This document shows, piece after piece, positions 1 through 64,000 of a DNA stretch of 64,000 nt. The first letter of the stretch is position 1, and the number at the start of each line of letters is the position of its first letter. Under the pieces are notes generated by a model. That model made no database searches and had not been told where the DNA came from. It worked only from the letters and a program-made list of their open reading frames with translations. Origin of the DNA: an uncultured bacterium (lineage in GTDB: Bacteria > Auribacterota > Erginobacteria > Erginobacterales > Erginobacteraceae); assembly GCA_963822585.1 (NCBI GenBank), contig CAWGIE010000016.1, forward strand, positions 1-64,000, read 5' to 3'. Both the position numbers and the translations under genes were made by a program.

Positions 1-37
1 CGTGCCGGAGCCACGCCGCTCCGACGCATGATCCGTG

Positions 38-1615
38 CTATGCTGCCGCGGCGTAGCCCGCGCCGCTGTCCGCGGGAGCCGGCCGCCAGTTCCATGGCAG
101 CAACCCCTCCAGCGCACTGACCTTGGCGCGCCCGGACACGATGCGCTCGAGCACGTCGGTGAGCCAGGCCATCGGCTCGACGCCGTTCAGCTTGGCCGTC
201 TCGATCAGCGTCATTGCGAGTGCCCAATGCCGGGCGCCGCCGTCGGAACCGGCGAACAATGCGTTTTTTCGCGTCAGAGTCACCGGTCTGATCGAACGTT
301 CGACCACGTTCGTATCCATCTCGATCCGCCCGTCATCGAGGAACACGACCAGCCCAGGCCAATGATGGAGCGCGTAGCGCATCGCCTTCGCGAGATCGGA
401 GACCCCCGACAGGCGCGGAAGCTGCTCTTGCAGCCATGCCTGCAGCGCTTCCACGATCGGTCGACTTCGCGCTTGCCGAACCGCTTGTCGATGTTCGGCC
501 GGATGCCCGCGTATCTCCGCCTCGATCGCGTAAAGCTCGCGGATACGTGCCAGCACGTGCGCGGCAAGCGGTGACTTCGTCGATTCGAAGAATTGATAAA
601 ACGGCCGCCGCATGTGCGCCCAGCAGAACGCCAGCCTGATCGAATCGTCCCCGCGGTCGCCAGCAAGCCGCTTGAACCCGGAGTAGCCATCGACTTGCAG
701 CACGCCGCGGAAACCGGCCAAGTGTCCCGCCGGGCGCACGGCCTTGCGATCCTCGCTATATACATAGGCGGCGACCGGATGCCCAGGCCCGCACCACGGC
801 CGATCATCGACGGCATAACACCACAAGCGCCCGACTTTGGTCTTGCCGCGGCCGGGATCCAGCACCGGCAGGGTCGTGTCGTCGGCGAACAATTTGTCGG
901 ACGACAGCGCCGTGCTCACCACCAGGTCATAGAGCGGCGTGAGCCACCAGCACGCCCGGCCAACCCAGTTGCTCAACGTCGAGCGATCCAGCGCGATGCC
1001 CTGCCGCCCCAACATCTTCGATTGCCGATACAGCGGCAGCGAGTCGCAGTATTTGCTGATCAGCACGTGCGCGACCATCGCCTCGGTCGCCAGGCCGCCG
1101 TCGATCGGCCGCTCCGGCGCCAGCGCCTGCACCACGCCCTGCTCGCAGGCCCGGCAGGCGTAGCGCGGCCGGCGCGTCACCCGCACCCGTAGCTGCGCCG
1201 GCACGATGTCGAGCTGCTCGGAGCGATCTTCGCCGATCACATGCAGCGCGCCGCCGCAGCAGGGGCACTCGCGGGGCTCGATGTCGACCACCACCTCGTA
1301 GCGCGGCAGGCAGGTGGGCAAAGCGCCAAGATTGCGCTGTGCGGGCGTCGCTCGGCGCTTCCGCTCTGTCGGCTCCGGTGCAATAGCATCCTGAGCCGCC
1401 TGGTTCGCGGCGGCTGTTTGCTCCAGATCCTCGAGCCCCAGTTGCAACTGGTCGTCTGTGAGTTGCTCGGAACGACGGCCGAACTGGTGGCGCAGCAGGC
1501 GATCAATAATCAGGCGCAGCTTGTCGTTCTCGCCGTTCAGCTCCTGCACCACCTGGCGCAGCATTTGCTGCAGCGTCGCGGCATCGTCGGGCAGGTTGTC
1601 CAGGTCAATTCGCAC
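38..1615 (-). CDS. tnpC: IS66 transposase TnpC
   Basis: FGRRSEQ, zinc-finger CPCCGG...CRAC, ADDTTLPVL, LQVDGY, CWAHMRR, DTNVVERSIR, LLPWNW; GTG start at 1615 inferred (track ORF 38..1840). Confidence 0.93.
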   Translation of the reverse strand: MRIDLDNLPDDAATLQQMLRQVVQELNGENDKLRLIIDRLLRHQFGRRSEQLTDDQLQLGLEDLEQTAAANQAAQDAIAPEPTERKRRATPAQRNLGALPTCLPRYEVVVDIEPRECPCCGGALHVIGEDRSEQLDIVPAQLRVRVTRRPRYACRACEQGVVQALAPERPIDGGLATEAMVAHVLISKYCDSLPLYRQSKMLGRQGIALDRSTLSNWVGRACWWLTPLYDLVVSTALSSDKLFADDTTLPVLDPGRGKTKVGRLWCYAVDDRPWCGPGHPVAAYVYSEDRKAVRPAGHLAGFRGVLQVDGYSGFKRLAGDRGDDSIRLAFCWAHMRRPFYQFFESTKSPLAAHVLARIRELYAIEAEIRGHPAEHRQAVRQARSRPIVEALQAWLQEQLPRLSGVSDLAKAMRYALHHWPGLVVFLDDGRIEMDTNVVERSIRPVTLTRKNALFAGSDGGARHWALAMTLIETAKLNGVEPMAWLTDVLERIVSGRAKVSALEGLLPWNWRPAPADSGAGYAAAA

Positions 1616-1680
1616 GTTGCGCTTCTTGTGAACGATGCCGCCGAATCGGCGCCAGCAATTTCCTGTCCGCGGCGCAACTT

Positions 1681-2031
1681 TTATCCCGCCAACTCCGGCG
1701 TGCGCCGCCCAACGGGCGCCCGCCACTCGCAGCCGTCCAGAAGCGCCGCCAGTTGCGGTGCCGTCAGCGCGATCCGGCCCGCGGTGTCCGCCGATGGCCA
1801 GACGAACTTGCCGCGCTCCAGGCGCTTGGTCAGCATGCACAGGCCCACGCCATCATGCCAGAGCAGCTTGATCAGGCCGGCGCGACGCCCGCGGAAGGCA
1901 TACACCGCGCCATCGAATGGATCCTCGTGTATCGACTGCTGCACCAGCATCGCGAGCCCGATCATTCCCTTGCGCATGTCGGTGACACCGCATGCCAAAT
2001 AGACGCGCAGCCCGGGCGCGAGCGTAATCAC
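1681..2031 (-). CDS. tnpB: IS66 accessory protein TnpB
   Basis: TDMRKGMIGL, FRGRR, KLLWHDGVG, KRLERGKFVWP. Confidence 0.95.
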   Translation of the reverse strand: MITLAPGLRVYLACGVTDMRKGMIGLAMLVQQSIHEDPFDGAVYAFRGRRAGLIKLLWHDGVGLCMLTKRLERGKFVWPSADTAGRIALTAPQLAALLDGCEWRAPVGRRTPELAG

Positions 2032-2507
2032 CGCTCTTGCAACGCACTCAGCACCCGCCGCAGCGCCCGGCCATCAACCTGGGCATCGACGCGCACCAAT
2101 GCGCCGCCTGGCAGGACGATCTCGATCAGCCCTTCCGGCCAGGGCGATGGCGTGGAACTCGCCGCCGTAACGGATGTCGGACCGGGCTCCGGCGCAGGCA
2201 GTGCGGCCGCCAGTTTCACCTCGGCGAACCGGGGCTCCGAGCGCGTGATCACCGCGTTGGGGCCGGCCAGCAGTTGCTGCCGCCACGTGTAGAGCAGCCC
2301 GGTGCTGATGCCGTGCTTGCGCGCAACCTCGGCGGCAGTCACACCCGGCGCAAGGCTCTCGGCGACGATCTCGCGCTTCTGCTCCGGCCTCCATACGCGA
2401 CGCCGCTCACCGCGCGTGATGACCTCCATCCGCTCGGTCGGAGCGCTCTTACAACTTGTCGTACGCGCGCGCTCATCGAGCGCCGTCCCGTTCGGGGCGT
2501 GTCCCAT
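2028..2507 (-). CDS. tnpA: IS66 TnpA, HTH protein
   Basis: ERRRVWRPEQKREIVAES...VARKHGISTGLLYTWR; alternative start at 2429. Confidence 0.9.
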   Translation of the reverse strand: MGHAPNGTALDERARTTSCKSAPTERMEVITRGERRRVWRPEQKREIVAESLAPGVTAAEVARKHGISTGLLYTWRQQLLAGPNAVITRSEPRFAEVKLAAALPAPEPGPTSVTAASSTPSPWPEGLIEIVLPGGALVRVDAQVDGRALRRVLSALQER

Positions 2508-2567
2508 GCCCCGCTTGCATCACGCCAGCGCTCCGCGCCGCTAGGTGGGGTCGGCAAATCGCTTACC

Positions 2568-2582
2568 TTTTGCCCCTCTTAC
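2568..2582. repeat. Isolated IS66-type terminal inverted repeat
   Basis: TTTTGCCCCTCTTAC is the exact reverse complement of GTAAGAGGGGCAAAA at 57586-57600, the end of the single-ORF IS66 element. Confidence 0.7.
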
Positions 2583-2606
2583 ATTCTTCAGGGCCGACGA
2601 GACTAG

Positions 2607-3527
2607 GGCCTGTCGTCAATTGGCGATTTGTGGTTTGTTCCGCGTCTCGCGAGTCCAGATTGCCACATTCGGAAGGCAATCGGCCAAAAGCGCCAAATAG
2701 CCGATTCCGGCGCGGCTGATTATTCGATTCGTAGGCGGTCAGCTTGTTGGAGGCTGACCGATGCGCCGCTACGGACTCCGCGACGACCAGTGGGAGCGGA
2801 TCAAGCACCTGTTGCCGGGCCAGGAAGGCTGGGTCGGCGCCAACGCCGCGGATAACCGCCTATTCGTCGAGGCGGTGTTGTATCGCTATCGCGCGGGGAT
2901 TCCCTGGCGCGATCTCCCGGAACGCTTGGGCGACTGGAAAAATGCGCATCGCCGCTTCAGCCGCTGGAGCAAATCCGGCGTTTGGGAGCGCATGTTTCAG
3001 CATCTCGCGGCCGATGCCGATAATGAATATGCGATGCTCGACAGCACCGTCGTGCGCGCGCATCAGCACAGTGCGGGCGCCCAAAAAAAGCCGGCGAGGA
3101 TCAGGCGATCGGACGCTCCCGCGGCGGACTGAGCACCAAGATCCACGCGCTCGTCGACGCACTTGGTAATCCCGTTGGCTTGCACCTGAGCGGCGGCGAG
3201 GCGCACGATCTGGTCGGCGCCGATCACCTCCTGCCGGACATGCAGGCAGGGACGTTGATCGCCGACAAGGCGTTTGATGCCGACGAACGGGTCCTCGGGG
3301 TGTTGGCGGCCTCGGGCAAAACCGCTGTGATCCCGCCAAAGGCCAACCGCGTCTCGCCCCGCGAGTACGACCGCGATCTCTACAGGGCGCGCCACCTCGT
3401 CGAGAACTTCTTCGCCAAACTCAAGCAGTTTCGGGCGATCGCCACGCGCTACGACAAAACCGCGCGCAACTTCCTTGCCGGCGTGCATCTCGCCGCGAGC
3501 GCCATCTGGCTCAATTGACGACACGCC
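2607..3527 (+). mobile_element. IS5-family element (IS427-like group)
   Basis: Inverted repeats GGCCTGTCGTCAATT / AATTGACGACACGCC; CTAG on both flanks (2603-2606 and 3528-3531). Confidence 0.93.
2761..3518 (+). CDS. IS5-family transposase in two ORFs, probable programmed frameshift
   Basis: ORF A 2761..3132 (LRDDQWERI, GIPWRDLPER, DSTVVRAHQH); ORF B ends 3518 (IADKAFD, RHLVENFFAKLKQFRAIATRYDK); A7G slippery run at 3083-3090. Confidence 0.9.
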
Positions 3528-6500
3528 CTAGTGGAACCAGCTCAGCGAAGCCGGGTCCCAGCCGACCAGTGTTACTTTCGAGCCGTCGGAAAAGGTCAGC
3601 ACCTCGCCCGCGGCCGTGCGTTTTGCGGTATTCACGGCATGCTGCGCCTCTCCGGAAGAAAAGCCGCTCAGGTGAAAATAGTCGCCGAATTGGGTGATCG
3701 TGATATTCGTGGCAATCCCTTTGGTGATGTCGTAGATATCGGTGCCGGCTTGAGGACCGCCATCGTCCGACGAGAAAGACCCGGCGGCCTGGATCTGGTG
3801 TTGCCGTACAGCGTCAACGTGGAGTGCGGGTTTCCGTTTTCCGCCATGACCACCGTGGCGTTTCCGTCTGACCCGCCCACGAACTTCATCTGCCCGCTGC
3901 CTTGGTAAACCGTTACGGAATTGCTGCCACTCGTGATGGTGCTGAGACCTGTACCGGCATAAATCGTATCAGTCCCATTGCTGATGACGGATCCCGTCGC
4001 TCCAGTCATCTTGATGGTGTTGGTGGTGCCGGCCTGAGTAGTGATGGTGTTGCTGGTGGTGCGGCCTGAGTAGTCGGACCCTGTCCAGGATCTACGGTGG
4101 TAGTCTGAGCCGACCCCCACCCGGAAGGTTCCGAGGCGAGAGTGGTTGTATTGGTGACAGTGCCGGGACCATGCAACACCTGCGAAGGCGAGAGATGCCA
4201 GACGGAATTCCCGGAGACCTTGGCGGGAGCGGTTGTCGCATCTGTACCGCCACGACCGAGGACGACGGGTTATCGTTGAGGATGGTGTTGTTGGAGACGG
4301 TCAGCGACGTGTTGGAGTAGATGCCGCCTTCTTCCCCGTCGGAGATAAAGTTCGGATTGCTGGCGTGCGGTCCCTTCTCGAGGAGATTGCCGGTGATGAC
4401 CGCATTGCCGCCGTTGGGCAGATCGATCTCGTAGCTGCTGTTGCCGGATGGCCCATCGGCGATGGTATTATTTTGCACGATGGTGTTGTTGGCCCGGCTC
4501 TTAATGTCGTGGCCGACAACGGCAGCCGTCAGCCTGCTGTTGGCTACGCTCAGGGTGCCGATTTGGTTCACGTATAGATTATGGGTATGCCCGTCGCCCG
4601 CGCCGTTGGCGGTGAAGGTCGAGTGGTTGATGGAGATCACGCCGTTCGCGTCGGCTGCCGCAAGCAGGCCGTCCTGGTTGTGTTCGAAGGAATTGCCGCT
4701 CAACGTCAGGGTGCCGCCTTCATAGCGGATGCCGGCGCCATTGCCGTCGGGCACGGCGGCACCGGAAAAATCGAAACCGCTGATTGTGACGCTGACGCCG
4801 GGAGCGCCGACGTCGAGAATGCCCTTGCCGTTGGGCGGCGGCTTGGTTGCCAGCATGTGCACGACGCCGCCGACCGCTTCGAGCGTGAGGTTTTGGGCAA
4901 TCAGCTTGGGGAAGTCGTTGGTGTAGGTGCCGGCTTTCACCTCGATCGTATCGCCGCTGTGAGCGGCTGCGACCGCCTGGGCGATTGTGGCGTATTGCTG
5001 CCCGGAGCCGACCGACAGCACGGGACCGCCACCGGAACTGCCGCCACCGGAACTGCCGCCACCGGAACTGCCGCCACCGGAACTGCCGCCACCGGAACTG
5101 CCGCCACCGGAACTGCCGCCACCGGAACTGCCGCCACCCGCACCGGGCGACAACGTCGGGGTGATGTTGAATTGCTCGCCCGGACTGGATGTCGAGCCCT
5201 GGGACGCCGCCAGATCCAGGTAGGGAGCCCCGCTGGCCATCAGCCAATTGTAGGCCGCGAGGGCATTGGGATCGCCATCCGCGCTATAAATATCGGCGAG
5301 CAACTCCGCCGCGAGTTGCTGGTAGTCTCCGTCCGACCAGCCAGCGCCATTGCTATCGCCCGCGGCCACCGTCGCGCTTTCGATGGCGGCCCATGTCTTG
5401 AGCGGGGCGGTGATCGATCCGACATCCAGATCTTACGCGCTTCCGTCGTGCGGATTCCAGCCGGCGACATTCTGGGCGAAGCGGCCGATGATAAAATTGC
5501 TCTCCCATTTGAGAAATGTGAGCGCATCGGCATTGCCCATGCGAGCGGCTTCAGCAGCGGTGCTGACGAAGTAATCCTGCTGCCACGGCGCAATCGCGCT
5601 GCCGCCGCGGTAGTCCCCGGGGAGATAGCCGTAGGCTTGGCCTTCCAGGGATGTCCATGCGGGGATCCGGCTGACCAGATAAGCCCAATTGTCGTCCATA
5701 ACCTTGGTGAAATACGCCTTCGCCGCCGAGCCATCGGGATTCGCGTAGGCGGCCTCGTCGATTTCGCGCAATGACCACGCCTGCTGCCGAACCTGATCGG
5801 CGCCATTGGCGACGATGTCGACGTATGGGCCCTGATCGCGGTAGCCAGGCCAGTCGCTCAAGATCGCGTTTGCGGCCTGGGCATTCAGGTTATCGAGATA
5901 ACTGCGGTTCCCGGTCAGCAGGTAGGCGTCGAAATCGAGACCCGGCTGGTGCGCCTCGTCGGTGGTCCACCCGGTATTGCTGGAATTGACCTGCTGGGTA
6001 AGGCCGCCCGGAGACCCGTTGCCGCCGCGCGGGTCGGTCCAGAGTTGCGGATAATTCGCGGTATTGAGCCAAGTGTTGTTGGTGGCATCCCAGAAATGCC
6101 ACGGAATACCCGCCGCGCCGTTGCCCGCCTGCCCCAGCGCGTATTGCATGGCCGTTTGATTCTGGGTTTCGAGCCAGGCTGCGTTCGATTCGGTCGTCGG
6201 CCCGACATCCCCACGACCGCCGGTGTTCGGCATGTACGAGTTATTCCGTCCGCCGACAGGGGTGCGTTCCAGCCGGGCGCGGCAATCTGGGAGGCCTCGT
6301 TGGCGATCACCGAACTCGCGACCCCGGTGGCCAGATTGTACGTCGGAATGGCTCCGGTCTTCTCGAGATAACCGATGTCATGCTGAATGTTGATCGTATT
6401 CGGCGGCGCCGTACCGACCGTCCCGGTCCAGTCCTGATACTGGTACTGCGTGATGCTGCCGCTCGAATACGCGGTGGTGCCATTCTGAACCAGCTTCGCC

Positions 6501-7126
6501 GTGAGGTTGACCGTGCCACCGGTCGGACTCTCGGCGATATCGTTGTTGAACCCGATACTGCTGGTGAAGGTTCCGTCGGCGTTGGCAGTGATGTCGACGA
6601 CCAAGTGCAATGCGCCGGTCACGGGCACATCCACCCGCACCTCGGTCGCATCCGGCCCGCGCAGCCAGTAAGAGGCCGTGCCGTTTGCGAGCGCGGCCTG
6701 CATCGTGGCGACCAGATCGAGATTGAATTGCGCGCCGTTGACCGTGAGCTGGGCGATGAGGCTGTAGTTATTGAGGGCCGTGGCAAGATCGACCGGTGCC
6801 GCCGTGCTGCCAGTTCCGATGGCGAGCATCACCGGCGTCGAGCTGTTGGCGGCCAACTGCGGCGCGCGGAACGTCAGCACGGCCATCTTGGCCGAGCCAT
6901 CGCTGTTGGTTGTCTTCACGTCCATCTGGACGGGAATTTGCTGTCCATTGATCTGCGCAACCAACTGGGACGCCGGCAGTACCGCGCCTGGCGCGAATAC
7001 CTCGGCCAATATGACGTTCTGCGCCGGGGTGGCTGATCCAAGGTTGTTTTGCAGCAGCAATCCAACCAACTGATTCTGCCCGCTGGGCTGTGGGATTTGC
7101 GGCAAATGGACGATCGTGCCGGACAT
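3528..7126 (-). pseudogene. Large secreted modular protein (about 1,200 codons): putative carbohydrate-active N-terminal domain, Gly/Ser linker, parallel beta-helix domain, RTX/T1SS-like tail; interrupted in this assembly
   Basis: ATG at 7126 with upstream GGAG; fragments 5915-7126, 5433-6233, 4092-5369, 3668-4120 and a tail ending LTFSDGSKVTLVGWDPASLSWFH-stop; frameshifts near 6240, 4240, 4120, 3797 and an in-frame TAA at 5433-5435. Confidence 0.75.
5026..5138. repeat. 15-bp tandem repeat, 7 full units plus a partial one, encoding a GGGSS linker on the minus strand
   Basis: (CCGCCACCGGAACTG)7 read directly. Confidence 0.97.
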
Positions 7127-7401
7127 AGCTCGCACTCCGTGCCGTGGTCTGACCAATACGTAACGATGTTCCGCCCTTCGGATGGCGTCGGAAGCACAGG
7201 GGAAAGGCCCGCCTCGAGAGGCGACCGCCTGTTGCGAGCGGAATTCTAGGTTCGAGGTTCGCAAGATGGAAATTTCCGAAGGGCTACGCGATGAGAGGAG
7301 TCGCGCGGAAGGTAGGTGTGATCCGAGATCTGCGTCAACGACAAAATTCCCAGCTCGGGAAAAATCTTAGTTGCCGATGCCTGATATCCATAGGTCAAGA
7401 A

Positions 7402-7477
<76 letters not shown>

Positions 7478-8293
7478 TTGCGCGCTCGCCATTGTCGGTG
7501 TGGCGCACGTTCCCGGACCAATGTCGGACCACCGAAGGCCGCGTGTCGTCGGCAACCGCTGAAGCACGGCGTACCGGCAAATGATTTGCCGAGGGAAATC
7601 GTGAAGGTTCCTGGCAATTCTCGGTAGTTTTGTTCAGGCAACTGACGTATCAAGGTTATGGCCTATCGCCCAATTACCTCGTGATTGTTGAAGGTTTTTT
7701 CAGAATCTCGCGTTTAGCGAGCATTTTTCGTTCCCATTTAGGAACGTAAGCGCGGACGAGCAGATTCCCCAGCGGCACAACCGTTCCGGACCGCCTCTCC
7801 AGCGGCTCAGCCCGCGCCCTATCATCTAAGAGATGAAAAAGTCAATCGCAATGTGCTCGAGAGTTGATGTGCCGGCCGAACCGACGGGCTTTAGGGAAGC
7901 TCCCGACGGTGGGGCGAATCCGGGCGGGGGATTGATCGCGCGGCGGCCGCGGCGGGTCGCCCGGCCGCCCGGGATCCTTCGCCGCGCAGAGCGTGGCCCG
8001 CCCGGCGAGGCAAGAGCGGCCGAAGCGGCCAGACTCCCTCGATCCGGTCGCATCCGCAGCCGGGCAACGCGGCCCAGGCGCGCGGGTGGCGAGGACGAGC
8101 GCCAACCGTGCACAGGCTTTGACGGCTGCGAGCGCCACGCAAGCCTTCAGGCTGTCGCAAACTGGAAAGAGAGTGCACCCGGGCCGCCCTGCGCGCTATC
8201 GCCGACACTGCAAATCACTATGCTGGAGATGTGGTGCATCAGTCCGGGCGCAGCCGCGTGCCGCTGATCGGAGATGAGAGAGCCGAACTCGCA

Positions 8294-9493
8294 ATGGTTA
8301 CCGAGGATAAAGAATGCCTGCGGGTTCTCTACGTTCACCGGATCGGCTCGCGTGACGGGCAGAGTGTGCATATCGACGGCCTGATCGCCGCCCTGCGACG
8401 AGCCGGGCACCAGGTTCTGATAGTCGGACCGCGGGCTTATGAAAACGTCAGGTTCGGCGACGACAGTCGCCTGGTCTTCCTGATTCGCACATACCTCCCC
8501 AGGGGAATAGGCGAACTGGCCGAACTCGCGTATAACATTCCAGCCTATCTTCGGATGCGCCAAATCTGCAGGACATTTAAGCCAGACTTGGTTTACGAGC
8601 GCTACAATCTCTTTTTCCTGGCAGGAGCGCTACTCGCCCGCCGATGCAACATCCCGTTTTATCTTGAAGTTAATGCGCCGCTTGCCGACGAACGTGGGCG
8701 CTTTGGCGGCCTTGCATTCGGTAGGCTTGCGCGGGTGCTGGAGCGGTTCACTTGGCGTTCCGCCCGGCGAGTTTTTGCTGTAACGGAAGTGCTGAAAGGA
8801 ATAGTCGTCGGGGCCGGCGTCCCGGCGCACCGCGTCGAGGTAACGCCGAACGGCATCGATCGGGAGCAATTCGCTCCGCCGGCCAAGCGCGAGCCGGGGG
8901 CCGGCGTCGTGGTGCTTGGGTTCGTGGGTTTTGTCCGGGCCTGGCACGGCCTCGATGCCGTCATAACGCAGGTCGCAGCGTATCAGGGACCGACGCCGGT
9001 GAAGTTGGTTATTGTGGGAGACGGCCCCGCCTTCGGGGAACTCCAACGCCAAGCCGCTGCCCTGGAGATTACCGATCGTGTGCGGTTCGTGGGTGTGGCC
9101 GAGCGTTCGGCAATTCCCTCGCTGGTGAGCAGCTTCGACATCGCATTGCAGCCGCGTGTCGTCAGCTATGCTTCGCCGCTCAAGATCTTCGAATATATGG
9201 CGGCCGGATGCGCCATTGTCGCACCAGATCAGCCCAATATCAGGGAGATCCTGATCAACGGTCAGACCGCAATGCTATTTCCGCCCGACGACGAAGCAGC
9301 GATGTGGTCCGCGGTCGAGCGGCTCCTGACCGACAAATCGCTGCGTCACGAGCTTGGGCGGGCGGCACGCGAAACGATCGTCGATCGAGATTATACCTGG
9401 TCGGCCAACGCCCGGCGAATAGTTGCCTTGGCCGGCATCGATCTCAGGCGTGCTGGCGGATCGGGTCACGTTCCATGCCCTCCGCATCGGTAG
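8294..9493 (+). CDS. Glycosyltransferase family 4
   Basis: VTPNGID, GFVGFVRAWHGLD, SPLKIFEYMAAGCAIV; start inferred. Confidence 0.92.
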   Translation: MVTEDKECLRVLYVHRIGSRDGQSVHIDGLIAALRRAGHQVLIVGPRAYENVRFGDDSRLVFLIRTYLPRGIGELAELAYNIPAYLRMRQICRTFKPDLVYERYNLFFLAGALLARRCNIPFYLEVNAPLADERGRFGGLAFGRLARVLERFTWRSARRVFAVTEVLKGIVVGAGVPAHRVEVTPNGIDREQFAPPAKREPGAGVVVLGFVGFVRAWHGLDAVITQVAAYQGPTPVKLVIVGDGPAFGELQRQAAALEITDRVRFVGVAERSAIPSLVSSFDIALQPRVVSYASPLKIFEYMAAGCAIVAPDQPNIREILINGQTAMLFPPDDEAAMWSAVERLLTDKSLRHELGRAARETIVDRDYTWSANARRIVALAGIDLRRAGGSGHVPCPPHR

Positions 9494-10088
9494 AGGGTCC
9501 GAATCCTTGCCCCAGCATGCGTTCCCACGCCGCGAAGCTTGGGCGCAAATCTCCGCCTGCTTCCCAGACGCCCCTGTCGCCGCCGGGCTGTCTCGCGGCG
9601 GCGAGCCCTGCGCGTCCCGGATTATGCCGCGCGGGCGGGCGGCTCGACGAGTGGCGTTGCGCATCGGTCATGCGGGGTAGATGCGACGCTGAGTCGCCTC
9701 GGCCAGCCAGAGCCCAAAGCGCCGCTCCGGCCTCATGGATATCGCAAAGAACGCCGAAAGGTGTTAGGGTCATGGCTTGGTGGTCTGATCGTGGCAGTTG
9801 CTTCCAACCACCACGCGAATCAGACCAACCAGATAGTCGCTGGTGGTGCGATCGCGGCAAATGGCGGAATTATTTGCCGCGACCGCACTACTAGCAGGCC
9901 ATCGAGCTGTCTTATCGGGTGCAGGAGGTCATTGCAGAGCGAGCGGGATGCATTTCGGGCGCCAGCGGGGTCAGGCATCGCAGCACGGTCGAGCGGCTTG
10001 GCGCGATCTGCGCGAGCGCTATATCTCCGCGTCGGCTGCTCGACGACCACGACGCCATGCCTGACGCGGTTCTGCCGGACGCGCACTG

Positions 10089-11077
10089 ATGTATAGACAA
10101 TTCTACGGCCTGACCGGCCCCCCTTTTAAGCTCACTCCCGATGGCCGGCTGTTCTTCGCGAGTGCCGGTCACAATCGGGCAATTGCCCATCTGACCTACG
10201 GGCTGGCGCAGGAAGAAGGCTTCATCGTCATCACGGGCGAGGTGGGGGCGGGCAAGACCACCCTGATCGAGTATCTGTGGTCGCAGATCAACCAGTCCGG
10301 CTTCGTCGTGGCCCGCATCGTCAATACCATGGTCGCGGGCGAAGACTTCCTGCGCCTTGCCGCAGTGGCGTTCGGCATTCAGGCGAGTGGGGCCGACCGG
10401 GCCACCCTGCTCTCGCTGCTCGAAAACGCCTTCCGCAGCCTCCGCCTGGGGGGAAACGCTGCCTGTTGGTGATCGACGAAGCGCAAGGGCTGTCGGTGAC
10501 AGCGCTGGAAGAACTCCGAATGCTCTCCAACAGCACCCATGACGGGCAGGCGCTGCTGCAGGTTGTCCTGCTGGGCCAGCCGCAGTTTCGCCGGAAGTTC
10601 GTCAGCCCTGGCCTGGATCAACTCCGCCAGCGCGTGCTGGCCTCCTATCATCTCGGCCCGCTGAGCGAGCCGGAAACCAGGGGCTACATCGAATACCGCA
10701 TGAAGGCCGTCGGTTGGTCCGGCAACCCGGGCTGGGAGGAGGACGCTTTTGCCATCATTCACCATTACGCCGGGGGCATCCCGCGCCGGATCAACCGGCT
10801 CTGCTCACGCGCGCTCCTGTACGGCGCGCTCGAGGAAAACTCCAAAATCACCGCGGTCATGGTCAAATCCGCCGCCGAGGAGTTAGACCAGGATCTCGGC
10901 AACGGACCTGTCGCGGCCGCCGACCCGGCGACCGAGAACGATATCGCGCTGAACGGCCATACGCTCGAGCAGCGCGTGTTCGCGCTGGAGCAGACGATCG
11001 CCAGGCGGGAGCAGCTGTTCCGCCGCTTGGATGAGCTGCTCTCCCGGATGCCGGAAGCAAGGCGCGCCGCCCCGTGA
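10089..11077 (+). CDS. ExeA-like AAA ATPase of XrtA/PEP-CTERM-associated EPS loci, one frameshift near 10450
   Basis: MYRQFYGLTGPPFKLTPD, Walker A GEVGAGKTT, Walker B LLVIDEAQ, GGIPRRINRLC; split at a G run. Confidence 0.88.
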
Positions 11078-11970
11078 CCGCCGCTGCCGGATCTGCCCGC
11101 GCCGCGCCGCTGCGCAACGCCATGAGCGTGGACGTGGAAGACTACTACCAGGTCCAGGCGTTCGAGGGCGTCATTCCGCGTCCCGCCTGGGACACGATCC
11201 AGCCCCGCGTAGAAGCCAATGTCGATCGTATCCTGGAGCGGTTCAGCCGCGCCGGCGTCCACGCCACCTTCTTCACTCTCGGCTGGATCGCCGAGCGCCA
11301 TCGCGGCATGATTCGCCGCATCGTTGCCGCCGGGCACGAGTTGGCCAGCCATGGCTACGACCACGTGCGCGCCGACCGCCTCGATGCCCAGGCATTCCAA
11401 ACCGATGTCGGGCGGACGCGGCGCCTGCTCGAGGACATCAGCGGCAGCGCGGTTCGTGGCTACCGCGCCCCCACCTTCTCGATCGGGTCGCGCAATGCCT
11501 GGGCGTTCGCCGCGCTGGAGCGCGAGGGCTACCGCTACAGCTCCAGCGTCTATCCGATCCGCCACGATTTATATGGTGCCCCGAATGCGCCCCGCGTGCC
11601 GCACCGCCCCGGCGCGGGGGAGCTCTGGGAAATGCCGCTGAGCACGATCCGAGTTGCCGGGCACAACCTGCCCTGCGCGGGCGGCGGCTATTTCCGCCTG
11701 CTGCCCTATTCGGTGTACCGGCTTGCGCTGCTGCACCTGAACCGCACGGGGCAGCCTGGCATCTTCTACTTTCATCCCTGGGAAGTGGACCCCGCTCAGC
11801 CCCGCATCGCCGGATGCGCCCCGCTGTCGCGCTTCCGCCATTACGTCAATCTGTCGGAAATGCCCGCCCGGCTCGATCGCCTGCTCGGTGATTTCGCTTG
11901 GGATCGCCTGGATCGGGTGTTTGCGCATCTCCTGGATGGGTCCGCTCCGGCCGCCGGCGCCCCGCACTGA
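11074..11970 (+). CDS. Polysaccharide deacetylase, XrtA-system type
   Basis: NAMSVDVEDYYQV, ATFFTLGW, GHELASHG, GYRAPTFSI, GGGYFRLLPY, FYFHPWE. Confidence 0.93.
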   Translation: MTAAAGSARAAPLRNAMSVDVEDYYQVQAFEGVIPRPAWDTIQPRVEANVDRILERFSRAGVHATFFTLGWIAERHRGMIRRIVAAGHELASHGYDHVRADRLDAQAFQTDVGRTRRLLEDISGSAVRGYRAPTFSIGSRNAWAFAALEREGYRYSSSVYPIRHDLYGAPNAPRVPHRPGAGELWEMPLSTIRVAGHNLPCAGGGYFRLLPYSVYRLALLHLNRTGQPGIFYFHPWEVDPAQPRIAGCAPLSRFRHYVNLSEMPARLDRLLGDFAWDRLDRVFAHLLDGSAPAAGAPH

Positions 11971-11974
11971 TCGA

Positions 11975-13011
11975 ATGGGACTCCTCTGCCGAGCACTCGA
12001 CGCGGCTACGGCCCCGGGCTGGGACGACTTCGTCCGCGCCATGCCCGGCGGCACTTTCTTCCACCTCGCCGCCTGGCGGGAGGTGATCGCGCGCGCCTTC
12101 GGCCACCGCACCTATTACGTACCTGACGACCCGCGACGGCGCCATCACCGGCGTCTTGCCGCTCGTGCATATGAAGACCCGCCTGTTCGGCAACTCGCTG
12201 GTCTCCAACCCGTTCGCCGTCTACGGCGGGCCGCTCGCCGCCGATCCCGAGAGCACCATCGTTCTGCACGAGTATGCCGAGAGGTTGATGTCGCGTCTCG
12301 GCGCCGACGCCGTCGAATTCCGCTTTCGCGATCCCTCCGGGAGCAGCTGGCTGGCCGGGCCGGACCGCTACGCGACCTTCCGCAAATCCATTTCTGCCGA
12401 GGACGCGGCCAACATGCAGGCGATCCCACGCAAGCAGCGCGCCATGGTGCGCAAGGGGATCCAGAATGGCCTTGCCTCCGAGGTGTCGACCGAAGCGGTC
12501 GACCGGTTCCATCGTATTTATGCCGAGAGCGTCCGCAACCTCGGCACGCCGGTGTTCTCGCGCGCCTATTTCCGCTTGCTGCTGGCGACCTTCCGCGGCT
12601 GCTGCGACATTGTCACGGTGCTGGACGGGGAGCGCCCGATCGCCGCCGTGCTGAATTTCTATTTTCGCGACGAGGTGCTGCCGGTACTATGGCGGCGGAA
12701 CGGCGCTGGCACGCAGCCGCGCCGCAAACGATTTCATGTATTGGGAGGTGATGCGTCGCGCCGCGGCGCGCGGCTATCGGCTGTTCGATTTCGGGCGCAG
12801 CAAAATCGGCACCGGGGCCTATGCGTTCAAGCAGAACTGGGGTTTTTCACCGGAGAAACTGGACTACCGCTACAACCTGCGACCCGGCGCGGCGGTTCCG
12901 GACCACAGCCCGCTCAACCCGAAATACAGACTGATGATCGCCGCCTGGAAGCGGCTGCCGCTGCCGCTGGCCTCACTGATCGGCCCCCGCATCGTGCGCG
13001 GTATCGGATGA
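11975..13011 (+). CDS. FemAB-related GNAT-fold protein, XrtA-system type; frameshifts near 12120 and 12685
   Basis: TFFHLAAW, LFGNSLVSNPFAVYGG, IPRKQRAMVRKG, SVRNLGTPVF, FDFGRSK, NPKYRLMIAAWKRLP. Confidence 0.88.
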
Positions 13012-13025
13012 TTCCGGAATCATCC
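13006..13025. terminator. Perfect 20-bp palindrome over the FemAB stop codon, between convergent genes
   Basis: GGATGATTCCGGAATCATCC is its own reverse complement; terminator or operator function is inferred only. Confidence 0.35.
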
Positions 13026-13038
13026 CGCTCCGGCCAGC

Positions 13039-13110
13039 TGCGGATTCCGATGATGCCGCCCGGCATACCGAACGTGAGGCGTCCACCTGTTCCGATCTGA
13101 TGCCGTCCAC
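13039..13110. mobile_element. Possible IS21-family terminal remnant
   Basis: Begins TGCGGATTCCGATGATGCCGCCC and has degenerate repeats (TACCGAACGTGAGGCGTCCAC, TTCCGATCTGATGCCGTCCAC) resembling IS21-type multi-repeat ends. Confidence 0.5.
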
Positions 13111-13215
13111 CAGTCCTCCCTTCGTTCTCGTGTCGGCCGGCATGGCCGGCGGCGAGTTCCGGTTGAGGACCGATTCGATATACATGACGGAACGTGAACA
13201 TATCGCTTCCGAAAG

Positions 13216-16200
13216 TTAGTGGTGCAGGAAATTGGTGGCGGCGAGCGAGACGGTATGGTTGAGCTCAATCTCCATGCTGGCGGCGCCAAGCGACTTGGGC
13301 AAGGTGCTGGTATTCACGTAGACAAATGTATTTCCGCCGCTTTGCTCCCAGCCGATCGATCGGGCGGGGATGTTGGTTGAGACCTGGGCCGCGAGGAACG
13401 AGAGCGCCGCGGTCCCGATTCCCGTGAGATCGATCTTGTCCAAAGCCGGATTGAAGTTGGTGATGACGTCGAAGGCACTGGGCGTGGAGTTCGATGCTGC
13501 GGCGTAAAGATACGTGTTCGCTCCAGTGCCGCCCGTGATCGTATCCGCCGCGGCGCCGCCAATGAACCACATCTGTCCGCCCATGCCGGAAGCATTGATG
13601 GTATCATTGCCAGCCAGTCCATACACCAGGGTTGGCGTGGATGGGGCAATGCCGAGCGTGCTCAGGTTTATGGTGTTCGCGCTCGAACTTCCGACCACGA
13701 TGTCGATCGGCAGCGGTCCGGAACTGGTCCCGTTGGTCGTATCGTTGACCTGAACGGACAGCCCCGCGACCGTGTTGCCGGCAACCGCGCTGGCGCCGGT
13801 CGACAGATTGCCCTGGTTGGAACCCGAGTTCAGGGTAAAGGCCGTGGTGCCCGAGAGCGTGTACGTGAAGCTATCTCCAGCCGTGCCTCCTGTCTGAGTG
13901 AATGTACCGACCGGGGTACGGGCCGCGAGGTTCGAGCCGCCTTGGAGCGCCTGCAGGCTGCTCGTTGCCGGAGCGAAGGTGAATCCGGTGGGCGCTCCTG
14001 CCGCTACCGCGGCGGTGGCGGGGCTGTCGGAGGTGGTGCTCGGGCCGCCATCGGCGTCGGTGGCGGTCTCGACCACGCGCAGCACGTGGCCCTGATCGGC
14101 GGCGGCCGGGGTGTAGGTCGCGGCGGCGGCGCCGGCGATGTTGGCCCAGGTGGTGCCGCCGTCGCTCGAGGACTGCCACTGGTAGCCGCTGACGGCGGCA
14201 TCGGCGTCGTTCAGCGTGCCATTGCCCGCGGTCAGCACCGCGCCGATCGTGGCCGAGCCGCTGATCGAGGCGGGGGAGGTGAAGGCCAGCACGATGTCGG
14301 CGACCGCGGCGCTGGCCGCGCTGGCGGAGCTGCCGCTCTGCGCGCTGGCGCTATCGGTCGCGGTCTCCACCACCCGCAGCAGATGCGTCTCGTCGGCCTC
14401 GAGCGGGGTGTAGGTCGCGGCGGTGGCGCCGGCGACGTTCGACCAGGTGGTGCCGCCGTCGCCGGAGCTCTGCCACTGATAGCCGGAAATCACCGCGCTC
14501 GGATCGTTGGTCGTGCCGTTGACCGCGCTCAGCACCGCGCCTTCCTGCGCCGTGCCGGTGATCGCGGCGGGGGTTGTGAACACCAACGTGTTGTTCGTCA
14601 CCGCGGCGGTGGCGGGGCTGTCGGAGGTGGTGCTCGGGCCGCCATCGGCGTCGGTGGCGGTCTCGACCACGCGCAGCACGTGGCCCTGATCGGCGGCGGC
14701 CGGGGTGTAGGTCGCGGCGGTGGCGCCGGCGATGTTGGCCCAGGTGGTGCCGCCGTCGCTCGAGGACTGCCACTGGTAGCCGCTGACGGCGGCATCGGCG
14801 TCGTTCAGCGTGCCATTGCCCGCGGTCAGCACCGCGCCGATCGTGGCCGAGCCGCTGATCGAGGCGGGGGAGGTGAAGGCCAGCACGATGTCGGCGACCG
14901 CGGCGCTGGCCGCACTAGCCGAGCTGGCGTTCTGCCCGGTGCCAGCATCGCTCGCGGTCTCCACCACCCGCAATAGATGCGTCTCGTCGGCTTCGAGCGG
15001 GGTGTACGTCGCGGCGGTGGCGCCGGCGATGCTGGCCCAGGTGGTGCCGCCGTCGCCGGAACCCTGCCACTGGTAGCCGGAAATCACCGCGTTCGGATCG
15101 TTGGTCGTGCCGTTGACCGCGCTCAGCACCGCGCTTTCCTGCGCCGTGCCGGTGATCGCGGCCGGCACGGTGAAGGCCAGCGCGGCGTTCGGGGCGAACA
15201 CCACGTCGACCCAGTAATTGGTGGCATTGAAGGTGCTGCTCGGGAACGGGTTCGCGCTGCCGTAGGCATACACCCCGTTGCCGCCGCTCGCGGCGCTCGA
15301 GGGCGCGGTCAGCGGCCCGTTGGTGAGGGCGTTGGCGAAGTAGTTCGCGTCGGCCGAATACTCCCCGACCGGGGCCTCGTACGAGGCGATGTAGGTGGTC
15401 CCCGCGGTGATGCTGACCGGGCTTGAGAAATTGACCTGCTGCCAGCCGCTGGCGGTCTCGTTGGTGAAGGTGGCGCTGGCGAGCAGGGTGCCCGAGCTGC
15501 TCCACAGATCGCCGATATGGGTGCCGGTGTTCTGGGGCCCCTTGTAGAAGCGGATGCCAGTGATCTCGCCGCTGGTCGAGGCTTGGAACTTGACCCCGAG
15601 ATCGACCGCCTGCGGGTCGTTTTCCGTGATCGTCCCCGGGGTCGCGCCGGGGCCGAACAGGCTGGCCGGCTCGACGCCGACCGCGGCGGTGGCGGGGCTG
15701 TCGGAGGTGGTGCTCGGGCCGCCATCGGCGTCGGTGGCGGTCTCGACCACGCGCAGCACGTGGCCCTGATCGGCGGCGGCCGGGGTGTAGGTCGCGGCGG
15801 CGGCGCCGGCGATGTTGGCCCAGGTGGTGCCGCCGTCGCTCGAGGACTGCCACTGGTAGCCGCTGACGGCGGCATCGGCGTCGTTCAGCGTGCCATTGCC
15901 CGCGGTCAGCACCGCGCCGATCGTGGCCGAGCCGCTGATCGAGGCGGGGGAGGTGAAGGCCAGCACGATGTCGGCGACCGCGGCGCTGGCCGCGCTGGCG
16001 GAGCTGCCGCTCTGCGCGCTGGCGCTATCGGTCGCGGTCTCCACCACCCGCAGCAGATGCGTCTCGTCGGCCTCGAGCGGGGTGTAGGTCGCGGCGGTGG
16101 CGCCGGCGACGTTCGACCAGGTGGTGCCGCCGTCGCCGGAGCTCTGCCACTGATAGCCGGAAATCACCGCGCTCGGATCGTTGGTCGTGCCGTTGACCGC

Positions 16201-19200
16201 GCTCAGCACCGCGCCTTCCTGCGCCGTGCCGGTGATCGCGGCGGGGGTTGTGAACACCAACGTGTTGTTCGTCACCGCGGCGGTGGCGGGGCTGTCGGAG
16301 GTGGTGCTCGGGCCGCCATCGGCGTCGGCGGCGGTTTCGACCACGCGCAGCACATGGCCCTGATCGGCAGCGGCCGGGGTATAGATCGCGGCGGTGGCGC
16401 CGGCGATGTTGGCCCAGGTGGTGCCGCCGTCGCTCGAGGACTGCCACTGGTAGCCGCTGACGGCGGCATCGGCGTCGTTCAGCGTGCCATTGCCCGCGGT
16501 CAGCACCGCGCCGATCGTGGCCGAGCCGCTGATCGAGGCGGGGGAGGTGAAGGCCAGCACGATGTCGGCGACCGCGGCGCTGGCCGCACTAGCCGAGCTG
16601 GCGTTCTGCCCGGTGCCAGCATCGCTCGCGGTCTCCACCACCCGCAATAGATGCGTCTCGTCGGCTTCGAGCGGGGTGTACGTCGCGGCGGTGGCGCCGG
16701 CGATGCTGGCCCAGGTGGTGCCGCCGTCGCCGGAACCCTGCCACTGGTAGCCGGAAATCACCGCGTTCGGATCGTTGGTCGTGCCGTTGACCGCGCTCAG
16801 CACCGCGCTTTCCTGCGCCGTGCCGGTGATCGCGGCCGGCACGGTGAAGGCCAGCGCGGCGTTCGGGGCGAACACCACGTCGACCCAGTAATTGGTGGCA
16901 TTGAAGGTGCTGCTCGGGAACGGGTTCGCGCTGCCGTAGGCATACACCCCGTTGCCGCCGCTCGCGGCGCTCGAGGGCGCGGTCAGCGGCCCGTTGGTGA
17001 GGGCGTTGGCGAAGTAGTTCGCGTCGGCCGAATACTCCCCGACCGGGGCCTCGTACGAGGCGATGTAGGTGGTCCCCGCGGTGATGCTGACCGGGCTTGA
17101 GAAATTGACCTGCTGCCAGCCGCTGGCGGTCTCGTTGGTGAAGGTGGCGCTGGCGAGCAGGGTGCCCGAGCTGCTCCACAGATCGCCGATATGGGTGCCG
17201 GTGTTCTGGGGCCCCTTGTAGAAGCGGATGCCAGTGATCTCGCCGCTGGTCGAGGCTTGGAACTTGACCCCGAGATCGACCGCCTGCGGGTCGTTTTCCG
17301 TGATCGTCCCCGGGGTCGCGCCGGGGCCGAACAGGCTGGCCGGCTCGACGCCGACCGCGGCGGTGGCGGGGCTGTCGGAGGTGGTGCTCGGGCCGCCATC
17401 GGCGTCGGTGGCGGTCTCGACCACGCGCAGCACGTGGCCCTGATCGGCGGCGGCCGGGGTGTAGGTCGCGGCGGCGGCGCCGGCGATGTTGGCCCAGGTG
17501 GTGCCGCCGTCGCTCGAGGACTGCCACTGGTAGCCGCTGACGGCGGCATCGGCGTCGTTCAGCGTGCCATTGCCCGCGGTCAGCACCGCGCCGATCGTGG
17601 CCGAGCCGCTGATCGAGGCGGGGGAGGTGAAGGCCAGCACGATGTCGGCGACCGCGGCGCTGGCCGCGCTGGCGGAGCTGCCGCTCTGCGCGCTGGCGCT
17701 ATCGGTCGCGGTCTCCACCACCCGCAGCAGATGCGTCTCGTCGGCCTCGAGCGGGGTGTAGGTCGCGGCGGTGGCGCCGGCGACGTTCGACCAGGTGGTG
17801 CCGCCGTCGCCGGAGCTCTGCCACTGATAGCCGGAAATCACCGCGCTCGGATCGTTGGTCGTGCCGTTGACCGCGCTCAGCACCGCGCCTTCCTGCGCCG
17901 TGCCGGTGATCGCGGCGGGGGTTGTGAACACCAACGTGTTGTTCGTCACCGCGGCGGTGGCGGGGCTGTCGGAGGTGGTGCTCGGGCCGCCATCGGCGTC
18001 GGTGGCGGTCTCGACCACGCGCAGCACATGGCCCTGATCGGCAGCGGCCGGGGTATAGATCGCGGCGGTGGCGCCGGCGATGTTGGCCCAGGTGGTGCCG
18101 CCGTCGCTCGAGGACTGCCACTGGTAGCCGCTGACGGCGGCATCGGCGTCGTTCAGCGTGCCATTGCCCGCGGTCAGCACCGCGCCGATCGTGGCCGAGC
18201 CGCTGATCGAGGCGGGGGAGGTGAAGGCCAGCACGATGTCGGCGACCGCGGCGCTGGCCGCACTAGCCGAGCTGGCGTTCTGCCCGGTGCCAGCATCGCT
18301 CGCGGTCTCCACCACCCGCAATAGATGCGTCTCGTCGGCTTCGAGCGGGGTGTACGTCGCGGCGGTGGCGCCGGCGATGCTGGCCCAGGTGGTGCCGCCG
18401 TCGCCGGAACCCTGCCACTGGTAGCCGGAAATCACCGCGTTCGGATCGTTGGTCGTGCCGTTGACCGCGCTCAGCACCGCGCTTTCCTGCGCCGTGCCGG
18501 TGATCGCGGCCGGCACGGTGAAGGCCAGCGCGGCGTTCGGGGCGAACACCACGTCGACCCAGTAATTGGTGGCATTGAAGGTGCTGCTCGGGAACGGGTT
18601 CGCGCTGCCGTAGGCATACACCCCGTTGCCGCCGCTCGCGGCGCTCGAGGGCGCGGTCAGCGGCCCGTTGGTGAGGGCGTTGGCGAAGTAGTTCGCGTCG
18701 GCCGAATACTCCCCGACCGGGGCCTCGGTACGAGGCGATGTAGGTGGTCCCCGCGGTGATGCTGACCGGGCTTGAGAAATTGACCTGCTGCCAGCCGCTG
18801 GCGGTCTCGTTGGTGAAGGTGGCGCTGGCGAGCAGGGTGCCCGAGCTGCTCCACAGATCGCCGATATGGGTGCCGGTGTTCTGGGGCCCCTTGTAGAAGC
18901 GGATGCCAGTGATCTCGCCGCTGGTCGAGGCTTGGAACTTGACCCCGAGATCGACCGCCTGCGGGTCGTTTTCCGTGATCGTCCCCGGGGTCGCGCCGGG
19001 GCCGAACAGGCTCGATGTCGGCCCGCCGGTGATGCTGACGGCGGTGGTCTGCGTGGCGCTGCTAGCCGTGCCGTCATTGACCGCCCATGCGATGGTGCGG
19101 CCCGCATCGGCGCCGAAATTAGTTGGGTCCTGTTGGCTTGACGCGTAGCTGACGCTGTCCAGCACCTGCTGATAATGCGCCAGCGTGTCGCTGCCGGCCA

Positions 19201-22200
19201 GGCTCAGCACGCCGGTCGCGGCATTGTAGCTCGCGGTGATGCTCGTGCCGCTGGTCGAGGCGGCCAAGATGTCGCCGACGAGCAAGCCGCCGGTGATCGA
19301 CACCGAACCCGATGCAAGGGTGGTGCTTTCGGGATCGCTAACCGTGCTGCCCGGCGACAACGTCGTCGCGGTCCCCCCGGCGGCATAGGTGGCAGATACC
19401 GTGACGTTGCCGAGTACCGGCGGCAGATGGCCACTGTCGTCGAACACCACATCGACCCAGTAATTGTCGGCGGTGTCTGTGGAGGTGCTGCTGGGAAAAG
19501 CGCTGCTGGCGCCGTACGCATAGACGCCATTGCGGCTGTCGCCGGGCGCATTCAACGAGCCGTTGGTCTGACCCTGGTAAGTCGCAAAATAATACGGGGT
19601 ATCGCCATAATGCCCGACATTGGTGTGATATGAGGCGATGTAGGTCATGCCCGCGGTAATGCTGACCGGGTTCGAGAAGTTGGCCTGCTGCCACCCGCTG
19701 GCGGTCTCGTTCGCGAAGGTTACCGTGGCGAGCAACGTTCCCGAGCTGCTCCACAGATCTCCGACATGCGTGCCGGTGTTGCCCGATCCCTTGTAGAATC
19801 TGATGCCGGTAATCGAGCCTGCCGCCTCGGCGGTGAACCTTACACCAACCTCGATCGCATTCGAATCACTCGCGATAGACGGAGCGGCGCTGGAACTGAA
19901 TAGGCTTAGCGCCGCGGACGGTGTCACCGTATAAGAAACACCGGGGCCGGGTGTTTCGAGATTAATGCTGTCGTCGACGGCGCGCGATTCCACCTTGTAC
20001 GATCCGGGCGCTGGGGCCGCGAAGCTGTAGCTCCAGTTCATGCTTGCCGAGCCGACCTGGCCACCCGCCGGGTGCCAGGTCTTTCCGCTATCGGTCGAGA
20101 CTTGAACGCCGCCGACCACACCCCGCCGGTGTCGGTAGCGGTTCCCGTGACGGTTACGGTCTGGCCCTCCACAACGTTCGTGCTCGAAACCGTGGAGATG
20201 GTGGAAGTGGGCGGCGTATGGTCGGTCGACTGGCTGGCGATGACCAAGCTCGCCTGCAGCGTCTGCGGCTGAACCCCCATGTCGGCAAGAAAGTTCACCG
20301 TCGCCTGCTGAACATTCGTATCCGGGGTGTCGGACGAAAATGGCGATGGCGAATTGTCGTGCTGGTTGGAAAGCCCCCACGACCAGAACACCGTTCCCGC
20401 TCCGAAAACGAGCGCGCCGCTCGTCGGATCCCGGTACTCGACGAGGCTGTTGGTCGCCGTGCCCGAGGTGTCGACGTTGCCCCAGTCGGTATTGTACGCG
20501 GTCGGCTCGTTCACCGTCGTCGACGAGAGATCCACCAGGCCGGCCGGCATGTAGCCGTTATCCGGCGAGGAGTCCCACTCGTAGCCGAGCAGACCGGGCT
20601 CGAGCGACGCCGTCTGGCCGGGCGCCGTCGTGGCGACGCCGGTATTTCGCCAGAATCGCAGCTCCGTATCGCCATAGGGTATCGTGATCTGGCTGGCGAG
20701 CAGGTTCTGGTCGACCTGGAACAGGGTGCCGGTCAGGTCATTCGACGGCATCGGCGCGGTACCGAAGCGCGGATCCTGGAAAGTGCCGGTCGCCGTTCCC
20801 GATGGGTCGACCTCCTGATTGAAATGGGTATCCTTATAGCTGACAAGCGTACGGTTCGCATCGGCACTGCTATTGATGCTCGGCGATAGCCGGGTTTGCC
20901 AGAAGACTTCGTTGCCGCTTAGAAAGGCGAGGTTGACGCCCGCGTTTTCCGCAGCCTCGACATTGGCGACCTGACTGTCGGTCCAATATTCGTCGTGGCC
21001 GGCATCCATGAAGACTTTATGGTTGAGGAGGAGCGAGCCGTTCGTAGCCGTGTCTATGCCGGAAATGTACGAAACGTCGTAGCCGTTTTCCTCGAGCCAG
21101 TAGATCGCCGAATATTCAGCACCGAACAGCGAATCCTGCGGTCCGGCGAACGTGCCGATCGAGTTGCGCGTGACGATGGGCCGGTTATAGCTGACCGCAA
21201 ATGCCGCGCCGGGGGTGCCGGTGGAAGGGCCATCGCCTCCGTAGAGGTTGGCTCCTCCCCAGCCATTATAGGCTTGCCAGGTCTCGTCCGATGTTTGGAA
21301 GACGATGTCGCTGGTCGAACTGGGGTTGCTGATCACGAAGGGTATTTGAAAGACCTGCGAGCCATCGATCACGTTCGCCACATAGGCGCCGGACGTGGCG
21401 GTGGAAGGAACCGCCCAGGAATCGGTAACGCTCCAATTCCCGGCGTCGACGAGGCCCGTCGCCGCGTCGGTGAGCGGGCTCGGCTGGACGACCGGGCTCC
21501 CGGAGTGGTTGAGCGTGGTTACGAGCGTAGCCCCGTCGCCGCCGTAATAGCCCAGGCGGTAAATCTGGATGCTGTAATTTCCGTTGCTCGTTTGGTTGTT
21601 GATCTTGAACTGGACGGCGCCGCCGAGCGGCGTGCTTATGCCTGTGGTAAAGCCCTGGATCTTCGTGGAATCCTGGCCCGGCGCGATCTGCCAGACGCTC
21701 TGCGGGGTTCCTGGCTTTTCGTTTTCGAGAACGATCGGATTCGGGTTGGCGGGAGCCCCCAAGGCATTGAGAGTTGCCGGCGCATTGAGAGTTGCCGCGG
21801 CAGCCGCCGCGGTGGCAGGCTTCGCGGGCGGCGCAGGAATAGCGACGGTTGTCGGCGTGGTCGCCGCTTTTGCCTTGGCGTCGAATGGAAGCGCCTCGCT
21901 CGTCTGGTTCGCCGACTCCCCAGGCGCCGTCAACACGTAATCGAAGTGCGAATTCTGTGCCACGCCGTTTGGTTTGAACCGCAACGCCGCTGCCTGCGCC
22001 GGGGTCAACCGTTCGCCGGCGGTGACCCGCGTAGGACCATCCGACAGCACCACCGTGCCGTTGGTCGGGAGCGCCGTGACCTGTATGGTGTCGGGAGACG
22101 CCTCCTCGCTCGGGACCCAGAGGTTCAGTGCCTGGCCGTAAACGGAGTTGTAGTCGCCGGGCGGGTCTCCGTTGGACGCCGGGGCCGCCGTTGTGGCCGG

Positions 22201-22524
22201 GTCTGCGGAGGGCGGGATGCTGCTCGAAGTGGCTGTCGCGCCCGCAATCCCCTCGCTTGAGGTGACGTCCGGGCTCTGCGGGGTGACACCCTGCATCGAC
22301 GGGACTTGAGCATCCGGTTGAGAGCGCTGCCGCCAAACGGGACCGCCGTGGCCCACGGGATGGCGCCAATCAGCATTGGCCAAAGCCGGCCAGCGCCGCA
22401 GATGAATGGGCCACGGTCGAGACGGCGGGAGCAAGGCCTCGCTCGGTGTCGTCATTCCGCTCGCGAGGGCCGCACTGATTTCCGCCACGGTCAACGAGGC
22501 CGGGTTGTCATTCGATTCCGCCAC
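13216..22524 (-). CDS. Giant secreted/surface protein (about 3,100 aa): N,N-dimethylformamidase-beta-like domain, Ig-like domain, four DUF4082-like domains, twelve Ig-like repeats, RTX-like C-terminus; frameshifts near 20120 and 18727
   Basis: TWQAYNGWGGANLY, VSYNRP, GHDEYW, GYEWD, VFGAGTVFWSWGL; LGVKF...ITGIRFYKG...NYWVDVVF four times; GLAGNDTI, GGAAADTITGGTGANTYLY, DVITNF...DKIDL. Confidence 0.88.
14006..19012. repeat. Three near-identical 1,674-bp (558-aa) tandem units, each with an internal 594-bp duplication
   Basis: Unit starts at 14006, 15680 and 17354; matching shadow ORFs recur at 1,674-bp spacing. Confidence 0.95.
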
Positions 22525-23221
22525 GATGGCCCCCGCTAAATTCCCACGCCACGAGGTTCAGGAACTGGCCAGCTTGTTTCAGAATGGCAAATTCGCATTT
22601 GGACTTCAGCGACTCTCGATTACGGAATTGGCCGCGGCGATCGGTTGTAAATCCCGGTTTCTTCCAGATATGAGGCTCAGCGAACTCGCGCGATCATGCC
22701 AAGGGCTAGCGGTTAATGAAGCCGGCTGTCGCGCGTCGTTGGCCGGCCCAATAGTGCGCGGTTGAGCACATATCCAAGTGCACCATGCTGCTGGTCTCGT
22801 AAGGTCGGTACGCCGCCCGCCCGCAAACTACTACAGCGAAGCGGTCGCATGCGAATGCTCGTAATACCAATCGAATAAAAAGGCAAGCGTTCTTTTTTTG
22901 GAACGGCAATAATGTGGGTGCGGTTATGACGCTCGGCGGCCGCGGATTGCAACCGATAATCGAATTGCCCTTTGCCGATAATTCTACTTTAGAGCTAGAG
23001 CGCGTCGTTATGCCAACCGCCCAGCGCGAATTGGGCACCCGATCCGGCCACCCATGTCTTTGTTCCGGCACGAAAGTCGTGGATGCTCGGGCGGGCTTGG
23101 AATTGGCGGACGGCGCGGCTCGCGAGGTGATCCAGCAGGCGTCACTCGCGCAGCAAGCCCTTCACCAGCGCGCTTTCCCCCGCATGCAGGAATTGATGCA
23201 CACGCCGCGCGATCCGCCATT

Positions 23222-24158
23222 CTACTCTGCTGAGCCATCCCCCTCTAAAGGGCGGACACGCCCGATGAAGATATTACCCGAGAGCTCGGCGGGGGTTGCG
23301 GTCAGATTGTGCACGAAGATGGTGGGCCGGCTCTGATCGTTTGTGAAAACATTGTCCTTGATGACGAGCCGTTGCGTGGGGCGGTCGACACCCTCTTCGC
23401 CGATCATGATGGCATTGGCCGGATTGCTGGAACGCGGGCCTTTTTCTAGCCGGTTGCCGGTGATTATGGCCGTTCCGCCGTTTGGAATGTCGATCAAGTA
23501 GCTGGACGTCCCGTCGGGGCCGTCCGCGATGTCATTGTCGTTGATCTCGGTGCGCAGCGCCCGGGACTTGATGTTGTGGCCCGAATGAGTGTCGCGAAAA
23601 CGACAGTGCCGGATTTGCAGCAATCGGACCGTGTTGGCGTAAACCGCATGGGCGCAGGCCGTCCGGCATTTGCCGTTGCCAACGAACTCGGCGCCGAGGA
23701 TGCGGATGATTGCGTGCCGGTTTTCCGCGATGAGGATACCGTTCTCGTTGTTGATGAACTTGGTGTTTTCCACAACCAGATTGCCGCCCTCGGCGCGGAT
23801 GCCGGCCCCGTTCTGATCAGCCACGCGCGCGCGCCGAAGCGTCAGGTTGCGCAAGGTCACATTGCTGCCGTCGATGACGAGCAGTGCCTTGCCCTGGCAG
23901 GTCTTGTCGGTGAGGATGGTAGCGGGGCCGGTCCCCTCGATGACGAGGCGATCTTGCCGTACCACGGCGCAGTCGAAATACGTCCCGGGGTGGATCGCTA
24001 TGGTATCGCCGCTCCGGGCCGCGGCGATCGCCTGGCTGGGCAGCGAGTAAGCCAGGCCCGGGCCGACCTCGATGGTCCGCGCCAAAGCGGTCCCACTCCC
24101 GAGCGCGAAGGCAAGCCAAACCGAGAACAGCCCACTTTATTCGACGCGCAGACCCCAT
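23222..24158 (-). CDS. Exported right-handed parallel beta-helix protein; frameshift in the signal-peptide region near 24116
   Basis: NGAGIRAEGG, NENGIL, GHNIKSRA, SYLIDIPNGG; removing one base gives MGSARRIKWAVLGLLAFALGSGTALA-RTIEVGPG. Confidence 0.82.
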
Positions 24159-24989
24159 CTTCGCCCACTCTGCCGATCAGCCCTCAAGGGCGGTACCTCT
24201 GCGCGACGATCCGCCTCGCCGCGGCCATCTGCAGCGTCGAGCGTTTGTGGCGGGCCGGTTGCAAACGCCCGGTACGCGAAACTTGGCGGCGGCAGCGCGC
24301 CATAGATCACCCCCGGTGGCGGCCACGCGCCGTACGGCGAGTGCGCTCTGACGGGCGCCACTGACCGCGGTTTGCCGGCCCAGATCGCCAGGACACTCGC
24401 CCGATAGGCAGCGCCCAGCTCCGGAGTGTGCGAATGATAGGCGGCAACGGCGGCCGGCCAGCTTCCGGCCTCGTCGTAGAGTTCGGCGCAGAAAGCCTGC
24501 CCCGTAGCTCACATTTACCACCGGATCGAACGCCTGGTCGAGGCTGGCGAAAGCCGCCGGGTGGTACATCAGATTGACCTGCACGCAGCCGACATCGATC
24601 GAGCGCACGCCGCGCTTCTGGAGCGCCCGGACCGCAGCCACCGCGGCTTGCTTGGTGGCGAAGAAAGCGCCGATTCCTTCGGCATTGATGGCGTAAGGCC
24701 AGGGATGCGCCACTCCGGCGTGGTCTGCCCGTCCTGTTTCCACCCGCCCGATCGCGGAAAGGAGACCGGAAGGAAGCTGCAGCCGATGCTCGGCGGCAGC
24801 GATCGCCTCGTCGCAAGCAGTGGCCGCCGAGCCAGCCGGCGCAGAGCCTGGAAAACATATGCCGGCAAGCCAGAAACCGCTTGCGGCGAGGACTGTGCCG
24901 AGCACGCGGTGTCCGCGCCGATGCTTGTTCGGCGGCGCGGGCTTAAGCGGCCTGCGGCAAAGCATCTGGGCGCTGCGCGGCAATGGCAT
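24137..24989 (-). CDS. Lytic transglycosylase (SLT domain); frameshift near 24485
   Basis: LLSAIGRVETGR, WPYAINAEG, SIDVGCVQVNLMYHP, AFDPVVNVSYGA, then AVAAYHS in the shifted frame; start uncertain. Confidence 0.82.
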
Positions 24990-25001
24990 GCAAGCGGGCG
25001 C

Positions 25002-26957
25002 CTAGACCGCAAACGCAGCTGGCGGTTCGAGCGCAGCAATGGGCGCGGCCGCGGCCTGGGGTGATCCGGCAGCGCCTTCCGCGCCGGCCAGAAACCCCTC
25101 GAAAACCATCAGCAGCCACAGCACGGCGCTGTGATCGTAGGTGCCAGCGTCATGCTGGTCCAGCAGCCGCGCCAGGGCAGCCGGCTGAAACAGCCGCGAA
25201 TCCAGCATGACGTCCCCGAGCAGCCGGTCGCGGACGATCGCGGATTTGCGGCGGAACTCGGCGGCCAGCGAGTGCGCGAACCCTTGCTTGCAGCGGTACA
25301 GGATCTCGCGCGGAAGATGCGGCTCCATGACCCGCTTCAGCAGGTATTTGCCTTCCCGCCCATGCAGCTTGAGCGATGCCGGAAGGCTGAGGCCCCATTC
25401 CACGAACTCGTGGTCGAGCAGGGGCGAGCGGACTTCGAGCCCGTTTGCCATGCTGGTCCGATCCACCTTGGTCAGGATGTCGCCGACCAGGTAGGTGTGC
25501 ACATCGACGTACTGCGCCTGGGTCAACGCCTCGTCCGACTCCGCCGCCGCCATCAGTTGGCCGATGCGGGCGGACGGATCATAGCCCGCGAGGCCAGCCG
25601 TCAGCTCTCGCGTGAACAGGCTTCGGCGCTGGTCGTCGCGGGTCTTCGTGAGCATACGGAAGTAGCCGAGCGTGCTCTCGAGGCTGATCTCGGTCAGCGT
25701 GTGCTTGGCACGCAGCCAGCGCGGCGCCCGGTCCAGCTTGGGATACGCGCGGGCCAGCTCGCCGACGACGCGCCGGCGGATCGGGGCGGGCACGAAGCGG
25801 CGGATTGCCTCGGTCAGAACGTGCCAGCGATAGCGGCGGTAGCCGCCCAGCACCTCGTCCCCGCCGTCGCCGGAAAGCGCGACCGTGACATGCCGGCGGG
25901 TGAGCGCACAGACCGTGTGGGTGGGAACCGCGGAGGAGTCGCCGAACGGCTCGCCGAAGATGCGCGCCTGGTCGCGGGCGGCCTCGATATAGTCGGCCGC
26001 GGAAGCGTCCCAGCGGTGGCGGGTGGCATAGCGGCGGGCGACCTGCTCGGCATAGGGGCGCTCGTCTTCGGCGCCGCCGAAGCCGATGGTGAACGTCGCC
26101 AGCGGCAGGTCCCGTAATCCCGCGGCCACCGCGACCACGGAACTGGAGTCGATGCCGCCGGAGAGAAAGGCTCCAAGAGGCACGTCGGCAATGAGCCGGG
26201 CCGCAACATTGCTGCGGAGGCGGTCGAGCAGGATCGGGGCCGCCTCGGCTTCGGTTGTACTCCTTCGGGAGGACCGCAACGTCCAGTAGCGTCGCGGGTT
26301 CCACCCGGCGGCGCTGCCGCGGCGCACCAAAAGGTAATGCGCCGCCGGCAGCTTATGGATATCGCCGTAGATGGTGCGCGGATCGGGAATGTAGCCATAG
26401 GTGAAAAAATCCTCGACCGAAACCGGATCGATCCGGCGGCTCAGGTCGGGTATCTCGGTGAACGCGCCAAGCTCCGAGGCAAAGAACAGGTCCCCGGCCG
26501 GGCTCAGCGCGTAATAGAGCGGCTTCTTGCCCAGGCGATCCCGGGCGAGAAAAAGCGTTTGCCGGTTGCGGTCCCATAACGCAAAGGCAAACATGCCGGA
26601 CAGGTTTTGCAGGCAATCCGGCCCCCAGCTCTCCCATCCATGAATGATCGCCTCCGTGTCGGAGCGGCTGCGAAACACGTGACCTTGTTGCTGAAGTCTG
26701 CCCCGCAATGCCGCGTGGTTGTAGATTTCACCGTTGAATACAATGGCAACCGACGAGTCCTCGTTGAACATCGGCTGGTGGCCGCCGTCTAGATCGATGA
26801 TTGCCAACCGGCGATGGCCGAAGCCGAGGCCCGGCTCGAGATGGAAACCCTCGCCATCCGGACCCCGATGCCGCAAGGCGCCGGTCATCGAACGCATTAG
26901 TTGATGGTTGACTTCCATCGTACCCTGTTGGTAGAAAATGCCGGCAAACCCGCACAT
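25002..26957 (-). CDS. asnB: Asparagine synthase (glutamine-hydrolysing)-like amidotransferase, EPS-associated
   Basis: N-terminal MCG, HRGPDG, GHRRLAIID, FNGEIYN, FLSGGIDSS, LSGDGGDE, KVDRTSMANGLEVRSP. Confidence 0.93.
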   Translation of the reverse strand: MCGFAGIFYQQGTMEVNHQLMRSMTGALRHRGPDGEGFHLEPGLGFGHRRLAIIDLDGGHQPMFNEDSSVAIVFNGEIYNHAALRGRLQQQGHVFRSRSDTEAIIHGWESWGPDCLQNLSGMFAFALWDRNRQTLFLARDRLGKKPLYYALSPAGDLFFASELGAFTEIPDLSRRIDPVSVEDFFTYGYIPDPRTIYGDIHKLPAAHYLLVRRGSAAGWNPRRYWTLRSSRRSTTEAEAAPILLDRLRSNVAARLIADVPLGAFLSGGIDSSSVVAVAAGLRDLPLATFTIGFGGAEDERPYAEQVARRYATRHRWDASAADYIEAARDQARIFGEPFGDSSAVPTHTVCALTRRHVTVALSGDGGDEVLGGYRRYRWHVLTEAIRRFVPAPIRRRVVGELARAYPKLDRAPRWLRAKHTLTEISLESTLGYFRMLTKTRDDQRRSLFTRELTAGLAGYDPSARIGQLMAAAESDEALTQAQYVDVHTYLVGDILTKVDRTSMANGLEVRSPLLDHEFVEWGLSLPASLKLHGREGKYLLKRVMEPHLPREILYRCKQGFAHSLAAEFRRKSAIVRDRLLGDVMLDSRLFQPAALARLLDQHDAGTYDHSAVLWLLMVFEGFLAGAEGAAGSPQAAAAPIAALEPPAAFAV

Positions 26958-27170
26958 CGCGGCAACCCTCCCGCTGCTATCCGCCGGCGTGTTGTTCGGG
27001 CGGCCGGCGAGGTTTTAACACGTTTTGCGAATAACGCGCGTCGATGCCGAACGGTGGTGGTCGATGTGTCTGTGAAAAATTTCCGCAAGCTGCGAGCGAA
27101 CGGGGGGCAGGGATGGATCTGGCCAGCGATCGTTGGCTTAAATCTGTGGAGCAAATTGCGAAGGTGAGCT

Positions 27171-27344
27171 ATGGACCCGGATATAGCGGCTTTGCCAAAA
27201 ATCCTGCAATACTACACTGACCGCGTTGGAGATCACAACCATGCAGATATGAAGCTGCCGGTTGCCATTGCTCTTCCGGCGGTCGCCATCATATCTGGCG
27301 TACTCTGGGTTGTGATTTGGAAGTTGCTTACGATCGTTCTCTAG
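27171..27344 (+). CDS. 57-aa small membrane protein, not in the ORF track
   Basis: MDPDIAALPKILQYYTDRVGDHNHADMKLPVAIALPAVAIISGVLWVVIWKLLTIVL; AAGGTGAG just upstream; C-terminal hydrophobic helix. Confidence 0.6.
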   Translation: MDPDIAALPKILQYYTDRVGDHNHADMKLPVAIALPAVAIISGVLWVVIWKLLTIVL

Positions 27345-27350
27345 GTTCGT

Positions 27351-28559
27351 TCATCCCCAGGTGGTCCCGGGTCCGTGAAGGACGCCGTGCCAGGCCTTGA
27401 TCATATCGCGCTGATCATAATCGCGGGCGACCTTGGCCCGGTTCGCCTCCCCGAGACGCCGGCGCAGCGCGGGGTCGGCAATCAGCCGCGCCAGGACTGC
27501 CGCAAACGCCGCGTCGTCGCAGGGCACAACGAACGGGTGGTTCGCGGCATCGAGCATCAAGCGGACGTCGCCGACATCGGTGGCGGCGATCGGCAGCCCC
27601 GCCGCCATCGCCTCAAGCACGGAAAACGGCATTTGCTCGGTATCCGATGTCAGCGCGCACACGTCGAACGCGCGATATAAGTTCCTTGGGTTCTCCACTT
27701 GTCCGACGAATTGCACCAGGCCGTGCAAGCCGAGCTTTTCAGCCAGCGCACGCAAGCTGGGGCCCTCCGCGCCATCGCCGACAATGACCAGGCGTGCCGG
27801 ATGATCGCGCACGACGGTGCTGAACGCGTTCAGCAACCGCGCAAGGTTCTTCTCGGCGCGCAGCGCGGCGACGGTTCCGACCACCGGAACTGTGCCCGGA
27901 AGCGGCGCAGGTGGGGTCTCGCGCGGGAGTGGCAAGAGATCGATGCCGTTCGGAATATACCGCAATCGCCGCGGGTCGAGCCGCCAGACCTCGGTCGCTG
28001 TCCGCCATAAGGTCCGCGACGGCAGGACGACCGTGCTCCGCCGCAGGAATATCCGCCGTGCCCAAATGCGCCGGGGCAATTGGGTGATGCATTCCTCGGG
28101 ACCGAAGCCGTCTTCCACATGGACGTGCTTCACCAGGGGCGGAGTATTGGCGATCGCCCACTCGAGGGAGCCCCAGTTGCTGGTGAGCAGGACATCCGGC
28201 TGCAACTCCTGGAGCAAGCGGCGGAAGCGCCGCACGTTGCCAATAGTTTGGCCTTTCCGAATTTCGGGCTCAGGAAAACTGACATCGAGGTGGTCGGGCA
28301 ATCTGGCGCGGCAGGCCATGTTGCCGTCCATGCTGATGATCGCATGCCGGTAGAGCGAGCCGAAAGCGCCGGCCAGCGTGGCGAAGCGAACCTGCCCGCC
28401 CCCCAGCGCGAAGGTGGGAAAGACGCTGACGATAAGCTTGCGGGGTTCGGGATCGGCCGGCACTGATCCAGGGCCGTTTCCCCTAACCTCTCGAACAGCA
28501 GCGATTGGGGCGATTGCGGGTGCAAGCCTCACAACAGACAGGGTCCGTCTCCGAACCAT
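27351..28559 (-). CDS. Glycosyltransferase family 4
   Basis: FPTFALGGGQVR, YIPNGID, GTVAALRAEKN, SDTEQMPFSVLEAMAAGLP; start uncertain. Confidence 0.88.
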   Translation of the reverse strand: MVRRRTLSVVRLAPAIAPIAAVREVRGNGPGSVPADPEPRKLIVSVFPTFALGGGQVRFATLAGAFGSLYRHAIISMDGNMACRARLPDHLDVSFPEPEIRKGQTIGNVRRFRRLLQELQPDVLLTSNWGSLEWAIANTPPLVKHVHVEDGFGPEECITQLPRRIWARRIFLRRSTVVLPSRTLWRTATEVWRLDPRRLRYIPNGIDLLPLPRETPPAPLPGTVPVVGTVAALRAEKNLARLLNAFSTVVRDHPARLVIVGDGAEGPSLRALAEKLGLHGLVQFVGQVENPRNLYRAFDVCALTSDTEQMPFSVLEAMAAGLPIAATDVGDVRLMLDAANHPFVVPCDDAAFAAVLARLIADPALRRRLGEANRAKVARDYDQRDMIKAWHGVLHGPGTTWG

Positions 28560-28710
28560 CACAAATGCCCATTCTAGGGCGGGACAGCGAGCCGAGTCCA
28601 TCAGGCGCCGGAGAACTCGCCGGCGCACCGACGCAGATAAGCCGCTCTTGACGTGCCTAGCGGCAAGTCGTTGGTGATCGCACGGTTGGTTCTCGCCTGG
28701 CGGATCTTCG

Positions 28711-29916
28711 ATGCGAATCTTTTTTGTTTGCCGGCGGGTTCCGTTCCCTCCCGACCGCGGCGATAGAATCGCCACCTACCATCAAATCCGCCACCTCGCG
28801 CAGCGGCACGAGGTCCACGTGTTCAGCCTGGCTGACAGCCGCGAAGATATGGCTAGCGCGACAAGATTGCGGGACTGTACCGCGGGCGTGACAGCAGTTT
28901 CGCTCTCGCCGCTGCGCGGCGCGCTGCGTGCCCTGCGAGCCGTGCTTGGCGCTGGGCCGTTATCCGCGGCAATGCTGCGCGAAACCGAGTTGTGTCGGTT
29001 GATCCGCCGGCGTTTCTCCGAGCTTCGGCCGGATCTGATCATGGTCTACGGGTCGAACATGGCACAGTATGCCGAGTCGCTCTTGGATGTGCGGCGCATC
29101 ATGCAGTTCGCCGATCTCAACTCGCGCAAATGGCGTGACTATGCTGCTCGTTCGGCGCTGCCGATGCGCTTGATATATGCTCTGGAGGCACGGCGGCTGC
29201 TGGATTACGAGCGCCATGTCGCGCTGACGTTCTCGCATGCGGTGGTTTGCACTCCGGAGGAGGCCGACGATTTTGCCGCATTGATTCCCGGCACGCCGGT
29301 CAGTGTCGTGCCGAATGGCGTCGACCTGGCCTATTTCGCTCCCGGCGGCGTGGCGAAGGATCCGTGCTCGCTGGTCTTCACCGGGGTAATGGAATACCGG
29401 CCCAACGTCGACGCGGTCAGCTGGTTTTGCGCCGATATCCTGCCACTGGTCAGGCAGCAGGTACCGAATGCCACGTTGACGATCTGCGGCAACCGGCCGG
29501 CAACAGCGGTGCAGCGCCTGGCCGGGATCGCCGGAGTGACGGTGACCGGCCGGGTGCCTGACGTGCGTCCCTATTTGCACCGCGCCGAGGTGTTCGTGGC
29601 TCCGCTGCGGCTGGCCCGCGGCATCCAGAACAAGGTCCTGGAAGCGATGGCCATGGGACTGCCGGTCGTGTCGTCGCGGATCGCCTGGCGACCCACCGCG
29701 CTCCAGGAGGGGGACGGGATTGTGGCCGCGGATCGCGCGGATGATTTTGCCGCGCATATTGTTCGCCTGCTACAGGATCCGCGGTACCGCGAGGCAATGG
29801 GGAGGCGTGCACGTGCGGCCATGGAGCGAAACTACGCCTGGGCAGAGCGGCTTGCAGCATTGGACCGCGTCATCGAGGGCGAGCAGCCCCGGATGGCAAT
29901 CCCCCGGCGCTCTTGA
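28711..29916 (+). CDS. GT4 sugar transferase, PEP-CTERM/XrtA-associated type
   Basis: RVPFPPDRGDRI, VPNGVD, FTGVMEYRPNVDA, RLARGIQNKVLEAMAMG. Confidence 0.92.
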   Translation: MRIFFVCRRVPFPPDRGDRIATYHQIRHLAQRHEVHVFSLADSREDMASATRLRDCTAGVTAVSLSPLRGALRALRAVLGAGPLSAAMLRETELCRLIRRRFSELRPDLIMVYGSNMAQYAESLLDVRRIMQFADLNSRKWRDYAARSALPMRLIYALEARRLLDYERHVALTFSHAVVCTPEEADDFAALIPGTPVSVVPNGVDLAYFAPGGVAKDPCSLVFTGVMEYRPNVDAVSWFCADILPLVRQQVPNATLTICGNRPATAVQRLAGIAGVTVTGRVPDVRPYLHRAEVFVAPLRLARGIQNKVLEAMAMGLPVVSSRIAWRPTALQEGDGIVAADRADDFAAHIVRLLQDPRYREAMGRRARAAMERNYAWAERLAALDRVIEGEQPRMAIPRRS

Positions 29917-30011
29917 TCGGTTTCTGATCGGCGGCGATAAAATGATGGTCGTTTCGGTGGATGCGCCGTAGATAGCCAGGGCTGGCCTGCTCCGGGGGCT
30001 GCGCAATCACC

Positions 30012-30755
30012 GTGTCGCTCGGCGCCTTCCCTGCCTTTCTCGTGATCCCTCCGCTCAACCTCCTGCCGCTCTCGCTCGCCGGTCTCGTCGTGTCGCGGAA
30101 ATGGCCGCGGGCGGGCCGGCTAATGACGGCAGCGGGGCTGGCGGGGCTGTGTCTTCTGGCTCTGCCGGTGGTGGGCCGAGGCCTGCTCACCGGCCTCGAG
30201 CGCGGGATTCCCGCGGCCCCGGCCCACGCCGACCCGCCACAAGCCATCGTGATTCTCAGCGCGGAATTGGCGCGTGGAAGGGCCGGCAACTCTGATCTGG
30301 AACCCGGGCCGCTGACACTTGAACGCGAGCGCGCCGGTGCCGCGCTATATCGCCGGGTAGGCCTGCCGATCCTGGTGAGCGGCGGGTCGCTTAAACCCCG
30401 CGAGCGGCCGGTCGCGCAGGTAATGGCGGGCAGCCTTGCCGAGGATTTCCGGGTTCCCGTGCGCTGGGTCGAGGCGGCGTCAAGGAACACCTGGGAAAAC
30501 GCCCACGACAGCGCCGCCATGCTTAAGCTCAATGATATTCGCTCTATCTACCTGGTAACCCACGCCTGGCATATGCGCCGAGCGATGATGGCCTTCCGGC
30601 ATTTCGGCATCATGGTCTCGGCAGCGCCGGTGCGGATCGACCGGCCCTCGATGCTGCGGCTGTCCGAATTCGTTCCAAGCGCGAGCGGCTGGATGATGAG
30701 CTACTACGCTTTGCACGAGTGGATCGGCTGTGCGTATTACGCGCTGCATCGTTGA
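30012..30755 (+). CDS. YdcF/DUF218 (ElyC/SanA-like) membrane protein
   Basis: Two N-terminal TM segments, ILVSGG, SRNTWENA, LVTHAWHMRRA, ALHEWIG. Confidence 0.9.
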   Translation: MSLGAFPAFLVIPPLNLLPLSLAGLVVSRKWPRAGRLMTAAGLAGLCLLALPVVGRGLLTGLERGIPAAPAHADPPQAIVILSAELARGRAGNSDLEPGPLTLERERAGAALYRRVGLPILVSGGSLKPRERPVAQVMAGSLAEDFRVPVRWVEAASRNTWENAHDSAAMLKLNDIRSIYLVTHAWHMRRAMMAFRHFGIMVSAAPVRIDRPSMLRLSEFVPSASGWMMSYYALHEWIGCAYYALHR

Positions 30756-30807
30756 ACAGCCACTTCACGCCGCGCTAATCCAGTGTCGCGGTCAGGAAGT
30801 TCGTCGG

Positions 30808-32136
30808 TCAAGAATGGCGTTGCTGGCAAGTGTGCGCCCTCTCCATGGGATTGGTGACGCCGGATCTCGCCCTGCCATGGCGGTCCACGGCCTTGATGGC
30901 TCTTGCGGAACCTTCCGGAATCCTACACGCGCGGAGAAAGTCGCCGGCTTTCGTTCGCCAATCTGCCGCTGCCGAAAGCTGAAGGCCCTGTTTCGCCAGC
31001 CGGGCGCGCAACTCCGGATCCGCAATAAGGCGAGCTATCGCCGCAGCAATGTCATCGACCGAGTGTCCGTCAACCACCAATCCATTCTCTCCATCCCTTA
31101 CTGCGGCCGTACTGCCGCCATCTCGCCCGGCTATCACTGGTAAGCCGCAAGCATTCGCCTCGAGAAACACCAGGCCAAATCCCTCCGTGTCGCCGTCCGG
31201 AAGCCTTCGATTTGGCATCACGAATATGTCCCCGAGGCGGTAGAAATCCGCCAGGTCATCGGCCGCAACCGCGCCCGTGAAAATGACGCTATCCGCGACG
31301 CCGCTCGCGAAAGCCAGCTCTTTCAGAGTGGCGGCATATGGGCCATCACCCACCACGATGTAGCGACAATCCGACAGCCGTTCGCAGATTCTGGCAAAGG
31401 CGCGAATTGCTTGATCGACCCCCTTTTTCTCCACCAGACGGCACACCGTGACAAGCACTAGGCAGTCGCGCAAACCATGGCGCGCCACGAGGTCTGCCCG
31501 CCTCGGTGCCGGTCCAAATCGCGTGGTATCCACGCCATTCGCAATGAGGGTTATCGGCTTCGAGCTCCCCGATCCGATAAATTTTCGCAGCATCGTTTCG
31601 GTAAACGGGCTCACCGCTATAATTTCGTCCGCGCACCCGAGCGCGCGTCGCCGCCGCCTTCCTGAGCGGTCGTAGTCTGCCTCAGTCGTGATTTCCTCGC
31701 CATGCACGTAGACTACCAGCCGAACCCAAGGCTGCAGCTTGATCACCCGCGCTATCCAAGCGCTGGCCAACAGCTCGCCGAGGCAAATCGTTCGGACCCC
31801 CTTGCATGCGACGAGGTATAGCAGAACCGCAGACAGGCGGACTCGTATCGCCAACTCGGAGACGGCAAGGCGAAGCCGCTCGACAAAATTCGGCGTGGCC
31901 CTGGTGAGCCGAGAGCGAAGTAGCGGAACGCGTACGACCTGGTACGGTGCGGACCGGTCGTGGATCTCGCATCCTGTGATAGGTCGCAAGGTCACGTAGT
32001 CGACCCGGGGCGCCACCACTACGACCCGCTCTCCAGCATGCCATGCCAGATTCCTGTAAACTTCGGCCGATCCGCCGTGGCCAGGTGGGAAATTGCTGGT
32101 GACCAAAGCAACTCGCCGGTTCTGTATTGGCATCAT
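30808..32136 (-). CDS. Glycosyltransferase family 4 (PimB-like)
   Basis: NFPPGHGG, VHGEE, ANGVD, RLVEKKGVD, EGFGLVFLEANACGLPVI. Confidence 0.92.
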   Translation of the reverse strand: MMPIQNRRVALVTSNFPPGHGGSAEVYRNLAWHAGERVVVVAPRVDYVTLRPITGCEIHDRSAPYQVVRVPLLRSRLTRATPNFVERLRLAVSELAIRVRLSAVLLYLVACKGVRTICLGELLASAWIARVIKLQPWVRLVVYVHGEEITTEADYDRSGRRRRRALGCADEIIAVSPFTETMLRKFIGSGSSKPITLIANGVDTTRFGPAPRRADLVARHGLRDCLVLVTVCRLVEKKGVDQAIRAFARICERLSDCRYIVVGDGPYAATLKELAFASGVADSVIFTGAVAADDLADFYRLGDIFVMPNRRLPDGDTEGFGLVFLEANACGLPVIAGRDGGSTAAVRDGENGLVVDGHSVDDIAAAIARLIADPELRARLAKQGLQLSAAADWRTKAGDFLRACRIPEGSARAIKAVDRHGRARSGVTNPMERAHTCQQRHS

Positions 32137-32156
32137 TGGTCCACCGCGCAATCCGG

Positions 32157-33143
32157 TCAGGCAAGATGTTGCGGCTGATCGCCCATCAGGTCGAACTCAG
32201 CCGGGCGGGCTGCAAGCCACGCGCGGCGAGTGCAATCGATCAGCTCCAGCAACCCCGCTCGGAGGGTAGTGGGTTCCGGCATGCCAATCGCTTTGCGTGC
32301 CGCCGCTGCCGAACCCACGGAATGACGGATTTCGCCTCTTCGCGGCGGCGCCATTTTGATGTCGGCCCGCACACCTGTCAGTTCGGCGATAAGATCAACC
32401 AGTTCTCGGATCGACACCGACCGCTCCGAGCAGATGTTCAGCACCGAAGCACTGCCGTGCTCGCTTTCCATTGCGCGCAGCAGCGCGGAAACAACATCGG
32501 TCACGAAAACAAAATCCCGGGTCTGCTGCCCGTCGCCGAATATCGTCACGGGCTGGCCACTCAGCAGCCGATCGACGAATATTGAAATGACCCCGGAATA
32601 AGGGGAACGCGGGTCCTGCCGGGGACCATATACGTTGAAGAATCGCAGCCCGGTCGTGGGTATGCCATGCACCCTGGTTGCAACGAATGCGTGCAGCTCG
32701 CTTCCGAGCTTATCTGCACCGTATGCCGATACCGGACGTTTCTCCGCCGTCTCGGAAATCGGCAGGGCCCGGCTCTCCCCGTAAACCGCCGCCGAAGAGG
32801 CATAGACGACCTTCATGGGGACGGGCAGTCGGCGAATTCCGTCGAAAACGGCGATCGTGCCGCCGAGATTCACGCGATGGGTTTCTCGCCACTCATGCAG
32901 GCCGCGATCTACCGACGCGACAGCGGCCAGATGAAACACGCCATCCGCGCCATCGAGTCCATGCGCCATGGCTGCCGGATCGCAAATGTCCGCTTGCACG
33001 AGCTCTGCCCCGGGGGCCAAGTTTCCCAGCGAGCCTGTAGAGAGATCGTCCAGCACTCGAACACGGTGTCCTCGGGCCAGCAGGGTATCGCACAGGTGCG
33101 AGCCGATGAAACCGCATCCGCCGGTGACAAGAAAGCGACCCAT
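32157..33143 (-). CDS. NAD-dependent epimerase/dehydratase
   Basis: GGCGFIG, ASSAAVYG, YGADK, RFFNVYGPRQ. Confidence 0.93.
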   Translation of the reverse strand: MGRFLVTGGCGFIGSHLCDTLLARGHRVRVLDDLSTGSLGNLAPGAELVQADICDPAAMAHGLDGADGVFHLAAVASVDRGLHEWRETHRVNLGGTIAVFDGIRRLPVPMKVVYASSAAVYGESRALPISETAEKRPVSAYGADKLGSELHAFVATRVHGIPTTGLRFFNVYGPRQDPRSPYSGVISIFVDRLLSGQPVTIFGDGQQTRDFVFVTDVVSALLRAMESEHGSASVLNICSERSVSIRELVDLIAELTGVRADIKMAPPRRGEIRHSVGSAAAARKAIGMPEPTTLRAGLLELIDCTRRAWLAARPAEFDLMGDQPQHLA

Positions 33144-33170
33144 TCCTGAGCTTATCCTATATTGGCGACT

Positions 33171-33410
33171 TCATCCTTGCTCCGACCCGCGCCGTCTGCC
33201 CGAGATCCTGGCGGCTCGCGAGAGCTTATCTCGCCTGGCCTGCCGAGGCCAACGCGGGTGCTGCGTCGTTCGGTGTTCGGCTTCAGGAATCGCATCGGCG
33301 CGCATATCAAAGGGAAACCAGAGCTTCGTGGGCTTGCTCGGGTCGATGATGGACCATGCGGCAAGCCAAACCACCAGGAAAACCGCCGCGAGGAGAAACA
33401 GGCCTGCCAC
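33171..33410 (-). CDS. Possible small membrane protein (79 aa)
   Basis: Fills the gap between the ligase and epimerase genes on the same strand; N-terminal TM segment GLFLLAAVFLVVWLAAWSII. Confidence 0.45.
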   Translation of the reverse strand: MAGLFLLAAVFLVVWLAAWSIIDPSKPTKLWFPFDMRADAIPEAEHRTTQHPRWPRQARRDKLSRAARISGRRRGSEQG

Positions 33411-33416
33411 GGCGCC

Positions 33417-34772
33417 TTAACGCCTTTCCTGGACCGCGATCTCGGTCTGCCGTCCAGGAACGCCAGGCTGGCCAACGGATCTCGCCAGTCTGAGCGGCCG
33501 ACCACGCCGGCTGTTCTCGCGCAAGGTCATGCCGGCCAGCTCTGCGAGCGCGCGGCGGCGTGTGGCGGATATTGCCACAAGAAGGGTCAAGTAGAAATCC
33601 CAATAGGAGAGCGAGAGGAACGTGCCCGCCACCAGGTAGGCCACGATCGAGACCTGCGACATTCGCGCGAACTCCCCAGCCCAACGGAGCTCGGGGCGAC
33701 GCTTGGCCAGGCGCCGTATGCTCGCCGTGTTCAGCCAGCCAACCAGGGACAAGGAAAGCCAGACCAGAAAGGTCGGGAAGCCGTGCTCGCCGATCACCTC
33801 GAAATAGATGCTGTGCACGGCGCGAGCTGGCGCGCCTGGCGCAAACTGATCGACCACCGATTGTGTATACGGCCCCATAAATCCCGAGCCGGCGAGAGGG
33901 CGCTCCATCGCCATTTTCAGCGAGGTCTGCCACATGATCAGCCTGGTCTCCGCCGATTCGTCCCTGTGCTCGGCGAAAATCGTATCCATGCGCGCGGTCC
34001 AGCGCGGCGGCATGAAGGCAGCCGCCGCGCCGATGCAGGCAATCAGCGCAAGAGCAGAAGCCAGCTTGCGCGAGCTGTTAAACCATAGCAATAATCCAAC
34101 CGCCGCAAGCCCGAGCAAGGCGCCTCGCGAATAACTGGAAAAAATCGATAGAAGACACAGGACCGAGGCGAGCACCAGTACCCAGCGAACGCTGCGGTAC
34201 CGGGACTGAGAACCGAGGTAGCAGAGAAGCGGCAAGGTCACGAGCAGCGCGGCTGCCAGATCGTTGTTGTCCTCGATCATCGTTTCAGGGGGGCCGTATA
34301 CCCGATAGGCGCCGCCCGTCGCCAGGGCGAAGAGGCCGCCGCGGACGCCGAAATATGCGACCGATATCACCATGATCCAGATCATCGCATGGATACGGCG
34401 CCGATCGGTAAGCAGCGAATTGGTAAGCAATAGCACCAGCACAACCTTGAAGACCCGATCCCACTTGGCCCATACGACGTCAGCCGGAGCGAGCGCCACG
34501 AGCGAGGTCAGCGTTATGCAGCACATAAAGGCAGCGAGGATCTTGGCTGTCGTATCAAAAGCCAATCGCTTGGGCTCGCGCGCCACGCAGCATCCCAGAA
34601 CGGTGGCGGCGAACACCATTGCCGCCCAAGGCATGTCCCGCACAAAGCCCCACGCCATCCGGTGCGGGTTCATGAAGGAAATCCAGGACCATACGAGGAT
34701 GCCAACGAACGGCCGCAGGGCGCAAACTGGCAGCAGGCCGAGAATAGCGAATCCGATTAGCGCTGCAGTCAT
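33417..34772 (-). CDS. O-antigen ligase/polymerase-like membrane protein (putative O-glycosylation ligase, exosortase A-associated type)
   Basis: RPFVGILVWSWISFMNPHR, DNNDLA, SYSRGA, HSIYFEVIGEHG; multiple TM segments. Confidence 0.9.
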   Translation of the reverse strand: MTAALIGFAILGLLPVCALRPFVGILVWSWISFMNPHRMAWGFVRDMPWAAMVFAATVLGCCVAREPKRLAFDTTAKILAAFMCCITLTSLVALAPADVVWAKWDRVFKVVLVLLLTNSLLTDRRRIHAMIWIMVISVAYFGVRGGLFALATGGAYRVYGPPETMIEDNNDLAAALLVTLPLLCYLGSQSRYRSVRWVLVLASVLCLLSIFSSYSRGALLGLAAVGLLLWFNSSRKLASALALIACIGAAAAFMPPRWTARMDTIFAEHRDESAETRLIMWQTSLKMAMERPLAGSGFMGPYTQSVVDQFAPGAPARAVHSIYFEVIGEHGFPTFLVWLSLSLVGWLNTASIRRLAKRRPELRWAGEFARMSQVSIVAYLVAGTFLSLSYWDFYLTLLVAISATRRRALAELAGMTLRENSRRGRPLRLARSVGQPGVPGRQTEIAVQERR

Positions 34773-35785
34773 CCCGCGATCCGTCGTGCCCGACTGTGCG
34801 GCTGCCGTATGTGGCGAACAACGGGCTCCAGCGCAAGCCAGGTGTTTCGCCCGACCAGCCGCTTCGCGGCAAGTTTCCGCCATTGGCACGAGCCGCCGAT
34901 GGCTGGGCAAATCTCGCGTGCCAGTGCGCGCAAGCAGGTGAAGTTCGCCTTCGTACCGAGTTCGAAGGCTCTGGACGCTTCCCAAAGCGCCTCTTCCGCC
35001 AAGCGCCGGTTCGCACGAGCTTGCAACGCCGGTCCATCGACCACCCGGCTGCCTTCCGTGGCGAAGAAGCTGCGGAATGCTGCGTGGCGCTGGGCAAGAT
35101 CGCCTAGCATCTGATTCGCCATGTAGCCGTTTCGCATGTTCTCGCCGTGCATTCGCGTGAATGCCTGAACTGCCTCGATGTTGCCGATATCACCATGCGC
35201 AGCCAGCCGAAGCCACATTTCGTAATCGCCGGCATGTGGCAGATCCGGTCGGTAGCCGCCGACCTGCTTTTGAACGGAGGTCCGAACCACGGCCGTCGCT
35301 GTTTCTACCGGATTGACCGGATTTTCGCATAGTGCACGGATAAAGTCGCGCCCGGATTGAATCCTAACCCCGCTTGGCTCGGATGCCGCGATCGCTGTCG
35401 GAGCGTCGTTTCCGGTGAAGCGGACAGCTCGCCCGTACACGAACGACAGGCAAGGATTTGCTTCCAGCAACGAAATACTGCGCGCCAATGCGCCCTGGGC
35501 AAGGAGGTCGTCTGCCGAAAGCAGCAGCAGATAGTCGGAGGAAACCCGGTCGATGCCCTCGTTATAGGTGGCGATATGGCCGCGGTTCATGGAATGCGAG
35601 ATCACCTCGACCTGCGGATGCTTGCCGGCGAGGCGGCGCGCAATGACCGAAGTGGCATCTGTCGAGGCGTCGTCGATCACCAGTGCCCTGGTCCGGCAGC
35701 CGGTTTGGCTCACGATACTTGCAACACAAGAGGCAAGAAATCTGCCGTAGTTATAGCAAGGCACGATAACATCTATGGATTTCAT
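34769..35785 (-). CDS. Glycosyltransferase family 2
   Basis: VIVPCYNYGRFL, IDDASTD, LSADD, GDYEMWLR. Confidence 0.9.
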   Translation of the reverse strand: MKSIDVIVPCYNYGRFLASCVASIVSQTGCRTRALVIDDASTDATSVIARRLAGKHPQVEVISHSMNRGHIATYNEGIDRVSSDYLLLLSADDLLAQGALARSISLLEANPCLSFVYGRAVRFTGNDAPTAIAASEPSGVRIQSGRDFIRALCENPVNPVETATAVVRTSVQKQVGGYRPDLPHAGDYEMWLRLAAHGDIGNIEAVQAFTRMHGENMRNGYMANQMLGDLAQRHAAFRSFFATEGSRVVDGPALQARANRRLAEEALWEASRAFELGTKANFTCLRALAREICPAIGGSCQWRKLAAKRLVGRNTWLALEPVVRHIRQPHSRARRIAG

Positions 35786-35912
35786 GCGGGAGCTTTCCTC
35801 GATGAACCGGCCGGCGTGAGCATGTGACCCGCCACCCTCATGATCCAGCCCGCAACTCAGAGCCGGTCTTGTCGCTCCAACATCCGCTGATTTTGCGATT
35901 GGAAAATGCGCT

Positions 35913-36813
35913 TCACAATCCCCGGGCTCCACGGAAGCTTGCTGCAGAAAACGACTGCAGTAATCGCCGGAACGGCCGGCCGAACCGACTGATACCGATG
36001 CCGTAGCGCATGCTTTCTCGCACGCAAGCGAGCGTTCGCCACGGATTGCGCGCGTCATAGAGCTGTCTGCGGCCAAGGTCCCACATGCATTCGGCATAGA
36101 TCGCGGCCGCCCGCGCGTCGCGTGCATCGGCCAGCCGCTTGTGATGCGTCCGCAGCAGCCGGTCGGTGAACGCGAGCTTGCGGTGTGGCCGTGCCGTGGT
36201 GATACTTCCATCTCGCCAATGGTACCAATACAGGGGGCGCGGTACATAAGTGAACTTGATGCCCGCATGGATCAGCCGGATGTTGAGGTCCCAGTCCTCC
36301 CGCATGCGCATGGCGGGATCGTAACATCCCACGGCCGCCAAGGCCGTTCGGCGAAAGAACATGGCGCGGCGGATGAAATCCTCTTCAAGAATCCCATAAT
36401 GCAGCTCGCTGGGAAATTCGGTACGCATCACTCGGCGCTCGCTTCCGGCGATCCGCAGAATATCGATGACGCACCAGCCGGCGTCCGGGGCGAGGTCGAG
36501 CGCCGAGGCCATGATCTCCAGGGCGTCCGGGGCAAGTTCATCGTCGGCATCCAATACGGCGATGTACTCGCCGCTCGCGAGGGCGATGCCTGCGTTGCGC
36601 GCCGCAGGCAGGCCGAGATTCGTCTGCCACGCCACTCGGAAGCGGGTATCGCCCCGATAGCCGGCGATGGCCGACGGCGTATGGTCGGTTGATCCGTCAT
36701 CGACAATGACGATCTCGAAATCCCGCATGGTCTGCCGCAGGACGGAGTTCGACGGCGCGCGGCAAAAATTCGGCGCAGTTATAGATGGGAATGATGACGC
36801 TTACGCGGGGCAC
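35913..36813 (-). CDS. Glycosyltransferase family 2; frameshift near 36750
   Basis: VSVIIPIYNCAEFL, then DFEIVIVDDGSTD, ARNAG, LDADD, EDWDL. Confidence 0.87.
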
Positions 36814-36818
36814 GGACG

Positions 36819-38312
36819 TCAGTCCCCTGCCGCGCGCAGTGCGCGGCGCATTAGCGGCACACGGAAAGCCAGCCCCTTCGATAGCAGAACCAACTCCCCG
36901 GCAAGCGGATGTCCGGTAACCAGGACGCCGGTGAGCCATCCGGCGCCGAACCCTGCGGCCGCCAACGCCAGCTTCGGCAAGCTTGCAAGCTGCGGGAGTA
37001 AACAAATCACGCCGATGGGCAGGGCAACCGCGGCCGCGGTGATCGCGGCGGCCCGCACGGCAATACCGGCCACGCGCCATCCGAGATGGACCGTAGTGCG
37101 GAGATATGCCAGCCAGGTAGCCGCGTGGAGCGCGCTGATCGCGATTGCCGCTGCGGCGACGGCGATGATGCCGTGCGGGGCGGCAATCAACACGCCCGCG
37201 ACGGCGATCGTCTGGTTCACGGCCTGTGCCGCCAGAACTGCCTTCACCCGCCCCAGCGCGATCAGCAGCGGCTGCGCCACGGGTTGTACGACCCAGAATA
37301 CGCCGCCGATACTGATCAGGCGCAGCAACGGCACCGCGTCGCTCCAGCGGGGGCCGAACAAGACCACGATGATCGGCTCCGCGCAGACCGAGAGAAACAC
37401 GAAGAACGGCCACGCGACCACCGCAATGTAGTCGAGCGAGTGCCAGCACGCCCCGCCGACGTCCTGCCCCGTGCGCCGCAACCCCGATATGACCGGCAGG
37501 ACCAGCGGCTGCACAGCCTCCATGATCAGCCGAGAATACAGGCCCGTCACGGATTGTGCACGATCAAGCACGCCGATCGCGCCCAGGCTCACGAAGCGTG
37601 CCGTGATCAAACTGGCGATGTTGGTGCTGAACTGCTGAAGCAGCGAGGACAGCATGATGCCCGAGCCGAACCGAAGCACCTCGCCGGCGCCGCGAATCGA
37701 CGGCAGGAAATGCTCGACCTGCGGTCGATAGAACGCGGCCGCCATGGATGTGACAGCTTGGCCGAACACGCTGGCGTAGGCAAGGCCGAGATAGCTCCAG
37801 CCAGCCAGTGAAAGCACAATCGCGCAGGCGGCATGCGCGCAAGCTCCGATCAGATTGATGCGGAGCAGGGCGGCGAAATCCATTTCGCGCTGCAGGACCG
37901 CGACGATGGTCGAGCTGAACGGTTGGACAAAAAAGCTGAATGACAGGATGAACTCGGCGCGTCCGACATCATTGCCATACAGTCTGCCGACCAGCGGGTT
38001 CGCAGCAATCAGGGCAAAGCCAAGCCCCCAGGCAACCACTCCGGTCGCGAACAGTCCGGCCCGTATATGGTCCGGCCCGAGATGCGGGCGTTGAACAAGG
38101 TAGCTGTTTACACCCATGTCGCGAATGACGTGGGCGAAACCGACGATCGCGAACGCAATCGAGAAGACGCCGAACCCCTGTGGCGTGATCAGGCGCGTGA
38201 CAACCAGGCTCGTGATGAACTGGATCAGCAGACTGCTGTATTTCTCGCCAAACGACAGCAGCAAGGACCGCCTGACCGTCGGTGCCGCAATCAGCGGGGC
38301 TGCTTCAGCCAT
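36819..38312 (-). CDS. wzx: Wzx-type oligosaccharide flippase
   Basis: RLITPQGFG, LQREMDF, LFGPRW; many TM segments. Confidence 0.88.
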   Translation of the reverse strand: MAEAAPLIAAPTVRRSLLLSFGEKYSSLLIQFITSLVVTRLITPQGFGVFSIAFAIVGFAHVIRDMGVNSYLVQRPHLGPDHIRAGLFATGVVAWGLGFALIAANPLVGRLYGNDVGRAEFILSFSFFVQPFSSTIVAVLQREMDFAALLRINLIGACAHAACAIVLSLAGWSYLGLAYASVFGQAVTSMAAAFYRPQVEHFLPSIRGAGEVLRFGSGIMLSSLLQQFSTNIASLITARFVSLGAIGVLDRAQSVTGLYSRLIMEAVQPLVLPVISGLRRTGQDVGGACWHSLDYIAVVAWPFFVFLSVCAEPIIVVLFGPRWSDAVPLLRLISIGGVFWVVQPVAQPLLIALGRVKAVLAAQAVNQTIAVAGVLIAAPHGIIAVAAAAIAISALHAATWLAYLRTTVHLGWRVAGIAVRAAAITAAAVALPIGVICLLPQLASLPKLALAAAGFGAGWLTGVLVTGHPLAGELVLLSKGLAFRVPLMRRALRAAGD

Positions 38313-38343
38313 GGCGATCGCTCCGGCGAGACCCGTAATGCTC

Positions 38344-39513
38344 TCAGGCGGCTGCTCGTGCCGACCGCCGCGCGTCGCGGCGACGGAGCGCCTCCTTCAG
38401 GGCCTCCACCACCAGAAGCTGATCGCCCTCGGTCATCTGCGTATAAAGCGGCAGCAGCAGGCAATGATCCCGCGCCCGCTCCAATTCCGCGAGCGGCGGA
38501 TGCACGTGGTGGTCGGCATAAGCTGGTTCGAGATGCGCGCACATGATGCCTCGGCGGGTCGCCACGCCCCGATCCAGCATCGCCTGCATGACGGCCAGCT
38601 GGTCCGCCCTAGGCGGCAGCCGCACGCAATAGCTCTGCCAGTTCGACCGGGCCCAGGTGGGCTCGAACGGGGGCACCACGTCGAGCGGCTCCAGGAGGCT
38701 GCGGTAGGCTTCCGCCAGGCGCCGGCGCCGCGCAACGGTCTCCGCCAGGCGCGCGAGTTGCGGTCGCCCGACGGCGGCCTGCAGATCGGTCATGCGGTAG
38801 TTGTAGCCGTGCACCGGATAGCTCTCGATCACCACCCTCGGTGCGGCGTGGCGGACCGTATCCGGCACGTCCATGCCGTGCTGGCGCCAAAGGCGGAAAC
38901 GGCGGTCCCAGTCGGCGTTCGCCGTGGTCAGCATGCCGCCTTCGCCAGTGGTCACGACCTTGCGCGGGTGCAGCGAGAAGCAAGCGATGCCGCCAAGCGG
39001 CGCGCCGATCGGCAGCCACGCGCCCTGCAGCAGAACCGTCGATCCGATCGCGCAGGCGGCGTCCTCGATCACCGGCAAATCATGGCGCCGCGCGATCGGC
39101 AGGATACGGGCGAGGTCGCACGGCATTCCCATCTGGTGCACGCACAGCGCGGCGCGCGTGCGCGGCGTGATCGCCGCCTCGAGCGCATCGGGCGACATGT
39201 TGAACGTATCTGGCTCAATATCGACAAAGACCGGAACCGCCCCGCACTGGCGGATGACGTTTGCCGTTGCGATGAAGCTGTGGCTGACCGTGACCACTTG
39301 GTCGCCGGGCGAAACGCCGGCGGCAAGCAGCGCCAGATGCAGCGCCGTCGTGCAGTTCGAGACGGCGCAGGCATGTGGCGCACCGACCCGCGCGGCGAAC
39401 TCGGTCTCGAACGCCAGCACTTCCTTGCCCTGCGACAGCCAGCCCGAGCGCAGCACCGCCGTGACGGCCGCTTCCTCCTCGGACCCCAGGAGGGGTCTGG
39501 CGAGCGGGATCAC
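38344..39513 (-). CDS. DegT/DnrJ/EryC1/StrS sugar aminotransferase
   Basis: SNCTTALHL, IEDAACAIG, FSLHPRKVVTTGEGG, GYNYRMTDLQAA. Confidence 0.93.
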   Translation of the reverse strand: MIPLARPLLGSEEEAAVTAVLRSGWLSQGKEVLAFETEFAARVGAPHACAVSNCTTALHLALLAAGVSPGDQVVTVSHSFIATANVIRQCGAVPVFVDIEPDTFNMSPDALEAAITPRTRAALCVHQMGMPCDLARILPIARRHDLPVIEDAACAIGSTVLLQGAWLPIGAPLGGIACFSLHPRKVVTTGEGGMLTTANADWDRRFRLWRQHGMDVPDTVRHAAPRVVIESYPVHGYNYRMTDLQAAVGRPQLARLAETVARRRRLAEAYRSLLEPLDVVPPFEPTWARSNWQSYCVRLPPRADQLAVMQAMLDRGVATRRGIMCAHLEPAYADHHVHPPLAELERARDHCLLLPLYTQMTEGDQLLVVEALKEALRRRDARRSARAAA

Positions 39514-40504
39514 GCCGCCTGCTCCTGCTGCCGACGGTTCTCCCGCCACCACTGCACCAGGTCGGCAAGCCCTGATGCAGGGGAATGGACGCCTCGAAGC
39601 CGATCAGGGCACGGGCCGCGCGCGTGTCGGCCAGCCGTCGTGGCACCGGATTGACCGTTCGTTCCGGCTCATGCACGGGATGCAGGCCAGGCTGGCCCAT
39701 CAGCTCGGTCAGCATGACGGCAAGATCGCGCAGGCTGGTTTCGCGGCCGCAGCCGATATTGAGCGTTACGTCCGTGGCTGCCGCCTCGGCGGCCAGTATG
39801 TTGGCCCTGGCGATATCGCAGCCGTGCACCATGTCCATCGTCTGATGCCCGTCGCCGAAGATGATCGGCGCCTGCCCCGCCTCGATGCGTTCCATCCACC
39901 TTATCAGCACCTCGGTATAGCGCCCGTGGATATCCATTCGCGGACCGTACACATTGAAGTAGCGGAGACAGACGCAATCGAGTCGGTGCATCTCGGCGAA
40001 CACCCGCGCCAGACCCTCGCCGAACAGCTTTGCCACGCCATAGAGCGTGCGGTTGCCGTAGGGGTGGTGATCTTCCGGCGTCGGAAAGGTTTCGGCCAGA
40101 CCGTAAACCGAGGCCGAGGAGGCCATCACCACCTTGCGCACCCCGAGCGAAACACAGGCCTCGAACAGGTCGAAAGTCGCGTCGACCATCACCTCCATCG
40201 CGCGGCGCGGTTCCGCGGCACACTGCGTGATGCGCAGCGCCGCCATGTGAAACACGGTGTCGGCGCCGGCGAGCAGCTCGCGCATCAGCGCGCGGTCGCG
40301 AATGTCTCCCTCGCGCAGAACGACCGGACCGCGCGCCCGTGCGCGGTCGAGATTTTCCGCCCGACCGCGCACCATGTCGTCTACCGCAATGATTTCCCGG
40401 CAGCCGCAGTCGACGAGACAATCGACGGTGTGCGAGCCGATGAACCCGGCACCCCCCGTCACTACCACCTTGCGGTCGCGCAGGACCAACTCCGGCATCG
40501 TCAA
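39510..40504 (-). CDS. NAD-dependent epimerase/dehydratase; frameshift near 39570
   Basis: GGAGFIG, ASSASVYG, YGVAK, RYFNVYGPRMD. Confidence 0.9.
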
Positions 40505-41229
40505 ATCCTTTCACCAATATCGGCACGGACACCGCCGTCCGGCCGGTCATCGTGACGCGAGCCGATGATGCGCGCCGGTATTCCGGCCGCCTTGGCGTAA
40601 TCTGGCACGTCGCGGGTGACGACCGCGCCGGCACCGACCACGGCCCCCCGCCCGATTGTCACGCCGGGCAGCAGCACCGCATTCACGCCGATATCCGCGT
40701 GATCGCCGACCCGCACCGGGCCGATGCGCAGATCGGTCGCGATGATCGGCGCCGCGACGGGGAAGCCCGTATGCTCGGAACCGAGCACTTTTGCGCCAGG
40801 CCCCCACCCGACATACTCGCCGATCTCCAGATCGCGTGCGTCCAGGAAGCTCTGCGCGCCGATCCAGGACATTCGGCCGATCCTGCAATGTCCGTCGACG
40901 CGGCCCTGGATGATCGTCTGGTCGCCGATGCACACGCCATCGCCAATTCGCATCGTTTCCGGATGCCGCAGCCTGACCCCGACGCCCACCTTTACGCCCT
41001 GCCCGCAATCCCGCAGCAACGCCCGTAGGCACACCCTCCGCAGCAGATCGTCGATGATGCCCTCGCCACGGCCGAAGCGGTGGAATTGCGCCAATATCTC
41101 TGCGGGTTCGCATTGCGCAGCCAGCGCTTCCGCCAGCGCTATTTCGTGCTCCGGATCCGGCCCGACGGCGCGGCGTCCATGCACGGCCGGAACCGTGCGG
41201 TAAGTCCCGTTAGCCCAGCGCGACGGCAT
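40501..41229 (-). CDS. Hexapeptide-repeat acyltransferase
   Basis: Left-handed beta-helix repeats IGVNAVLLPGVTIGRGAVVGAGAVVTRDVP. Confidence 0.9.
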   Translation of the reverse strand: MPSRWANGTYRTVPAVHGRRAVGPDPEHEIALAEALAAQCEPAEILAQFHRFGRGEGIIDDLLRRVCLRALLRDCGQGVKVGVGVRLRHPETMRIGDGVCIGDQTIIQGRVDGHCRIGRMSWIGAQSFLDARDLEIGEYVGWGPGAKVLGSEHTGFPVAAPIIATDLRIGPVRVGDHADIGVNAVLLPGVTIGRGAVVGAGAVVTRDVPDYAKAAGIPARIIGSRHDDRPDGGVRADIGERI

Positions 41230-42340
41230 GGCCCACCCGTGGCTGTCCCGTGACCCCGATCAGCGCGTCGCACACATGACCCCCCTGCTGCTGGCTCATG
41301 CCCGGGAACAGCGGCAGCGACAGCGTTTCCTTGGCCAGCTGCTCCGCCACCGGGAACGCTCCCTCGGAATAGCCGAGATCGGCGTAGGCCGGCTGAAGAT
41401 GCACCGGAACCGGGTAATGCGCCCCCGTCTGCACGCCTTCGGCCGCGAGGTGGGCGCGCACGGCCGCCCGCTGCGGCACACGCACGGCGTAAACATGGTA
41501 GACATGGTCTGCTCCGGCGCCCGGCGCTGGCCGAACGATCCCGGCATTGTCCAGCCTGCTATGGTAATCCGCTGCCAGCTGGCGGCGTGCGTTCGTCCAG
41601 CCGTCGAGATGTCGAAGCTTGACGTTCAGGACGGCTGCCTGGATTTCGTCCATCCGGTAATTGAAGCCCTTGAGCAGGTGCAGATATCGCTCCTTCTGTC
41701 CCCAATGCCGCAGCAGCCGCACGCGCTCGGCATGGTCGGCGTCGTTGGTGACGACCGCACCGCCCTCGCCGCACCCCCCCAGATTCTTTGCCGGATAGAA
41801 GCTGAAGCAGCCGAGGTCCCCGAACGCGCCGGCGCGCCGCCCGTCACGCACCGCGCCATGGGCCTGCGCCGCGTCCTCGACGACCACGAGCCGATACGCG
41901 CGGGCGATCGCGACAATGGACGACATGTCTGCCAGCCGGCCATGCAGGTGCACAGGCACGATCGCCCTGGTCCGCGCCGTGATCGCCGATTCCAGCAGGC
42001 GGCAGTCCATCGTCCAGGTATCGGCATCGATGTCCACGAGCCTGGGGATCGCCCCGACAGCTTGGATCGCCGCTATGGTCGCGACGAAGGTCATCGGCAC
42101 GGTAATGACTTCGTCCCCGGGGCCGATCCCGGCCGCGAGCAAGGCAAGCTGCAGCGCGGCGGTGCCCGAGCTGACCGCGACGGCATGCGCCACCCCGCAG
42201 TACGCGGAGAAGCCCCTCTCGAACGCCTCGTTGTGAGGACCGAGAACGTAGTTGCCGCTCCGCACGATGCGCTGAACGACGTCCACGAGTTCGTCCTCGA
42301 TCCCCTGATGTTGCAGGGGAAGATTGGTCAGCGGAATCAC
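41210..42340 (-). CDS. DegT/DnrJ sugar aminotransferase (WbpE-like)
   Basis: SSGTAAL, EDAAQAHG, SFYPAKNLG, NYRMDEIQAA. Confidence 0.93.
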   Translation of the reverse strand: MIPLTNLPLQHQGIEDELVDVVQRIVRSGNYVLGPHNEAFERGFSAYCGVAHAVAVSSGTAALQLALLAAGIGPGDEVITVPMTFVATIAAIQAVGAIPRLVDIDADTWTMDCRLLESAITARTRAIVPVHLHGRLADMSSIVAIARAYRLVVVEDAAQAHGAVRDGRRAGAFGDLGCFSFYPAKNLGGCGEGGAVVTNDADHAERVRLLRHWGQKERYLHLLKGFNYRMDEIQAAVLNVKLRHLDGWTNARRQLAADYHSRLDNAGIVRPAPGAGADHVYHVYAVRVPQRAAVRAHLAAEGVQTGAHYPVPVHLQPAYADLGYSEGAFPVAEQLAKETLSLPLFPGMSQQQGGHVCDALIGVTGQPRVGHAVALG

Positions 42341-43363
42341 GACACGAGCCTCAATGGCGCCATTTCGATCGGATGGCCGCGCAGCCGCATCGAGCGGGTC
42401 GCCGCTTCCAGCGTCTGGACCACGCTCAGCCCGAGCCGGCCTCCGGTGAGCGGCGCGGTGCCGTTGGCGATGCAGTCGATGAAATGCGCGGTTTCGAGAA
42501 GCAGCGGCTCTGCCGCTTTCAAATGCGGCGCCCACATATCGCCGCTGCGGTAGCCGACCAGCATCTGATGGATGTCCTGCCGCTCCTCGCTGAGCTGAAC
42601 CCCGCGATCGTAGATCTTGACCTTCTCGGAGGGCTCGAGCTCGTCGTAGACGACCATCTTGCGGCTGCCGCCGATCAGTACGCGGCGCACTTTCACCGGC
42701 GCCAGCCAGTTGACATTGAGATGGGCGACCGCGGGATCGAAATGCAGCGTGATCTGCGCCATGTTCTCCGGATTGCCCTTCAGGTGGCTAATTCCATTGG
42801 CGGATACGCTGACCGGCGACCGTCCCAGCAGCAGATGCAAAATCGAGAGATCGTGCACCGCCAGATCCCAGATCACGTTCACGTCGCGCTGGAAAAGGCC
42901 GAGATTGATGCGCGTCGAGTTGGTAGTACCATAGCTCGCCAAGCTCGTCTGCCTGGGTGAGCCGGTGAATCGCCTGCACGGCCGGAGAGTAGACGAACGT
43001 GTGGTCGACCAGCAGCACCAGATTGCGCCGGCCGGCCTCCTCGATGAGCAGCATCGCCTGGTCGGACGTCTCGGTCATCGGCTTTTCGAGCAGAACGTGA
43101 CGCCCGGAGCGCAAGGCGGCATCGGCGATTTCGTAGTGCGTGCGCACCGGGGTGGCGATTGCAAGGGCGTCAACCCCGGGGATGGAAAGCGCCGCGCGCC
43201 AATCGTTCAGCAGCTGCGCGGTCGGGAAACGCTTCGCTGCGCGCACCAGCGCTGCCGGCGAGGGATCGGCGATCGCCACGATGCGGCACCCCTCGGTATC
43301 GCCGAAGCAGCGCGCCAGGTTCGGGCCCCAGTACCCGTAGCCGATGATTGCTATGCCGATCAT
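42337..43363 (-). CDS. Gfo/Idh/MocA oxidoreductase (WbpB-like); frameshift near 42925
   Basis: GYGYWGPN, EKPM, DHTF, RINLG, WDLAVHD. Confidence 0.9.
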
Positions 43364-43893
43364 CGCGCGCGCTCCCGGCTTTCCGGGCGGTTTGCGGCGA
43401 CTCTCTCATCTGGCGCCGCGCCCCCCCGCACCGATCCGACCGGACGCGCCGGCACGCCGGCGACGATCGTGAACGGCGGCACATCCGTCGTGACGACCGC
43501 CCCGGCACCCACCATTGCCTGCTCGCCCACCACGGCCCCCGCCAGGATCGTGGCATTCGAGCCAATCGAGGCACCGCGGCGCACCAGGCTCGGGATCACC
43601 GTCCAGTCTGCCTCGGTTTGCGGTGTGCCATCGGCGTTCGCGGCACGCGGATAAAGGTCGTTGGTGAACATCACGCCATGGCCGATGAACACCTCGTCCT
43701 CGATCGTCACGCCCTCGCATATGAAACTGTGCGACGAAATCTTGCAGCGCGCGCCAACCGAAGCGTTCTTTTGGATTTCCACAAACGCGCCGATGCGGGT
43801 GTCGTCGCCGACCGCGCACCCGTAGAGATTAACAAGGTCGGCATGAAAAACTTCTACACGGCTGCCGAGCCGAACATCTGCACCGATCGCCAT
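43360..43893 (-). CDS. Sugar N-acetyltransferase (WbpD/WxcM-like)
   Basis: NLYGC, IGAFVEIQK, KISSHSFICEGV, FTNDLYPRA. Confidence 0.9.
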   Translation of the reverse strand: MAIGADVRLGSRVEVFHADLVNLYGCAVGDDTRIGAFVEIQKNASVGARCKISSHSFICEGVTIEDEVFIGHGVMFTNDLYPRAANADGTPQTEADWTVIPSLVRRGASIGSNATILAGAVVGEQAMVGAGAVVTTDVPPFTIVAGVPARPVGSVRGGAAPDERVAANRPESRERAR

Positions 43894-44116
43894 CCCATCC
43901 CCCTCTTCACATGGCTTTCGGCGCAGACCCACTGCATGCCAACCGAAGTCTAGCAAGCAAAAGGCCGATCTTCAACCAAAAACCTGTCGAGACCCGGAAC
44001 ATTCTAGACAAACTTGGTTGCAATCGGCGATCATCCCCTTCACTGGTCTTGCCGACGCTGGTATTATCGTGTGTTTCGATGACCTTGCCGGGCGAACCGT
44101 TGCCAGGCGGATGTTT

Positions 44117-45406
44117 TCAGCGCGCCGGGCTGCACGGCCGGATGACAATCGCCCGCTCTCGACCAGGCGTCGCGGGCTCGGGTTGCCGGTTGGCGATGAT
44201 CTCGCTGAACAGCTCGAGCTGGCCCCGGCTGGTCTCCCCCCAGCCAAAGCGCTCGGCATAACCGCGCGTGACGGCGCGATCGGGCGGATCGTCCAGCAGC
44301 ATTCGCACGCCCGCCGCAATCGCTTTGGGCGTATTTTCGACCAGCAGTCCCGCGGATCGGCTTTGCACGACTTCGCGATTTCCCGCGATGTTGCTCGCGA
44401 CCACCGGCGTGCCGCAGGCCATCGCCTCGAGCAGCACGTTGGCCCAGCCCTCTCGGCTCGACGCCAGCACCAGCGCATCCGCCGCGGTGTAGAAGCGGGG
44501 CAAGGCGGCATGCGGCTGCGCGCCGAGGAACCGCACGCGATCCGCAACGCCGCAACGCGCCGCGAGGGCGCATAGCCGCTCGCGTTCCCCGCCCTCGCCG
44601 ATCACCAGCAGGTCGACCCCCGCCAGCATGGCCAGTGCTTCGATGATCCGATGATGGCCCTTGCGTTCGATGAGATGCCCGACCGAAAGCAAGGCGGGGC
44701 GGCGAAGGCCAAGGCTTGCTCGCGCCGCTATCCGCTCGGCGGGGCGGAACAACGTCGTGTCGACTCCATTGCGCAATATCCGGATTTGCTCCGGGCGCGC
44801 GCCGAGCTCCAGCAGCCCGGCTTGCAGCGCGGCGCTGACGGTGATCAGCCCGTCGGCGCGCGCCATCGCGCGGCGGATCAGGAGCCGCGGCACGGCATGC
44901 TCGGGGAGTTGCGTGACATCGGAACCGCGCGCCGTGATCACGACAGGAAGCCCGAGCCGCGCCCCGAGCCAGATCGCTGCCACCCCGTCGGGATAGAGAT
45001 AATGCGCGTCGATCGCGTCAAATTCCAATCCGGCGCCGGTCAGCCGCCGCAGCGCTCGCAGGCTGCCCTGGTAAAGCAGGAATGGTGCCGCCTCCATGCC
45101 GACCCGCGGAACCGCCGGGTAGCGCGGGTGATGGATATTCAGCCCGTGCCGCCGCTCCAGCGGAGCGACTCTCGCATAGCCGCTCCATTTGCCGAAGCGG
45201 GCCGACCGAAACGGAAAGAACGGCACGGGGGCCAGCACCGTCGCCCGCGCCGCGCCAGTTCCCACCAGGTGGCGGAGCCGGTTTTCGACGAACACGCCGT
45301 GGTTGGGCTGGGCGTCGTTGGGGAACAGGGTCGTGAATGTCAACAATCTCACCGGCAATCGCACCGGCGCCGCACCGAGCTTCGCCGGTGGAACGGCCAG
45401 GCTCAT
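44117..45406 (-). CDS. Glycosyltransferase family 4 (TuaC-like)
   Basis: TTLFPN, IDAHYLYPDG, TARGSD, REGWANVLLEAMACGTPVV. Confidence 0.92.
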   Translation of the reverse strand: MSLAVPPAKLGAAPVRLPVRLLTFTTLFPNDAQPNHGVFVENRLRHLVGTGAARATVLAPVPFFPFRSARFGKWSGYARVAPLERRHGLNIHHPRYPAVPRVGMEAAPFLLYQGSLRALRRLTGAGLEFDAIDAHYLYPDGVAAIWLGARLGLPVVITARGSDVTQLPEHAVPRLLIRRAMARADGLITVSAALQAGLLELGARPEQIRILRNGVDTTLFRPAERIAARASLGLRRPALLSVGHLIERKGHHRIIEALAMLAGVDLLVIGEGGERERLCALAARCGVADRVRFLGAQPHAALPRFYTAADALVLASSREGWANVLLEAMACGTPVVASNIAGNREVVQSRSAGLLVENTPKAIAAGVRMLLDDPPDRAVTRGYAERFGWGETSRGQLELFSEIIANRQPEPATPGRERAIVIRPCSPAR

Positions 45407-46767
45407 CGCGCGCCTTCCTGAAACAGGATGACCCGCACCGTCGCGATCAGGATGAGCAGGTCGAGAAAAATTCCCCGATGTTTCAGATAATAGAGATCGT
45501 AGGACAGCTTCATCCGGGCATCATCGAGGGAAGCGCCGTACGGAAAGTTGACCTGCGCCCAGCCGGTGATGCCGGGCTTTACCCAGTGGCGGTCGCCGTA
45601 GTGCGGAATGGCGCGGGCGAGCTGCGCCACGAAATGCGGGCGTTCCGGCCGCGGCCCGATCAGGCTCATCTCTCCCCTGAGCACATTGATCAGTTGCGGC
45701 AGTTCATCAATCCGCAGCGATCGGATGACGCGCCCGACGCCGGTCACCCTGGGATCGTTCTTGTCCGCCCAAGCCGGTCCACGCCCGGCCTCGGCGTCCG
45801 GGGTCATGCTGCGAAATTTCAGCAGGGTGAACTGCTTGCCGAACCGGCCGATCCGCTCTTGGCGGTAAAGCACCGGCCCCGGCCCCTCGATGCGAATCAG
45901 CAACGCCACCAGCAGCATCAATGGCAAGAAAAACGGCAGCAGAACCCCGCTCACCAGCAGGTCGAGGCTCCGCCGCAGCCCGGATTGCATCCGCCCGCAG
46001 GAGAACCCCTCGGCGAAAGCCAGCCAGTCGGCGCCGAGGTGATCGATATCCACCCGCCGCAATTGGCGTTCGCGGAACTCCACATCGGTGAAAAACCTGA
46101 CCCCTTCCGCTTTGTAACGCAGCAAGTCCTGGGCCGCGAGCCGCGCCCGGGCAGTGGGAGTGACCACGACAGCCCAGACCCCGAGTTCGCGGATCCGCTC
46201 CGGGCGGGGCAGCCCGTCTTCCTCGGAAACGATGCCGACCAGCCGGTAAAACGGCCCGACCGGCGCGGTGATGGCTTCCCGCGCCCGCAGCGCCGCGGGG
46301 CCGGAGCCGACCACGATCAGGCGGCGAACGAAAAAATCAAACTGCAAGGCGACGCATAGCGTCGTGCGCGTTGCGACTAGGCAGACGATCCAGGCGAGCA
46401 GGATCTCGAGCAGATCGCGCGCGTCGTGGCTCGCCAGCTCCCCCACTTTCAGGCCGAGCGCACTGCTGGCCGCGAGCAGCACCGGAAACGCCAACGCCGC
46501 GGCCGCAGCGGTATTGACCGCGAGCGCCCGCCACGCAAAGCAGGTCTCCGCGCGATACAGTCCGACCGCGATCGCGGCGAGCCCGATGGTGAGCGCGAGC
46601 AGCGCCGCGACGCCGAGTGTCCGCGGATTCTGAATCGGCGCGCTATGGCCGGTTACCGCGACAGTTACTGATAAGAAGACGCTGAAGGCGACGAAGCACA
46701 GCAGCAGCTCCAACAGCCATAGCAGCACCATTTCAGCGGGCATGTAGTGCCCGAAAACTCGCACCAT
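45403..46767 (-). CDS. Priming polyprenyl-phosphate sugar phosphotransferase, XrtA-system type
   Basis: MVRVFGHY start, KFRSM, DPRVT, RIDELPQL, GPRPERP, VKPGITGWAQV, KLSYDLYY. Confidence 0.94.
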   Translation of the reverse strand: MVRVFGHYMPAEMVLLWLLELLLCFVAFSVFLSVTVAVTGHSAPIQNPRTLGVAALLALTIGLAAIAVGLYRAETCFAWRALAVNTAAAAALAFPVLLAASSALGLKVGELASHDARDLLEILLAWIVCLVATRTTLCVALQFDFFVRRLIVVGSGPAALRAREAITAPVGPFYRLVGIVSEEDGLPRPERIRELGVWAVVVTPTARARLAAQDLLRYKAEGVRFFTDVEFRERQLRRVDIDHLGADWLAFAEGFSCGRMQSGLRRSLDLLVSGVLLPFFLPLMLLVALLIRIEGPGPVLYRQERIGRFGKQFTLLKFRSMTPDAEAGRGPAWADKNDPRVTGVGRVIRSLRIDELPQLINVLRGEMSLIGPRPERPHFVAQLARAIPHYGDRHWVKPGITGWAQVNFPYGASLDDARMKLSYDLYYLKHRGIFLDLLILIATVRVILFQEGAR

Positions 46768-47163
46768 TGCGGAGTCCCCCTCAAACCGTGGTTCGCGAAG
46801 CCTGGGGACTTCGTCGGGTGATCACGGCGCCAGCGGCAACCTTCAGCGCTTCCACGAAAAAGCTGAAAATTCTTTTTCCCGACGTCGCGCGCCGAGAGTT
46901 ATCGCGTCCTCTTGTTTTGAGAGGGATCGCCCGCCGCGCACTGTAACGAAAGCTTAGCTTTCCGTCAATGAAAAGAGGGATGATGGGGGCGCGCGCCTCC
47001 GGTAAAAAAAGTCTTCTTCACTTTTGAGACGAAACAGGGCAGAATTTGCCGCGCCGGACAACTGAAGGGGAGTGTACCGAGAGCTGTCGCGCGGCGCTCG
47101 CCTCTGGCAGTCTCACCCGAGACCCTCCCGCGATGGGGGCGGTGGAGGACGCAGGTGAACGAT

Positions 47164-47238
47164 AGGCGTGTAGCTCAATGGTGGAGCGCTGCCGCGACCT
47201 GGCAGAGGCAGGGGGTTCAATTCCTTCCGCGCCTACCA
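47164..47238 (+). tRNA. tRNA-Val(GAC)-like element with non-canonical features (pseudo-tRNA or specialised tRNA)
   Basis: Acceptor AGGCGTG/CGCGCCT, D-arm GCTC/GAGC, anticodon stem CTGCC/GGCAG with loop GCGACCT, T-arm GGGGG-TTCAATT-CCTTC, discriminator A and encoded CCA. Confidence 0.85.
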
Positions 47239-47276
47239 TCCCCGCCTCGGTGCGGGCCAGGCCCGTCCTCGCGCTC

Positions 47277-47906
47277 ATGAGAGCCGTCGCGAAGTCCCTC
47301 GCCGCGCTGGCTTGCCTTGTGGCGCCGTTGGCGGGCTGCGGCTCGCCCTGGGCGACCGCGCCAGTCCTGGCGCTGACGGCGGCGTCCCGGCCGGCGAGCG
47401 AATACGTCATCGGCCCGGGCGACACGCTCGGCATCTTCGTCTATCGGGCGCCCGAGCTCAGCGTCACGGCGTTGCCGGTGCGGCCGGACGGGCGGATTTC
47501 GGTGCCGCTGATTCCCGACCTGGTCGCGTCGGGCAAAACCCCGACCCAGCTCGGCACCAAAATCGCAGGCCGCCTCAAGAAATACGTCAAGGATCCGATT
47601 GTCACCGTCATGGTGCAATCGTTCGTCGGTCCCTTCAACCGGCAGATTCGCGTGATCGGCCAGGCGACCGAACCGCTCGCCATTCCTTACCGCGATCACA
47701 TGACGGTGCTCGACGTGATGATCGCGGTCAAAGGTCTCACGCGGTTTGCCGCCGGCAACCGCGCGGTGATCGTCCGCCGCGCGCCGGGCGGGCGCGAGCG
47801 GACCCTGCATGTTCATCTCGCCGACCTTCTGAAAGACGGCGATATTTCGCAGAACGTCGCCATGGAGCCCGGCGACATCCTGATCATTCCGCAGAGCTGG
47901 TTCTAG
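47277..47906 (+). CDS. Polysaccharide export lipoprotein (Wza-like), XrtA-system type
   Basis: Lipobox LAGC, YVIGPGD, VRPDGRISVPL, PGDILIIPQSWF. Confidence 0.93.
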   Translation: MRAVAKSLAALACLVAPLAGCGSPWATAPVLALTAASRPASEYVIGPGDTLGIFVYRAPELSVTALPVRPDGRISVPLIPDLVASGKTPTQLGTKIAGRLKKYVKDPIVTVMVQSFVGPFNRQIRVIGQATEPLAIPYRDHMTVLDVMIAVKGLTRFAAGNRAVIVRRAPGGRERTLHVHLADLLKDGDISQNVAMEPGDILIIPQSWF

Positions 47907-47909
47907 ACC

Positions 47910-49421
47910 ATGAGCGACGTGCTCGATCTCATACGTCAGTACGTCAGGTCCGGGTGGCGCCATCGCTGGATCGGCCTGGCGGCGGTCTGGACGGTCTGCG
48001 TGGTCGGCTGGGCAGGCGTGTACACGATACCCAACAGCTATGAATCGAGCGCTAGGCTCTACATAGACGTCGACGCCGTGCTCACTCCGCTGCTGCGCGG
48101 GATTGCGCTCGACAACACCCCGCTCAGCCAACTCGAGATTCTGCAGCAAACCCTGCTGAGCCGCCCCAATCTGGAAAAGCTGATTTCGCGGACGGCGCTG
48201 CACCTCGGCGCGACGACACCACGCAGCCGGGAGGCGCTGATCGGGCGGCTCGGCAAGGAGATCAAGATCGAACCGCAAAGCCGCAATCTCTTTTCCGTCG
48301 TGTATCGCAGCCACGACCCGCAAGTCGCCCACAGCGTCGTCCATACGATACTCTCTATCTACATGGAGAGGGCCGCCGGCTCCCGCAGATCGGATACCGA
48401 GAACGCCGAGCGGTTCCTGCACCAGCAAATCACATCCTACGAGAAGCGGCTGCGCGCGGCGGAGCAGCGCCGCGCCGAATTCCAGTCGAAATACATCGAG
48501 GTGCTTCCGGGAGCGAATGGCGGCGCTTCGCAGCTCGAGCTCGTGCGCTCGGAAGTGCGCAAGGTGAAGGGAGAGCTTCAGGACGCGACCGCGCGCCGTG
48601 ATATGCTGGAGGCCAACCTCAAGGACACGCCGCCGCTGCTGACCGCGGATGCGGAATTCGCGATGCTCTCCGGCAATGCCACCACGCCGCTGGCCGAAGC
48701 CGAACGTCAGCTGCGGGAACTGCGGCTGCGCTACACCGAGCAGGATCCGGATGTGATAGAGGCCCGCGAGCGTGTCGCGGTACTCAAACGGACCGGCGGC
48801 GGTGCCGCGGTCGGCAATCACAAGCGTTCCCTGGCGAACCCGGTTTACCAGCAGCTCAAGCTGCACCTGATCGATGCGACCGCGACCGTGGCCTCGTTGC
48901 AGCGCCGACTCCGCGATGCCACGGCAAGCCAGGATCGCCTGAATAGGATAGTACGCGCCGAGCCGGGGCTTCAGGCGGAAGCCGCCAACCTCGATCGCGA
49001 TTACAACGTGCTCAAGCGGGATTACGAGGAGCTGCTCGCCCGGCGGGAGGCGATGCGCATAGCCACCGCGGCGGATCGGCACGCCGACAAGGCGAAAATA
49101 TCGGTGGTCGATCCCCCGGAGCTGCCGCGGGTTCCGGTTGCGCCGAAACGGGCCCTGCTGTTCTCCGGCGTTCTGGTTGCTGGATTCGGCGCCGCAATCG
49201 GCCTCGTGTTTCTGTTGATCCAATTCGACGACTCGTTTGAGACGATCCAGAGCCTGCGCAGTCTGGGCCCGCCGGTAATCGGCGGCATTTCGCTGCGCCG
49301 GTTTCCGGATTCGAAGGACCAGACCGCGTCGGTTGTGGCCTTCATGCTTGGGCTGGTCGTGCTGATTGCGGTATTCGGCGGATTGATCGCCGGCCTCCAC
49401 GGATGGCCGAACGCCATATGA
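47910..49421 (+). CDS. Polysaccharide chain-length determinant / co-polymerase
   Basis: Two terminal TM regions around a coiled coil; PNSYESSARLY, YTEQDPDV, VVDPP. Confidence 0.9.
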   Translation: MSDVLDLIRQYVRSGWRHRWIGLAAVWTVCVVGWAGVYTIPNSYESSARLYIDVDAVLTPLLRGIALDNTPLSQLEILQQTLLSRPNLEKLISRTALHLGATTPRSREALIGRLGKEIKIEPQSRNLFSVVYRSHDPQVAHSVVHTILSIYMERAAGSRRSDTENAERFLHQQITSYEKRLRAAEQRRAEFQSKYIEVLPGANGGASQLELVRSEVRKVKGELQDATARRDMLEANLKDTPPLLTADAEFAMLSGNATTPLAEAERQLRELRLRYTEQDPDVIEARERVAVLKRTGGGAAVGNHKRSLANPVYQQLKLHLIDATATVASLQRRLRDATASQDRLNRIVRAEPGLQAEAANLDRDYNVLKRDYEELLARREAMRIATAADRHADKAKISVVDPPELPRVPVAPKRALLFSGVLVAGFGAAIGLVFLLIQFDDSFETIQSLRSLGPPVIGGISLRRFPDSKDQTASVVAFMLGLVVLIAVFGGLIAGLHGWPNAI

Positions 49422-50338
49422 CAGCGCCCTCCCCGCCCCTTCATCTGGTCGAGCGCGTCGCCAGGCGCCTGAGTGGCCCGATGGCGCTGGCTGACAAGCC
49501 AGCACCCCAGGTCGCCGCGCCGGTGGTGCGGCTGCCCGCCACGGCGTTCGCCGGAACGAAGCGGCCCGGCGCTGCGGTCCGTCCGGCGCCCATCGCTCTT
49601 CCGCCGGGCGAGACGATCAGCGCCGCCCGCCTCGAGCAGGGCGGGATGATCGAGCAAATGACCGAAGGCAATCGCATCTGGGAAGAATTTCGCATCGCGC
49701 AGACTCAGCTCACGGTCGATCCGGGCGCCTCCGCTGGCCAGAACGACGTTTGCGCCAATGTCTGCCTGGTAACCAGCGCCTTGCCACGCGAGGGCAAATC
49801 GTTCTGCGCGATCAATCTCGCGGCAAGCCTGGCGCGCCACAGCACCAGCAAGGTGCTGCTGGTCGATGTGACTGCGCAGCCCAACTGCCTCAGCACGAAG
49901 CTGGCGATTCCGAGCGGCCGCTTCGGCTTGCGCGATCTGGCGGCCAGCCCCGGCGCCGACCCGGCCAAGGCTGTCGTTGCCACGCCTATGCCGAATTTGC
50001 TGTTCATGCCGATCGGTGCGCGTCATGAAGACCGCAGCCTGCCGATCGCTTCGGCAATTCAGGAGCTGTCGTGCAGCTTTGGCGATCACTTTCTCATACT
50101 CGACGCCCCGGCATGCTTGTGCAGCAGCACTCCGAGCACGCTGGCCGCGCTGGTCGGCCAGATCGTTTTGATCGTGGAAGCAGAGCGCACCCAACGCAAG
50201 GAAATCGAGGCGGCACTCGACCTGATCGAAGCCTGTTCCAACGTGAAGCTCATCCTGAACAAGATCGAATCCAGCGCGAGCCATACATTCGGAGCTTATC
50301 GAAACGCGCCCTACCACGCCACGGCGCGGAATTCGTGA
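49418..50338 (+). CDS. BY-kinase-like tyrosine autokinase, stand-alone ATPase domain
   Basis: EEFRI, Walker A SALPREGKS, AINLA, LILDAP. Confidence 0.85.
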   Translation: MTAPSPPLHLVERVARRLSGPMALADKPAPQVAAPVVRLPATAFAGTKRPGAAVRPAPIALPPGETISAARLEQGGMIEQMTEGNRIWEEFRIAQTQLTVDPGASAGQNDVCANVCLVTSALPREGKSFCAINLAASLARHSTSKVLLVDVTAQPNCLSTKLAIPSGRFGLRDLAASPGADPAKAVVATPMPNLLFMPIGARHEDRSLPIASAIQELSCSFGDHFLILDAPACLCSSTPSTLAALVGQIVLIVEAERTQRKEIEAALDLIEACSNVKLILNKIESSASHTFGAYRNAPYHATARNS

Positions 50339-52062
50339 CCCCCTTGCCGGGGCGAGCCGCGCCACGCCGGCTATGCGTCCTCGGGCTCGCCTTGCCAGCG
50401 CTGGTTCCGGCCAACTCCGTCCATGCCCAGCCGGTCAACCCGGATCAAACCGCCGCCGGCCTCCCCGCCATCCAGGAACCGCCAGCGCCCGGTCCGCCGG
50501 GACAACCCGTGCCGCTTGCGGAAAAGCCCGCGCCGGAGATCCGGCTCGGAGACATGCGGTCGCTGCTCGGCCAGCTCCCGCCGTCGCAGCCAACCGGGGC
50601 GCCCGCCAGCAACTGGACCATCGTCCCCTCGATCGGGCTGCAGGAGATGGCCACCGACAACGTGTTCAGCACCGCGAGCAGCCGCCGCGCGGACCTCGTC
50701 ACCAGCCTGAGCCCGGGCATTCTGATCAATGGCGACACGCAGCGCCTGCGCGCAACGATAAGCTACGCACCACAGCTGCAACTTTACGCCTTCACCCCCG
50801 GTCAGAACAACATCGCGCAAAATTTCAACGGCGAGGCAACGGTTTCGGTGATTCCCGGCTGGCTCCTGGTCAATGCGCAGGCGTTCGCGACACAGCAGGC
50901 CATTTCCGGCGGCTACGCGCCTGGCGGCACGCCGGTGCTGACCAACCAGAATCGCGCCGATGTCACCAGCTTCACCATCACGCCCTATTTGAGCCACACG
51001 TTCGATGGAATCGGCACGGGGCAGCTCGGCTACGCCTTCAACCATAGCTCCCAATCCGGCGTGACCGCGGTGCAACCCAGTTCGGCACTGCCGTTTTTCA
51101 TGAACAACGACATATCCACGAGCGAGGAGTTCGCGAAGTTTTCCACCGGCGAGAATTTCGGCCGAATAAACAACAAGGTCATCTTGAAGGCCAGCCAAAA
51201 TACCGGGCAGGGAATTGTCGACAACTCGCATGAGAATTTTTACACCGACACGTTCGCCTATGCTCTCAATCGGTCGATAAGCTTGGTGGTCGAGGGAGGG
51301 TACGAGCAGATCGCCTATCCGAACGGCATACCTCCGTTCCGGGTGGATGACCTGGTCTGGGCGGGCGGCTTCAAGCTGCAGCCGAATCCGGACAGCACGA
51401 TCATTGCGCTCTATCGCCATCTGTATGGCGTGAATGCGCCTTATCTCGATGCCACGTACGCGTTGACCGCGCGCACCAAGCTTTATGCTTCCTATTCCGA
51501 TATAATCGGGACTCAGACGCAGATCTTGCAGGATACGCTTGCCGAGACCACGCTCGGCGGACGCGGCACACCGGTTGACTTGCAAACCGGGGCGCCGGTG
51601 CTCGTGGTCAACCAGCTGCTGGGAGTTCAGAACGGGCTGGTCCGGCAAAAGCAGCTGATGTTGCGGACCAGCACGGGCTTCGAGCGCGACACTGTGTCGT
51701 TGAACGCCTTGCATCAATCGCAGACGCTGCTTTCGGTGAGTTCCGGCCTCTCCGGATTTTCGCAAAGCGGTACCTCGGGCGGCATTACCTGGACCCATGA
51801 CCTGAGCACGGCCGCCTCCAGCACGCTCTACTTGCAATACGGCGTCTTGTCCTTCAGCGAGCCGGGCGCCGCGACCGGCTCCCAGCGGATCCTCACCGGC
51901 TCGCTGGCCCTGACCTACAATTTCAGCCAGTCGGTGAGCGGAACCATCCAGTATGTGCTCACGAACAACATTTCTCTCGGCTCCACGGTTCAGCCGACCG
52001 GGCTGCCCGCGCAAGGTTTCCTGGACAACGTCGTGCTGCTGGGAATACTGAAGCGCTTCTGA
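50335..52062 (+). CDS. Outer-membrane beta-barrel protein of PEP-CTERM-associated EPS loci
   Basis: Signal peptide, Pro-rich linker, PSIGLQEMATDNV, C-terminal Phe (ILKRF); located after the kinase. Confidence 0.82.
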   Translation: MTPLPGRAAPRRLCVLGLALPALVPANSVHAQPVNPDQTAAGLPAIQEPPAPGPPGQPVPLAEKPAPEIRLGDMRSLLGQLPPSQPTGAPASNWTIVPSIGLQEMATDNVFSTASSRRADLVTSLSPGILINGDTQRLRATISYAPQLQLYAFTPGQNNIAQNFNGEATVSVIPGWLLVNAQAFATQQAISGGYAPGGTPVLTNQNRADVTSFTITPYLSHTFDGIGTGQLGYAFNHSSQSGVTAVQPSSALPFFMNNDISTSEEFAKFSTGENFGRINNKVILKASQNTGQGIVDNSHENFYTDTFAYALNRSISLVVEGGYEQIAYPNGIPPFRVDDLVWAGGFKLQPNPDSTIIALYRHLYGVNAPYLDATYALTARTKLYASYSDIIGTQTQILQDTLAETTLGGRGTPVDLQTGAPVLVVNQLLGVQNGLVRQKQLMLRTSTGFERDTVSLNALHQSQTLLSVSSGLSGFSQSGTSGGITWTHDLSTAASSTLYLQYGVLSFSEPGAATGSQRILTGSLALTYNFSQSVSGTIQYVLTNNISLGSTVQPTGLPAQGFLDNVVLLGILKRF

Positions 52063-52214
52063 AACGGGCTGACAGGATCGACCGGGCGGCGGCGGAACTC
52101 GCCGGCCATCATGCCTGGCGCCGGCTGCCGCCATTCGCCGCCTTCGCCGCGCGAGCGCTGCCGGACCACAGCGGCGTGGGCCAGGGTTGAGGCGATGTTG
52201 TTTGCCCCGGGTGG

Positions 52215-52335
52215 TGCGATGCACGTTGGCCAGGAACCCGAAGTGGCGGATCCTGCGGAAGCCGTCGGGCAGCACATGTAGCAGGAAGCGGCGGATGAAC
52301 TCGTTGGCGGCGAGCGTCATCATCTTGGGTTTGTC
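52215..52335 (-). mobile_element. IS91-family transposase remnant
   Basis: MTLAANEFIRRFLLHVLPDGFRRIRHFGFLAN resembles the C-terminal motif region of IS91-family transposases. Confidence 0.8.
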
Positions 52336-52529
52336 GGGGATGGGACAACGTGTTCCTGATCCGTCTCCTCACCCAATTCGACCATGTAGCGCCCGCGGTT
52401 GCTGAGACATCTGGTTGCAGGCTACGCGGCCAGGGCCGCGGGTTGAAGCCCTGATCGCTCAGCCCTATCGTGCGGTGCGGGCATAGTGTAGAGTGCAGTC
52501 TCTCTGCGGCCCGAGTTGCCCCGAGTCCG

Positions 52530-53708
52530 ATGTCCCAAAGTGAATTCTTGTTTTCGGTGATCCGCGCCACCCTCGATTGTAGGGTAAACGTAGTTCCGGC
52601 ACTGCCGATCCCTCCTTGCGTCGACTGGGCCATGCTCGTCGAGCGTGCCCTCGCGCACGGGGTGGCGGCTTTTTTGAGCCGATACATCCTTGCGCTACCG
52701 CCTGAAGTCGTCTCGAGCGAGTTCAGCGCCGCGGCGGAGCATTTTCTGCGGCGCAGACGCGACGACGCTGCGGCCGCTATTGGCGACTTGCGGCAGGTGC
52801 TAGAAAACTTGGAGGCTGCCGGAATAGCAGCAGTCCCGTTTAAAGGTCCGCTCCTTGCAAATGAGGCCTATGGCCACTGGGCGGCGCGCGAGTTCAGGGA
52901 CCTCGACATCCTCATACCTGAGACTCAAGCGGAACGTGCAATCCATGTCCTTGAAGGGCTGGGATATTGCTCACAACAACATTTATCGACCCAGCAGCGC
53001 CGAGCTTACTACCATTACAATGGCCAGGATTTGCTCGTTGGCCCAGGAAAATACCCCTTAGAACCCCATTGGAAGCTGGCCCCGAGCACATTAAGTATTC
53101 GCCTCGATCCAAGCGAACTGCTGCAACGGACACGCATTGTCTGTCTGGATCATTATAGGTTTCGAGTTTTGTCGCCAGAGGATACGTTGCTGGTCTTGGG
53201 ATTGCACGGCTCGAAAGAGCAGTGGGGTAGGCTCGTCTGGATCGCGGATGTGGCAGGATTCGTGCGCAATCACCCAGACTTGGATTGGAACGCGTTGTTG
53301 GGCACTGCCGAGAGAGCCGGAATTAAGCGTATGGTTCTGCTTGCGCTAGAATTGGCCTGCACGCTCGGCGTTCAGCCGCCTGACGAAGCAATGGCTGCCA
53401 TACGCTCTGATGTGATTTGTCGTCAGCTAGCGCGCCAATTACGCGAGCAATTCGCTAATTTGACGGTTGAACAATCGTCAGTTTTCCATCTTTGTCGTTT
53501 CCGATGGCTTATGCGGGAACGCTTGTCTGATCGGCTGCGCTATGCCGCGGCTACCTTGACGACCCCGCGGGTACAACACCTGCGGCTATTCGACAGCCCG
53601 CCCGTAATGGATTGGGTTCTGCCGATTGTGAAGGTCTCGCATGATTACCTGGCCAAGCCGATCTGGTTGACTGGACGTAAGGTTTTGCGTAACTGCCGGA
53701 GCAAATAG
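52530..53708 (+). CDS. Nucleotidyltransferase family protein (NTP_transf_5-like)
   Basis: VDWAMLVERALAHGV, PFKGPLLA...Y...REFRDLDILI, EPHW, RLVWIADV; start uncertain (52470 or 52530). Confidence 0.85.
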   Translation: MSQSEFLFSVIRATLDCRVNVVPALPIPPCVDWAMLVERALAHGVAAFLSRYILALPPEVVSSEFSAAAEHFLRRRRDDAAAAIGDLRQVLENLEAAGIAAVPFKGPLLANEAYGHWAAREFRDLDILIPETQAERAIHVLEGLGYCSQQHLSTQQRRAYYHYNGQDLLVGPGKYPLEPHWKLAPSTLSIRLDPSELLQRTRIVCLDHYRFRVLSPEDTLLVLGLHGSKEQWGRLVWIADVAGFVRNHPDLDWNALLGTAERAGIKRMVLLALELACTLGVQPPDEAMAAIRSDVICRQLARQLREQFANLTVEQSSVFHLCRFRWLMRERLSDRLRYAAATLTTPRVQHLRLFDSPPVMDWVLPIVKVSHDYLAKPIWLTGRKVLRNCRSK

Positions 53709-53711
53709 CTC

Positions 53712-54902
53712 ATGCCACAAGAACGCACAGCTATGCCGCGACCGGTTGCCGGCGTGCAGTGTTTTCCGTTCGATTCCGGAGCAGTGCTTTTTTCGGAGCC
53801 TGTTCAGGAGTTGCACTTGGTGAATTCCACTGCGGCGTTTATCTGGCGCTGCTTGCAAAATGGCATGAACCAAACGGAGCTCGTTGCCGCCGTATGCACT
53901 GAACTCGGCCTTAATGAACATGAGGCAGAACAATTTGTGCACTCAGCAATCGACGACTGGATTCTGCGCAGACTGGTCGGAGTTGCGCCGATGCCGTCCG
54001 CCCCTACGCAGAGGATTGCCGCGGATGGGATGCTCAACAAAGTCCACGTTGATGCGGGACGGTTTGCAACGGAAAACGTGTACGCGGTTGCCGATTCGGT
54101 GATACTCGTTCGCTTCACTTGTCCAGCGCAGGCTCGGATCGTGTCGTCCAACCTTTCTCATCTCAAATCTCCCGACTTGGTGCCTACTATGTGCATTGAC
54201 GTGATCTCGAATGACAGTGGGATACAAATTTTGCGAAATGGTGCGGTTTGGGCGCATTGCCGCCGCGCAGATCAGCTCGTGCCAAAAATCGAAGGGCTGA
54301 TGGGCTCGATCGCAGCCGAGGCGACGGGCGTATTCCTTCAAATTCATGCCGGCGTGGTTGGTGACGCGAAAGGCTGTGTTTTGCTCCCTGGTGCTAGCGG
54401 AAGTGGGAAGTCGACACTGACGGCTGCTTTGGTTTCTAGGGGACTCTTTTATTTTTCCGACGAGCTGGCACTGCTAGAGGACGGAACTTTCCGCGTCGTG
54501 GCATGTCCTCTGGCCCTTTGTGTTAAACGAAGTGGAACTGGAATTGTAGCGGAATTTTTCCCTGAAATTCGCCGAGCGCCAATACACCAACGCGAAGATG
54601 GAGCGGCCGTTTCTTATCTTATACCTGGGCTGAGGCAACTGCCACTCAGAATGCAGGCTCAAGACGTACGATTAATCATATTCCCCAGCTATACCGGCGA
54701 ACGTCCAGCTTCGATCAGCCGGCTTTCGGCAGGAGCCGCACTCTCGCGGTTGCTTGCTAATTGTCTTGCGGTCTCCTGCCCGCTCACTGTGCCGAGAGTT
54801 CAAGGGCTTATACATTGGTTTGAGCAAATACCGTCGCACCAGCTTTTCTATGCAACTGCTTCGGAAGCGGCAGCAGAGGTATTTGAAGTTCTTCGAGCGT
54901 GA
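53712..54902 (+). CDS. PqqD/RRE domain fused to an HPr-kinase-related P-loop kinase
   Basis: N-terminal LHLVNSTAAFIWRCL...LV (PqqD-like); C-terminal IHAGVV, GASGSGKSTL, FSDELA. Confidence 0.83.
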   Translation: MPQERTAMPRPVAGVQCFPFDSGAVLFSEPVQELHLVNSTAAFIWRCLQNGMNQTELVAAVCTELGLNEHEAEQFVHSAIDDWILRRLVGVAPMPSAPTQRIAADGMLNKVHVDAGRFATENVYAVADSVILVRFTCPAQARIVSSNLSHLKSPDLVPTMCIDVISNDSGIQILRNGAVWAHCRRADQLVPKIEGLMGSIAAEATGVFLQIHAGVVGDAKGCVLLPGASGSGKSTLTAALVSRGLFYFSDELALLEDGTFRVVACPLALCVKRSGTGIVAEFFPEIRRAPIHQREDGAAVSYLIPGLRQLPLRMQAQDVRLIIFPSYTGERPASISRLSAGAALSRLLANCLAVSCPLTVPRVQGLIHWFEQIPSHQLFYATASEAAAEVFEVLRA

Positions 54903-55086
54903 ACTTCGATCAACTCATGGTGAGCAATATTCACAGGGCCGCTGAAGTTGCCTTTTTTTGAAGGCCTCAGTGTCCGTCCGGGGACTCTGCGAGTCATTTG
55001 AGTCGGTTATCGGTGGCGGCGAAATCCGCTTGACCGGCTCGATGCGCCTATGAGTCCCTGCGTGGTACTGATCCGCGCGAGGCCGT

Positions 55087-55925
55087 ATGTGGACCCCTGA
55101 AAACCGCCCGCTCTACAACCGTGACAAGCTGCGTTATCCGAGCGATTTGACGGATGCGGAATGGCAGCATATCGAGCCGCTGATACCGCCCGCCAAGCGC
55201 GGCGGTGGCAAGCGAACCGTTGACATACGTGAGGTGGTCAACGGTGTGATGTACGTCCTGAGCACGGGATGTCAGTGGCGCTACGTTCCGAAAGACCTAC
55301 CCCCGCGCAGCACGGTGCATGACTACTTCTCCCGCTGGGGCTACGACGGCACATTGGAGAAAATCCATTACGCGCTCTATGTCAAATGCCGCGAGCAGGA
55401 CGAGTCCGAGACCAGTCCCACTGCCTGTATCGTCGATAGCCAGAGCGTGAAAAGCGCGGAAAAAGGGGGGCCTGCATCGATCCCCATGGGTTCGATGCAG
55501 GCAAGCTGATCAAAGGCAAGAAGCGCCACATTCTCGTCGATACGCTCGGTCTGTTGCTGCATGCGCTGGTGACGCCCGCCGATGTTCAGGACCGCGACGG
55601 TGGCCTGATGCTCTTGGCCACATTGTTCGGACAGTTCCCGTTTCTCAAGAAGCTGTTTGCCGACACCGCCTACGCGGGCCCGGTGTTCCATGACGGCCTG
55701 GCCAACATCATGCCGAATCTGGTCACCGAAATCGTCCGTCGTTCCGATCGGGCAAAAGGCTTCGTCGTCCTGCCCAAACGTTGGATAGTCGAGCGCACCA
55801 TCGGTTGGTTTGGTCGCTGCCGCCGGCTGGCAAAGGACTGGGAAAATCTCAACCACAATGCGCTCGCATTCGTCCGCCTCGCCTCCATACGCTTGATGCT
55901 CAGAAAGCTCTGTATTCCCTCATAA
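55087..55925 (+). CDS. IS5-family transposase, copy 1 (two ORFs, frameshift at AAAAGGGGGG)
   Basis: RYPSDLTDAEW, TGCQWR, DSQSVK, KRWIVERTIGW. Confidence 0.9.
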
Positions 55926-55979
55926 AGTCCCCGGACGGAATTCTGAGTTCCTGCGTGGGACCGATCCGCGCGAGGCCGT

Positions 55980-56818
55980 ATGTGGACCCCTGAAAACCGC
56001 CCGCTCTACAACCGTGACAAGCTGCGTTATCCGAGCGATTTGACGGATGCGGAATGGCAGCATATCGAGCCGCTGATACCGCCCGCCAAGCGCGGCGGTG
56101 GCAAGCGAACCGTTGACATACGTGAGGTGGTCAACGGTGTGATGTACGTCCTGAGCACGGGATGTCAGTGGCGCTACGTTCCGAAAGACCTACCCCCGCG
56201 CAGCACGGTGCATGACTACTTCTCCCGCTGGGGCTACGACGGCACATTGGAGAAAATCCATTACGCGCTCTATGTCAAATGCCGCGAGCAGGACGAGTCC
56301 GAGACCAGTCCCACTGCCTGTATCGTCGATAGCCAGAGCGTGAAAAGCGCGGAAAAAGGGGGGCCTGCATCGATCCCCATGGGTTCGATGCAGGCAAGCT
56401 GATCAAAGGCAAGAAGCGCCACATTCTCGTCGATACGCTCGGTCTGTTGCTGCATGCGCTGGTGACGCCCGCCGATGTTCAGGACCGCGACGGTGGCCTG
56501 ATGCTCTTGGCCACATTGTTCGGACAGTTCCCGTTTCTCAAGAAGCTGTTTGCCGACACCGCCTACGCGGGCCCGGTGTTCCATGACGGCCTGGCCAACA
56601 TCATGCCGAATCTGGTCACCGAAATCGTCCGTCGTTCCGATCGGGCAAAAGGCTTCGTCGTCCTGCCCAAACGTTGGATAGTCGAGCGCACCATCGGTTG
56701 GTTTGGTCGCTGCCGCCGGCTGGCAAAGGACTGGGAAAATCTCAACCACAATGCGCTCGCATTCGTCCGCCTCGCCTCCATACGCTTGATGCTCAGAAAG
56801 CTCTGTATTCCCTCATAA
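55980..56818 (+). CDS. IS5-family transposase, copy 2
   Basis: Translations identical to copy 1. Confidence 0.88.
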
Positions 56819-56986
56819 AGTCCCCGGACGGACTCTCAGGCCGTGCGGGATGCAACCCCCGGGCAACCCGGGCAACCCCGCGCCAAGGCTGAACTCTCGG
56901 GATGAAAGAGTTCCCTTGCTTATAGTGCCCAGCTTTGTCATACTTGGGATCTGTGTGGGCACCGGCAGGATAATATTGGAGGTAAT

Positions 56987-57274
56987 ATGATGATGACCGA
57001 TGCGAACCGGCAGGACGAAAAATGGCCCGCAAGACGAGAGTTGTTGGCGCGAGCCGGCAGCCTTACCGTGGTGGCTCCGGCGACCGCCCTCCTATTAGCA
57101 GCAGCCGAGTTGCCTGCATCTGCCGCGCCGATCTATGGCGCGGGGGACGGTAACGGGCGGGGCAACGAAGGAAAAAACAACGGAAGAAACAACGGGCAGG
57201 GCAACGGAAACGGGCGGGGCAACGAAGGAAACAACAACGGAAGAAACAACGGGCAGGGCAACGGAAACGGGTAG
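56987..57274 (+). CDS. 95-aa peptide with twin-arginine leader and Gly/Asn-rich repeat tail; candidate modified-peptide precursor
   Basis: GGAGGT ribosome-binding site; RRELL, hydrophobic VVAPATALLLAAA, ASA-APIYG, then two 19-aa GNGRGNEGxNNGRNNGQGN repeats. Confidence 0.78.
   Translation: MMMTDANRQDEKWPARRELLARAGSLTVVAPATALLLAAAELPASAAPIYGAGDGNGRGNEGKNNGRNNGQGNGNGRGNEGNNNGRNNGQGNGNG
57149..57271 (+). repeat. 57-bp tandem duplication inside the peptide gene
   Basis: Units 57149-57205 and 57206-57262 differ at two bases; a partial third unit follows. Confidence 0.92.
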
Positions 57275-57585
57275 CAAGTGACCAATGCTGTTCAACGCTA
57301 TGGGATAGCGGTGAGATCAAGCAGGCCATCGTGCTCGGATCGACCCCCGTTCAGCCCGCCAGCGCCAACTGAGCGCTCCCGCAAATGTAGTGCCAAGCCG
57401 CCGCGGCGGCGTGGATTGTCGCGCTTATTCAACTACTTGGCAAAACCCACTGTCGAAGACGGGTTTGAACACGCTGCCGGCACAACCTGGCGCATGCGGC
57501 CGCAGCACAAAACGCTTGCTTCCCTGCTCGAGGGTGATCTGCTCAACCCATCTTCGACACCTGAGCTCGGTGGGGAAGTGGGGAA

Positions 57586-59051
57586 GTAAGAGGGGCAAAA
57601 CCGCGGGCGGCGTCTGCTAGGCCGGCTGGCCGCGGCAGCGGATGAGGTTCGGCAGTGGCGGCACGGCCGGCTGCCCGTCGACGCCAAGCCTGCTGCCAAG
57701 GTAATCCCAGAACGCGACACCGAGCTTGGCGCAGGTCTTGGCCAAGCCGAGGAAAGCATCGCGGCAGTCGCGCCCGAGATCGCTGCGAGTGCCGCCGCTG
57801 ACCTTTCGCTTTGTCACCTGGCAGCGGATGTCGTTTTCCGAGCCATTGGTGTGCAACGGGATGTCCGGGCGGTCGAGCACGGCCAGCAACTCGCCCTTGT
57901 TGGCGTGCAGCCGTGCGAGCAGACGATCGAGGGTGACGAAACCGGTGCGGCGGCAGAAGATGCGATCGAAGCGCGCGCCCAGCTGGCCACACCGGCGCGG
58001 TGTCGGATTGGTACGGTAGGCTTTGAGGTCGGTGTAGAACCGCCAGATCAGCGAACGGATATGTTTCTGAGCGGCGCGCTGCTGATCGGTAAAGGTGTCG
58101 AGCTTGTGCACCAGCCGTTCGGCGTGCACCCAGCAGAGCGCATGCCGACCAACATCGAACTGGCCGGCATCGTCGCTCACGACCACCGTCTCGCGCAGAA
58201 ACTCATGCGACTGGATGCTGCCCCACAGCGCGCCCTCGGTGGCGATCTGCACCGGGTCTGGGGTCACCGTGAGCGCGGTGATGCCAAGTCGCTCAAGATG
58301 CGCCTGCCAGGCCGCCGTGTCGGCGAACTGCTTGTCCGGGTGTTTGCCCAGGCGAGCGATGACAGGCCCGGACAACGCTCGTTCGCGCATGTAGCTCAGC
58401 GCCGCGTCATTGATCACGTAATCGGTGTGGCCGGCACGCAGCAGATCGAGGAAGTTCAGCCGGCTCTTGCTCCCGTCGTGCCGAACCAGGCGAAGTTGTC
58501 GTTGCCGATCTGCGTGCACACCCCGTTGGCGCCTTTATGCCGTGCCCCGGTGTCATCCACCGTGATCCAACCCGCCGTGTTGAGCCCGGCGCGCAGCACA
58601 TCGCGCGCTTCCGCCAGGAACTCCTCCTGGCCGTCGATCAGCAGCCGCACAAGCTGTCGCTTCGAGATGCCGACGCCAATCGCCTGCAACAGGGCGAGCA
58701 AACGCGGCACCGTAACTTGTCCCTGGTGGTACTGGGCCAGCACGAAGCGGCGCAGCTCCGGCCCGACATGGCCTCTCACACCGGGCGGCAATGGGGCGAT
58801 CACTGTCCGCCCATCCGGCGTGACCCAGCGCTCGCGCCGATAGCGGATCACCCGCACCCGTAGTTCGAGGTCCTGCACCACGAAATCCTCGTAGCCCTTG
58901 AAGCGTGACCCGGCCGGGACGTCCGCTTTCAGGCTCTGCTCCTCGACGTTGACGCGTGGCGCCGCCTTGCCGCGGCCGCGGCGACGGGGACGTTTCCCGC
59001 CCGGCCTTGGCGAAGTGGCGTTCTCCATCCCGCTCGGTTTGATCGGCGGGC
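57586..59051 (-). mobile_element. Single-ORF IS66-family (ISBst12-like) element, 5'-truncated, transposase frameshifted near 58475
   Basis: End GTAAGAGGGGCAAAA; PPIKPSGM, RFKGYEDF, VDDTGARH, VSDDAGQF, CWVHAER, HTNGSENDIR; stop at 57617. Confidence 0.88.
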
Positions 59052-60130
59052 TGTAGCGCGACAATCTGGGTGGTGGCTGGCGTCAATCAGGATGAGAACC
59101 TGTGACCACGCTTGGGAAGGATATTTGTTGCTGCTGATTGTCGCTGGCAAGCTCCTTTTTGGGCCGGGGGCGTGATTGTCGCGCCTGATTGTCGCGGCGG
59201 ATATCAGGCTGAGGCTGGCTCCTTCTGTTTTGCTGGAGGGCTGGCAGCTCGGTTCTTCCTGTCCAGGGCGCCGCGACGCCGGTAGCTTTCGACGTTCATT
59301 TCGAAGATTATAGAATGATGCACAAGGCGGTCGATTGCGGCGATCATCATGGCTTGGTCCGGAAAAACTTTGTTCCATTCTGCGAATGGCTGATTTGCGG
59401 TGATCAGAAACGAGAGCCGTTCGTAACGGGCGCCGATCAGCTCGAACAGTACGCTGGTCTCGGCGTGGTCCTTGTGCACGTAGGACAGATCGTCGAGGAT
59501 CAGCAACTCGTATTTGTCGAGTTTGCCGATCGCGGCTTCAAGTTGAAGCGCTTGCCGGGCTTGCTGCAGACGCTGCACGAGGTCGCTGGTGCGCATGAAC
59601 AGCACGCGAAAGCCGTTTTCGACCAGTGCCCGGCCGATCGCGGCCGCGACGTGACTCTTCCCGGCGCCGGGCGGCCCAAAACATAGCAAATTGCTGCCCT
59701 TCTCGAGCCAGGTATCGCCTGCGGCGAGCGCCAGGACGCGGGCTTTGCTCAGCATCGGCACGGCGGCGAAATCGAAGTTGTCGAGCGTCTTGCCGGGCGG
59801 AAGCCGGGATTCGGCAAGATGGCGCTCGACCCGACGGCGCCCGCGCTCGGCCAATTCCAGCTCGGCGAGCGCGGAGAGAAATCTCGCCGCTGGCCAGCCG
59901 TCTTTGTCTGCGCGCGCCGCAAATTCCGGCCACAGCCGGGCGATTGCCGGCAGGCGCAGCTCATGCAGCAACAGCGGCAGGCGGGTGGTGTCGATCTGGA
60001 TCGCGGTCATGGCTGCAGCGCCTCTGCCGGGGCGCCGAGCAAGGCGTCGTACGCGATCGCCGCCGGCATCGAGACCTCGACGTCGGGCACGGCGGTGCCG
60101 GAGGGCATGAACCGCTGCTGCAGCACCGCG
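59052..60130 (-). mobile_element. IS21-family element, right part only (istA tail, istB, right end)
   Basis: End TGTAGCGCGACAATC at 59052; repeated GATTGTCGC motifs at about 59136-59195; istA-like tail at 60007-60130. Confidence 0.85.
59204..60010 (-). CDS. istB: IS21 helper ATPase IstB
   Basis: ELRLP, KTLDNFDF, GPPGAGKSH, LLILDD, ITANQPF, AAIDRLVHH, SYRRR. Confidence 0.93.
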   Translation of the reverse strand: MTAIQIDTTRLPLLLHELRLPAIARLWPEFAARADKDGWPAARFLSALAELELAERGRRRVERHLAESRLPPGKTLDNFDFAAVPMLSKARVLALAAGDTWLEKGSNLLCFGPPGAGKSHVAAAIGRALVENGFRVLFMRTSDLVQRLQQARQALQLEAAIGKLDKYELLILDDLSYVHKDHAETSVLFELIGARYERLSFLITANQPFAEWNKVFPDQAMMIAAIDRLVHHSIIFEMNVESYRRRGALDRKNRAASPPAKQKEPASA

Positions 60131-60337
60131 GAGGTAGCTTTCCTGGACGACGTCCTCGGCTTCCGCGTCGTTGCCAAGAATACCGCGGGCGATGCGCCAG
60201 AGCGCGCGGTTGTTCCGTCGCATGAGCGATGCGGCAGCGTCGCGGTCACCGTCCCGCGCCCGATCGAGAAGCGTGTGCTCCTCTCCGCGGACCCCTCCTC
60301 TCTCCATTATTCGGCAGCCTTCCTCTCCTTGCCGCAA
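60131..60337 (-). pseudogene. N-terminal fragment of an ECF sigma factor
   Basis: LMRRNNRALWRIARGILGNDAEAEDVVQESYLR (sigma-70 region 2), truncated at the IS21 junction. Confidence 0.8.
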
Positions 60338-60491
60338 CAGACCCGCAAGGGACCGAAAAGGTTCCCGGATTTTTTACTCCGGTATGCTCGCCCGTGCGGT
60401 ATCGCGGCCTCAACAGAATTTCCCCGGGTCGGGAATAAGCCCGGCGGCTCAAGCGTAAGCGAGATGGATCTGAGACAGGAGGAGGCGACCG

Positions 60492-60824
60492 ATGACAAAA
60501 TCGCTTGCTTCGGGACCGCTCCGGCGGCTTGCCCCGGCGATTTTCGCGGCTTTTGCGGCGCTTCCATTGCTGATGCCGGCTCCGGCACAGGCCTGGGGCG
60601 TGCGGGCCGGGTTTGCATTTCGCGCGCGGCCGTTCTTTGCGCCAAGGCCATTTTTCCGCCCGCGCCTTTTAGGTCCCCGTGTGTTTCTTGGGCCGCGCGT
60701 ATTTTTCGGACCCAGGATAGTCTTCGCTCCCCGCCCGTTCTTTGGTCCGCGTATATTCCTCGCGCCAAGGCCATTCATTGGCCCGCGCGTGTTCGTCCGG
60801 CCAGGATCTGTTTCTCTACCCTGA
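60492..60824 (+). CDS. 110-aa exported peptide with about ten Pro-Arg/Phe hexapeptide repeats
   Basis: AGGAGGAGG ribosome-binding site; signal peptide ending PAPAQA; repeats APRPFF, GPRVFL, GPRVFF, GPRIVF and similar. Confidence 0.75.
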   Translation: MTKSLASGPLRRLAPAIFAAFAALPLLMPAPAQAWGVRAGFAFRARPFFAPRPFFRPRLLGPRVFLGPRVFFGPRIVFAPRPFFGPRIFLAPRPFIGPRVFVRPGSVSLP

Positions 60825-61015
60825 GCCTATTGGGGGCCGCCCGAGACGGGCACCGTCGACGGACCACAGTGCAACGACAAGCGTTGCGCTCCAGAGGAAA
60901 GGGACGAAGTGCAGATGCTTGCCAGTCATGCAACCTCAGGGTACCAACCATTGGAATGCTAGATCAGGTCGTAGAGCGCATATCGGCGCACCATCGTCCG
61001 CGCCGCGCGCTCGGC

Positions 61016-62017
61016 ATGACCCAGCAGACGAATCCTCTGAAGGCGAACGGAGCGCACCGAAAAGCGAAGTGGCTGTTTGCCGCCTTCCTGTGCATCGCCG
61101 CCCTGGCCGTTTTGGGCTGGCGTGTCTGGTCATCCAGTCATTACACCACGTATTGGATCGAGACTCATGATCCTGTATCTGGGCTTGTGGTCGATTCTCC
61201 GGTTGAATTCCATGGTGTAGAAGTTGGCAAGGTTATGGATGTCGAACTGCTCAACGCCAACACGGTGCGGGTTCGCCTAAGCGTCCAAAAGGCGGCACCC
61301 GTCTCGCAGGCGACGGTCGCCACCATCACCTCGCGCGGTCTCACCGATCGCGGATTCGCCGGATATGTTTACGTCGCCCTGGAAAATACCGGCCCGGATA
61401 CTGGCCTGCTTGCGCAAAAACCCGGCAAGTCGTATCCGCTCATTGCCACGCGTAGCTCGCGTATCCTGACACTGGATAGTGTCGCCGCCGCGGTGACAGG
61501 GAAGATCGACCAGTTCACTCGGCTCTTGCAGGATTTCCTTGATGAGAAGACGGTCGCTTCCCTGAAGTCCTCGATCACCACTCTCGAGCGGGTCACGCGG
61601 AGAATGGAATCATTGCTGAATGGAGAAACGGTGGCCTCGTTCCGGGGCTCGGCCAAATCGATCCAAGAGCTCACACGAACTCTGAACTCGGCCCTGGACC
61701 CGAAGACGGTGAGCTCAACAAAGCGCTCCCTCGCCGCTCTGCAGAGTTTGCTGACGAACCTGGCTACCAACAACCGGCGCATTGCATCGCTCATCGTCAA
61801 TGCCGAACGTGACAGCCGAGAAATCCGGCCGGCGCTCGCTGCCGGTCGCGACACTGCCCGAGAGCTCAACGCAGAGGTGTTACCGGAACTCGACCGTTCC
61901 CTCGCCAGGTTGAATGCTCTCACGCGGACCATGAACCGCTTGGCCGCTCGCATGTCGCGCGATCCGTCGGTCGTTCTTCGAGGGGTCGTATCGCCGCCTG
62001 GCCCCGGCGAGCGGTGA
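61016..62017 (+). CDS. MlaD/MCE-family protein
   Basis: N-terminal TM segment, VSGLVVDSPVEFHGVEVGKV, helical tail, DPSVVLRG...PGPGE. Confidence 0.88.
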   Translation: MTQQTNPLKANGAHRKAKWLFAAFLCIAALAVLGWRVWSSSHYTTYWIETHDPVSGLVVDSPVEFHGVEVGKVMDVELLNANTVRVRLSVQKAAPVSQATVATITSRGLTDRGFAGYVYVALENTGPDTGLLAQKPGKSYPLIATRSSRILTLDSVAAAVTGKIDQFTRLLQDFLDEKTVASLKSSITTLERVTRRMESLLNGETVASFRGSAKSIQELTRTLNSALDPKTVSSTKRSLAALQSLLTNLATNNRRIASLIVNAERDSREIRPALAAGRDTARELNAEVLPELDRSLARLNALTRTMNRLAARMSRDPSVVLRGVVSPPGPGER

Positions 62018-62601
62018 GATACTGGGCCTCGCTAACCGCCGCGCTCCTCGCCGGCTGCGCCCTGCTCTCGCCGCCGCGGCACGAGCCTGCAAAAGAATTG
62101 CTGAGCGAGCTCCCGCATACAACTGCGCAAGGCCACCGCCATCTGAGCAATCTGCTGGTTCTGCGCCCACAGGCAAGTCCGGCTTACGACACCATGCGTA
62201 TGGCCTACACGGAAAAGCCGTTCCAGCTCGGGTATTTCCGGGACCATGAATGGGCCGAACCACCGGCGGAGATGATCCAGACGCTGTTGCGACAGAGCTT
62301 GGAGCGGACTGGCGCGTTCCGATCCGTGCAGGAGCCGCCAGGGGGAACGCGCCCCCACTATGTTTTGCGGACCGTCCTGCAGGAGCTTGTCCAGGACTAC
62401 ACGCGCTCGCCTCCGGTCCTGCGAGCCGAGATGCGGGCCGAACTGATGGGGCCGCGAGGTCAGCTTATCGCCGCCCATGACTTCATGGTCGAGCAGCCAA
62501 TGCAACAGGCAACGCCCTATGCCGGCGTGGTGGCAGCAAACCAAGCGGTTGCCAAACTGTTACAGGGTTTGGCCGAGTTTGTGGTGGAGCGTGCGCGCTA
62601 G
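62014..62601 (+). CDS. ABC-type transport auxiliary lipoprotein (PqiC-like)
   Basis: Lipobox LAGC, YDTMRMAY, HEWAEPPAEM. Confidence 0.87.
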   Translation: MRYWASLTAALLAGCALLSPPRHEPAKELLSELPHTTAQGHRHLSNLLVLRPQASPAYDTMRMAYTEKPFQLGYFRDHEWAEPPAEMIQTLLRQSLERTGAFRSVQEPPGGTRPHYVLRTVLQELVQDYTRSPPVLRAEMRAELMGPRGQLIAAHDFMVEQPMQQATPYAGVVAANQAVAKLLQGLAEFVVERAR

Positions 62602-63188
62602 CGGTTATTGCCAACAGTGCCGAGCATTTTTCGCAACGTGTCGTCTCGCAGCACGAAGTGGTGTCGCAGTGCAGCCCCGGCATGCAGACAGACGACTGCT
62701 GCCATGGCGAAGCCAAGCCAGTCATGGATCTCCCGTAGTGTCGCAAACAAATCTTCGTCGTGTGGGACGAGATTCGGCAAGGTGACCACGCCCATGACAT
62801 CGACGGGAATGCCAGCTGCGGAAGACATAAACCAGCCAATAATCGGCTGCGCCAGCATCAGCCCGTAAAGCGAGAAGTGCACGAAGATCGCGGCAACCTG
62901 CTGCCATTCAGGCACGTTCGCGGTCACCATGGGCAAGGGATTGAATTGCCGCCAAGCTAATCGCAACAGAGCTAGGCCCAGCACCAGCACGCCGACTTCC
63001 TTGTGAGCCAGGATCAGAAGGATTTTCGTTTTGTCGAACCCGGCATCGGGCAGTCGGACCATATAGATGCCCAGCACCACGAGCATGGTGATCAGCGCGG
63101 CCATGCCCCAATGCAGTCCGACGGCCAGGGCCCCATAGCGCCGCTCCGTGTTTGTGACCGGACTCATGCTCGGCATCCCAACGCGCAA
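62598..63188 (-). CDS. Cytochrome b561 family protein
   Basis: RYGALAVGLHW, HKEVG, HFSLY, HAGAALRHHFVLRDDTLRKM. Confidence 0.9.
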   Translation of the reverse strand: MRVGMPSMSPVTNTERRYGALAVGLHWGMAALITMLVVLGIYMVRLPDAGFDKTKILLILAHKEVGVLVLGLALLRLAWRQFNPLPMVTANVPEWQQVAAIFVHFSLYGLMLAQPIIGWFMSSAAGIPVDVMGVVTLPNLVPHDEDLFATLREIHDWLGFAMAAVVCLHAGAALRHHFVLRDDTLRKMLGTVGNNR

Positions 63189-63227
63189 TCCTCTAGTCTA
63201 CCCTGGCCACAACGACCAGACCCCTCA

Positions 63228-64000
63228 TTAGCGGCCTTCCATGCGCCAGGGCGAGCGGTCGTGCCAGGATTTGAGCGCCGCGGTCGCCCAGGCGGTCGAT
63301 TTGTCCTTGTGGCAGATGTTGCACGGGTTCGGGATGCCGTATTTCTCGGTGTCCGCGGGCGTGATGAAGTTGAACGTGTGCGCGTGCACCGTCTGGTCCA
63401 CGAACTCCTTCTCGATCTTCGGCATGTGGCAGGCGATGCACTGGCTGCCCGGGCTGCCGGGCTTGTGGTGCGTGTGCGCCGCGATGCTCACCGCGTGCGG
63501 ACCGTTCTGCGTGTCGGTGCCATGGCACACGAAGCACATCTGGCTCGGCGGCGCGCGCAACTGCGCGGGGTATTTCGTGCCGTGCACGTCATGGCAACTG
63601 AAGCAGGCAACGCCCCGCGTGTACATCAGGCTCTGCGCGAAATCGTTGCCCTGCATGCGGTTCTTGTGCGCGGTGCCGTCGGGGAAATAGTAGAAATTGG
63701 TCGGCTGGCCGAGCTTGTGGTCCTCCAGCTTCCAGAAGTCGGCAAGGTTCAACCCCATGTGGAAGCCGACCGGCCAGTCGTAGTATTTGCCGTCGATCGG
63801 ATTGGTGAGTGGCCGCCCCTGCGAGTGACACTGGATGCAAGTATCGTTGGCCGCCACGTGGTCAAGCCGGGCCGGGTTGATGATGTTGGCTGCGGTCGGG
63901 TGCTGAACGTGCGCGCTGCCCGGCCCGTGGCAGCGCTCGCAACCGACGTTCCATTCGGCTACCGTCTTGGTCCTGATGTCGTAGTTCACCGAGTGGCAGC
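63228..64000 (-). CDS. Multiheme cytochrome c, 5' end outside the window
   Basis: Six complete CxxCH motifs (CERCH, CIQCH, CFSCH, CFVCH, CIACH, CNICH) and a partial seventh at the window edge. Confidence 0.92.
   Translation of the reverse strand, partial: CHSVNYDIRTKTVAEWNVGCERCHGPGSAHVQHPTAANIINPARLDHVAANDTCIQCHSQGRPLTNPIDGKYYDWPVGFHMGLNLADFWKLEDHKLGQPTNFYYFPDGTAHKNRMQGNDFAQSLMYTRGVACFSCHDVHGTKYPAQLRAPPSQMCFVCHGTDTQNGPHAVSIAAHTHHKPGSPGSQCIACHMPKIEKEFVDQTVHAHTFNFITPADTEKYGIPNPCNICHKDKSTAWATAALKSWHDRSPWRMEGR

Follow-up and report, generated by a model that had tools for sequence, protein, structure and literature searches.

An extra tRNA-Val family in XrtA/PEP-CTERM exopolysaccharide loci with conserved valine identity elements and a variable anticodon loop

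Most known cases of tRNAs dedicated to a non-ribosomal use come from the synthesis of the staphylococcal cell wall. Exosortase A systems are involved in floc and biofilm formation. In the tufB operon of E. coli, tRNA genes are co-transcribed with protein genes. Staphylococcal non-proteogenic tRNA-Gly isoacceptors are described as the donors for FmhB, FemA and FemB (PMC7826273; PMC3239215). In the BD-12 pathway, Orf11 is reported to convert streptothrisamine to glycylthricin with Gly-tRNA, acylating an amino-sugar amine (PMC12945691). The tRNA-like structure of turnip yellow mosaic virus is described as charged by ValRS via anticodon-like A35/C36 plus the discriminator (PMC9976931), and tRNAOther of Bacillus cereus is reported to affect the cell wall and antibiotic resistance, and not translation (PMC3399842).

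In our literature searches, no publication connected PEP-CTERM loci with a tRNA, and the founding PEP-CTERM paper (PMC1569441) mentions neither a tRNA nor FemAB. As far as these searches reach, the tRNA-Val family of XrtA loci described here was previously undescribed. Its members are predicted to be extra tRNA-Val paralogues, conserved in the XrtA/PEP-CTERM loci of Acetobacteraceae-like soil alphaproteobacteria, and the tRNA of the 64,000-nt stretch of DNA analyzed here (the window) is one of them.

The tRNA gene of the window and its locus

ARAGORN detected a sole tRNA in the window, tRNA-Val(gac) (Table 1), with the letters AGGCGUG/UA/GCUC/AAUGGUG/GAGC/G/CUGCC/GCGACCU/GGCAG/AGGCA/GGGGG/UUCAAUU/CCUUC/CGCGCCU/A/CCA. 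A first-pass annotation of this DNA had described it as a full cloverleaf with altered decoding features, and direct reading bore this out. The acceptor (7/7, with U6.G67), D (4/4), anticodon (5/5) and T (5/5) stems are paired, both G-U pairs claimed in the T stem (G50.U64 and G51.U63) were read, and G21, A15/A48, A73 and the encoded CCA are present. The loop, G32 C33 G34 A35 C36 C37 U38, has neither U33 nor a purine at position 37, the two bases that, in a seven-base loop, were taken as the elongator pattern; the window tRNA carries C33 and C37 in their place. Among the 46 ARAGORN tRNAs of the assembly, 45 have U33 and 45 have purine 37; the window tRNA is the sole exception to both, and the other 45/45 carry both bases.

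The tRNA call also held against Rfam RF00005 (49.4 bits; gathering score 29; window E 1.4e-7), and R1, a covariance model built from 18 family sequences, matched the window copy with 91.3 bits. Single-sequence folding was unremarkable: the minimum free energy structure lacked the cloverleaf shape, z was -0.09, and shuffled sequences folded at least equally well in 93 of 200 cases. The case for the window tRNA therefore rests on the covariance models and on the homologues.

Table 1. Coordinates of the tRNA gene and of the XrtA-associated genes in the window
Feature	Coordinates	Strand	Evidence
XrtA-locus tRNA-Val paralogue (72-nt body + A73 + encoded CCA), loop GCGACCU	47164..47238	+	ARAGORN, Rfam, R1
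XrtA/PEP-CTERM exopolysaccharide export lipoprotein, first gene after the tRNA	47277..47906	+	TIGR03027 234 bits, cut-off 180; lipobox L-A-G-C
XrtA system chain-length determinant	47910..49421	+	TIGR03007 424.6 bits
XrtA-associated tyrosine autokinase	49403..50338	+	TIGR03018 129 bits, below cut-off 230.65
PEP-CTERM system-associated outer-membrane protein	50071..52062	+	TIGR03016 114.2 bits, cut-off 90.85
Divergent priming glycosylphosphotransferase	45403..46767	-	TIGR03025 347.1 bits (over cut-off); TIGR03013 374.3 bits (cut-off 393.35)
XrtA/PEP-CTERM ATPase, one frameshift at G6 run near 10450	10089..11044	+	tblastn, intact L184 orthologue, two frames
XrtA system polysaccharide deacetylase	11074..11970	+	TIGR03006 399.6 bits
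FemAB-family XrtA-associated protein, full length, three frames	11975..13008	+	tblastn; shifts near 12122 and 12684

The tRNA lies between divergent operons, as annotated, inside a 509-nt gap between the priming glycosylphosphotransferase and export lipoprotein genes, and the export gene starts 39 nt past the CCA on the same strand. The XrtA markers TIGR03027, 03007, 03016, 03006, 03108 and 03097 scored over their cut-offs in the window. The exosortase XrtA itself (TIGR03109) had no match on the window's contig; elsewhere in the assembly, a single TIGR03109 match, which at 134 bits falls under the cut-off, lies on a contig whose composition differs. A promoter and terminator scan of the window gave nothing on the plus strand.

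The FemAB-like protein had been placed at 11975-13011. A full-length homologue does occupy this position, but in three reading frames separated by two frameshifts: tblastn aligned residues 1-49, 50-243 and 244-351 in frames 2, 3 and 1, respectively, with 61-77% identity. The pieces of the split gene matched TIGR03019 with 35.5 and 189.6 bits, under the cut-off of 260.35. The gene is 34 kb from the tRNA, after a rearrangement, and the XrtA deacetylase gene is directly upstream of it, as in the isolate locus L184 (Limobrevibacterium gyesilva). The frameshifts of the window FemAB and ATPase genes may be assembly indels or true pseudogenes.

The window contig has 64% G+C vs. 53-59% for the assembly contigs of typical composition, and its tetranucleotide distance is far above theirs. 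BLAST with the tRNA revealed no homologue in 40 taxonomic relatives of the assembly (best E 3.9e-4 over 26 bases), a lack that is accounted for by the contig being a compositional outlier. From its composition and this absence, the contig is probably mis-binned and derived from an Acetobacteraceae-like organism. Since the contig is an outlier, the ordinary tRNA-Val genes of the assembly are invalid as a same-genome control, and five other tRNA-bearing genomes were used in their place.

Conservation of the family and of its valine identity

More than 140 homologues, with a 72-nt body ∼90% identical, were gathered from Acetobacteraceae-like genomes and from metagenomes. The export protein, used as query, brought in 80 related loci; in 17 of these, ARAGORN placed a tRNA-Val homologue ahead of the export gene, and all 17 have the form AGGCGYGUAGCUCA...CCGCGCCUA, with anticodons UAC, CAC or AAC. 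Two decayed copies (L052, 66.5 bits; L054, 49.5 bits) and faint remnants at the same place in L034 and L037 were additionally found with R1. Comparison of the same position in related loci, which the first-pass annotation had proposed, thus yielded cloverleafs with covarying stems and divergent anticodon loops, in which A35, C36 and A73 are invariant. Among the 80 export-gene loci there was no family match outside the L031-L055/L095 group, and the XrtA loci of other classes had no tRNA at the export-gene position.

The family to which Limobrevibacterium gyesilva (G041) belongs was sampled with 151 genomes, 45 of which had an R1 match of at least 82.5 bits; five of these matches are ordinary G1-C72 tRNA-Val, and their removal left 42 copies in 40 genomes. 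R1 matches were found in 9 of 151 genomes of the order sample and in 3 of 151 of the class sample. A metagenome scan whose seeds were taken from the T arm and 3′ acceptor strand alone returned at least 120 stretches, and among the first 100 of these, 94 rows (91 unique) were family members by R1. The metagenome counts below refer to these first 100 of at least 120 stretches.

The export gene follows on the same strand in 55/56 genome copies, at a distance of 42-472 nt, and in 56 of the 67 metagenome copies with at least 600 nt downstream. Family conservation starts at base 1 and stops at A73, and the sequences upstream of the tRNA in 54 members were not alignable, with no shared promoter seen. 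In 17 other alphaproteobacterial FemAB neighborhoods (up to 20 kb), 12 were without any tRNA and none had this type, so that no family-type tRNA lay within 10 kb of FemAB in those 17 genomes. A derivation of the A1-U72 pair and the G.U-containing T stem from the housekeeping tRNA-Val(UAC) of other alphaproteobacteria (L191, L192) was considered and rejected: both of these tRNAs are in or beside XrtA loci.

When the alignment was mapped on the export-protein tree (53 rows), 39 of its 73 columns were free of any change. Stem cells are paired in 98.8% of cases, pairs 30-40 and 31-39 show compensatory changes, and the tertiary pair 15-48 covaries (G:C 23, A:U 13 and U:A 6 of 54), with A15/A48 in the window copy. 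Such pairing and covariation indicate that the RNA is selected as a folded tRNA. G18-G19 and TTC (T54-T55-C56) are invariant in the 53 rows. CCA is encoded in 25/54 genome copies, far above chance, and in 45/91 metagenome copies.

The anticodon loop behaves differently from one position to the next. The minimum number of changes on the same tree (53 rows) is 14 at position 32, 11 at 33, 18 at 34, 0 at 35, 0 at 36, 5 at 37 and 8 at 38. By our own arithmetic, the two zeros at 35/36, given the slowest rate of the other five positions, have a probability of ∼e^-10. Among 54 unique genome copies, 12 lack U33, 7 lack purine 37 and 18 lack one or both, and 36 keep a decoding-compatible loop; position 34 is U in 32, C in 14, A in 6 and G in 2. 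In the metagenome copies, A35-C36 is kept in 90/90 seven-base loops, of which 27 are without U33 and 32 without U33 or R37; in an additional copy the loop has eight bases.

Members with odd loops (without U33, purine 37 or both) are as intact as the others. They carry 0.56 vs. 0.75 differences at 53 conserved columns and 0.11 vs. 0.14 mispairs, and CCA is encoded in 8/18 vs. 17/36. The C37 loop UUUACCC is common to three species whose export proteins are 88-89% identical. A decaying tRNA copy, which had been offered as an alternative, is therefore excluded for the family.

The main ValRS determinants are described as A35, C36 and A73, with position 34 not among them, and the minor ones as G20, G45 and an acceptor helix that is regular, with no G.U in pair 3 or pair 4 (PMC9976931). 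All three main determinants, said from the start to be retained in the window tRNA, are indeed present there and are invariant in the 53 family rows. Among the minor determinants, G20 has given way to C or U in every one of the 53 rows, G45 is found in 46/53, and G3-C70 and C4-G69 are invariant Watson-Crick pairs. The five tRNA-bearing control genomes also have ordinary tRNA-Val genes with G1-C72, U33 and A37: GAC, CAC and UAC genes in four of them, and GAC and CAC genes in the fifth. A dedicated ValRS was found in none, and each of the five has one ValRS.

These data show that selection on the 72-nt body, as an L-shaped tRNA, is strong and purifying. As judged from its substitutions, the family is selected for tRNA shape and ValRS identity and not for decoding, and the tRNA would be chargeable by ValRS yet freed from decoding, a view that the retained determinants support.

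Linkage to the FemAB-family gene

The tRNA usually leads an operon of the order export - chain-length determinant - kinase - outer-membrane protein - ATPase - deacetylase - FemAB. The isolate locus L184 starts with PrsK (-), priming transferase (-), tRNA (+), export and chain-length determinant genes, and continues with kinase, outer-membrane protein, ATPase, deacetylase, FemAB and glycosyltransferase genes. In many other genomes the FemAB gene lies 6-9 kb downstream of the tRNA. The proposed FemAB linkage proved real: a TIGR03019 match is present in 40/40 tRNA-bearing genomes, usually in the same operon, although the match is split in two of these genomes and is a fragment only in one. In the family sample, 27 of 111 genomes without the tRNA have a TIGR03019 match, and the tRNA was found in 0/84 genomes without such a match. 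In the class sample, the tRNA is present in 3/20 FemAB-positive vs. 0/131 FemAB-negative genomes. Since these genes are physically linked, their joint presence does not by itself point to FemAB in particular.

Conversely, no intact tRNA was found in 27 of 67 genomes with a TIGR03019 match, or in 21 of 58 with a typical full-length gene. L052 and L054 have their decayed tRNA copies beside intact FemAB genes, and in a clade with strongly diverged FemAB (∼142-158 bits) the tRNA is absent or a remnant only. The FemAB genomes without an intact tRNA and the decayed copies indicate that the tRNA is dispensable for the transferase.

The intact FemAB orthologue of L184 matches TIGR03019 with 458.9 bits, and its structure model (pLDDT 88.2, pTM 0.87) has the double-GNAT Fem fold. 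In Foldseek, the top 11 matches to this model are all aminoacyl-tRNA transferases (E 1e-16 to 5e-14, TM 0.64-0.70, 15-22% identity), comprising Sbb17/Sba18 with streptothrisamine, FemX of S. aureus and Weissella, and FemA; the next matches (1e-10) are to other tandem GNATs and to MprF domains. The family profile matched S. aureus FemX with E 8.7e-10 and with the F-K-K.WG motif aligned, from which we infer that the Lys of this motif is equivalent to the catalytic Lys305 of Weissella FemX.

The first-pass annotation had proposed a dedicated aminoacyl donor for the FemAB-like protein. The comparative prediction, the FemAB linkage and the transferase fold speak for this idea; the frameshifted FemAB gene of the window and the many FemAB genomes without an intact tRNA speak against it, as do the 36/54 members whose loop could decode, the 29/54 with no encoded CCA, the loss of G20 and the XrtA loci of other classes, in which the export-gene position has no tRNA. 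We consider that a ValRS-charged, non-decoding donor tRNA for the FemAB-family transferase has about an even chance of being correct.

The tRNA might instead be a cis-acting, tRNA-shaped leader, a cleavage site for RNase P/RNase Z that sets the 5′ end or the stability of the mRNA and carries no amino acid. Its position upstream of the export gene in 55/56 copies, the lack of a terminator-like site between the tRNA and that gene in the window, the acceptor and T arms, which processing enzymes read and which are the most invariant parts, and a CCA that is not encoded in 29/54 copies are consistent with such a leader. However, processing enzymes ignore the anticodon, yet A35-C36 shows 0 changes vs. 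5-18 at the neighboring loop positions and is kept in all 90 seven-base metagenome loops, and the D arm, the anticodon stem and the 15-48 pair are also kept. An encoded CCA (25/54) is, moreover, far commoner than chance, and 11/67 metagenome copies are without an export gene within 700 nt. In the distant genome G319 the tRNA is between a glycosyltransferase gene and wecB, inside the exosortase-A supercluster, and in G330, a likewise distant 2.7-Mb assembly, it is 7.4 kb beyond FemAB, at the locus edge. Because the tRNA sits elsewhere in these two genomes, a trans-acting RNA is favored, and its placement argues for an RNA tied to the system rather than the leader of one operon. The pure form of an RNA-processing signal, the other alternative of the first-pass annotation, is thus argued against by the invariant A35, C36 and A73 and by the covarying stems, and we regard a leader as unlikely. 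Similarly improbable is a redundant decoding tRNA-Val, that is, an ordinary extra isoacceptor under relaxed selection that is slowly being lost. It would fit the 36/54 decoding-compatible loops, the decayed copies and remnants (L052, L054, L034 and L037) and the R1 scores, in which ordinary tRNA-Val ranks highest among ordinary tRNAs; in G330 the family-type tRNA may indeed decode, because no other tRNA-Val(UAC) was seen there. Neutral decay, however, hits all positions, whereas here 39/73 columns are fixed while as many as 18 changes fall on a single loop position. Copies that lack U33 or R37 are as intact at their remaining positions as the other copies, and one such state survived speciation. 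The wobble base, with 18 changes, has visited A, C, G and U, and A34 is an uncommon base in bacterial tRNA-Val. This tRNA type was found only with a FemAB/XrtA locus (0/84 and 0/131 without).

The non-decoding loop with conserved ValRS determinants would also suit a regulatory pseudo-tRNA that, charged or uncharged, binds a protein such as ValRS or a regulator of exopolysaccharide synthesis and tunes expression, and the locus does have its own regulators, PrsK adjoining in L184. No candidate partner or binding site was found, though, and the FemAB enzyme of the same operon is a more direct use for a chargeable tRNA, which makes regulation of this kind very unlikely. Sequence errors of an indel-prone metagenome assembly, as the source of the unusual loop in the window copy, are suggested by at least three frameshifts in conserved genes of the contig, one of them at a G6 run. 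The contig errors elsewhere are indels, though, and this loop has the normal seven bases between intact flanking stems; with equally odd loops in about one-third of the independent homologues, we find such an artefact extremely improbable. It would touch the window copy only, and not the family result.

A candidate private valine donor compared with known systems

If the tRNA is a donor for the FemAB-family transferase, it would undergo maturation, copies that lack a genomic CCA would acquire one, and the housekeeping ValRS would load the RNA with valine. At least in those lineages, about one-third, whose loops are crippled, it would take no part in translation. Its valine would go to the transferase instead. 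Before that step, the neighboring deacetylase would expose an amine on one of the amino sugars, either in the polymer itself or in its lipid-linked precursor, and this amine would then be acylated by the transferase, much as Orf11/Sba18 acylates streptothrisamine from Gly-tRNA. From the Orf11 precedent and the deacetylase adjoining FemAB we infer this order of de-N-acetylation and N-valylation. A private tRNA would keep translation from competing for the valine supply, like the staphylococcal non-proteogenic tRNA-Gly for FmhB/FemA/FemB. In a speculative extension, which is quite unlikely to hold, the tRNA, deacetylase, FemAB transferase and exosortase would be the Gram-negative counterpart of staphylococcal tRNA-Gly, FemXAB and sortase, valine from the private tRNA would be joined by an amide bond to a de-N-acetylated sugar of the exopolysaccharide, and its free alpha-amine would be the nucleophile that accepts PEP-CTERM proteins from exosortase A; the long-unknown acceptor of exosortase would then be an aminoacylated polysaccharide.

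A donor role, if true, would be a second, independent case of a dedicated non-ribosomal tRNA, in Gram-negative bacteria, with valine and for an exopolysaccharide, and would give a first concrete, testable function to the FemAB-family protein that accompanies exosortase A systems. The evolutionary signature is unusually clear, with identity bases frozen while decoding bases drift, and the family offers natural variants for asking how much of the anticodon loop ValRS needs.

EF-Tu binding was estimated with the pair values of PMC3239215 (Table 2; reference -10.1 kcal/mol). The family T stem (G49-C65, G50.U64, G51.U63) computes to -8.3 kcal/mol, a value to be read with the non-additivity reported there for G49-C65/G50.U64 stems. 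The ordinary tRNA-Val(UAC) T stem of the same genomes (GC, GU, CG) computes to -8.6 kcal/mol, only 0.3 stronger, and the class means given for tRNA-Val T stems are -9.4 to -9.7 kcal/mol (PMC3239215). The calculation is not discriminating, because the ordinary tRNA-Val(UAC) of the same genomes is almost as weak, and it does not demonstrate a weakened EF-Tu interface for the XrtA tRNA.

The XrtA tRNA resembles the staphylococcal tRNA-Gly as described: it is an extra isoacceptor beside a full decoding set, it keeps its synthetase identity, it is lineage-restricted, and it goes with Fem-type transferases. In contrast to the staphylococcal case, the amino acid would be valine, the hosts are Gram-negative alphaproteobacteria, and the locus is one for exopolysaccharide rather than peptidoglycan; the tRNA is embedded in the transferase operon, and it is the anticodon loop itself that loses U33 or R37. 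The TIGR03019 orthologue shares the double-GNAT Fem fold with FemX and Orf11 (Sba18, Sbb17), but only 15-22% sequence identity, and its candidate substrate and amino acid are predicted from context. We know of no dedicated tRNA reported for Orf11.

Like the XrtA tRNA, the turnip yellow mosaic virus structure, as described, is a non-decoding RNA with A35/C36 ValRS determinants; it differs in being the pseudoknotted 3′ end of a viral genome with no transferase link, whereas the XrtA tRNA is a free cloverleaf gene. The tRNAOther of Bacillus cereus is likewise a predicted tRNA that, by the published account, is not in translation and affects the cell envelope, but its gene borders a genomic island, it appears to have a regulatory role, and neither its sequence nor its host is related to those of the XrtA tRNA. 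As in the tufB operon, protein-coding genes of the same strand come immediately after the XrtA tRNA; in contrast, tRNAs of the tufB type are ordinary decoding tRNAs with canonical loops.

tRNA and FemAB variants in the collected loci

The export lipoprotein gene was absent within 700 nt downstream of the tRNA in 11 of the 67 metagenome copies, among the matches listed (L219, L226, L227, L232, L235, L262, L279, L280, L291, L297 and L298). A short conserved stretch lies directly 3′ of the tRNA in several of the 11 copies and is followed by unrelated ORFs; judged by eye, these look similar to H-NS and to a PAP2 phosphatase. Insertion of an element at the tRNA 3′ end may account for this arrangement. 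Among the matches listed, a single family member, in metagenome locus L309, carried an eight-base anticodon loop, UGAUACAU.

In a clade of sampled genomes (G118, G119, G155, G446 and G447; loci L033–L035), the FemAB-family gene scored only 142–158 bits over its full length. No intact tRNA was found in this clade, and a remnant was present in L034. The enzyme and the tRNA may have co-diverged here. An ordinary-type tRNA-Val(CAC), with a D-stem mismatch at G13, was located ∼7 kb from the FemAB gene in another alphaproteobacterium (G379; L202:2802-2877); this proximity may be due to chance.

Composition and reading frames of the contig

Contig C16, which carries the window, has a G+C content of 64%, compared with 53–59% in the contigs of typical composition from the same assembly, and its tetranucleotide distance was far above that of those contigs. 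As a compositional outlier, contig C16 is probably mis-binned. Contigs C13, C14, C20 and C22 were further outliers in the same comparison.

Several genes of the window are frameshifted or split (see table). Among its conserved genes, a G6 run was present at one frameshift site only, with the remaining frameshifts lying outside such a run. The frameshifts of the window may represent either errors or pseudogenes.

Features of the window
Feature	Position	Strand	Remarks
IS66 transposase	38-1840	-
ATPase gene			frameshift at 10450
FemAB gene			two frameshifts, at 12122 and 12684
1963-aa ORF	13216-19107	-	three DUF4082 domains, Ig-like domains, serralysin-type C-terminus
GFO/IDH/MocA oxidoreductase	42337-43363		split; N- and C-terminal ORFs overlapping
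NTP_transf_5 nucleotidyltransferase (uncharacterised), then PqqD and HprK-related kinase A protein	52470-54902	+
IS5-family element, two tandem copies	55087-56872	+	DUF4096/DDE ORFs split

Mobile elements and gene order

The locus is flanked by the IS66 transposase and the IS5-family pair, whose tandem copies are 893 bp each and 97% identical. The 1963-aa ORF contains three near-identical blocks, each with four 297-bp repeats, and its product is a candidate secreted substrate of the locus. Compared with its relatives, the locus is rearranged: 34 kb separate ATPase-deacetylase-FemAB from the export operon in the window, and the outer-membrane protein gene is followed by the nucleotidyltransferase and the PqqD plus HprK-related kinase A protein, at the place that ATPase-deacetylase-FemAB occupy in the relatives.
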